From assembly GCA_022813865.1 (NCBI GenBank), contig JALDZX010000005.1:620001-684000 (forward strand): a stretch of DNA of 64,000 nucleotides, given 5' to 3'. A program made the position numbers and the translations under genes. Under the pieces are notes generated by a model. The model saw only the letters and a list, made by a program, of their open reading frames with translations. It was not told the DNA's origin and did not search any database. Each line of letters opens with the position of its first letter. Position 1 is the stretch's first letter. Source of the DNA: Xylographa opegraphella. Its lineage: Eukaryota. Below are positions 1-64,000 of this stretch, one piece after another.

Positions 1-535
1 ACAAGCACTCCTGTTCGAGGATTCTCTGGAGAACAGATTGGCACGAAACAGAAGGTTCGATCACCAGTGATGATGGTCTGGTATATTATTGCGTGAAAGA
101 CAGTCGTTGTTGGCAGACTTCCAGTGCAATGCTTATACTGCTCGATGAGGCAATCCGGTCTTTGACAATTTTGAGATTTGGCGCTAAACCGATATATCCT
201 AGCGTCCGTATGCAGCTTCGCTGCCTCGGAACATATTGCTTGAACCCGCTTCTCATCTCTGCTGTGAATAAGGCAGGCAGAGAATAATACGATGCAGCCC
301 TTTCGTTCCCTCGTTGCAATTACTAATACCTCTTACATTACTTATAAGACTAGTAAACAGAGATTATGGTAGGTACGATATGCATCACAGATGATCGGAT
401 ACAGGCAGATATACTCCAGAGGTAGCCGGACACAAGCAGATTCAGGGGTATCTATCTATCTAATGAATCAAATCATCATGATCTTGCATGCTAGTCATTG
501 GGGTTTATTATTCGCCTGCTGGCCGCTTGGTCCTT

Positions 536-3500
536 TTACGACCAAGTCTCTCCGAAGAGCTTTTTGAAGATCTCTCGACTCTTGTAGAGGTTGACAAGTC
601 TAAATCTCTCGTTGTCCAAATGAGCACTGTCGCTTGCCTGCCCGCATGGTAGGTGTGCAGCCTGGGCACCAAACTCCTTCTCAAGAAATCTTATCGCGGG
701 TATCGTGCCACCTTCACGAATGTATAAAGGCTTCTGGTGCTTGCGTGAAACCGTCTTATTGGCTGATCCGCTATACGTCTCGTCCCAACAATCAGTATTC
801 GTGTGCGCGTTCGGACCGCTATTATTGACACGTGCTGAAAATGTTACAGGCGAGAGCTTCGGGCTTGCGAGATCGTTGGTAATAGCATCCACAGGCAGTT
901 TGCTGACAACAGCTGAACCACGACGTGTTGGTCCGACTGAGCCCCATACCTCCATGATCGCCTTCTCCAACATCTTGAATATCTGATTCTCCGGATCTCC
1001 AAGCCAAGGGTCAGCTTGATTATCGATTCTGACGGATAGACCATTCAAAGTATTCAAAGTGGCAAATTGGTCCTTCAGAAACGAAACGAATGCCTGCTGT
1101 ATTTGCAACGCATCCTGGCCTGGTACTAATCGAAGCGATACAGCTGCTCTGGCGTTATGAGGTATGATAGTAGAATTCGCAGGGCCGGATGTTTTGATAC
1201 TATGCATTGTGAGCGATGGTTCTCGCCATTTAGCCTTGAGCGACGCAACAAGCTCATCTGAGCCGGCGACTTCGGGATACCGCCGAAGAAGACTCTTGCT
1301 GATGGCCTCGTACCGCTCGTTCTCCGGTCGTGACATCGGTAATATGGCGTCATAGAATCTTGGGATTCTGACATGACCATTCGGTCCAGTGAGCTTAGCT
1401 AACAGCATGACAAGATCTTTTAAAGCCTCATCCATCATGTGACTACCTTCGACTCCACTGTGAAGATCCGGATGCTTACTCTCCACTTCGACCGTTGCAC
1501 GTACAACTCCGCGGAGACCGTATGTGAGGCAAGGAATATCGTCATCAAGCCAGTAACTGTTGGCTAGGAGTATCCAGTCAATGTCTCCGATTATATGCTT
1601 ATTTCTTTTGATAGCCTCCTTGAAGCCTCGCGAACCATTCTCCTCCTCTCCCTCAATCAAGAAGATAACATCTGACGCGAGATTCTTCTCAGCAACCAGA
1701 TCCGCAACTGCGTAGAGTGCTGCCAAAACTGGACCCTTGTTATCTGAAGTACCACGGCCATAGAGATATCCATCAATCCCCTGCATATCGAACGGTTGTG
1801 TCTTCCATTTCTCCTGCTTGTTCTCGGCGTCAATCACGTCATAGTGACCGTAGAAGAGGATTCTGTGCTTCCTCTCGCATCCACTATTTCTACCTCTGAA
1901 GCGCGCAAATACGACAGGATTTCTATTGTCGTCAGTATTGAACATTTCCGTAGAACCACCGAAGCGCCTGAAAAGATTTCTCAGCCAAGACGCCCCCCGC
2001 CTGCATTCTTCCGCGTATTCTTCCTTCGAGGAGACAGTTCGGAAGGATACTAATTTCTTTAGGGAGTCGAGGAGTTCCTCTACAAACCGATTCAGTACCA
2101 AGGTCACTGATCACACTGACTCTACTCACCATTGGTATTGATCAAACTCATACCATTAGAATGGCTCACGCTCGTGCCAAAATCCCAAATAGCAACGCAG
2201 TCGTCATTGCCGCCAGTGACAAGGACGGCTTTTTTATCGTACGACGTGATAGAGGAGGCAAGGATCAATCGATCATGAGCTTTCCATTGATTTGTACATC
2301 GGTATCGACGGTCAAATATCTTTCGAAGGTTAACAGAGATATCACCGCTGGGTACGATGAAATACCTTAGCCCAGCCATTCGAGGCACCAGTAAAGATCA
2401 AGTCGTGTCCAACGGTAATGGTAAGAACGTCAGCGGTATGTGCATTTACCGTTCGAATAAGTTGACGAGTATCAAGATCCCACACATCCACATCACCCTC
2501 TAATCGACCCGAATATAGAAATGACCCATCTAGTGCCATTGAGAGAACTGAATTATCGCCATTCTCCATAGTTTCGAAACATGTGATAGCACCGGGTACT
2601 CCATTTTCAGTCAATCGCCACATCTTTATTGTGCCATCGCCACCAGCAGTTATTAGCGTTTCTTCACCGGATTCACCATGTATGCTGCCCTGGACCAAAA
2701 CCATGCAATAGACGTAGCCAAAATGTGCATACTGGATAATATGTCTTCTATCAATCTCTATAGCTTGGCCGCCCTGGGCAAGAATTTCTCCTCCTGAAAC
2801 AGATCGAGTGGTTGGCACGCCGCCTGGCCCTGTGGAATCAAAAAACTTGTTTTGACGGTTGAGCGGATGAGATTCAAGGTTGGGAGAGACGCAAGAGGTG
2901 TTCGAAGCGAGATTGAGCCACTGAAGAATTAAACGATGCATGCCATATTTGAGGTCAGCTACGAACCTGGATACTTGTGTTCTGTGCTCCCAAATACACA
3001 GTCTGCAAGCTTGTCGAGTAGACTACACAGAAAACGTCTCCGACATCATATGTGGACCAAATGTGATACAACCGGGTAAGCTTCTGTGTGCACCAAACCT
3101 GGAAGCTATAAGCAGTGGGCAACAAAATACAGTGGTTTTAGTTGTACATTAACTATCGCGTCTCCAGCGCTAGAGAATAAATGCTTCCCATCATTTGAGA
3201 CAAAAAGACAAAGGACCGCTCCTCTATGAGCAACAATCGAGTAAAGAAGCTCATAAGTCTCCAATGACCACACCTACGACTCTGTCTCAGCTTTAGAATT
3301 ACAACCAGATTAATCACTTGTTATATACCAGTAGTTCGCCTCCTTGAGTCCCGGCAAACACTCGAGAATTGGAGATGACGATTGTCAATATAGATTTCTG
3401 GTTTTTGACCTTGTGAAATAATGCTGGGCCATTGATGGCGCGGAGCGGTGGAGCACCGCCTTGAGTTGCATCCTGATTTACCCGGTCTGGAACATGAGCG

Positions 3501-3694
3501 TTAGCATCGGCCACTTCATTGTCATAACTGTCTGGTCTCAGGTTGCTGTTCCGGTCAGCCATATGATCGAAGTCCTCAACGTCCTGAAGGCAAGGATTAT
3601 TCCGGCCAGGCCTAAGAACTAGTGCCCGTTGTGGATCGACTAAAACTCGCCCATGCACTGAGGTATCCCAAGCAGACACTTCTTTCGTCGCCAT
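536..3694 (-). CDS. DUG2: Glutathione degradosome subunit Dug2 (N-terminal WD40 repeats + M20 metallopeptidase domain), 5 exons
   Basis: M20 motifs FYGHYDV, GRGTSDNKG, EGEEENGS, DLHSG, REGGTIP, AHLDNE. WD repeats upstream (TAGGDGTIKMW, VDVWDLDT, VTGGNDDCVAIWD). GT-AG introns at about 2080-2129, 2320-2365, 2921-2966 and 3274-3328. The start could instead be the ATG at 3562. Confidence 0.9.
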
Positions 3695-5213
3695 GTCGAG
3701 AGTACGGCATTTGATCAGAAGAGTTATGGGATCTTATAGGACTCTCACCTGCATTTAGTCTATGATACAGTGGAAGTTGGTTGGCGGGTTTCACATGTGA
3801 GTACCCGGTGGTGGGCCAGGTTGCACCGTCTTCCTTCACCATATCTTGATCAAATCGTGTTTAAGTACGCGAGGAGGAGGGAGACATAATCCATTAAAGA
3901 CCTCAATTCATAGCAGACGAAGGGAACGTGTGGTGATTAGGAACCTGCAGTAGTATACGAGTAGCCACATAAGCTCCATATGCAAACAGCTACGTGGTTC
4001 ATCCATCCTCACCGCAACTTTCGCCATGATTCCTCAAGGATTATCTCTGATAGTTGAGCACAATCACGTCCAGATACCCCACACGAACATCTCCAACGTA
4101 GTCTGCCATTAAGCCAGCGAACTGGCAAACAAATAGTCTGTCCGTTGCCAGTCACATATGCATCTTAGTCATGCTTCGGGAGTGATCTTTCAGGTAGGCC
4201 AGAATAGCCATTAGTGGCTGTTCACATATCTCTCCAGATACTGGTTTGAGATCCTGCCGCTCAGGCTCAGAGGAAATCGCAGAGCCAATAGACTGCATAG
4301 TACCTGTGATGGATACACTGCTCTGGATCGACAGCGATCACCCAGAAATTTCTGGATAAAATTGTGTAGGCCAAACGCTAACTACGTGGACAAATGATAA
4401 CACGGCCAGTACCTCCGTACGAGGCACCGTAAAACTAGTAATGAGCAAGTACTTCCGTACCAAAGGAACTTTGCAACAACGCACAAAACAAGAAATGCCA
4501 CGACAGAATAATCCAAGACCGAGGCGTGGAAAACAATGGAACTCCATCAGCTCTGGCATTGTCCGCGGGAGGACGAGCTGGTCGTCATGCTGCAGCGTCC
4601 AGCTGGACTTGGGCATGGACTGAGGTGTGACGAGACCCTGGAAAGGCGCGCGCCACCACTAAAAGGACTGGTAGCCAGTCAGCGACGGCGGCTAAAGCAT
4701 CGCTATCACCGGGCTAGGCATTATCTAGACCTTCAGCCACGCGCTGCTCCTTCTTCGCCGTCTTCCGCCGAAGCAATGTCCTGATGACGGGCAATCTGCG
4801 GTGGCTGGCTACTTGTAGTCTACTTGGAGCATCCCGGCAACCATTCTTGGATCTGTCTTATGACTGCACATATACAAGAGTAATTCATCGTCTCTCATGA
4901 CTCTTGCTGTGCGATAGTCGGTTCATCACATTGATTCACTCCCGGTTCCTGTCATCAGCTTGTGTCATATCCTTCCTACTCTTCAACAAAGGATTGCTAC
5001 CTCTAACTCCTTGTGCCTTCCTACCCTGGTACGGTTGTTTGCCCTCACCTCATTGTTCTAAGGACCTGGTGGTTGCTTTGTCTGCCAGATATATCTCGTG
5101 CTTTCTACATCCAACAGAAGAACAGGAAGGTGATCCACAATAACAACATCTCTGCAAGCAGGCTTGCAAAATTGATATTCTTCCGTTCACCAATTAACGC
5201 TTCTCTGTTCATA

Positions 5214-6550
5214 ATGGTGAGCCCCGCACTCTTGGGTCAGACGATTGCCGTCTATGATCAGTCTGGCAAGGTAATCAGCAACGTAAGTAATCCCAGCTTC
5301 TCATCAATGGCAATACTAACAGAATTAATATACAGAGCAAGCATCTACTTAACGTTTTCAAAGAAGCGAAGTCTGCATACCGAGAGAGGAAAGCGGAGAT
5401 TATTGCAAGTCGACATGCTCACAAGGATGAAAAACATGGTCGGAAAGCCATAAAGGCTCACAATATCGACGATGACAACACCTCGTACCGATCTTCTCCG
5501 CGGTCTGTCCAAGGAAGCGTGCGCAGAAAGCCGGTCGCCGAGCGACGATACTCTGGGGAAACAGCAAGAAGCGCCACGACCACGATATATCCTTCATCGA
5601 ATCGGCGGTTTGAGCAAGACCTACGTTCGCGCGATATGCGCCGATCATCGAAATCTTCGCGGTCTCCGGGCTCCTTGATAGATCCACATCCCGAGATGGC
5701 TCGGCGGCACACTACCATGTACGATCTTTCGGGGCATCGTTCGGCTCCACCAGTACCTATACGCTCGCGATCTGCTGATGAGATCGATATGGACCTAGCT
5801 TACGGGGAACTTCCGCCGGATCTTGTGGTACCTCGGAAAGGTGACGATGAAGCCGAACTGAAAGGCCTGGTTGGCACAGTCACGAAGCTCCTAGATGAAG
5901 CGAAATGTGTCCAATACTCTGTGACTGCCATCGTCGCTAATCTGCAGAAGAATCCGGAGGCCATGGCTGCGGTGGCGCTCACTCTGGCAGAAATCAGCAA
6001 CATTGTGACAAAAATGTCCCCTGGAGCTGTTATGGCGATGAAAGGTAGTGCCCCTGCCGTGTTTGCTCTTCTAGCGAGTCCCCAATTTCTCATCGCTGCC
6101 GGTGTTGGGGTGGGCGTGACGATAGTTGCATTTGGCGGCTACAAAATCATCAAGAAAATCAAAGCCAACCACGCTAAGGAGGAAGTTGGGATGGACGAAA
6201 TGATTGAGATCGGTGGCGATTTCAAACGCATTGAGAACTGGAGACGTGGAATCTCCGAGGCGGAGGAGCGGAGCGTCGGGACGAGTGTGGAGGGAGAATT
6301 TATCACGCCAATGGCAGCGAATTTGTCGCGACTCAATCTACAAGAGGAGAGAATAAGGGATTCACGCCGAGGAGGACATGGACTGAACTCTGTGCGAGGC
6401 GACAAGGCATCCAAGGGTGGTAGTTCCAGCAAAGGCTCGAAAAGTTCAAAGACCACTAAGGCCTCGAAGTCGGACAAGGACAAGAAAGAGAAGAAGGAAA
6501 AGGCGAAGAAGGAGAAGAAGCCATCGCCGTTACGAATGATGTTCCAGTAA
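5214..6550 (+). CDS. Fungal uncharacterised protein with a hydrophobic/Gly-rich segment and Lys-rich C-terminal tail, 2 exons
   Basis: ATG 5214 (MVSPALLGQTIAVYDQSGKVISN), intron 5283-5335, then open frame SKHLLNVFKEAKSAYRERKAEI... to the stop at 6550. Contains DMDLAYGELPP and LLASPQFLIAAGVGVGVTIVAFGGYKIIKKI. Confidence 0.75.
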
Positions 6551-7183
6551 GAGGATCACGGACGAGCTTCATGCTTACTTCGTAAAAACCATCTGGGAGA
6601 ACATTGAGAGTGGCACTGTAAATATCTGGGACGATTGTGAATAACGAAGCCCTTGTCTATAACGAAGCGTTTGCACTAGTAGCATATAATGTTTTTAAGG
6701 ATTATTGGAGAGAGTCATTGGAAATCGCTGGTACGGTTCATTCAGCAGGTCTATAAAATTTGTGCTGCACAGGGATTGGGGGACGACTTAAGGGGGAAGG
6801 ATAGGGATGTACGCCTCGTTCATGGTATCGTTAGCTGATTCCGATCTAAAATTGCTCCCCTAAACGGGCTGCCATAAGCGTAAATTTAATGGACCAGCCA
6901 TTTCGTAAGGCCACTGCGGCGATTCCACAGTCACATCGCTGACAGGGACAATATAAAGCACCTAGCGTTTGTTTTGAAACTGCATACTAGCATTTTTAAA
7001 AAGATAATACTCTAGTCGCAAATTGCAAGCTGCCAGGAAGCATACCACGTTATTCTATTCCCGTCGGCAACGGTATCCAGACTAATAATGGCAACATTAT
7101 AACCTTGACGTTGAAGTCAGTTGTGAGAGGCGTCGGTTCCGGTCTGGAAAAGTTTTGGAGGATTATCTCACGAGCTAGTTGCA

Positions 7184-10094
7184 GTGGCATCGTACCCCGA
7201 AAGAATTCAGCGACTGCGATCGAATATAGAGCTCGAACCCAACATTTGCCTCGACGATGGGATCTACAATTTCCTCTCCAAACTCAGACATAAGGATTGT
7301 GAGGAGACCGATAGGGGCATGAAGAACGAGATACCAGGGGATATTGAGATCAAGAGGATGGTGGACCATAACGATGCAAGCTATTTGACGAATGGTATCG
7401 ATGTAGGTGCTGCCCCAATGTTCGGCGAGGAGACATCTAGTGTGGAGGTGGGAAGCAATGTTCCAGACAATCATCTGTCCGAGCCGCCAGTGTATAGGGA
7501 TCAGGGCGCGGAGAAAGTCCCGAAGCTGTCGCAGGCTAAGATGGTTGAGCTAACATCCTCATTGGATGCTGTTCCCCTTCATGTTTCAAGACTCAACGAA
7601 GAAGATCAGTCTCCTTCCTCAGTGAAGAAATTGGAAGGGGATCTTGAGACCTCGAACCGCATAGTCCGTGACTTCCGAGAACCACTTGGAGATCGCGATT
7701 CAAATGGAAGAAGGATATCTAGAGGTCCCATGGTGTCGCCAACTGCTCAGTTAGAACCTGTACTACAATCTCCCATGATATCTCCCCTCGGACATGCTTT
7801 CTATTTGGATAGGCCCTCACTATCATCTCGTACAGTGTCCACTCCCACATTGACCAGAAGCCAATCCTCGTCAAAGTTACAGCAGAAAGGCCAATCTCTG
7901 CAATCTCAATTGAGATCTAGCAAACCTACTGTTATTCCGATTGACTACAATAAAGCAAAAACGGCATCCAGATCCCAGAAACATGATGATTTCATTGAAT
8001 CGCCAGACCCGCCGTCTTTACCACTTCCACCTCTTTCCTTACCTGCGTTTCTACACCTTGAGCTGTCTTCCGAAGAACGTCCCTCTTCTCTCTATATACA
8101 CCGACCTTCATCTGGCGATTTCCCTTACGAGCCTTCGCACGTCAAAGTTGAGCGACTTCTCAATTTCCTCCTTCTCCCACCATTACTTGAACAAGTTTTG
8201 TGGTTTGGTGCAGTTGCTTGTCTCGACGCGTGGCTTTATACCTTTACCATATTACCTTTGAGGTTCTTAAAAGCTATATCCATCCTAGCACACTCTTGGC
8301 TGCGGAATATCAAAAAAGAAGCTGCATATCTTGCTGGTTTCATATACTCAGGATCGGGGAGATTGTGGAAAAGAAGAGCAGAAAGAAGATATTCAATCAA
8401 ATCCGAAACGTCCGAACCAACCGGAAAGTCCAAAGGTAATGCTGAACCGTCAAAAAACTTCTTGAAAAACGAAACAGACATTCCAGGTCTCTCTGGCCCC
8501 GATATCCCAAATGCATCCCGTTCTCAGTCAAAACTGAATCGCGGTCGAACTGTCAATATGAACTCAAAGCACAGAAGAACAAAATCTATACCCTCCGAAC
8601 TAATGCCAAGCGAAAAAGGAGACATTCTGAAAGGGCTCCTCATAATTCTCAGTTGCTGGATACTTATGTATTTTGATGCTAGTATGATGTACCACAGTAT
8701 CCGTGGCCAGGCGGCCATCAAGCTCTACGTGATCTACAACGTCCTAGAGGTATGTCACGTCCAGTGTACCTTATTCGCGCATATTGCTCACCGTCGTCGA
8801 CACACAGGTATGTGACCGACTCCTCTCGGCTCTCGGTCAAGACGTGCTGGAGTGCCTGCTTGCAAAGGAGACTCTGGAGCGGAATTCGGACGGCCGCAGT
8901 AAAGTGTGGAGACCGTTTTGGCTCTTCATCTTAGCCCTACTCTACAATCTCCTCCACTCCACCGCCCTATTCTACCAGGTCATCACCCTCAACGTCGCCG
9001 TAAACTCGTACTCCAATGCCCTCCTCACACTCCTCATGTCGAACCAATTCGTTGAAATCAAATCCACCGTCTTCAAGAAGTTCGAGAAAGACAACCTCTT
9101 CCAAATCACGTGCGCGGACGTGGTCGAGCGCTTCCAGCTCTGGCTCATGCTCATGATCATTGCCGCGCGCAACATCATCGAGACGAACAGCCTCGGCGGC
9201 TCCTCCGCCACCACCACCACCTCCGCCAGCCCCAGCTCCAGCCAGCCCATCCGCAGCTCCGGCATCCTCCCTTTCAGCTTCACCGTGCTCCCGGACTGGA
9301 TCGGGCAGGTGCTCAGCCCCTTCCTGCTGGTGCTCGGCACGGAGATGCTCGTCGACTGGCTCAAGCACGCGTACATCAACAAGTTCAACAACGTCAAGCC
9401 GAACATCTACGGCCGCTTCCTGGACGTCCTGGCCAAGGACTACTACTCCAACGCCTTCGCGGACCAGAACCTCACCCGCCGCCTGGGCCTGCCCGTCATC
9501 CCGCTCTGCTGCCTCTTCATCCGCGCCTCCGTGCAGACGTACCACATGTTCCTCACCACCGCCGTCTCCTCCGCCCTCCCCTCCACCACCTCCCTCTCCG
9601 CCATGTCCAGCGCCTACAGCAACCCCTCCCAACCTACCACGGCCCCCCTGCCCCTCCAGCTCGACCACCTCGTCCGCCGCGTGCTCGCCCTCGCTCACGT
9701 CCCGTACCCCCCGGTTCTCAGCGCCATCGACACCGACGCCCTGCTCTCCGCCCTCGCCACCCTGACCTTCTTCCTCACGCTCTACCTCGTCCTGCTGGCC
9801 GTCAAGCTGCTGCTCGGCATGTGCCTGCTCGCCTTCAGCCGGCGGCGGTATAACGGCATGAAGGCGCGGGAGCGCGTGAGCAGCACGGCCGAGGGGAAGA
9901 GGCTCGGTGGGTGGGGCGTCGTCGAGGTGGATGAGGAGAAGCGGAGGTTGATATACGAGGATGATGCGGAGGGGCTGCGGCGGAGGGAGAGGGCCGTGGG
10001 CGGAGGGGGAGGCGGGAAGGAGAGGGAGAGGGAAAAGGAGAAGGGGTTTGAGGACGTGAGGAGGTATGATATGGTGGCGAAGCGCATTTGGTGA
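7184..10094 (+). CDS. TAPT1/Emp65 (DUF747) family multi-pass ER membrane protein, 2 exons
   Basis: Motifs YHSIRGQAAIKLYVIYNVLEV/CDRLLSALGQD, LNVAVNSYSNALLTLLMSNQFVEIKSTVFKKF, ADVVERFQL, EMLVDWLKHAYINKFN. Intron 8750-8807 joins the two long ORFs. Confidence 0.9.
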
Positions 10095-10603
10095 GATGGG
10101 CATGTGGAGGAATATTGGGGGGTGGGAGATGTAAGTTGTTGGACAATGAGTTAACAGCTCGGGGTTTTAATTCTTGGCAAGGGCGTGCTGCCATAGGTGT
10201 AATTTACTATCATCAATTGTATGTCATGAGAGATCACAAACCAGTGTACGATAGTTCACATCTACAGACCACACCAAATCGTGTCTGGATATCTTAATTC
10301 TAGAAGAGCCACTGTGACTCACGCATAGCTCTCAGACGCAGTCTCCAAATCACGAGTTAGAGACTGACGTCTGGAGATGTTAAAAGACATGGCCACAGCA
10401 ATGAGCAAATGTCCAAGGTACAAACACAGCGCTTCGAAACGCAGCACCACATTGGTATTGAAATACGGATGAATTGTCCAATCCTCCCCTTGCGCGCCGT
10501 CATAATTTCGTTGTACATGGGTATAAGAGCAATCACCAAAAAAAACACCTTCAGATCGAATTTAAACACCACCCAGTGAGCATCAGGCCTTTACCGGCGG
10601 GCC

Positions 10604-12890
10604 CTACCAGTTTCCTCCGCCACCGGGCCCCGTAGTTGCCGCTCTCGGAGGAGCCATCGGCCGCGGGATCTCCTCTTCCTCAGCTCCGTATGAGTCATAT
10701 ATTGAATCATCGTAGGTGACTGTTGGCGGCAAAGGTGCAGTCCCATACCGCTGTGGAGGAAACGGTTTCTGGCTGAAGTGGTCGGGCTGCCGGGCGCTGC
10801 GCAGGGGGGCACTGAAGTTGCGATGCGTTGGTGAGGGCGAAAAGTTCTGCGCCGTTGGAGAGGGGATGGCGGTGTCGGATTGGGTGCTCGGAGGTGCGAA
10901 GCTTGGGTTGTAAGGGGTGAAGCGGCTGGACGGTGGTGGGTGCTGCACAATAGGTCGCGGCGGTCGAGGCCGCATCTCAAATGCTTGTGGTGCTGGAGCG
11001 TAAGGATTTTGGGTCGGGAGTGGACGTCTATTGTACGAATCTGTGGGAGAGGGTGGAGTAGGCTTGCGGCGACCCTGGGAGTCGATAGGGGAGAGACCAG
11101 GAGTGGAGCGGCCAGTAACTTGATAGATGCTTGTGCCGGTGTTCTGCCGGCTTGGAGGGGGGGGCGAAGAGCGACCGTAGGATTGCGTATCGCCGAATTG
11201 GGTGTTTTGGTGAATAGGCGGATAGTCATTTCCTGCAGTGTTCTGTCTATTTGGAGGAGCGGGTGAAGAACGACCATAAGACTGGTGGTCACTGAACCCC
11301 GTGTTCTGGCGGCTTGGCGGGCCAGGTCTCCGTTCTTGACCGGAACCTGGTTGCTGCCACGCTGGAGTGTACGATCTTGTGGACATCTGTGAATTATTGG
11401 TACCATGTCTGTTCATAAGCGGCCGTCCGCTAGCCATAGAGCGATCAGATCCCATCCTAGAAATCGTTTCAGATGGATAGTGTTGACCAGCTGGGCCGTA
11501 GCCCATCGGGTTTGCTGAACCCATTAATGGAGCGTTCGACGCGTAACTGGAATCCGAGGCTGCTGAATATTGAGTGTTCGACCTCGAAGGCGCTACTGGT
11601 CTTTGCGGTTCGAGGGAGACGTGTGGCACTGTCGGTTGTCGTTGGAGTTCGACTGGGAAGTTGTCATTGCGGGTTGGGGCCGGTGTCGTATATGGTGGTA
11701 GACTGGTTTGAGTGCCTTGTCGAGATAGCATAGGCATCTCTGGTAATTTGTCGTCACTGCTGAGGTCCAGCACAGGTAGCGTAGGCTGTCTCTTCAAATC
11801 CTGTGGTCGCTCACCAGCTCTACCAGTTTTGGTGTCCACCTGCAGCTGGACTTCGTTTTCTTTCGCGAGAGCCTTGTTGACCTTAATACTTACGACTTTC
11901 TGCAACCTACGGTCAATTTTACGCTTGCAGAACTTCCGCAAGCCACCATCCTGGCTAGGTATGTGGTGCCATAGAAACATAACGTAGAGTATGCAGGCCA
12001 CAGCGAGACTGAGAGCCGAGATAACCCAGATGATAAGAGTAAAGAGCATCCCGAACAAGACCGCAGCTTGTTCACCATTGGACTTGGCTAGCACCATGAG
12101 ATTGTAAAAAAATTGTGTAAACGCATTATGGCCATTGCTTGTAGCGTGATCTCCGACAGGAACAAGGTCGGCTTGCATGACAGAATACAGAGTCATCGCG
12201 TTGATAGCATTTCGGGGCCCTTCCGCAAAAATGATACGCAACCAGGCTGCTGGCTGTTAGTGAGGATTCACACAAATTGACTCGTAGACATACCCTCAAA
12301 GCTGAAATACGTGAATAAGGCAATATACTCGCTGCCCTTCTTGCTCTTCGTTAGTTCGGCAAAGACCAAGAATCTCCGCCATCCTCTGCCTCGTGCGCCC
12401 ATACGTATGCTCTGTATTCGCACAGCCAACGGATCAAGATAGCTTTGTGCCACGCCTCCTGTTCTCATTGCTCGAATTGCTTTTATCCAACGGTACACCA
12501 ACAACACCCAGCTGAGTATTATACACCCTGCAAAAATCCATCTTGAGATGGTTATGGGAACGACAGGTTTAACGATACCGTTCCACTGGCCTCTCGCTTC
12601 TGCCTGTTAGCAGATGTCGCCCAGGGCAATTCTCTCAGGAATCCTTACCTAGCAGATTAACGGCTGTAAAAACATCCACAATATAACATGCAACAGAAAT
12701 CAATAGCGAGATGTAGAGGATACCGTAGGAGAGGGGTGTCAGGCATGACGTGGATCTGAAGTCCGATAGATTCTATTGGGAAAGCAATCAGCAAGGGCGG
12801 CGAAGGAAGATTGTAGGAACATACGAGCCAGTCCCATTGCTGCTCTTTCGCAACGTCTTCAAGCTTCTCTCTTTTACCACAACAGCTCAT
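10604..12890 (-). CDS. Kch1/Prm6-family fungal membrane protein (potassium-transport associated) with long Pro/Ser/Gln-rich C-terminal tail, multi-exon
   Basis: Start MSCCGKREKL...QQWDW. Internal segments SYLDPLAVRIQSIRMG, WRRFLVFAELTKSKKGSEYIALFTYFSF and IIFAEGPRNAINAMTLYSV, with several TM helices. Introns near 12776-12825, 12590-12648 and 12244-12292. Confidence 0.75.
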
Positions 12891-13702
12891 GGTTCTTAGC
12901 AGATCTTCGATCCGAAGCGTTTGCAAGTGAGAGGCGTGGTAATTATTTTGTAGCGATTGTAGGCGACACCGTATGCAGTACCATGAAGTACGATTGGAGA
13001 CGTCCAGCGGAAACACGGTCCAGCCGTGTACTCGTCAGGTAATGAATGAAAGCTCAATAAGTATTGAACAAAGTCGGTCTCTTGTTATTGCTGAAGACAA
13101 AGGTCCAGGATAGAGGATCAATCGGAGATAACACATCACAAAACAAATGATCGTAGTATTATTGAGATTCCGGATATCTTGCAATGATAAGGGATCATAA
13201 TTCTGCGCACAACCACAAGAGCGCAATCCGAGCGAGAAGTGATCGGAAGCTGAATGCGGTTGGGAGTAGGCCTGGAATGTGTCACGCGCGACACCCGATA
13301 GATCGATGATCTTGGCGACCTGAGCAGAGCTGGTAGTAGCAAAGGAATGAGTGGAAAGCTGCGATCATAAAGAATGCAGCGACTAGACGAGCGCCTATCA
13401 AAAGGAGTGTGGTCGGAGCGCGACACAGTGTTAGGTGAACGAGCAACTCTCTCGATGATGCTTATTTGTTTCACGGCCCGCTAGGACTAGCCTACTTGCC
13501 GCACAGGGGCCGAGGGGCGTAACGCTAGCCGGAATCTGATACATGGCCGAGATCGCTGCTCAACCAATCACACACTTCCAACTTACAGTCCGCTAAAACA
13601 AAACAATGCATCTGCACATCTGTGATCTATGAGGCACAATACACAACAGTTCATCCTCGAGATCATCCTGGCTAAGCCGAATTCCTACGCTCAGAACCTG
13701 CC

Positions 13703-16700
13703 TCATGTGTGGGTAGTGTCTCCCAAAACGAGCACACTCTCCGCCCATTTCGTGAGCGCTTTAATGTTTTCCACATCGACAGCCTTCTCGCTGTCGAGGT
13801 CTCCATCTCGGGCCCGCTTCTCCTCCTTTGTGAGTGGCCTATAGCCCCTGCACTCCATCCCGTCGATCATCGTGACAAATTCGATTCTGTCGCCATCGGA
13901 TTTTCCACGATCCTTCCTGTTCTTCACTTTTCCCTCCATGAAAGCAGCGCATAGCTTTTGCACGTAATCCGCCGTCCGTCTAAGCTGAGTTTTCTCGAAC
14001 AAAACCGCATTATTACCTCCCATGTTTTGTTCGTTGAGCCATGTTGTTGTCCAATAACACTGCTTCAAGAGTTTTTCAAAGTCAAAGCCAGCAAAAGCAC
14101 CGAAGTTTTTGGTCATGGTGCATTCATCCACTTTTCGGAAGAATTGTGTATCGGTGACTAACCAATCGTTGACTTGCTTGATTACTTGTTCCTCAGTGAG
14201 ATCTTGTAGCGGCGTCCACGCTCTAGCAGCTTCCATGGCTCGATCTTCGAAAAGCGCAGGGGCATCTGTTACTTGGCAGGCCGAGCCAGGGCCTTCGTTC
14301 TTGGAATCGGACGTGATGCTGTGAGTTGGTAGCAATGACTTTCTCACCCGTTTGCTTTCGATATCGTCCTCGCCGGCTTTTGAATCTGCAACTGGAAGAC
14401 TATTCTGCTTTGGGGTTTCTCGAAGTTGATCATTCCTACTAGAAGTACTTTCGACCGGACCATGTACTTCTTGACCACCACTATGGCTTTGGTTACGCTT
14501 GGTGGATATCGCATCTTCTGGAACCTTCCGTATCAATGGATTTTCCGGCGACGTACTAGCTGTTTTAGCTCGAGGTTTGACCTGAGTACCAGCCCCGTCT
14601 TGCGTTTTCCTCGCCGGCTTTTTCCTTATGAAAGGGTCGACGGGTTTCTTCGGAATTCGTGCAGGTCCAAGTTGTGGCTTTGGCTTGGTAACAGGTTTGG
14701 AAAGTGAAGTTGCCATCGACTTCCCTGGATGGCTTGCAGTTAGCTGTGGCGAGCTAGAATCCTGCTCCTTGATGAGGCTTGCAGGTAGTGTTGCTACTGT
14801 GTTGTCTGCTAAGCTCGGCTGCAATGCCGGTTGTATCAAGGTAGACGAGAGTTTTGATGCTTTCGATGGAGCTCCTCTTCGTTGAGCAAATGGAATTGGG
14901 GTTGCGATAGACCTTACTGTAGATCTTAAAGCAATGTGTTTTCCTGGTTGCTCGACTGTCTGATGTGCGGAAGTGGCTTGATCAAGTTCCGACAGACCAC
15001 AGTTAGAAATGGGGATTTCTTCAGAGCGACTTGCTAGGTCTTCCGTTGTCTGATCCATAGCGTCCGTCGTGGACATTTCCGTCGATGTACTGCCTGCTTG
15101 GGAGCTTTGTGCTGGTCCATACTCGCCAGTCATCCTCGCTGTTGCGTTCGAGGTGTCAATCATGGGTGCCTGTACGAGCCAGGCATTCTCTTCAATTGGA
15201 GCGGCAGGTTTCTCATCCATGGTAGTATCATCCTGCTGAGTCATTACTGCAGCTTTCTGGTCTAAGGATGTGGAGCTTTCTGTAGGACAGCTGACTTGAG
15301 GATTCTCGGTCGTAGGAATCGGTTCCGGTTCGATCATGTGGGTGACAGTTTTGGTGATGGTGACTTCGTTCTCTGGAGCAGAGAAAAAGCTGGCTGTGGC
15401 TTCTGTCGCCATATCCATGCAAGTATTGGACTCCGTTGTCTTCTCCTCGAAATCCGGGATTAGGCAGGACCCATTGTCTTCGGCCATTTCTATAGGAGTC
15501 TCGGCACCAGGTCCTTCCTCCACCGAAATCATGGTCATCGGTACATCCGCCGGACTCACGAAATCTGTATTGGCAGAGGTATCTGTGACGGTTATCATAT
15601 CGTTAGCCGTTAAATCAATCCCCCAAGAGTCCATTAATGTTGTGGTCTCGGTCTCAGGCCCTTGATGGGGCGGTGCATCTTCCATAGTTTGGTCTGCAAT
15701 CTTTGGACTTGTTATATGTTCCGTCGTCCAAATGATACTGATTGATATTATTAGTGACTTGATTTACGAAACGATATTTCAGACGTTTTGCTGATATGGT
15801 CTCACTTACTGAAGGAGCCACAGTTATGATGGTGGCGGCCTGAACCGTGGATTCCTCGGCGATCCTATCAGATAGTTGAGTCTGTTGCGGTCGGTAGATT
15901 AGTTTGGCGGATTCTGAAATGCTGCTGTTCTTCCACTTACTGAAGACGTCGTTGCATCCTCGGTGAACGTGGTTTGCCCGATACCTTCTGTTCCATGATC
16001 AACGTCCATGCCAGTCCACTGTGATTCTGTTTCTCTTCGGGCGTACGAGGCATCCGCTCTTGTCATCGCCCGTTCAAGAGGATTGTAAGTAGGGTTGCTT
16101 GGTCGGATAGTAGTCGTGGAGGAGGTCGAGTCAGCATAACCTGGCACATCTCGCACCCGTCGCTTGGAAATACCGTAATTCTGTGGTCTTCACGGCTGGG
16201 ACGAGGTCTACCGACCTGCCCTGTCGTAGACGATGTGGGTTTTTTAGGGGGGACGGCAAAATAAGACAGATCGAGTCCATAGCTGGTTCCTGCTGGGTTG
16301 GGGATTCTTTCAGGCGAACTCGAACCTTATGTCTTTATATAATCTCCGGAGTTGATTCCATGAAGTTGAGAATATACTAGATCGCCGGAGTTTATTTGAT
16401 CAGGAATATGCGTCACTGCTGGTGGGAAAGCGACTGGCTCGCTACTTGCACTAGTCTCGGAAGCCAGCTCTTCAATCTCTCGAGGAGGGTATGCTGCGTG
16501 AGTAGCAGGCGGCGCTTCCCATCCACCCGGCATCAAAAGTCCATGTTCTAGTCCATTGGGGCTGCGAACTGGCTGTGATCGAAGATTCACTTTCTTCAAG
16601 GGATTGACACCTGCTGGCATAGGAACGGGCACTTCCTTGTAGTATAAATCGCAGTAGTGTTTCAGCTCCAGATACATTGCCCAATGCATACGTCGGGCCT

Positions 16701-18177
16701 GCTCCAGCGTTGTGTCTGACGCCTTGATTGGGCCCGGTAAGGAGAGCTCATCAATTAGTTGAGCGAGTATGGAAGTTAGCTTTACCCAACGCGCCTCCTC
16801 GTTGAGAGTATGTCCGTATTCCTTATCGCAGTGATCGTTGATCGTTGACCAAATATCCCACTGTATCGATGATGAAATCATGAACCCATCCCCTAGTGGT
16901 GTCAGGCATGCCAGTTTAGGTGGTTGCAAGACATGGTCTATCGGTGATGCAGATAGCTCAACTGGGAATCCAGATGGCTCAACTGGTAATACTGATAGCT
17001 CAGCTGCTGGTGCGGAGGCTTCAGATGGTGGTGTAGATGACTTAGTTGTTGGTGCAGCTGGCTTGGGTGGTAATATAGATCGCTTTGATGGGCGAGCTCG
17101 GCGGTTATCTTTTTGATTACCATCTCTAGTTTTAGGCAGACTGTTGTAGCTATAGGTATCAAGTCTTGCCGGCTGGTAAATCCCTGGTTTACTGAGCTTG
17201 CCGATCTGCACTTTTGTTAGCAGTCGCCAGCTTAGAAATCGATACGGAGCCGTACCTTTCCATCGATGCTAATTTCATATATATGCACTACGCCCACATA
17301 TGGTTTCCACGTCGGCACCAACTGCCTCAAAGATCGTACTTCCTGCCGAAGCTTTGCGGATTCTCTTTGCAAAGCGTTATTGAGTGAATTTAGCAAAACG
17401 ATTTCTTCAGAACGAGCATTGGTTTCTGCCTCTCTCTGCTCCTCAGAAAGCACGTGTGCTGCACGGTGGTTTGAACGATCTGCTTCAGAAACACGATCTT
17501 CCTTCACAGTCGCATCGGCGCTGGCTGATTGGAATTAACTCATGGTTAGTGAGATGCTGACAGCTACGACTTGAGCAAATTTACCTCTAGCTCCCAGCCC
17601 CCAGCTTCCTGATCTCGTCGAATTTCGTGAATGCTAATATTACGAGCAAGCTTGATATCAGTGATTTCGTTCTGCGATTGCTTCGACAACTGCTTCTCGG
17701 CCTTTAACTTGATCTCCAAGTTCCCGATTCGATTCTATCTGCGATTAGTCATGCAAAGGCACGGAGGTCGGAAAAACATACCTGGGCATCAGCACTGTAG
17801 CTATGGAGTCTTGCTTCGTGCTCCGCCTCACGGGTTTCGCGCAGTACCTGCAGCCGGGTCTCCATCTCAAACCTCTCCACCACGTCCAAAGACCGGACGC
17901 CGCTACGCAACCACGTCAGGAGACGCGGCACCCTTGCGCCGGACAGGAGACCAAATAGTGGCGCGCCGAACGATAGCACTAAATATGCTGTTGTCATCCA
18001 CATCATATAGAACAACCACCAAAACTCGGTGTCCTTATACAAGGTCAGTACTGGCTATATCTCCCAAGGCGTCTGACTCACCATCGATACTATCACAGGA
18101 GCGGGGGCTGTCCTAGGCACTTCATCTGCAGATGACCAGCATTCTGCAGCATGAGTCCACGACGTCGAAGAAGACAT
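13703..18177 (-). CDS. Large multi-exon uncharacterised protein (N-terminal coiled-coil segments, long Ser/Thr/Pro-rich disordered region, small C-terminal globular region)
   Basis: Series of same-strand ORFs (17749-18042, 17232-17507, 16327-17211, 15899-16156, 13703-15685) separated by short GT..CTRAC..AG gaps. Probable start MSSSTSWTHAAECW at 18177. Exact exon structure is uncertain. Confidence 0.55.
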
Positions 18178-19081
18178 GGTGATGAAGGATAGCTTGATGA
18201 TAGCGGGTTATGATGTATGATGGGGATGTTGAGAGTATGGGAGATCAAGTCTTGGAGCAGTTGAAGTTGAAAACGACAATGTCGAAGACTGATTTTTCTG
18301 TGGTTGAAGAAGGAAAGAGGAAAGAAGGAAAGAGCAGAAAAGAAGAAGCTCAAGTAGTAGTCCCACAGAGCCTCGCAAATTAGGCCTCAATAGGATGAAT
18401 AACACGAATGCTATTCACAACGCGGTGTTATTCTTCGCAGCGAGCAGATGTGATGAATAGAAACCTTCAATTCACGTGGCTAGGGATGTAATCTCGCAAA
18501 GTATGCCTGCAGTTCTATATATTGTGTTGATCATATATATGGCGTGAATGCAAGAATAACGCCAAAGTAAGTATAGCCCCTATTCACGTATTTTTACAAT
18601 AAGGTAGAGCGTCGAATCCTTGGTTTGGGGAAGCGTAAGTGGATTTTAGCGTTTTGATGGTATCGTTTGACGAGATGTAGGTGGTCGAGGCGCATGATTT
18701 ACCTTCTTGTCATGAACATGATTGCTATTTTTTGGGATATTAGGAAGGACAAAGGGTCTGCTGCCACGAGTGTCCTTGTCGTTTGTATGTTTCTTTATGG
18801 CTTTGTATTTGTCCTGCCGAGGATCTGTTCATGGTCAAGAAAATTTGTTGCGGCTTCTAGCACAACGATACTGGGTACAATGAAAGCTTTTTCTTTCAAT
18901 CTTAAATTACACGTACTATTCATAGTCTCGTAGAGCTTCTTTCACCAATGCAAAACGAATCTTTCGAGATTATGTGATCTTGCGACTCAGGAATGCTATG
19001 TAATGCTTCAGAACCATACAAGAACTGGTCCCATACATACGATAGTACCAGAACTTATCAATTGCAGAAGCTCATGGACCC

Positions 19082-20354
19082 TCAAAATTCGATTGTGCAC
19101 TTTATCGCATCGTACACTCCTATGACACTGATTAGCTCAGTACACGCAACATGAAGAAGAACTGCCTACTTGCTACATCCGGAATATTGAACCTTTCAAA
19201 GACCAGTCCCATATGCGTAGCCCACCCAGCCACTCGTCGAACTGGAGCTTCTAGCTTGAGAAAGGCCCCTTCCTGGATAGTAGCTGCCACTTCTGCTCCT
19301 ACTCCTGCATTGGCCATGCTTTCATGGACTACAATTGCTCTTCCTGTCTTTACGACACTATCTAACACTGTTTTTCGATCCCAGGGGTAGATTGTTCGAA
19401 GATCAATTAACTCGATCTTTATGCCAAAGTCCTTTTCTGCGGCGGCGATAGCGGCACCGCAGGTGTAAAGTGGATGGCCAAAGGATACTATCGTGACATC
19501 TGTTCCTTGTTTCACGATCTCTGCCTTCAAAAGTGGAAGTTCATATGCTTCTGTAGGGACATGCTCCACGGCTGCTCGGTACAGGATCTTAGGTTCCATG
19601 AAGATCACTGGGTCGTTGCACGCGATTGCCGCGAGGAGAAGGCCTTTGGCTTGAGCAGGCGAGCGAGGCATCACCACTTTGAGACCGGGTATATGGGTAA
19701 ATAATGACTCGGGAGACTGTGAATGGTATCTTGGTCATATTCAGTTTTGTAACCGTGTATGCTATGGATGGTGGGCACTACATACAATGCTCCATGGCCA
19801 ACACCCCCGCAAGGCATTCTTACTACCAAACCCCCTACATTACCTCCGGTATCGCCCTCCCTATATCTCCACTTTGCAGCTTCATTGACAAGCTGGTCGA
19901 ATGCTGGATAAACGTAGTCGGCAAACTGTATTTCTGCCACGGGCCTCATGTTTTGTGCGGCGCACCCGATTGCGAACCCAACGATTCCTTGCTCGCTCAA
20001 AGGTGTATTAAAAACTCTTTCTGACCCAAATTCAGTGGCTAAGTTCATACTGCATCTAAACACTCCGCCGAAAGCGACATCCTCCCCGAAGACAAGGACC
20101 CGCTCATCGGTGCGAAGAGCATGCGTGAGAGCATTATTAATTGACTGGAACAGATTCAAACGGGTAGTTGAAGATGAGCCAGGATATTCGTGGCTTGAGT
20201 TTAGCAAAGAAGATGAGGACTGATGGAGTAGAGGATGCGACGAGTAGTCAATGGGCACATTGAGACGAGCGTTCGGAGGATAACTAGAATAGCTGCGGAG
20301 CTGGGGCTGTCCTGAGAGCCTCCATATTGATGTGAAGCGCGCTGGCACGCGCAT
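19082..20354 (-). CDS. Branched-chain alpha-keto acid dehydrogenase E1 beta subunit, mitochondrial, 3 exons
   Basis: Motifs [91 protein letters not shown]. The last micro-exon (..[11 protein letters not shown]) ends at 19082. Confidence 0.95.
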
Positions 20355-20586
20355 CTCTGCCAATGCTATGACATTTTCAGCTTGTGCAACATTGCAACAA
20401 TGGTCATGTTCATCGGCGAAGAGAGGGGGGTTAACTCCGTGTGGAGAGGTTTATTAGTCCCACTTCTTAGCGCAGGTAAGCTGGTCTGTGCTCCTTGACT
20501 TCGTCGCCTTCATGTGCTCACCGTAAGACCGGCCGTAATAAAATGCTGCTTGCATTTGGGGTGCAGCCGTACAAAGAACATACTTA

Positions 20587-22206
20587 ATGGCCTCTCTATT
20601 CACGACGTATCATCTGCTTAGAAGGGCGGCACCTAAGGTTTCTAAGGAGTTCTTCACGTGCCAAGCAGCCCGACACACTGCACTAAGACCTCGAAACGTG
20701 CAGCAAATTGTCGAAGACCTTCCGCTTCAAAGAACATTTCGCTCAGGCAAACCCTTTACGCAAACAGCAGTCTCGGGGGTGGGAATATCGTCCGATGCAG
20801 CTTCGCCACTTTCTCCGTTGAACGGAACAATCCGCAATGTTAGAAGGGAGACATCGAGGAAGTCATACTTTCCGGAGACCAGCGACAAAGCTGTCGCATA
20901 CTGGCTTCTAGGTAGTGCAGCCAGTGTGTTCGGACTCGTGGTCTTCGGTGGTCTCACGAGACTCACTGAGTCTGGGTACGCATATTATACGACCGGTTTT
21001 ATATCTTACTAACTGTTTGATAGGCTCAGCATAACGGAATGGCGGCCTGTGACTGGATCATTACCTCCCATGAATGCCACAGATTGGGACTTGGAATTTA
21101 CCAAGTACAGATCATCTCCAGAATTCAAACAATTGAATCCACGAATGACGCTGGAAGAGTTCAAGTCAATATATTACATGGAATGGGGACACCGGCAATG
21201 GGGCCGTGCCGTAGGCCTCACATTCCTGTTACCGGCAGTCTACTTCATCGCACGTAGAAAGGTCTCGGCACCTATGGCGGTCAAGACCATCGGCATCGCA
21301 GGCCTCATAGGATTTCAAGGAGTGTTGGGATGGTGGATGGTGAAATCTGGACTAAAAGATGATCTCTTCGCGCCAGGTAGTCATCCACGAGTCAGCCAAT
21401 ACCGTCTCACGGCTCATCTTGGTACCGCATTCATATGCTACACCGCAATGCTTTGGAATGGGCTGTCTATTTTACGAGAACGCCAGCTGTTGGCTGACCC
21501 TGTTGCTGCGGAGAAGAATTTCTCAATTCTACGAGATCCAAAGCTGAAGATTTTTCGTCGATCAGTTGCAGGTCTGGCAGTACTCGTATTTTGTACAGCC
21601 ATGTCAGGCGGCCTGGTGGCTGGTCTTGATGCTGGGTTGATCTACAATGAATTTCCACAGATGGGACTTAGGTTAACTCCACCTAGGTCCGAGTTGTTCT
21701 CCGATTTCTACTCTCATACGGCTGACGGTAGTGACATATGGTGGCGCAACATGCTCGAGAACCCTTCTTTGGTGCAACTGGATCATCGAATACTGGCAAC
21801 AACCACATTCACGTCCGTGCTGGGCCTGTGGGCATATACCAAGCTCTCGCCCACGTTGAACACAATTTTGCCGGCGGCCTGTAAGAGGGGTATGCATGGT
21901 GTAGTGAGCTTTGTTTGGCTTCAGGTCATCCTGGGCATCAGTACCTTGATATACCTTGTACCTCTTCCACTGGCGTCGGCGCATCAAGCCGGAAGTCTTG
22001 CACTTTTGTCTTCGGTGATGATACTGGGGGGGAGGACATGGGTACCATCTCGAGCTTCCAGGCTTGTAGCTCAAAAATTTGCTAAACCAAGTTCTGCACT
22101 GGAGAGAGCCGTTCCAGATATCCGGTCAGGCTTGCTTAGCCGTCACCCCAAGGTCAGCATTGGTGGGAACGGGAGTAGTATGGGTACAGCAAATCCAGGC
22201 GTTTGA
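20587..22206 (+). CDS. COX15: Heme A synthase Cox15, 2 exons
   Basis: VVFGGLTRLTESG/LSITEW, EFKSIYYMEWGHR, GWWMVKSGL, PRVSQYRLTAHL, GGLVAGLDAGLIYNEFP, VQLDHR, LASAHQAG. Intron about 20976-21023. Confidence 0.95.
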
Positions 22207-24009
22207 GCAATTGCATAGCGTCAGGTCGACTGTGGGTCAGGAAATCGGCTTGTCTTGCATATTCTCTGGCGTTTCTGTAGTGGTTCGTTTCAACACAACG
22301 GTGTGGATCATGCATCATTGGTGGTTTTCAATTCGTGCTGAAGGCGAGCATCCTTTCACCTAAATCTGCAGTTTTCCATAGCGGGAGGGAAATGCAACGT
22401 ACATCCGAAGCAGGGTAACGACCAATCCGATTATGACTCCATTCATGCTTTGTGCTTGATTACCGCAGCACGGAGATGAGAGACCCCTTCATCTCTACTC
22501 AATGAGATATAGCGTATGCTTTGGCCCCCTCGAGGTAATCCCACTAAGAATTCATTCCGGCCAGCAAAGGTGGCTCGGGTGGGTATACAATTGCGCACGA
22601 AAACCATAACAGCAATTATTCGATGTTGCCACAGTTTTCGATCCGCACAGTGGATTTAGCTAACATTTTCTTCAACAGGCTTTTCATGAATGGAGTTCAG
22701 TATAGTCCTTCACTCATTAGAAACCGTAAGATGGAAGTGAAGCAATCCGGATCCTGCTTCAAGGACGAAGTACAATTGGTTCATGCTTGCAGAGGTCCTT
22801 TGCTCGTTAATCATTGAACCCAAAGCCATGAAGGATGCGACAGGTGGCGCCTGCATCTATCGGTCTTGACAAGCGCGCAAGACCCACCCAGATCCTGATT
22901 CACAAACCTGTCACAATTGGAGAGAGTGGATGCATTGTCTTTGACGCACCCAGCCGTTCACTCGTCATGAGCTCCCGTGGAAAGAGGAGAAATGCGGTGA
23001 GCCTGTCTATAGTTGCACTATGCAAGCCATCGGCTAGACTGCTACATATGTCGTTGTGTCAATACACGACCGGTGCACAAATTTCCTGGCATTTGTGAGG
23101 TGGAATATGGCAAGAAGTGGAAATAAGGTGTGTCTTGGCGGCGGGCGCTACGGTCTTGCTTGCATCTGTAAGGGATAATGCGTTTAGTCTCGATCTGGTG
23201 CCTATCAACTACCTTGTCAAAATGGTCGAAGTGCTGGATGATGGCTTAAGGACTCGCGTCCTACTGCTGAGCACCAAGGTAATAACAATGTAGTAGTCTG
23301 GAGTGGCACAGTCCAGGACCATACACTGAGCCGGTATTGCTGTGTGAGATGGGATGTCGGCTGGCGTACGGAGTGGGCCTTGCTTGGGCCATGGCCAATA
23401 ACTTACGGCTCCATCCCATTTTAATGCAGAGTTGAGATCATCTAGGTTGTAGCAAATTTGCTCTGAATTTCTGCTTCGGCGTAAGAATGTTTTGTCACCG
23501 TTCAATTATAGTGTTGAAACACATCTTATCTCGGCAAGCTTGACACTTACAGTCGTTCTACTACGATCTACAGCATTTCTGCTGAATTAGTTCATCAGAT
23601 CTGGGTGCATGATAATATTCAATACACTTACTGCTTCGCTGGAGACATCCTTGTTACTTCGATTGTAACTCGAAAGAGTAAAGCGGTACCTACTAAACAC
23701 ATATCAAGGAGCGGGACCAGAGATATAAGAAGCCTTGCACTTACTGAGCTATTCCTTCTACGGTGATTTCAGATTATCATCTAGAAGTCTGCCTGGTGCT
23801 GACGGGAAGCTTTCAGTGTAGGCCGACGCAAATGATCGCGCTTTCTAGCTTTGTGTAAACGCCACCGCTTCTGCCATTGCCTTCGTTCTTCTACTGGCTA
23901 CTACTCCGATTAAATTGCAATCGTGAGCATACTCTTATACGTCTGGGGGCTTCTAGAGTATTTTGCTGGCTAGGAATCTACTATATGTACCGACTGGTCC
24001 TCTCATATC

Positions 24010-26113
24010 ATGTCTTCATATTCGTTTCAAGACCCGTGCTCTGGGGACACCGTACGCTTGTCTTCTCTTCCCCAAGAACCTACCTTTGATGAAGGATACC
24101 ACACTCCAAGCGAAGAGAAGTACAAGATCTCCAGTACTTCCATTCATCCTACTGTTCAAGAGGTTGAAGACTTACATACTTCAGGTCCTATACGGCGATC
24201 GGTCACTATGACACCTGAGCATGCTGATGTCACATTATCTCAAAGCTTGGCGCTCCGGAACGAACAATGGGTAAGTTAGCCTTAGACTCCGGTTTCAATA
24301 TTAAAGCAGTTTTAATGTTTCATACAGGAGTCCTTACCAAGCCCGACTGTGTTCAGAAAGGGGAATCGTTGCAACAGTGGACTAAGTTGATCGAAAAAAC
24401 AATGGCTATCACGTCGTAATGAATAACCCGGACGCCAAAGTGGACCATTCCAAAGCTCGAGAGCTGGAGAAACAGTTTTTTCGAGACCAAGAGCCGTACT
24501 CGACCGAACTTAGACTCTATCGTGACCGCTTTGGCACGTCACAGCTCTCGTCCGCTCTTTCAAATAAGCTTGTTGCTCAGATACTGAAAAGGTAAGCGGC
24601 CACCCTGATTTATCCAAACAAGACCTGAGACATTAAAAGTTTGAATCATACCACTGCCAAACTCCAGGCTAGAGCAGCTTCAGTAGACGCGGACCTGGAG
24701 AGGATGCCTAAGCCGCCTGTTGGAAACGAGGCGAACTTTAATCGCGACGTTGTTTCGGATTTTTGTGATGATCTCCTACAACATGTTGAAGGCGGTCGAG
24801 CTGAGCACCCCTTTCAGAAGACTTGGCGGGATCTTTTACTTGGTTACCGCCAAAAGTTAGCTGCGAGTCGTCCACGACTAAGTCTCCCCACCACGGCTCC
24901 GGACTTGAATCAAGATTTATCCATGCTTGACTCTTTTGTTGACCAAGATAATTGTGAAGCAACAATCAACTTGATCTCGGACGACGAAGACCGAGGAGGT
25001 GTTTTTCAACCCATAAATACAAAGAAGCGTGGATTGAATGCCGTGCGCATCCAAGCGTTGGGATTCAAAACGGAAAGGCACGTGCTGGAGAGAAACCCGC
25101 TGCTCGAATACCCAAGAAAAGAAAACTAAGTGTTATGGCACAGTCAGATCCAATCATTGGTTTAGCAACTCGCTTTTCATTGCCTGAAATCCGCGACAGG
25201 ATAGAAAACGCATACGTCGGCCTTCAAGGCTCTGTGGACCCACATGTTGCAGAAGACATGAGCATTGCATCCATGCGGCATTGGAGACAGCTGACTGACG
25301 AGTTCCTCACTGAAACTCGCTCGATCACTCATAAGCTGATCCTTGAGCGTTTGGAAGAAAATTTCTTGCCTTATAAACCTGCTCCTCTGTACGACAAGGC
25401 TATTGCTGTCTGCAAACCTTACCTTACCCGAGCTATGGAGGAACAACGGATGAACGTTGACCGGCTTCTGAACCTAGAACTTTACAAGGCTATGACACTT
25501 GATAGTGATATCATGCAGGATCGCCGGGACAAAGCCTTAGCAGGGCTCCTTGTAGCTCGATGCACCCAGCGAGCTACATTGGCAGTCAACGAGCAAGATT
25601 CTGTAAATACACGGCAGCCTGGTAATCAGAATCGAGCAGAAAAGATATCCAAAGCCAAAGAACAACTAAGACCCGAACCTTGTGCACAGGAACTCGGTGT
25701 GATGGCCGTATGCACTCTTCCTTTTCGACTGAAAATGTCATGCCTCCATGCTAACTTATGATAAAGACAACCAGGGCGTACTATGAGTGTGCTTTCTCCC
25801 GATTGGCCGATACGATTGGACAAGGAATACAGTATGATCTTTTTGGAAAACTAAATCCCGTGAAGAGTTGCGACCTTACATGTTATGGAGGGAGGTGACG
25901 GTACGTATTGCGTACAGCTTTAGGAGAGCTCACGAAAGCTTACAGCGTGTAGCTCGAAAGCGTAGCGAAACATTACTCGCATTGGATCCAGAAATTGAAC
26001 TCAGACGCCAACGCCTGAAGAAGGAGCAGGATGACCTGCACACAGCACACGAATTACTTCAAAATCTCAAGAAGGATGACCAAAACAACGAGGCCAGTGT
26101 GGACCACACGTGA
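24010..26113 (+). pseudogene. Degenerate dynamin-like (Mx-type) GTPase gene: G1-G3 absent, frameshift after G4, middle/GED regions retained
   Basis: Spliced junction 24270/24328 gives ..KLGAPERTMGVLTKPD (dynamin G4). That frame stops at TAA near 24417 while the homologous text GYHVVMNNPD..ARELEKQFF..RFGTSQLSSALSNKL continues in another frame. There is an in-frame TGA at 24225 upstream of G4 and no P-loop or DLPG motif. Downstream are AYYECAFSRLADTI and a GED-like LLALDPEIELRRQRLKKEQ. Confidence 0.7.
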
Positions 26114-26589
26114 AACACATATGCGGACTGCGGCTTACGGCTTTATTTGTCAGTGCTGCAGTGCGTGGTGTCCTTGATCATGTCTACTGTCGCTTGCAAC
26201 GCCAGTTTGACAATTGGAAATTGTGGAGGTTGGTCGCGAATGGGGCTTGTCACTTGAGCCAGTCTGGCAAGGATGGTGGTTCTGCTATGAAGTCGAACTC
26301 AAAATCTCTGCTCGGCCTTGCTATTGTGTGCACATTATTTTACAGATTGAACTCTCGCTTTTGCATGCGCTGTGTTTAGAAACTCTCATATAGGTAGTTT
26401 CATATAATTGTATCCTACATGTCTAGTAATCGACCATTTCATTTGTGCAAATGGAGAGCTTCGTAGCCCCACGAGCCCCACTAGGACCAGCATAGCGTGA
26501 ATATTACCTTATACTTGTAAATGTACTCAGCCCACTAACTATTACACGACTCGAACATCCCACGATTTATCCGTTAGTTGATATCAACT

Positions 26590-28566
26590 ATGGCCGAAGC
26601 AGCAGCAGGTCAAATGGCCAACCTTCACCTCGATGAGGTTACCGGTGAGAAGGTCAGGTCCGTAGTTCCATCATGCCTTACCCAGCCTAAATTTGCTGAC
26701 TCCAGTGCAGCAAAAGCGAACTTAAAAAGAGACAGAAACAGCGCCTAGTGGAAAAGAAGAAGGAAGAGAAGGCTTTGGTAGCTCCGCCACGGGTAGAGAA
26801 GCAGATGTCAGTAGAAGAGGAGGAGAACAACCTAACGCCCAATGTGAATGGCCAACAATGCCAGGGCATGTCCTTTGCCCTCCCGGTCTCTCTGCTTACA
26901 GATATCTAGCAATACTTTGAGATCAGATCAGCTAAGGTGAAGAAGCTCCGTGAGAGCAAGCAACCGAATCCATATCCCCACAAGTTCAATGTTACCACAG
27001 ATTTGCGAGAATTTGTCAAGAATTATGACTCGATCAAAACGGGAGAGCACCTCAAGGACGTGGAGATCCGAGTGGGAGGCAGGATATATACGAAAAGAAG
27101 CTCCGGCTCTAAGCTTGTCTTCTACGATATTCGAGCGGAGGGTGTGAAGATGCAGATAATGTGTCAGGCGCAAGAGGCGGTGGGTTCAGTACTGTTCGAG
27201 GAGCAACACGAACATCTTCGAAGAGGAGACATTATAGGCATAGTTGGGTATCCTGGAAGAACTGCACCACGCAACCGACCTGAAGGAGAGCTCTCAATTT
27301 TCGCGCGACAGATCATATTACTCACGCCATGTCTACATCAGATACCGTCCGAGCACTACGGCTTTAAAGATCAGGAGCAAAGATATCGTCAGAGGTATCT
27401 TGATCTTATTATGAATGAAAAGTCGCGGAACGTCTTCGTGGCGCGATCTAAGATGATCACATATATTCGCAAATATTTCGACGAGAAGGACTTCGTTGAG
27501 GTCGAAACCCCACAAATGAATGCGATTGCCGGTGGTGCTACCGCAAAACCTTTTGTTACACATCACAACGACCTGAATATGGATCTCTTCATGCGTGTTG
27601 CCCCAGAGCTCTATCTCAAAATGCTAGTTGTTGGGGGTCTCGAGCGTGTCTACGAAATAGGCCGCCAATTCCGAAACGAAGGTATCGATCTAACACACAA
27701 TCCTGAATTCACCACCTGCGAATTTTACATGGCGTACGCCGACGTTTACGACATCATGGACATGACCGAGGATCTAGTCTCCGGCTTGGTCAAGCACGTC
27801 TCTGGCGGCTACGATACCAAGTTCCACACCCAAACAGGCGAGGAGTACAACGTCAATTGGCAGAAGCCCTGGAAACGTATAGAGATGATACCCGCTCTGG
27901 AAGAAGCCTGCGGCGAGAAATTCCCTCCGGGGGAGCAGTTGCACACCAAAGAGACCAATGAGTTCCTAAAGCGTATGCTCAAGAAGATGAAAGTGGACTG
28001 CTCACCTCCCCAAACTAATGCGCGCATGCTCGATAAGCTTGTCGGCGAGTTTATCGAGGAGAAATGCATCAATCCCACCTTCATCACCGGCCACCCACAG
28101 ATGATGTCTCCCCTGGCCAAGTACCATCGCGACAACCCTGGCCTATGCGAGCGCTTCGAAACCTTCGTCTGCAAAAAAGAAATTGTAAATGCATACACCG
28201 AGCTGAACGACCCTTTCGACCAGCGGCTCCGCTTCGAGGAGCAGGCGAGACAGAAAGACCAGGGAGACGACGAAGCGCAGATGATTGACGAGAACTTCTG
28301 TACGAGTCTAGAGTTTGGGCTACCGCCAACGGGGGGGTTCGGTATGGGTATTGATAGGCTTGTCATGTTTCTAACCGATCATTATTCGATTAAGGAGGTG
28401 CTCGCGTTCCCGTTCATGAAGGAGGAGCTGGGTCAGGGCAAGGACAAGAGACTTGCCGCGGAGGTGGCTGGTGTGCAGGGAGTTCCGGTAGAGGGAATCG
28501 GTGAGTCGACTCTCGGTCATGCTGGGGTAAGGAAGTTGGCTGACGAGCTGTGTAGCGCACAAGTGA
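26590..28566 (+). CDS. KRS1: Cytosolic lysyl-tRNA synthetase (class II), 4 exons
   Basis: [103 protein letters not shown]. Terminal micro-exon (AHK*) ends at 28566. Confidence 0.97.
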
Positions 28567-29319
28567 GTTCTTAAAGATGGATTGATGAGGCCTCTGCCAG
28601 AGTATGGAATTGCCGGGCGGCTAGTAATGCCGATTGCTATGGTATGGAAGTCGCAGAAAAGCATATAGAAACAAGGTCGACAATTGGCTGCCACTGAGCT
28701 ATTGCTCTAGACAATGCGCTGTAAGTCCAACATATACTGTGTCTGAGCCCACGTTGTGTCCGCAGGCTTTCTACAAGGTCAATAGATGATTGCACATGCA
28801 TTGCCTCGCTAATCGTGTATCAACGTCTGAATTTATAAGTTTGCGTAAGCACAAATCCATTCGAGTATCATTCAGGAAGCGCTAGTAGGTGCAGCCAAAT
28901 GACCTCTGGTAGAACACTTCGTTGAAACGGAAGAGCCTATGTATTTAAGCATATTTACCTAGATACTGTCGAGGGTTGCATTCGGAGTACCCAGCGTACC
29001 TCGCTTCTAACGACTCGCGAGATTCGTGACCATTGGGAAAAGGTCTACCATAGATACTGTTGTTTCGTATTTATTTGAAAGCAACATGCTTTGAGCTCCA
29101 TTGATACTTATGTGCTCTCGTAATACATGATTTTACACGCCGTGGGAACAATCCCTCATAGTATATTCTTATAGGCGCGACAACGCGAGTATATGTCATA
29201 GTTTACGGTACCGTTAATTTCAACACTATGTAACGAACTATATAATCTTATGACGCCCCGTGACGAGAGCTCGTCTAGGAGATCCTAGTGCTTTTTAGGT
29301 TAAGAGAACCTCGAGCAAA

Positions 29320-29325
29320 TGACTC
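29320..29325 (+). promoter_or_regulatory. Candidate Gcn4/CpcA (cross-pathway control) site TGACTC upstream of HIS6
   Basis: ATGACTC lies about 70 nt upstream of the HIS6 ATG. Amino-acid biosynthetic genes are classic Gcn4/CpcA targets, but a 6-mer can occur by chance. Confidence 0.35.
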
Positions 29326-29393
29326 CTAGCCGAAAACTCCTTTCCCCATTTTATGTTGATATGCACGAAGAAAGGCTTCACAACTCGGGAAAG

Positions 29394-30299
29394 ATGTCTC
29401 GATGCTCCTTCCGGCCGTGCATCGATCTCCACGCCGGCCAGGTAAAGCAGATCGTTGGTGGTACTCTCAACTCCTCCACGTCCCCTTCTACCACTTCACT
29501 CCAAACAAACCACGTTTCCATCCATGCCCCCTCTTACTTTGCTTCGTTATATAAAAAACACAATCTCCGTGGTGGGCACGTGATCATGCTCGGCCCAGCC
29601 AATGAAGACGCAGCCACGGATGCGTTGCAGGCGTGGCCGGGAGGCTTGCATGTCGGCGGCGGCATCAAGGACACGAACGCGGCGGAGTGGATCGGGCGAG
29701 GGGCGGAGAAGGTCATTGTTACGAGCTACTTGTTCCCCGACGCGAGGTTTTCGATGGAGAGGTTACGGGGTATGCTGGCTGCCTTGGGAGGGGACAGGCG
29801 GAAACTGGTCGTCGATCTGAGTTGTCGTCGGCAGCGGTGCGAGGACGGAGGGGTGAAGTGGCTTGTGGCTATGGATAAGTGGCAGCGCTTAACGGACATG
29901 GAGGTCAATGCTGGTGGAGAGCCCTTTTGAACTCCTCGGCTGCCTTGTTGCTTGTGAGGTAGCATAATAGATCAAAGTATTGCTAATAACCCTACAGATA
30001 CCATAGTTGCCCTGGAGCCCTACTGCTCCGAGTTCCTGATCCACGCGGCCGATATGGAGGGCCTGCAGAAGGGTATCGACCAGGACCTCGTTCGGAAGCT
30101 CGGCGAGTGGTGCTCGATCCCCGTCACCTATGCGGGGGGTGGCAGCTCAATCAGCGATCTGGAGCTCGTAGAGCAAGTTGCGAACGGCTGCGTCGATTTG
30201 ACTATTGGGAGTGCGCTGGATATCTTTGGTGGGTCGGGCGTCACGCTTGAGGAGTGCGTGGAGTGGAACCAACGAGGCTCGCCCCAGACTTCTGCATGA
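29394..30299 (+). CDS. HIS6: Phosphoribosylformimino-5-aminoimidazole carboxamide ribotide isomerase (histidine biosynthesis), 2 exons
   Basis: [87 protein letters not shown]. Intron about 29914-29997. Confidence 0.95.
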
Positions 30300-31214
30300 C
30301 CATCACGGGAGTGGGGAGAATTGCGTCGTGGGATCAGAGGTTAGAGAGATCACAATCTCCGTCTCCGAAGGGAAGCTGTTACTAGTATCCATTCTGGCTT
30401 ATGCACCTAATAGGTAAAATACATAAATCTTGTTGAGCATCTCGACAACTCACACCCCCGCCAGTCAGCCATAATGAGTTTCCGAATCCAGACGCAGCTT
30501 TATAGATACCGCTTCCGAACTAAGAAATGAGCTTTGCGGCACCCGCCATCTCGAACCCAGACGGAAGGGAAAGATTCATCTCGATACCTTGGCCGTCATT
30601 CTGCCTTGATCGGCATGGGCGTCCCAGACTCCTAGTGGCCACTGGCTTCAATGTGTTCCGTACCGGAAGAAAACCGACTGGAAGATCTCGGGTCTTTCCA
30701 TCGAGCACCACGCACACTGGCAGTAACTACTTCGACGGCGATCACATACACCGGCCATAACTACTCCGTAAGTGTGACAACGTAGACGATGCAGTCCCAG
30801 CTAATCGAGCGAGCTGACACCTTCAAAGTGTATGTTTATCCAGATTTCAATAATAAATCGAGAATACGGTGGGGACGCGCAAGCCGTGGTATCATTGATA
30901 TAGGAACGATCCAGCGCATGTTTTAGATGGTAAATGGGCGAAAGAGTTCGCCAGAGGAAGTTCATAGGTAGTGTGGTTAGCTATGGCAGAGAGCTGTGCT
31001 TAGAACTAGCCGAGCCGTGTCCAATCAGATATAATTATATCTAAGTAAATTGACATATACAAACTCGCCCATCTCGCTGATCTTCACTCGTACTGAAAAA
31101 CCAGCCATGAAAGAAGCGACTCCTTCCCTCCTTCCATACCCTGCAAACAGCATTTCACGCCCTCCCTATACACCACCATCCCAAAAGCGACAGCTCCCTC
31201 CACCCCACCGCTTC

Positions 31215-34200
31215 TCACCCCCCTCCACTAATCACCCTCACATGACTCAACTCCACATCGACACTATTCCTCAGCACATGATGGCTCACCCAGAAGCTAG
31301 CCGTATTAGTCGCCCCAGCATCGGGCGGATTGCGCACCCACTCGAAACTCTTCCGCCCGTCCTCGAACAAGGTGACCAGGCCCGGGCTCACGAGGATCAT
31401 GACGACGACGTAGGGCCCGCCGACGCGCAGGTTCGTCCAGGAGGAGAGGCCGACAAACTCCCAGCCGTCGTAGAACGTCCACTTGGGATTCGGGTCGGGC
31501 AGGATGCGGAAGATGAGGCCGGCGATGATAGCGACCTTGGACTCGTACTGCCCCGACGCGTTGATGCGGAAGCGGTACTGCACCGCGCAGGTGGGGGGCA
31601 GGGGAGCGCTGAGGTTGGTGACGGCGGTGTAGTTATCGCTGGGAGTAAGGTGTTAGTGGGAATTGGAGGAGGGTAGAAGAGGGGGGAGGGATAGGGGAAG
31701 CACGTACACTGTGAGGGAAGGAGTATAGAAGCGCAGGGAGTCGGCGGTGTATGTTGCGGGTATAGCGCCGGTACTGTTGGCGATGTGGAAGAAAGCGGTG
31801 TTGGCTTGCTGGTTGAATTGGTTCAAAATCACCTCCGAAGCCTGGGACCTGAGTTCTGGGAAGTCGCTTTGCAGATGGAAAGCAACGGGGCAGGTGCGGA
31901 AGCCCTTGAGGTCACCGTCGAACACACCCTCACGTTCCCAGACGGTGCAAGAGAGATCGAAAGCGCCGGCGGTATTGATGGCGGTGGGCACCATAGAGAC
32001 GACCTGTTTGCCATCTTCGTAGATGAAAATATTGGTAGGTGTCACGTGGAAGAGGATGTCGTGCCAGACGCCATTCGCGGTAATGGCAGAGACCGTTTGA
32101 GTTTGCCAGTTGCCATTGTTCCAGAGGCACCAATTGACGACGTTGAGGTTGTATCTTAGAGCCAGATTATAATTGGGTTGGGGATTCGTGATGGAGGGGG
32201 CAAGAAACTCGGCGAGGGTGGTGGCTGTCAGAGTATTCCAGCGCATGCTGTAGGCTAAAGTAAACCCTTTGCCTATATCGATCGAGGGGAGACTCCAGCC
32301 CATATTAGCGAACTGACCCCGACCGCTATTCGCGTCGCTCTTGAGTATCTTGAGCATGCCGTTCTGCACACTAAGTTGGATGCCGGTGGTAGATCCTGAA
32401 ATAGAAAACTCTTGCGCTGGTGTACCGGGAGTGTACGAAGTAAGTTGGTTCGAAGCATCGTTAACAACAAGGTTGTAGTGATCGCCACTGGTCGGCTGTA
32501 CTGTATGCCCATTGAACGTTATATAGACTGGCCAAGTGCCACCGACCTGGGCCACGACGTTCACATTGAACTCTCCCAAAACAGTTGAGTCAACCGAGGT
32601 CTGAAATTGTGGTGTTCCGCCACTAACACTACCAACTGATGTCACGACCAGCTGAGTGACTTGCAAGGGTTCCGGTGGCGAGATGAGCACAGAGAACGAC
32701 CCAGCAATGGCCGGCGACTTCTTCGCCGCCCCAAACCAGTCGAGCCCTTGAACAGTGACTGTTGACGCTGGTTGCGTGTTCGTGACTACCACTGGAAGTG
32801 GAGAGCCGCATATTGGAAGAAAATTTGACAGCAGGCGGAGCCGGTATGCCCCCAAGGGGAGTGATGATAGCAAAGTATACTTAGCATTAGTCCGACCTAC
32901 CTGGCTGGCGTCGGCTGCGAACTGCACATCAACAAAATCCAGCGAAGAGGATATCTGAGGGTATACGATCGCAGACTTTATCATTGCAGTATCGTTGGCT
33001 GCCACTCCGAGCTTTTTTGCCTGAAGCACAAAATCGGCTTCGAACGTTAGTCCCGCTGCTCCAATTCCTAAGCCACTCGCACTGTAGTCGAAGTCTGCCA
33101 TCGGCAGCGTAAATGGCGAGCCTTTGATTTGCGTGGCAGCTATGGTAACGTTCATAGTAAAGGTTGTGCTGGGTGGTTGAGGTTGCGGTACATAAGTGAT
33201 AGTATACGATCCGTCCTGATTGTCTGTCACATTTAGAAGCAAGAAAGGCCAGTTCTGGACACCAGTAATGCTGGAGCTTGCCATTACTCTATCTCCACCA
33301 ATCCATTTCCGATTATTGTTGGCGTCTACCGCAAGGACAGTCAGAGTCGAAACATTGTTAAGGGCATAAGAGTCCCAGTTCGCGACTGAATTTGCTGCTA
33401 CAGTTGGGCTTGTAGGTCTGATAACGAAGGGACTTTCCGATATCTCAGTCGTACCAACAGTTATTCTGATGAGATCAGATGTGACGGTAGAGGCGGGAGT
33501 GGTGTACGAGACTCGCAGTCCTTGACCTCGAAGTACTTTCGTAATGTTTGTGCCATGTTTCATGGAGATCGAAATTTGGTCCAGACTTGGCAGACCGGTC
33601 GTGATGACATTACCGTACTGATCCAATGCTACTATATCAAAATGTGAGACTGTAGATGGTGTTGAACTTAGGGAGAGTCCTGGGCCGTATAACTTCGCTT
33701 TTGTTGGTACTGGTGCTGCAGCGACTGTAAATGATATCGGACTTCCATTTATGTTGACAGAGTCATCAGTTGCAGAAGTCGCCTTGATCTGGAAATCTCC
33801 AGCACTATCGATATTCAACTGGACGAAAGACGTGCCATCACCATGATCTGTAAGATTCAATATCTGAGCAATACCGCCGACTTTTTGAAGAGTTAACTTG
33901 AAGCTACCAGCAGTGGCGGTGTCCATCCATAATCCTCCAGACGTATCCTTTGCAGTGATGAAAACCTTTCCCTGGAGACTTGGCGAAGATCCAGCATAAT
34001 ACGGCGGTGCAGACATAGAGAGCGTAGACAACGGGACAGACATAGTCATGACATTTGGTCCAGAGGTAAGGAAGATAGGACATTCTGGTAGCGAAGCATC
34101 GTTTATGAAAATTTTTATAGAATAGGTGACACTCGTTGAGGTAGTCGGTCGTATGTAGGTGACAATGTAGTGGTCAGCTGTTGTTCCAGCAGACGAAGCT

Positions 34201-37200
34201 ATTGCAGAGCTCGTCCCGCCCGTAACCAGCAGTGATGCCTAAGAGATTATTAGAGATACATTTCAAAGACAAGATTTTTGAATATAGCTTAACACACTCT
34301 GCAAGTAACGCCATTCATAAATGGTTGTCCCATCTGATCTTTGATGTAGACATCGAAAGTAGCAGTTGTTCCTTCTTTACCAGAGCATAGTCCCAGTCCT
34401 CCGGCTATAGATTTAGTTACATCTGGCATGAGAACTGTGGTGAATGATCCAGGAGACTGAGTAATACTAGTAGAGGTGCTTGCTAATTTGGCTGTCATCT
34501 GGTACGATGTACCAACAGATTGGGGCAACAAGAACCCTACCCGTATGTTGTCATTGTAGTATGTAAATGTTGGGACACCAGGTATGACCGGGCTGAAGGT
34601 AACGTCGAATGCATCTCGGTCATTGATGCCAAGACGAGCGTTATTGAAATTGTCTTTTGGCCAGATGGTTGCGTAGTTGACTACACCGGCGAGTAGATTT
34701 GCGGATACATCCAAGACCGAATTCGCCGAAAGCGTACTGCTTGTACTAGTCACAGTGCAGTTTATGTCTGCCGTGTAGCTCACAGCGGGAGGTCCTGCAG
34801 CATTGTATGTTATGTGTATTGTGTATTCTCCAGCTTGTCCGGGGCGTGAATACAAGCCAGAATAGCCACCGCGGCCAATACCAGTGAAAGTCGAAATTGT
34901 ACTTAGAGTGACCGATGCCTTTTGAATACTCACCACGAGATTTGCTGGATTGATGGGCAGCGGCTGCCGGTTTGTTTTCTTTGGATATATAAGAATTTCC
35001 ACACTTTCGGACGCTATTCCGTTTGATAGACCTGTACCTCCTATAACCCACGTCCCTGTAGTAGAGTCAGGACTGCTGTTCTCATTGCTGTTGTCATTCT
35101 GATCGCTGTCGTTAGTAGATACACTATCAGAATCGTCGTCGGAGTCGTGGTCATAGCCAAACACTTTCTTCACTGCATTCCATACGGCACTTATCCCTTG
35201 ACCGAGGGCAACAAGCTACACAGAACGATTAGTATATTTCACACTGGAGGTCGGCAGCCAGTATTGAGCAATTTTTGGGCAACATACACTGACTCCAACG
35301 GCTAGCGCCTCGCCAAGGCCAACAATGTCTAGTATAATCAAGCATAGCTTTTCGAGGTCTGATACGAATTCCAACAATTTCTTACACATACGATATACTT
35401 CTCCTATATCAATACCCCATATTCTCAAGGGTCCATCAGGTAACTCGTAGCTCACGGGAATGGTAATACCGAAAACTACAGCATCCCCTTCCAATATGCC
35501 TTCTGCGGCTAGTTGTACCGTTGCCCGGCTCACGGACAAGGTCATTGTCGGCTTCCGTATTTTTGCAATTGTAGGGGCGAAAGAGGTCAGAACCAGTTCG
35601 TCCAAGACTGTGGTGAATGAGCCACGCCCAAGAGAGTAGTTCATCGAGAAGGATAACTGGTCGCATGTCGGCCAGAATGTTCCAGGAAGAGAGAAACGAC
35701 CAGCAGTTGCAGCGTAAACAGCATCGACAAAACTGCAGTGATCAAGTATAAGGTCACACCGCAGTACGCTTGCTTTCGCAGTCATGTGCATGGCTATAGC
35801 TCCAGGAGAACCTCTGGGGCGTTGATAAGTGAGCGATCCATTTAGGATAGCGTTCAATGATGGTGTGCTAGAAATGTTGCTCAAATTTAATTCCATGTTG
35901 ATACCGGTCAACACAAGGGTTGGATCAACGATTTTCCATTGGAATCCTGGAGTGGTTCCTACAGTGACTATCAAAGTCTCTGGCCTATAGTCACCATTCA
36001 CATTACTGAATGTGATCTCCGCTGTCCCGATCAGGCCTGACGCATACCCTGCAAGACCCGTACCCGAAGTTAAGCTTGGAGGTTCTAACGAAGGATTGTT
36101 CAGGCCACCTGCAACAAATTTAGCAAACAACGGACTGACCCCAGACCCTACAAGGCCTGATATCACCAATATATTGGCTTCAGCGTTGAAGACTGCCTCT
36201 AGACCTACAACGGCAGTCCCGATAGTGGTTATACCCCTGAAAACAGCCGACGGCTTTGATTGAGTATCATACTTGGCGATGAGCTGCACATTCGTAATGG
36301 ACAGTTGACGAGTACCATCACCCACTATCCACGACTGGGTACTGATAGCATTGAATCCTAGGTCAACTTTGCGCAAGGTCCAGGGAGCATCTCCAGTTGC
36401 TGGTTGGCAATAGATATCGAGAACCAAAGATGCAGTCGAATTGGTCAAGTTAACAGGGCATCCACTAGGTATGGTAATAGTGGCCGATTCACCGGTCCCC
36501 AGTAAAGTGGAAATGAGTATTGAAGCACTGACTGCGTCGCTCGTGCTGACATTGAGAGTGATCTTTAGCCAGCCAACTCTGGCTGGGTCGTCACTCGCAG
36601 CCAAAAGCTTGATAACTGCATTGAGGTTGATGTTGGTGCCAATCTGAACAATACCAGTCGCCTGCAGCGTATACTGTCGTCCGGTCTCGGAGAGAGGATT
36701 AGCTATTGCCAATTCTAAAGATGCCTTTACCAGTGTGATCTTCGAAGAAAGAATGATCCAACTACTCGTTTGGGAATTTATACTGAAGGACAGGTTGGAC
36801 AGGGAGTATGCTGTTGTAGAAGCTGTTCTGGAAACCTTAGCAGAACATCGTAAAGTGGGCCCGGGTGAATTGACTAGGTCAGCTGGCTGGATCGGATAAG
36901 CGGCTTTTGTAACGCAGAATGGTCAGCCTTTGAAATGAATGAACGCTGAAGCTGAACCAATGAAAGAATACAAATCCATACCTGGCAGTTTCCCGCTCAA
37001 ATCTGATACGTTAATTGAGTTACCTCCGAACTGCGAAAAGCGACTGACAATCGATGGCGGCACAACAACTGTTGTCACAGCCGCGACTTTGGGTTTGACC
37101 TCAACATCCAGAGTATACTCCATCGGCGAATTCTGGTTTCTCTCGATTCTGGCTTTGAAAGCCAGCACATAGGTAACGTTTTGTAAGATGGTCTCACATT

Positions 37201-39649
37201 TACCGGAAAGTTCCGTCCAACCGGAGAATGGATCCGTAGTAGCAGCCTTTCTCATATACACCTGGAGGGTAATGCCAGTAGTCAATACTACACCGCTATA
37301 CACATTCCATTGGCCGCTCACAGCAAGGCTCAATGCCAATATGGACATAAACAGTGAACTAGACGATGTGGGACTGCGAGTGAATTGAGCGCGGAGTTGA
37401 ACTTGGGCTGAAGCTAAAGCACTAGAGACAGTGGTAGGGAACTCCGGCAATCCCCACTGATCTGTTGGAATCACACGACCAAGGAAAGCAGTGTTCTGTA
37501 GCACGGTATTAGAAACCAGACCTAGCCGGCTACCTGGCTCTGTATATATGCTAAGGCCTGCCCAAAATGTAGTGGTGGGATCTGATGTGGGCGTGTTTGT
37601 GGCATACATACTGCTCCCGGCCACGAAAATATAGAGCTTCGCCAGGCCAGTAATTTGTAAAGTGCCATAAACATAGCCAGTAATAGTTTTTGCGCCGACA
37701 TTCGAGCTCTGTGGGTTAGTTAGATCGAACATGATTCCCATTTGGGTTATATTCAATGCAGAAGTTATTGCCCAAACCCCGTCAAATTTTGACGTGATCG
37801 TCAGTCTACTGAGTGTATCACCATGGTAAGTCAGCCAGACAGATCGATTTGTGCCCGTTGTGGTATCGCTGACCAATGATAGACTCAGGGGAGACTGTGT
37901 AGGCGCCGGCTTAGTTGCAGCCACGTCCACGAGGTTTACAGGGGTCGCACCGGGCGCAGCGAAAATAACATCCGATGCAAGAGCATTCAATGGTGGGCAA
38001 TGGTCGTGTAGAACATTCGCAAATAGCCTCAGAAAGGGTGAAGTCGCGGTATTATTATATGCAATCTCCACCAAGACTGGAAACTGGTTATTGTATAATG
38101 CGAAAGTCCCATGGATGCGGCCATCACAAGTCCAGGATGTCGTCGTAGTTGTAACGGTAGTCGTTAAGGCGTGAACATCGTTGTCCTGAGACTCCAACTT
38201 CGACTTGTCGTGCAACAGCAGTGAGACAGGCGAACTCTTCGCAGTATGTATTCCAGGTACGGTCATCGTAGTGGATAGTTCTGTATCATGGCGAGTTGCT
38301 GATAAGCTTAAACGTATATTACCTACCTCGATCTTGAGCGATTCGTTGTTGCCGAACGCAGGGCTAGTCCAGACCACTCCAGGTAGGAAAATGTGCACAT
38401 TCACGTTAGCTATGTACCAGGTTGCTCCTGCTGCTGAACCTTTCTGTAGCACTATAGAAGCCGACGTTGGCGCCCCACCGTCCCCATATCCGTCAAGATA
38501 ATACGAATAGTATTTCATTGATGGGGGGAGCTTGGATATGAGGGTACTGGCACTGGATGTTGAAGTTGATGGAACAAGCGCGTCTATGAACGCCTTGCTG
38601 CTTAAGCCTTGTTCGGCATCGGCGCCTATTCGAAGTGTGAGTGTCGAAGCTTGGGCGGTGGTGAAGTGACAAGTCACTTGGAGATGTATTGGATCCGCCT
38701 TGCCTATATTGATTTCCAGGGAGCCGCCAACGTGAATATCATATGTCCACGCCGCATCAGCCGTGGTTCGTTGTATTTGCGCAAGCACAGAAAGTCCGGT
38801 AAGCGTAAGGTTGGCGACCGGGGCCCAATCAATGCCTGCTTCAAACGAGAAGCCGACACGCTCCAAGAAATACACACCGGCGGAAGTACGATGAACTTGG
38901 AAATCAGCACTAGTGACAAGACTGGCCTCATCCGTGAGACTGGATTTAATGTTTCCATCTAATACAGCCGTCAGAGTATCATAGGTAACACCACTGGATG
39001 ATCCGAGCGCGGTCGTAATACCAGCGACAAAGTCGGCGCCAACGATCTCATCTAATGGATTCGCAAGGCTGAAGTTGAAGGTGAAGACTGTGTCATTGGA
39101 GGACTGAATCTCAGGTAGATCAGCACTGACATTGAATACTATATTCTTTATTGTGCAGGTCGCACTAAGCTGAATAGAGATTGAGAGATCGGCTGCAAGT
39201 AGCAGTCAGCATTCGGTCGAGTTAGGGGACGTCCTGGTACATAGGATGGGTAGTAAAATGGATACAGTACAGGCATCATCCGAATCGCCTTCGAAGTTTA
39301 TTGCAATCCAAGCATCATCTAAACTGAGGCCGGTCACAATGCTCCATGAGCCGACGAGATAGACAGTCAAGGAGCCTTGGTATTGGTATGCAAGAGTGGC
39401 TGAAGGTTTTGGCGCCGGTACTGGATTTGGGGTGGGCAGGTAAGGAAACGCAACATAGGCTCGAGTGTCATCCAGTACGGTAGCAACCGCCGTGCTTAAC
39501 GCGCGGACATCTGCATCACCAGCGGCATTACCTAGGGTAAACGTGGGAATCCCATCGCGTACTCCCAGAGGCTTCAATCTAGGAGACTCTGAGGCGAAAT
39601 TAGAATTGTCCTCGAAAGGTTTGTCAATGAAATCAGGCTCTTGTGCCAT
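31215..39649 (-). CDS. Giant protein of about 2,690 aa: Trp-anchored beta-rich repeats, amphipathic/hydrophobic helical segment, acidic linker, filamin/Ig-like repeats, two ConA/LamG-like domains; 6 exons
   Basis: Five GT-AG introns (39193-39270, 36904-36981, 35216-35293, 34239-34297, 31639-31707) join the minus-strand ORFs in phase, giving 8073 nt = 2691 codons including the stop. Filamin-type motifs include AKLYGPGL..FDIVALDQYGN, VTDNQDGSYTITYVP..IKGSPF and SIAGGLGL..ATFDVYIKDQMG. Lectin-like segment: ITANGVWHDILFHVTPTNIFIYEDGKQV. Confidence 0.8.
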
Positions 39650-50973: not shown

Positions 50974-52134
50974 TCACTCTTCCCCTTCATAAAAGTTCCC
51001 CCCCACCTTCCCCAACAAATGCTTCCCGTACACCACCTCCCCCAACCTCTCCACGCCCCCACTCTTCGCCACACACTCCTCCAACGGCCTCACCCGCGCC
51101 TCGAAATCCGGCTCCACGAAGAACGGCACACTGACCCGGAACCCCTCCCCCCGATGCACGACCCGATGCCTCGTGCTCCGCCACAGGCCGTTCGTCCAGC
51201 GCTCCATCATATCCCCGATGTTAACCACCAGCGCCCCCTCCACCGGATCGGCCGCAATCCAGCCCTCCCCTCCCTTCCCCTGCACCTGCAACGCCCCGCG
51301 CGTCTCATCCGCCAGCAAAAGCGTCAAGCACCCATAGTCCGTATGCTCCCCGCACGAAACACCCCCCTCCCCCCCCGCCGGCAGAGGCGGATAGCCAATC
51401 GCGCGCATCACCCAAAAGCTGTCGCGACACTTCCCCACAAAGAACTCCCGATCGCGCAACCCCAGCGCCCAGCCCATGGCGCGCAGCACGCCCTCCCCGA
51501 GCCGCAGCACCTCCCTCACATAGAGCTCATACACGTCGCGGAACTCCGCGGGCCGGTCCGGCCACAAGTTAACGCCGCGCAGCAGCTGAAAGGGCGGGAC
51601 GCGGCCGAGGGCGTCCTCGCGGAGCACGAGCGGCTTGCCCTCGGGGTCGAGGAGGGGCCCGTCGGCGCCGCCGCGCTGGCGCAGGCGTGCGAGGCCGTAG
51701 GGCCCGTAGATGCGCACGAAGGTGAGCTCCTTGCCGGTGAGGCCGTGCTCCTCCGCGGGCAGGACGGGCCGGTACCAGTCGATGGCCTCGTGGGCGTCGC
51801 GCTGGCCGCCGGTGACGTTCGTGGATGGGGGTTGGTAGCCGCGGGCGCCGTCGCCGTAGCCGTGGCCGGGGGCTTGGCGCGTGATGAGACGCTTCTCGAG
51901 CGGGGTGGCGGTTGTGAAGAAGGTGCGGGCGAGGGAGAGGACGCGGGTGGTGAGGGCGGGGGGCAGGCCGTGGTGGGTGAGGTAGAAGAAGCCGTGGGTG
52001 GTGCAGGCGGTATGGAGGCAGGTGGCGCAGGCGGTGAGAGCCGAGGGGGAGGAGGGGGAGAGGAAGGAGGAGATGTCGATGAGGGGGAGGGACGGGCTCG
52101 AAAGGTTGGTTGTGGGGTTCGGTGTCGAACTCAT
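50974..52134 (-). CDS. 2-oxoglutarate/Fe(II)-dependent dioxygenase (isopenicillin N synthase-like, DIOX_N + 2OG-FeII_Oxy)
   Basis: LPLIDIS..ACTTHGFFYLTHHGL, RGYQ, NLWP, GEHTDYGCLTLL (HxD), VVNIGDMMERWTNG..STRHRV (distal H), RVSVPFF (RxS). Single exon. Confidence 0.93.
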   Translation of the reverse strand: MSSTPNPTTNLSSPSLPLIDISSFLSPSSPSALTACATCLHTACTTHGFFYLTHHGLPPALTTRVLSLARTFFTTATPLEKRLITRQAPGHGYGDGARGYQPPSTNVTGGQRDAHEAIDWYRPVLPAEEHGLTGKELTFVRIYGPYGLARLRQRGGADGPLLDPEGKPLVLREDALGRVPPFQLLRGVNLWPDRPAEFRDVYELYVREVLRLGEGVLRAMGWALGLRDREFFVGKCRDSFWVMRAIGYPPLPAGGEGGVSCGEHTDYGCLTLLLADETRGALQVQGKGGEGWIAADPVEGALVVNIGDMMERWTNGLWRSTRHRVVHRGEGFRVSVPFFVEPDFEARVRPLEECVAKSGGVERLGEVVYGKHLLGKVGGNFYEGEE

Positions 52135-52411
52135 CCCGGGTGGAAAAGTTCTCAGTTCACGAGAGATTTCGTCAAGTGGATAACATGGATTATTGAGGGT
52201 AGACTAATCGAGGTGTCTATATTTTTGTAGATGATGGGATATCGTAATTTCATACTATCTCTAAATAGGTAGTTATCTACCCCAGCACCCGGCAGGATTG
52301 TATATAAACCGAAAACTGCCACCAAAATTCACACCTGCGTATAATCGTAGGTTATTCAGCCCGCTAAATGCAGAAACTAACTTTTGGCGTTTTGGTTCAT
52401 ATCGCAGTCGC

Positions 52412-53893
52412 CTACATTATCACTTCGTTAGAGACATCCTAGGGTAGGGTTAGCTTTCTCGAAGTAGCATGACAGTGGGGAAGTGCAAAACCGACCCGCT
52501 TCAACTCCTTGTTGGGTAAGCAAACACAGTTCTGCACGCGGACCTCGTCACCAACACCGCAGTCTTTGCCGAGGATGGTGATGCTCTGAACCTTGACACC
52601 ATTCTTGATGATACTTGTAGTGTGACTGCTCACGGGCGTTGGTGTGCCTTCGACGCGTGCCCAAGCTCCAACACGGCCACCCCAACCGATGATCGAGTAT
52701 AGCACACATGCATCGTGCTTGATCTCGACATCTTCCAGAACAACAGACTCCTTGATTCGAACCCCAGCGCCGATCACGGCACGCGGACCAACCGAGACGT
52801 TTGGACCCAGCTTGGCGGTTGGGTCGACTTCGGCAGTGGGATGGATGAAGACCGGAGGAAGAATGTTAGCTGATGGTGCAGCTAATTCTTCGGAGCCGGA
52901 CTGGAAAGCCTTCTGAAGGTAGAGGGCATTTGCTGGAACCGCCGATCCTGCAGTTTTGATCTGTCTCCAAAAGTCCTTGGTCTCAAGAACAAAAAATTGC
53001 TTGCTATCAGCTAAATCGGAGAGGATGTCTTGCTCCAGACGAAGAACCTCGTTCTTCTCTCCATCCTCTTGCTGATTGGCGAAGTAAGAGTTGTCGAGGT
53101 TTTCCGCTGAAGGATAAGAAACAAGTCGTGGACGATCCGTCCTGCGCTTGATGGCTGACCTAATCGAAGGGAAGATGGTTTCTGTGGAGAAGAGATAAAC
53201 TCCACAATTGATCAGATTGGAGATGTGGGACTCGGGCTTTTCAACGTAGTGAAGAACTCGTTTGGTGTGGGCATCTGAAACTATGCATCCGAAATTTGTG
53301 GCTGCTTCGTTGCTCACTCTTGTCCCTAGAATGACTGCTTCTGCATCCTTCTCGTCAAACAGCTTCAGCATGTCATTGAGCGGGAACGAGCAGCACACAT
53401 CCGCATTGAGCACAAAAAACCTCTGTGGTCCTCCCTTGAGGATAGCATCACGGAAGTGGTACAATCCTCCAGCAGTCCCTAGAGCCTGGTATTCTCTGAG
53501 GTATTGTATCCGAATCTGAGGAAGTTCTCGGGCAGAATCTTTGATGAAATCCCTGAATACGGACTCGTCGTAGTATCCCACCAGTATCACCTCTCGAACG
53601 CCTGGAACCTTGGCGACAGCTTGCAAGCAATGCCAGATGATGGGATGACCTGCGACATCGAACAGTGGCTACGATGGTCAGACATTGGAGTTCGTATCTT
53701 GTATACTGGGAATGTACTCACCTTGGGAACATCCAAAGACAAAGGTCGAAATCTAGTCCCTCGGGAAGGGCCTCCGACCTAGTTTTTTATGAGCTTCGTA
53801 CGGCTATTTCTGCTATTGAAAGCTTACTAGTATAACAGCTTTCGTGGGCTTTGCGATGCCATTCTTCTCCCGGGAGGGGATATTGAGGCTCAT
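52412..53893 (-). CDS. Mannose-1-phosphate guanylyltransferase, alpha/regulatory-type (GMPPA-like), 4 exons
   Basis: KAVIL/VGGPSRGTRFRPLSLDVPK/PLFDVAG, LGTAGGLYHFRD, VLHYVEKPESHISNLINCGVY, C-terminal hexapeptide repeats. Last micro-exon DVSNEVIM* ends at 52412. Confidence 0.92.
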
Positions 53894-54277
53894 CTTTACT
53901 ATCTGATCCTTGTGATGTTGCCGTTTAGTTTCTCGGAGTTGAGGAGAATCAATTGCAGAAAGTGATTGAGTTGTGGAATTTATTCAAACGTTCAAAGGGA
54001 CAGCTCTCACTGCAGCTTTTTCGAAGTACACTTCAGGGTCCTCGAGTCCCTATTTAGAACAGCTTGTGACCTCCCTAATTCACTTGGCGCACCACTAAAT
54101 GTACCTCGGTAACACCCCTAATACCTTAGGTATGCTAGTGGCGCTTGGTAATGTGCGGACCTTCGTAAAGAGTTTTGAGGTAGACTCGCGAGCTTCGAAG
54201 GTGGGCAGGCACCTACCTCGTTCTCAGTATCCTTATCGAGCACACTGTGATTTGGGGCACATTGTTCAACACAAGAG

Positions 54278-54323
54278 AGCTTGATCAAAATCTACAAGAT
54301 AGCTTGATCAGAATCTACAAGAT
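54278..54323. repeat. 23-bp tandem duplication
   Basis: agcttgatcaaaatctacaagat followed directly by agcttgatcagaatctacaagat (1 mismatch). Confidence 0.8.
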
Positions 54324-54444
54324 ATTCTTATGAATTATTTCAGCTATTGAATAGTCGACAGCCCCCCACTCCTTGGCCTGCCAGCAGTCCTTCCACGCTT
54401 GAGCGACCTGATGCAAACATTGATCAAGGTTCTTATTAAAATGG

Positions 54445-55520
54445 TCACTGTCCAACCCTCTTCGGTCTCCATAGAGACCTTTTACTACCGCCCGGTCTCT
54501 TGACCACCATTGAAGACTGGTAGAGATCTCTCAGCCGCTGGCTCACGGTATGCTGACGAACGTCATATATCACTACTGTATCCGAGGGCAAGCTGTACGT
54601 AAGAGCTGCTGGCGCCAGTTGAGCATCTGCAACATGGAGAGGCTCTTCTGAACGGATCCGGAGCTGTCTGCGGAGGTTCCATCTGGCAGCTTGTGATATG
54701 ACTGTGTCGTCCACCGAAGTCTCACGCTCGGTGACCACTTCGGAACCACGCAGCGTCACCAAATCAATCTCTTCCTCGACGAATAATGGGCTCTGGACTT
54801 GAGCATCCTGTACATGAATGCTCTCTCCGGGGGAATGTTCCGTCAAAGCAACCGCTTCGGCCAGAAGCATCAGTCCTACTTCGTCACGACGGTCTTCTCC
54901 GGTAGCCGAGATAGTAGATTGCGGCGAGGGTAAGCCGAGGGCTAGTAGATAATCAGCAGTTTCTTCGATTTCAGAGGCCGCCTGTATCATATCAGAATCG
55001 AATAGCACATTCAGTGAATGTGGTGCTTTACTTTCGCGGCTGCCCTCGTTATTCGCGCCGGCTTGCTACTCTCCGTTCTTTGCATAGTCTTATCTCCTCT
55101 ATCTTCCTTGGCTCTTCTTCGTCTTTTCTGTTTGTTTCGAACATTCTGTGTGACACTTTCATCGTCGCTTTCCTCTATTACCTTTCTCGCCCTTTGTTTC
55201 CTTAGAGCTGGCAGATTTTGTACCATCTCTGTTCGTACATCTTGGTGAATTTCTGGACTTCGCCTGAGTATAGGTGATACCGGCTCCGGTGTCGGCACTT
55301 TTGGTTGAGAAATACTGTTCACTATTCGCGGGCGGCCTCCTTCACCAGCATTCAACACATGAATATTGTCGTTGATTCCAACGTCCACGCATGGCGTACA
55401 AATGTGGAAGCCGCAATCTTTACAGCGGTACAATATCGCTTTATTGTTACGGTTGCACCTGTCACATTTGGCTGTATGGATTGTGATCGGAATGAAATCA
55501 TAGTGCAAACACTTTCCCAT
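54445..55520 (-). CDS. Uncharacterised protein with N-terminal Cys/His zinc-finger-like motif and basic NLS-like segment, 2 exons
   Basis: MGKCLH..AKCDRCN..LYRCKDCGFHICTPC, then NKQKRRRRAK. A putative intron at about 54982-55031 joins ORFs 55011-55817 and 54445-55008. Confidence 0.6.
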
Positions 55521-57428
55521 GGCGGAGCGGGTTCTGCCGCTGCAGCAAGAGCTGGGAAAGAAGATGAAGGTTGCCCAACGGCATGCAAGGCTGGAGAAAT
55601 AGAAATGCCGGAGTTGAGACTTGGAGCTGTTAATGATCAAGTGAAGCATGATGAATGAGCGACTTACTACCACCTGCAAGGACGAAGAATGAGATCGTGG
55701 TAACTGGCAGTCAACCAAAGTGTCTTTCATCCATAGATCTGCGTAACTGGATGGAGTATGACGGGTTTCTATGACGAGTATTGAAACTGATGGGGGTACC
55801 ACTGTTAAATAGCCCATTTTCTCATTCGTGAATCACCACTAGTCGGCGTCGCTTCTGAGTTTGCAAATGATTCACTCCGGGAGAAGACCCCCAAGCCCCT
55901 CTCTCGACCTTGCGCCTCACATTTATCTCAGCAGAGCTCATTTCAAGCTTGGCAGTCGCTTGGTGGTGGTCACCATGATCGCCGTGAGCAGTGTGCTGCT
56001 TAGTGCAAGTTGCGCAAGCAGAAGTCCACCGACATCAGACTGGGATCTTCGAGCCTGTCTCGTGAAAACGTCTAATTCGACATGTCCATGAACAATGAGG
56101 ATAGAAGGCCAAGTGATACGAAACTCGAGTTGTGCTTAAGCTGATGGGCAGCGGGCAGTGTGTTCCACGTGGTGTCCATCAGCAGGTCTCGTAGGATCGG
56201 CAGCAATGAATTTCTGCGTAGGATGATGAATTGGGCTTCACATGGAGTTACATCGATAAGGTTCAGTACGCTTGAGGTCGGTATTTCCATCAGTCAAGAT
56301 TGTTTAACGAAAGCGTTTGTCTCGTCCACCTTCTCGTACTTCTCATTGCAGGCTTGATCGGCCCTGTGCTTTATTTTCTTCTCTTCTCTTCTCGTCATAT
56401 AATGTACATTCGCCATGCGGAACATGATGGAATAAGACACAGAATCCAGGACTGAGCTGAGGGCAAGGACGAAGTGACTACGCTCTTGGTTTCTTTCGTG
56501 CAATTCGTGGAAGGCTTATCTTTATTATAGTAGATATGTTCTGTTAAATCGATCTATCTTCCTAAATGGTTCTCACTGAAACGCAGAATTCCGAAAACAT
56601 TAAATGGGTGACTGTGAGAGGCTGGCGCATCACTCTGAGACTATAACCGACGAACGCGAACGGGTACGTAGAGGTGTGAAAGCGGAGACGGGCTTGTAGC
56701 ATTAGCAGAGGTCCTGATAAATGATGATGTGAATGTGCAGTAGACTTATTACGCTGAGCTCCAACCCACAGAGCCAGCGGTACTCGCAGCTGTATCGCCC
56801 AGATGAAAAGCACAGTATTCACCTTTCCCTCAATAGCTGATCCGGGTGTGATTGTTCGAGCATGCATCGTCTGGTAGGAGCTGGGATCGTCTTTGCCGCC
56901 CGCAAGAGAATCACGGAGAAGTATCGAGCCAGACAATTTCGAGGACTTGTAGAGAGCTGGCAGAGCTTTAAATCTCGCGAAAGATGTATTAAAGATATCC
57001 GGATAAAGCGGCAGTGGAACAAGACGTTAGGATTTGTCGGAGGAAGCGAGTATGAGAGTCGAGCCGAGTGGCCAGGTCCACAGTACAAGCGTATGTGTTC
57101 GACGAGCTCAATCAATGACGACAGATCATAGTGATCCAGCGATCTCAATCACGTACAAGCTCCCGCGCTCGTTCAGGCATGCATTCGTACCTTCTGAAAT
57201 GTTCTTCATGATATGTGCTACCTGTCGATGGAGGCTTGGAGGCATCGGGCTCCACTATCTCATACACGCATCGTCGTAGGGAACAAATAGGAAAACCTCA
57301 CTGAATGAACCGATGCATCGGAGTAGACTCCAGAACTCAATTATGTCAGGATATGGCAACTGGAGACGACATCACAAGCAACAGCTGTAGCAGACAATCC
57401 AACGCTAAAGTCTCAATTCTCTCCGGGC

Positions 57429-59322
57429 TCAATAGCTGAAGTCTTCATACACAACTTCCTTTCCAGCTACCCATTGGAGGAGGCTCTTCTTGAGCGCTGT
57501 CCCGGTGCAGATGTACCACTTATCTGAAATGTCCAGATCCACTTCAAGATCCTTGGCCATTATTCGCCGTCTAGCCACCCTTGAGCACATGGATTCTACC
57601 ACTGCCATTGAAGCTTGTTCTGAAGCAACGTCATGGAGGTTGCTGCTCGATACGAATAAGGAGGTCGAAGATGCTAAAGCCGGTACTCGTTGAAATGTTG
57701 CGAGCACTAGCCCGATGTCTTGGATGTTGATAGTCCAGAACAAGTGTAGTCCATTCAAATCCAGATGTGAGACTTGACCAAGCAAAGGCGTGATCCCTAT
57801 ACCGCCAGCCACAACAGGTGTAATTTTACCCGCCCGCTGCTCTATCACAAACTCCCCTCCGAAGCCTTTGAGCGGCACTTCAAGGCCTGCACGCACATTC
57901 TGTCTAAACATGAAATTTGTAACGACACCGACATTACGGATAGTGATTTCGAATTCATCGTCAGGCAACTCGGCCCCATTTGGAGGAGATGAAAGTGTAA
58001 ACGTACGCATGTAATCGTCGTTGAGGCTTCTCGGGTCATCATCTCGCATGTGGCTGTAACCTGTACTAAGCTCGTTTTCAAATGACAAAGCGACGTACTG
58101 CCCAACTTTCCAACGACCAGTAGCAATAGGGTCGCTGATACCGAAGTGGAAACGTGCTATGGTGGGTGTCAGGACTTCTCGTTTGAGCAACTTTGCGTTC
58201 ACGCGGGATATTTCGTTTTCATGTGGTATTGCCGCTCCTCCTTCAGTTGCTAAGTATCGAACAGCTGGATTGTACGGGGATCTCTCGCCTGCTATACCTC
58301 GAAATGACAAGCCGGTCTCAACAAAACGAGCCTCTTGTACTAAAATTTTGACGACTAGCTTCGACTTCGGTATGACGGCTGCAGCATCTCGTCCCGCTAT
58401 TATTTCTGTGGTTGCTGTCAGGTACAGTACGTCGCCGTTCTCGAAATTCGGAAAGACTAATCCAGCTTTAGATGACACTTGTAAATTACCAAGCGTTTGG
58501 TAGAAGCGGTTCCCAGAATATTCAGGGTAAACCAATGTGACACCGTCACTGCTGTTTGACATGACACGAACAAAACCAGGAGAACCACCACGATGATTCG
58601 TGCTCATACAAGATCTTTCGTCCGAAGAAGTTAAGAAGAATAAATCAGCTTTGTGGAGAAGCTCAAGTGCTTGGCATGACAATGGAAAGGCTGAGGATAT
58701 TAATTTTGGTGACGGCGGTACCGAACTTAACTCTTTCTTGTTCAAATATTTAGGGCAATTTCCTGACACGTGTGAGCCGGTTACCATTTGTAGTCCGTAC
58801 AGATAGATCATACCTACCCAAACTGGAGTCGACCTTGAGTACGACCTGCGCTTCCCCTATCTTACCGTCCTCGCCTGATGTCTGCAGTCTTGTACGATCA
58901 AGAGCACCGGCTATGACATGTCCAGAGAACTTAAGTCGTCTTCTAGCTGCCAGATCTATTGCCAATCCTGCGAGTGAGCGCCCCGCAATCCCTTTCTCTG
59001 TAATCTGACCACCCGCTTGGTGGCCTAGCAGAGTTTCCACGATTGGATCGTACTGCTTATCGACAAGAGTCTTGATCCCAAGGGTTGACGAACCCAAAGA
59101 CTGTAGAAAGCCAGCCTCACCGCCCCAGAGGGTTGTCCACAGTCGGCCCCCAAGGTCATGTGTCCCTATAGCGAGTAACGGGGCCGTCTGAAGGAAATTT
59201 CCTCCGCCAGGGGTAAGACATGGATAAGTTGGATTCTCCATTGATAGGTCATTGTGCATGAGCGAGTGCATCTTTTGCTCACCTTCATGCCAACCAGTAT
59301 TACCCAGATATATGTTTGCCAT
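57429..59322 (-). CDS. Oxidoreductase with pyridoxamine-5'-phosphate-oxidase-like FMN-binding region and ferredoxin-reductase-type FAD/NAD-binding domain, 2 exons
   Basis: GWHEGEQKMH, LWTTLWGGEAGF, SLG/NCPKYLN, NHRGGSPGFVRV, YPEYSGNRFYQTLGNL, RTFTLSS, VAGGIGITP, terminal YEDFSY. Intron about 58752-58812. Confidence 0.9.
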
Positions 59323-60021
59323 TGAGCACGAGGCCGAGGTGTGTTACCAAGGTATAGTCTGATATACTTGCTAGGGAAAACACAGAGAAATTTATCAATC
59401 ATAAAGCAGATGTAGTTTGAATGAATCTGGTATCAAGATCGGAAGAAAAGTTGAACATCTGGCAGTGTATTACTGATATAAATAAGGTTCGAGTACTCTA
59501 TTTGGAATATCAATTGCAAATGGAATCGAGTATGCTAAAGCAGCGAACCGCTATTAGCCAATACGTATGTGGTTCAGTAATCAGACATGAGACACACGCC
59601 ATCATGCTTTGGTTGAAGCCGTCGCTTGTACCGCGGGCGGATTGAACATATGGATTACAGGTGACCTGGTAGGGTAGCCTGGTGTGGCCATGATGTACTT
59701 TTGGTAGGCGGGCATGGGCTCATGCGTTTAGTGGCTTCATCAACGGTGATTTAGCGAGCATGGACCCCTATCCTAGTCCTATCCTGGTCTTAAAGATCAG
59801 CCGCGAGGTTCAGTGTAGCTTAACGCGTGCCTTGTCGCGTCAAGCATGAGATGTGAACCACTACTGTCTGTTTCTGAGGACTAGATACTGCAAGTAAGGC
59901 CTGGTCTGGTGTCGTCGCAACGCATTTCGCTGATATATTATTTCCTGTAGTTGAACTGACAGGTATCGGCATCATTTGTCATTGCGAGTCATTATCAGTC
60001 ATCCAACCGAGGCTTCCGCAT

Positions 60022-62125
60022 ATGGCACAGATTGTCTACACCGGCGTTGCAGACAATGCTGGTGTTTCTGGTACCCTCTTCCAAGGCGCAAAATTCTGGT
60101 TCTCGCGCCGAGTTCCAAGCAGATCGACGTTCATTGAGCAAGTGAAGGCCAATGGAGGTGAAGTTGTCTCATTGGAAACATTCGCCGACATCAAGATCGT
60201 GGATCATTTGAAGTCGGACAATGCGCCAGGAACCTACTCGTACCGGTATATCGAGCGGTCTATCCGCAATAGTGTTCTTGAAGATCTCGAGGACCATCGT
60301 GCGGGACCTGCCAGGAATTCCATCAGGCCTGCTGGGGCAGTTGGTAAACCCACGAAAGGCACTCGAACACCATTTACTGCAGCCGATGACCAGGTGATTT
60401 ACGATTTGGTCGATGAGACTGAGCGGAAAGGAGGAGCGACTTTTGGGAACGAGATATACAAGCAACTGGGACTGATCGTACGAAACAGCTACGAAACATG
60501 GCCAAATCTTACGCTAATTAGAGTACAGAATCCCCGACATACGTGGCAATCATGGCGAGAACGATGGGTGAAGATACTGAGTAATAAGCCCAGACCGGCT
60601 CGCGTTCCAAGCAATGCACCACCAACTCCTCCCAACGATCAGTCCGAGGCTATCACCCAGAAAACACCTAAGATTACTGCTAAGCCTGCTGCGGTGGCCT
60701 TCACAGCAGAAGATGCTAAGAAATTATTGAACGTGGCCGAGAGTATATGTGACATCCTTCCTGAAAACGATGAGGAGGCGTGGCAGACTTGGGCCGACAA
60801 AGTCAGTGGCTTGTTCCGCTGTATTCTTCCGTAACTCAACTGACCCTCTCGTGTAGTACCCTCACCACTCTGCTCATGAGTGGCGCAACTTCTGGAAAGC
60901 GAACATCCGTCCAATACACCTGAAGCAGCAGAGGAACTCAAAGACGGCAACGCCAAGGCAGATGGAATCTGTCGTGGATGGCAACGTGACCCAGAAGCCC
61001 CAGGAAGATGCCGATAACCCTCTCCAAATCAACAGAGCTATGGTGTCTACTGCGATCTTGTCGTTGTCAGAGAAGCCAAAGACTCCTGTTCCATCGAAGC
61101 ACCAAGGTTCGAGTGAAGTTTCCGACGATATCATTATACCAGTCAAAGTCGTACGGCCTACGGGAGGAGAACCCCCAATTATCAGCAAGTCACCGAAACG
61201 GAGTCGAGACAGCTCGGTGGAAGCGCCCCCGAGAAGCTCACCTCCGATCAACCAACAGAGTCCATATCGCAAGCGACGCAGAATAGAACAAGGGCTTCCA
61301 ATACAGAAAGAGATACCGTCAACCCCTGAGAGAAGTCCTCTCACCATACGACGTCATCCCCCCACACCGGTGCAGTCTAACATCATCAAACTCGAAGAGG
61401 AGTCAGATGTGGAGTCTGCGGTTGACGATGAAGATGAAAATGGTGACTACGATGCAGTGCCAGACCAGCCAGCTTCGCAATCACTTTCGGAGCCCGAGCA
61501 GGCTTTGGCAAAGATAAGGAATGTCTTCAAAGACCCGAGACAGCTTATGGACTTTGATTTGCCAGCGCCCGAAGGAGGTTGGGCCGAGAGCGACGTTCAA
61601 GCAGATCCAGATGAGGAGCTGGAGATTCCTCAATCCATTAACAGACGGGAAGACACACAAGCGATACTGCAAGGCCAAACGCCAGCGTTCGATTTCTCGA
61701 TCCCTGAGCCAGAGGAAGGATGGGACTTACTGATGCAACCTCCCCCTTCCTCACCACCAGTCCCCGTGGATGAAGCAGGTGACTATGTCAGCGACGAAGG
61801 GCCAGAGGAGCTCATGGACGAGCAAGAAATGATTGCCATCCTAGAAAAGTGGCTGGATAGCCGGATGGAGAGCGGTGTTGACGCCGAGATCTTGGGACTC
61901 GCTCTGAAAGCCACAAACAATGATCCGGAGCTTGCCGATCTCGTGCTGGAATCGTTGGACCGGGATGAAGGAGTTCCGGCTGACGTTAGAGGTATATGGA
62001 CGGAAGAAGACGACGAATGTCTGGACGCGGTGGATGCGCGGAAGATCAACGCCATGATCGAGAAGCACGGGCAGGACGGGCTCGACCGGAGGTACGAGTT
62101 TTTGAGGAAGTACAATGCCAACTAG
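60022..62125 (+). CDS. RAP1: Telomere-associated protein Rap1 (BRCT, Myb domain(s), Rap1 C-terminal domain), 3 exons
   Basis: N-terminal BRCT-like (LFQGAKFWFS..NGGEVV..SYRYIERSI), Myb TRTPFTAADD..GNEIYKQL/NPRHTWQSWRERW, second HSAHEWRNFW, C-terminal GVPADVRGIWTEEDDECL..KHG..RRYEFL. Introns about 60478-60527 and 60802-60857. Confidence 0.88.

Positions 62126-64000: not shown

What the first reader, a model, noticed from the sequence alone, without database searches (positions are those of the whole stretch)
35450..39400. About eight Trp-anchored beta-strand repeats forming the N-terminal half of the giant protein
Seen: a recurring unit every 150-190 aa or so with the pattern W-x(3-8)-L-x-L followed by alternating hydrophobic strands: GSWSIVTGLSLDDAWIAINF, IDWAPVANLTLTGLSVLAQI, VVWTSPAF..IEVGNIRLSL, GVWAITSALNITQMGIMFDL, GQWNVYSGVVLTTGITLQV, SSWIILSSKITLVKASLELAI, QSWIVGD..LSITNVQLIAK, FQWKIVDPTLVLTGINMELNL. 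No N-terminal signal peptide is evident (MAQEPDFIDKPFEDNS). Inference: an extended beta-sheet rod, possibly a repeating beta-groove like AsmA/TamB/VPS13 bridge-like lipid-transfer proteins, or a DUF6603-related fold.
Basis: partly seen in the sequence, partly recalled or inferred. Interest (0 to 1): 0.7.

Follow-up and report, generated by a model that had tools for sequence, protein, structure and literature searches.

The report
Repeated beta-sheet rod, fungal giant protein
The first half of a 2,692-residue, intron-split gene of a lichen-type fungus is built from eight clear (plus one decayed) related tryptophan-anchored beta-sheet units that appear to join into one long two-faced sheet, in a protein family that has no name, no known function and no solved relative.

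Summary
All eight motifs lie in one frame of the MINUS strand. The gene is eukaryotic (39649 to 31215, six exons, five GT..AG introns). The in-frame stops sit inside introns. The closest relatives are 2,624-2,673-aa hypothetical proteins of Xylographa, 79-83% identical over exon 2.

13 of 28 unit pairs reach probability 70% or more, the best at 97% and E 1e-11. All 28 reversed controls stay at 3.1% or less. A query window not anchored on Trp finds the seven other units at the expected offsets. The anchor Trp is present in 218 of 234 unit sequences.

AlphaFold models (pLDDT 84 and 81, pTM 0.75 and 0.70) show about six short amphipathic strands plus short helices per unit. Fold searches return only weak matches to long curved up-and-down sheets.

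No Pfam family matches the N-terminal 1,400 residues. A hydrophobic groove of the RBG kind is plausible but untested, because no coordinates were available. The link to DUF6603 is weak. This looks like a new repeat family whose function is only inferred.

The parts
31215..39649 (-). Whole gene: six exons, five introns. The spliced product is 2,692 aa, from ATG at 39649 to the stop at 31215-31217.
   Evidence: Splice model. The exon junctions agree with the annotated Xylographa orthologues P0003-P0005.
39271..39649 (-). Exon 1 (residues 1-126 plus one base). It holds the N-terminal extension with a conserved helix-like stretch, and the start of unit 1.
   Evidence: No signal-like hydrophobic stretch.
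39193..39270 (-). Intron 1: 78 nt, GTACTG...CTGAC...CAG, phase 1. It contains the in-frame TGA at 39208.
   Evidence: P0003 and P0004 read DDASDLSIS across this junction.
36982..39192 (-). Exon 2 (residues 127-864). It holds the second half of unit 1 and units 2-5.
   Evidence: AF2 model m9ba049e928c9, pLDDT 83.9, pTM 0.75.
36904..36981 (-). Intron 2: 78 nt, GTATGG...CTGAC...AG, phase 1. It contains the in-frame TGA at 36925. The acceptor is the least certain, because the orthologue annotations differ here.
   Evidence: P0005 supports this acceptor, while P0003 is annotated with a later one.
35288..36903 (-). Exon 3 (residues 864-1402). It holds units 6-9 and a long helix.
   Evidence: AF2 model m2f3d1ad61ba6, pLDDT 81.2, pTM 0.70, helix at exon-3 residues 499-537.
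35216..35287 (-). Intron 3: 72 nt, GTATGT...ACTAAT...TAG, phase 0. It contains the in-frame TAG at 35218.
38930..39442 (-). Unit 1 (residues 70-214, spans intron 1). Anchor Trp102 at 39344-39346.
38480..38929 (-). Unit 2 (residues 215-364). Anchor Trp249 at 38825-38827.
37862..38479 (-). Unit 3 (residues 365-570). It is longer because of a low-confidence insertion between two 26-residue strands. Anchor Trp401.
37412..37861 (-). Unit 4 (residues 571-720). Anchor Trp600.
36887..37411 (-). Unit 5 (residues 721-869, runs across intron 2). Anchor Trp755.
36437..36886 (-). Unit 6 (residues 870-1019). Anchor Trp912.
36044..36436 (-). Unit 7 (residues 1020-1150, shortened). Anchor Trp1055.
35690..36043 (-). 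Unit 8 (residues 1151-1268, shortened). Anchor Trp1186.
   Evidence: (best partner is unit 6, 72.4% over 41 columns).
35399..35689 (-). Unit 9 (residues about 1269-1365), degenerate. This copy has no Trp at the anchor column, while 13 of 18 homologues have one.
   Evidence: Strands. Partial unit-HMM hit at 1305-1363. Best hhalign probability 36%. Column counts.
35162..35407 (-). Long helix running into the most hydrophobic segment of the protein (residues about 1363-1420, spans intron 3). It is a candidate membrane anchor or packing helix.
   Evidence: Helix. The top Kyte-Doolittle 19-residue window of the whole protein is 2.26 at residue 1383. A comparable segment follows the repeat array in most of the 11 homologues checked.
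35048..35152 (-). Acidic, low-complexity linker (residues about 1424-1458).
32613..35047 (-). Filamin-type Ig-like repeat region (exons 4 and 5, spans intron 4 at 34239-34297).
   Evidence: PF00630 at 69.6 bits against a cut-off of 26.9. Weak Invasin_D3 and Ig_GEX2_N hits. Filamin and gelation-factor chains are the only hits in the PDB sequence search.
31215..32585 (-). C-terminal region with a weak concanavalin-A-like (Laminin_G_3) match. It includes intron 5 (31639-31707) and exon 6 (31215-31638).
   Evidence: PF13385 at E 0.0018 and 18.9 bits, below the 27.6 cut-off. Exon 6 was recognised from the orthologue C-termini.

Best explanation
The interval encodes, on the minus strand, the N-terminal 1,365 or so residues of a spliced 2,692-aa protein. 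The organism is a filamentous ascomycete close to Xylographa (lichen-forming Lecanoromycetes).

Shown:
- This half consists of eight clearly homologous tandem units of about 131-206 aa, plus one degenerate unit.
- In the models each unit has about six short (mostly 9-13 residue) antiparallel strands in an up-and-down meander, followed by one to three short helices.
- A near-invariant Trp sits at the hairpin between the second and third strand.
- The strands are two-faced. One face is 73% hydrophobic and 4% charged. The other is polar, rich in Thr, Ser, Asn and Gln.
- Consecutive units are laid by structural aligners onto single continuous sheets.

Inferred:
- The units join edge to edge into one long, curved, single-layer amphipathic sheet of more than 50 strands. 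It is capped by a conserved N-terminal helix and a long C-terminal helix.
- The short helices are too few to cover the hydrophobic face. That face is therefore buried by the curl of the sheet or left as a hydrophobic-lined groove or tube.
- In construction this resembles repeating-beta-groove and beta-taco lipid bridges. I think the most likely job is to hold or conduct hydrophobic material, or to lie on a membrane.
- The hydrophobic helix that follows (about residues 1383-1417) would tie the array to a membrane, probably with the N-terminus in the cytosol.
- The acidic linker, the filamin-type Ig stalk and the lectin-like end would project from the other side as a binding arm.

The structural part of this statement I hold at about 0.8. 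The groove/conduit function I hold at about 0.3. The single confidence value given for this explanation (0.5) is a compromise between the two.
For: Gene model:
- The stops lie inside GT..AG introns with CTGAC, ACTAAT or ACTAAC branch-like motifs.
- The junctions match the annotated orthologues.
- The neighbouring genes are eukaryotic or fungal: Rap1, Cox15, the fungal KCH channel and DUF747.

Family:
- 36 representatives at E <= 1e-3, 29 at <= 1e-10 and 9 at <= 1e-30.
- 6 of the 10 clusters looked up carry an organism name: Oidiodendron, Fusarium, Lophiostoma, Echria, Aspergillus and Trichoderma.
- The N-terminal region is collinear over about 1,390 profile positions.
- A filamin domain is present in 7 of the 12 longer members scanned.

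Repeat:
-, as set out in the observation check.

Structure:
- pLDDT 83.9 with pTM 0.75, and pLDDT 81.2 with pTM 0.70, with regular blocks of strands followed by helices.
- The hydropathy difference between the two strand faces is 2.66. Shuffled strands give 1.50 +/- 0.15, with a maximum of 1.97 in 200 shuffles.

Hydrophobic helix:
- It is the top hydropathy window of the whole protein, it sits directly after the repeat array, and this placement recurs in homologues.
- The flank before the helix is basic and the flank after it is acidic (sequence).

RBG features:
- Taken from passages of Levine 2022, PMC7613979.
Against: - No coordinates were available. Continuity of hydrogen bonding across units, which face is concave, and whether a cavity exists were never seen directly.
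- No RBG protein appears in any top-50 list. For the TamAB entry 9xdc the listed best chain is the 544-residue chain A, which I take to be TamA, not TamB.
- The unit has six strands, not five plus a crossing loop, and the strands are short for a deep U-shaped groove.
- No Pfam model of VPS13, ATG2, Chorein_N, Fmp27, Apt1, AsmA or TamB is matched.
- The hydrophobic helix carries Asp and Glu in its first half.
- N-glycosylation sequons are not enriched in the C-terminal half (12 seen, 14.5 expected). That half has only 9 Cys. An extracellular C-terminal arm is therefore unproven.
- The alignments used for folding were shallow (41 and 23 rows).
Confidence: 0.5

Rival explanations
1. Fungal counterpart of the bacterial DUF6603 giant-protein system. 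The repeat array would be a remote relative of the Trp-anchored repeats that precede the PF20248 domain in Pseudomonas-type DUF6603 proteins. The fungal protein would fuse the 'body' with an Ig-like 'arm' and a lectin-like 'tip' that bacteria encode as separate genes. The function is unknown in both. This reading does not exclude the groove reading.
For: - The ESM Atlas nearest named cluster for both exon 2 and exon 3 is one in which 24% of members carry PF20248 and half the recorded taxa are Ascomycota. The scores are 0.83 and 0.80, which makes them leads only.
- The unit HMM scores 20.5 bits on the 1,513-aa DUF6603 protein of L020, against at most 7.3 bits in 205 reversed or shuffled controls. 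The GxW hairpin is aligned.
- hhalign of the pooled unit profile against the Pseudomonas family gives 48.6% and 39.4% (E 2e-4 to 3e-4), against 0.5% for the reversed template.
- The bacterial protein has its own internal repeat (93.8%).
- Earlier unchecked notes of this scan describe Ig-like arms with variable tips in DUF6603 cassettes.
Against: - PF20248 itself matches 0 of 41 family members at E <= 0.1. The positive control scores 445 bits.
- The other 4 of the 5 fetched DUF6603 proteins are not above the controls.
- Full-length profile against profile gives probability 2.1% and 0.4%.
- The unit HMM score carries a large bias term (48.0).
- The neighbours of the bacterial genes show no Ig or lectin Pfam domains.
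Confidence: 0.25
2. A string of separate small beta domains (sandwiches or closed 6-8-stranded barrels of the calycin/avidin kind, each anchored by a GxW motif), with no continuous sheet or groove. This would be a stalk or spacer.
For: - GxW at the start of a strand recalls the lipocalin and avidin signatures (recalled, not tested).
- Avidins align at rmsd 3.3-3.7 A over 105 of 115-119 residues.
Against: - pTM 0.70-0.75 over 538-736 residues argues for a fixed mutual arrangement.
- Aligners thread 13-19 consecutive strands of two to three units onto single sheets.
- No Ig-like or sandwich domain family stands out.
Confidence: 0.12
3. A giant membrane-embedded beta-barrel or pore-forming sheet. 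The hydrophobic face would point to lipid and the polar Thr/Ser/Asn face would line a lumen.
For: - Both Foldseek and VIA-align lists are dominated by transmembrane barrels: TonB-dependent receptors, porins, VDAC, Tom40, BamA/TamA, ushers and SprA.
- Strand lengths of 9-13 residues with strict alternation.
- Trp lies at strand ends.
Against: - TM-scores are 0.10-0.15 and rmsd is 6-15 A.
- From my own knowledge, membrane beta-barrels in eukaryotes are known only in mitochondrial and plastid outer membranes.
- There is no targeting signal.
- Helices are inserted after every six strands.
- Few aromatic residues lie on the hydrophobic face (23 Phe among 291 residues).
Confidence: 0.06
4. Not a working gene: a pseudogene with nonsense mutations, or a prokaryotic gene read with a recoded stop.
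For: There are four in-frame stops under table 11.
Against: - The stops are of three kinds (TGA twice, TAG, TAA), so no single reassignment explains them.
- Each lies in a 59-78 nt GT..AG interval that the orthologue proteins skip.
- The exons are open for 126-843 codons and are 79-83% identical (over exon 2) to three species' proteins.
- The window is fungal.
Confidence: 0.02

Closest known systems
Repeating beta-groove (RBG) bridge-like lipid transfer proteins: VPS13, ATG2, SHIP164, Hobbit, Tweek (Levine 2022, PMC7613979; passages read)
   Same: - Tandem units of about 150 residues built on an up-and-down beta meander with six groove-crossing elements per unit, so that each unit starts where the last ended.
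- A sheet with one hydrophobic and one hydrophilic face.
- Helices at both ends of the array.
- No signal peptide.
- Accessory domains appended.
   Different: - The sixth element is a strand, not a helix-plus-loop that crosses back, and the strands are short.
- There is no Chorein_N-like first unit and no match to any RBG Pfam model.
- No RBG structure appears in the fold-search lists.
- All named members are filamentous ascomycetes, rather than spread across all eukaryotes.
- The array is followed by a hydrophobic helix, an Ig stalk and a lectin-like end.
- The groove itself was not seen.
Bacterial beta-taco and beta-jellyroll lipid conduits (TamB 5vtg, Lpt proteins) and large amphipathic lipid-binding sheets (lipovitellin 1lsh, MTP 8eoj)
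   Same: - Short-stranded antiparallel sheets with a hydrophobic inner face.
   Different: - The scores are in the range the tool calls a common arrangement.
- There is no sequence relationship.
- These proteins lack the 145-aa repeat with helices and the Trp anchor.
Pfam DUF6603 (PF20248) giant bacterial proteins, function unknown
   Same: - A GxW-x-[IV]...L-x-L hairpin followed by alternating strands recurs in the N-terminal part of a Pseudomonas-type DUF6603 protein and at the start of the later part of its PF20248 domain.
- There are weak but above-control unit-HMM and hhalign signals.
- They are giant proteins without export signals (earlier notes, unchecked).
   Different: - The PF20248 model does not match the fungal family.
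- The full profile comparison gives probability 2.1%.
- Only 1 of the 5 bacterial proteins tested gives any signal.
Transmembrane beta-barrels (VDAC, Tom40, porins, TonB-dependent receptors)
   Same: - A long up-and-down meander of 9-13-residue amphipathic strands.
   Different: - rmsd is 6-15 A and TM-score 0.10-0.15.
- There is no evidence of closure.
- Helices follow every six strands.
- The protein is cytosolic-type and eukaryotic.
Filamin/ABP280 Ig-like repeats with lectin-like ends (filamin, Dictyostelium gelation factor; stalk-and-tip layout of invasin/intimin and GEX2-type proteins)
   Same: - The C-terminal half matches PF00630 above its cut-off.
- It weakly matches Invasin_D3, Ig_GEX2_N and Laminin_G_3.
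   Different: - This concerns the other half of the protein, not the finding itself.
- No actin-binding domain, beta-barrel anchor or C-terminal transmembrane segment of those families is present.

Membership tests
RBG superfamily (VPS13/ATG2/SHIP164/Hobbit/Tweek) | The repeating unit is a five-stranded beta meander plus a sixth element (a helix, then a loop crossing back). Unit size is 150 residues or more (Levine 2022, PMC7613979, passages). | tested here: not met
   DSSP of both models shows about six strands per unit (sometimes a seventh of 3-5 residues), followed by 1-3 short helices. Units are 131-206 aa. The number of crossing elements (six) is the same, but the sixth is a strand.
RBG superfamily (VPS13/ATG2/SHIP164/Hobbit/Tweek) | A continuous groove whose concave face is hydrophobic and whose convex face is hydrophilic. 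| not testable with these tools
   No coordinates are returned. The sequence-level proxy is met: one strand face is 73% hydrophobic and the other 32%, a difference of 2.66 against 1.50 +/- 0.15 in shuffles.
RBG superfamily (VPS13/ATG2/SHIP164/Hobbit/Tweek) | The first unit is homologous to Chorein_N, or the protein matches the family's Pfam models. | tested here: not met
   No such Pfam family matched in the 5 exon translations at E <= 1, nor in 41 family members at E <= 0.1. This is HMMER sensitivity only.
RBG superfamily (VPS13/ATG2/SHIP164/Hobbit/Tweek) | Structural match to solved RBG or beta-taco proteins. | tested here: inconclusive
RBG superfamily (VPS13/ATG2/SHIP164/Hobbit/Tweek) | The ends of the array are capped by amphipathic helices. 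| tested here: inconclusive
   The models show a long helix at exon-3 residues 499-537, directly after the last strands. A conserved helix-like stretch precedes unit 1 in the sequence. How these helices lie relative to the sheet is unknown.
Pfam DUF6603 (PF20248) | Match to the PF20248 model above its 27-bit cut-off. | tested here: not met
   0 of 41 family members matched at E <= 0.1. The positive controls score 445 and 401 bits.
Pfam DUF6603 (PF20248) | Remote homology between the profiles of the two families. | tested here: inconclusive
   - The unit HMM scores 20.5 bits on 1 of 5 bacterial proteins, against at most 7.3 bits in 205 controls.
- The pooled-unit hhalign gives 48.6% and 39.4%, against 0.5% for the reversed template.
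- Full-length profiles give 2.1% and 0.4%.
Filamin/ABP280 repeat (PF00630), C-terminal half only | Match above the Pfam gathering score. | tested here: met
   69.6 bits against a cut-off of 26.9 in exon 5, and 28.4 bits in exon 4. The PDB sequence search returns filamin and gelation-factor chains down to E 1.3e-9.
Concanavalin A-like lectin/glucanase (Laminin_G_3, PF13385), C-terminal end | Match above the Pfam gathering score. | tested here: inconclusive
   E 0.0018 and 18.9 bits, against a cut-off of 27.6. 2 of 41 family members match at E 0.016.
Transmembrane beta-barrels (porin/VDAC type) | A closed barrel with a lipid-facing hydrophobic exterior. | not testable with these tools

The most novel reading that the evidence does not exclude
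This would be a sixth, lineage-restricted kind of eukaryotic bridge-like protein. A hydrophobic-lined conduit or platform of more than 50 strands and 15-25 nm is built from a previously undescribed six-strand Trp-anchored unit. It is tied by a transmembrane helix to an Ig-stalk and lectin arm on the other side of the membrane. It may descend from the bacterial DUF6603 giant-protein system through ancient transfer into filamentous ascomycetes. That would give the DUF6603 machines their first structural reading.
Probability: 0.15. Interest if true: 0.8.

Novelty: new variant of a known kind. Interest (0 to 1): 0.55.

Why it matters
Bridge-like lipid transfer proteins are described as five ancient eukaryotic families (Levine 2022). 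A further rod-building beta repeat would show that this architecture was invented or acquired again. This one is confined to filamentous ascomycetes and is fused to a membrane helix and a binding arm. It would also offer a compact, testable case.

Even if the function is different, three things follow:
- The work defines a new repeat domain: a 143-column unit with an invariant Trp, and no Pfam family.
- It gives a confident model for about 1,300 residues of proteins that are annotated only as hypothetical in Xylographa, Oidiodendron, Fusarium, Lophiostoma, Echria, Aspergillus and Trichoderma.
- It gives a first, weak handle on the widespread bacterial DUF6603 proteins.

There is also a practical lesson for the scan. 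Three frame-preserving introns (78, 78 and 72 nt) make a fungal gene look like one bacterial giant ORF.

Tried and rejected
- Plus-strand reading: no long ORF there. The motifs are on the minus strand.
- Recoded stop codon or pseudogene: rejected. Three different stop codons are involved, and all lie in GT..AG introns that the orthologues skip.
- blastp of the N-terminal 1,450 residues against itself at E <= 10: only the identity hit.
- hhalign self-comparison mode: it returned no rows, so I used cut segments instead.
- Pfam on the exons and on 41 members: nothing for the first 1,400 residues.
- PDB sequence search with the family profile: only filamin-type hits to the C-terminal half.
- Foldseek against the PDB: 2 hits at E <= 1e-3 for exon 2, both with TM-score 0.11. 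There were none for exon 3.
- Lipocalin/avidin-type separate barrels: the avidin alignments take strands from two units and rank below the porins.
- ESM Atlas: low recognition (1133 and 1433). The top hits are unnamed bacterial clusters, and no structure search was possible.
- Whole-genome tools: no genome is held for this window.
- DUF6603: see the rival explanation. Four of the five fetched proteins gave no signal above the controls.
- Pfam on the neighbours of three bacterial DUF6603 genes: no Ig or lectin domains.
- Literature: the full-text library has 0 papers for 'DUF6603' and 0 papers for six locus tags of family members. One unrelated paper came up for filamin + Pezizomycotina + hypothetical protein.
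- Earlier notes of this scan by place and by sequence: nothing.

Full report
**Where the feature is**

No long ORF exists on the plus strand. A six-frame search puts the quoted N-terminus and all eight quoted motifs in one frame of the minus strand, starting at the ATG at 39649.

Under table 11 that frame is broken by single stops at 39208 (TGA), 36925 (TGA), 35218 (TAG) and 34291 (TAA). The DNA around each stop shows a short interval that begins with GT and ends with AG. Each interval carries CTGAC, ACTAAT, CTAAT or ACTAAC shortly before the AG.

Removing five such intervals (78, 78, 72, 59 and 69 nt) gives an open 8,079-nt coding sequence of 2,692 codons. The first three introns are multiples of three. 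That is why the frame runs on through them and the gene can be mistaken for one bacterial giant ORF.

**Which organism it comes from**

- A word-based search with exon 2 finds one 788-aa metagenome ORF. That ORF is a read-through call into both introns.
- Among longer proteins, the search finds three NCBI hypothetical proteins of Xylographa pallens, X. soralifera and X. trunciseda. They are 2,624-2,673 aa and 79-83% identical over exon 2.
- Their sequences skip exactly my introns 1, 3, 4 and 5. At intron 2, one annotation (P0005) agrees with my acceptor and another (P0003) uses a later one.
- Xylographa belongs to Lecanoromycetes, Baeomycetales.
- Other ORF pieces of the window match Rap1, Cox15, the fungal KCH potassium channel, DUF747 and similar families.
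- No prokaryotic genome is held for the window, and the window has no tRNA gene.

The window is therefore a fungal chromosome segment.

**The family**

An exhaustive HMMER search of 1.84 billion representatives with exon 2 gives 36 proteins at E <= 1e-3, 29 at <= 1e-10 and 9 at <= 1e-30.

Of the 10 clusters looked up, 6 carry an organism name: Oidiodendron maius, Fusarium tjaetaba, Lophiostoma macrostomum, Echria macrotheca, Aspergillus nanangensis and Trichoderma virens. All are annotated as uncharacterised. That these all belong to Pezizomycotina is my own knowledge, not a tool result.

The N-terminal region aligns collinearly over about 1,390 profile positions. Pfam finds nothing in it: nothing in the five exon translations at E <= 1, and nothing in 41 members at E <= 0.1. 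Filamin repeats are found downstream in 7 of the 12 longer members scanned, and in 9 of the 41.

**Is the repeat real?**

Plain blastp of the region against itself shows nothing. The repeat is old and diverged.

- 13 of 28 pairs have probability 70% or more. The best pairs are 2-5 (97.4%, E 1e-11), 1-5 (97.3%) and 1-2 (97.2%).
- The alignments run in register from the first columns over up to 147 columns.
- Each unit has at least one partner at 72% or more. Unit 8 is the weakest, with 72.4% to unit 6 over 41 columns.
- The 28 controls with the second profile reversed reach at most 3.1%.

To avoid any bias from cutting at the Trp, I searched arbitrary 171-181-residue windows of the profile against the whole profile. 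The window 190-370 finds seven further places at offsets -147, +149, +351, +504, +658, +803 and +936. Five have probabilities of 73-96% and two have 31-40%. These are the positions of the other seven units.

A 143-column unit HMM was built from 234 unit sequences of all members. It hits the window protein nine times in tandem between residues 82 and 1363. This is partly circular and serves only as a map.

In that alignment the anchor Trp (column 36) is W in 218 of 234 sequences.

A ninth unit (about residues 1269-1365) is visible as a further block of strands. Its sequence support is weak: best hhalign probability 36%, and a partial HMM hit. The window's own copy lacks the Trp there.

**What the units look like**

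AlphaFold2 models were made for the two large exons with family alignments.
- Exon 2: 736 aa, 41 rows, mean pLDDT 83.9, pTM 0.75.
- Exon 3: 538 aa, 23 rows, mean pLDDT 81.2, pTM 0.70.

DSSP shows a regular pattern. Each block has about six strands, mostly 9-13 residues long. Two strands in unit 3 have 26 residues, and some units have an extra 3-5-residue strand at the Trp. Each block is followed by one to three short helices.

The Trp lies at the turn between the second and third strand. After the last block comes a helix of at least 39 residues (exon-3 residues 499-537).

Strands make up 321 of 736 and 260 of 538 residues (my count). I assigned alternate strand residues to two faces.
- One face is 73% hydrophobic and 4% charged (Leu, Ile, Val, Ala, Phe).
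- The other face is 32% hydrophobic and 20% charged (Thr, Ser, Asn, Gln).
- The hydropathy difference is 2.66. Shuffled strands give 1.50 +/- 0.15, with a maximum of 1.97 in 200 shuffles.

**Fold comparison**

Foldseek against the PDB gives only marginal matches.
- Exon 2: 2 hits at E <= 1e-3, a Fiu model and HasR, both with TM-score 0.11.
- Exon 3: none at E <= 1e-3.
- Matches are to TonB-dependent receptors, porins, LptD, SprA and RHS/teneurin shells.

VIA-align over 48,161 representative chains gives the following.

Partial matches with better rmsd are:
- MTP, LolA and LptF/G;

What I take from this is limited but useful. The aligners can thread 13-19 successive strands from several units onto one continuous up-and-down sheet. 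No sandwich or Ig-like domain family stands out. No solved structure is a clear relative. Together with pTM 0.70-0.75, this favours one continuous, curved sheet over a string of independent domains.

The positive criterion, a continuous hydrophobic groove, could not be examined because no coordinates are returned.

**Comparison with the RBG proteins**

I read passages of Levine 2022 (PMC7613979). They define the RBG unit as:
- a five-stranded meander plus a sixth element (a helix, then a loop crossing back), of 150 residues or more;
- a hydrophobic concave face and a hydrophilic convex face;
- a first unit homologous to Chorein_N;
- amphipathic helices capping both ends;
- five families, all present in the last eukaryotic common ancestor.

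The fungal unit shares several of these features:
- the size;
- the count of six crossing elements;
- the two-faced sheet;
- helices at both ends.

It differs in others:
- its sixth element is a strand;
- its strands are short;
- it matches no RBG Pfam model;
- every member with an organism name is a filamentous ascomycete.

I therefore do not file it as an RBG member. It may still work like one.

**The DUF6603 idea**

The ESM Atlas gave, for both exons separately, the same nearest named cluster. It is a 203-aa cluster in which 24% of members carry PF20248 and half the recorded taxa are Ascomycota. The scores were 0.83 and 0.80, with low recognition values, so these are leads only.

I found PF20248 in 7 of 401 genomes of one bacterial phylum and fetched five giant ORFs. 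The results were as follows.
- The fungal unit HMM scores 20.5 bits on one of them, a 1,513-aa Pseudomonas-type protein. Reversed, shuffled and locally shuffled controls (205 in all) reach at most 7.3 bits. The other four proteins are not above the controls.
- The aligned pieces lie mostly N-terminal of the PF20248 domain. They show the same order: a GxW hairpin, alternating strands, a Gly-containing strand, then a helix-like stretch.
- With 12 relatives of that protein, hhalign of the pooled unit profile gives 48.6% and 39.4% (E 2e-4 to 3e-4), against 0.5% for the reversed template.
- The full-length fungal profile against the bacterial family gives only 2.1% and 0.4%.
- PF20248 itself matches none of the 41 fungal members.
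- The neighbours of the bacterial genes have no Pfam domains.

The link is possible but unproven. Earlier unchecked notes of this scan describe DUF6603 cassettes with Ig-like arms and variable binding tips. That layout resembles the C-terminal half of the fungal protein, but I did not test those notes.

**The rest of the protein**

The most hydrophobic 19-residue window of the whole protein (Kyte-Doolittle 2.26) begins at residue 1383. It lies in the continuation of the long helix, directly after the repeat array. In most of the 11 homologues checked, the top window lies at the equivalent place.

The window has a charge-free core of about 22 residues, a basic flank before it and a strongly acidic linker after it. 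Asp and Glu occur in its first half. No N-terminal signal-like segment exists in any of the 12 proteins examined.

Downstream come filamin-type Ig-like repeats (PF00630, 69.6 bits). There are weak Invasin_D3 and Ig_GEX2_N matches, and a sub-threshold concanavalin-A-like match.

Sequons are not enriched in the C-terminal half, and Cys is scarce. An extracellular position for that half is therefore only a hypothesis.

**Most likely working**

The repeat structure, the strand pattern, the amphipathicity and the domain order are shown. What follows is inferred.
- Nine units form one long curved amphipathic sheet of more than 50 strands.
- Its hydrophobic face cannot be covered by the roughly 116 helix residues available. 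It is therefore either curled on itself or open as a groove or tube.
- Such a surface would hold or pass hydrophobic material, or would lie on a membrane.
- The following hydrophobic helix would anchor the array. By the charge distribution, the N-terminus would be in the cytosol.
- The Ig stalk and lectin-like end would form a binding arm.

I put about 0.8 on the structural statement and about 0.3 on the conduit function. The rivals are a fused DUF6603-like machine of unknown function (0.25, not exclusive), separate small domains (0.12), a membrane barrel (0.06) and a dead gene (0.02).

**Novelty**

The orthologues are already in public databases, but only as hypothetical proteins. The full-text library holds no paper with 'DUF6603' and none with six locus tags of family members. 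One unrelated paper was found for filamin + Pezizomycotina + hypothetical protein.

The repeat unit is not in Pfam and has no clear solved relative. In construction it is nearest to repeat-built beta-sheet rods. I rate it a new variant of a known kind, with moderate to good interest. The main open point is a look at the coordinates.

Noticed in passing
window 39193-39270, 36904-36981, 35216-35287: The first three introns of the giant gene are 78, 78 and 72 nt long. All are multiples of three, so the reading frame continues through them. The gene then looks like one giant bacterial ORF with in-frame TGA, TGA and TAG. The metagenome protein P0002 (788 aa) is such a read-through gene call.
   Followed up: yes
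window 7184-10094 (+), 10604-12241 (-), 21049-22206 (+), 60022-62125 (+): Table-11 ORF lists cut fungal genes at introns. The DUF747 membrane protein is split into two ORFs, and so is Rap1 (BRCT + Myb, and Rap1_C). There are also pieces of the KCH potassium channel and Cox15. These show that the window is a fungal chromosome with ordinary housekeeping neighbours and no obvious gene cluster around the giant gene.
   Followed up: partly
window 50001-52000: A GC-rich block (GC 0.61 against about 0.48 elsewhere) carries long overlapping ORFs on both strands, 50875-52230 (+) and 50974-52134 (-). Neither has a Pfam match.
   Followed up: no
window 13703-15685 (-), 57429-58811 (-), 41408-42487 (+), 40444-41070 (-): Four long ORF pieces (660, 460, 359 and 208 aa) have no Pfam match. 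The last two flank the giant gene's upstream side.
   Followed up: no
L020:3671-8209 (+): The Pseudomonas-type DUF6603 protein has its own internal repeat N-terminal of the PF20248 domain. Segments 321-480 and 481-620 match at hhalign probability 93.8%. GxW...L-x-L-type hairpins occur in its N-terminal part. The later part of the PF20248 domain begins with a similar Trp hairpin.
   Followed up: partly
P0026 (Aspergillus nanangensis, 3,186 aa) and P0033 (Trichoderma virens, 1,564 aa): These family members share the N-terminal repeat array but have no filamin match. Their most hydrophobic segment lies elsewhere (residue 2204 in P0026). The C-terminal half of the family therefore seems exchangeable.
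   Followed up: no
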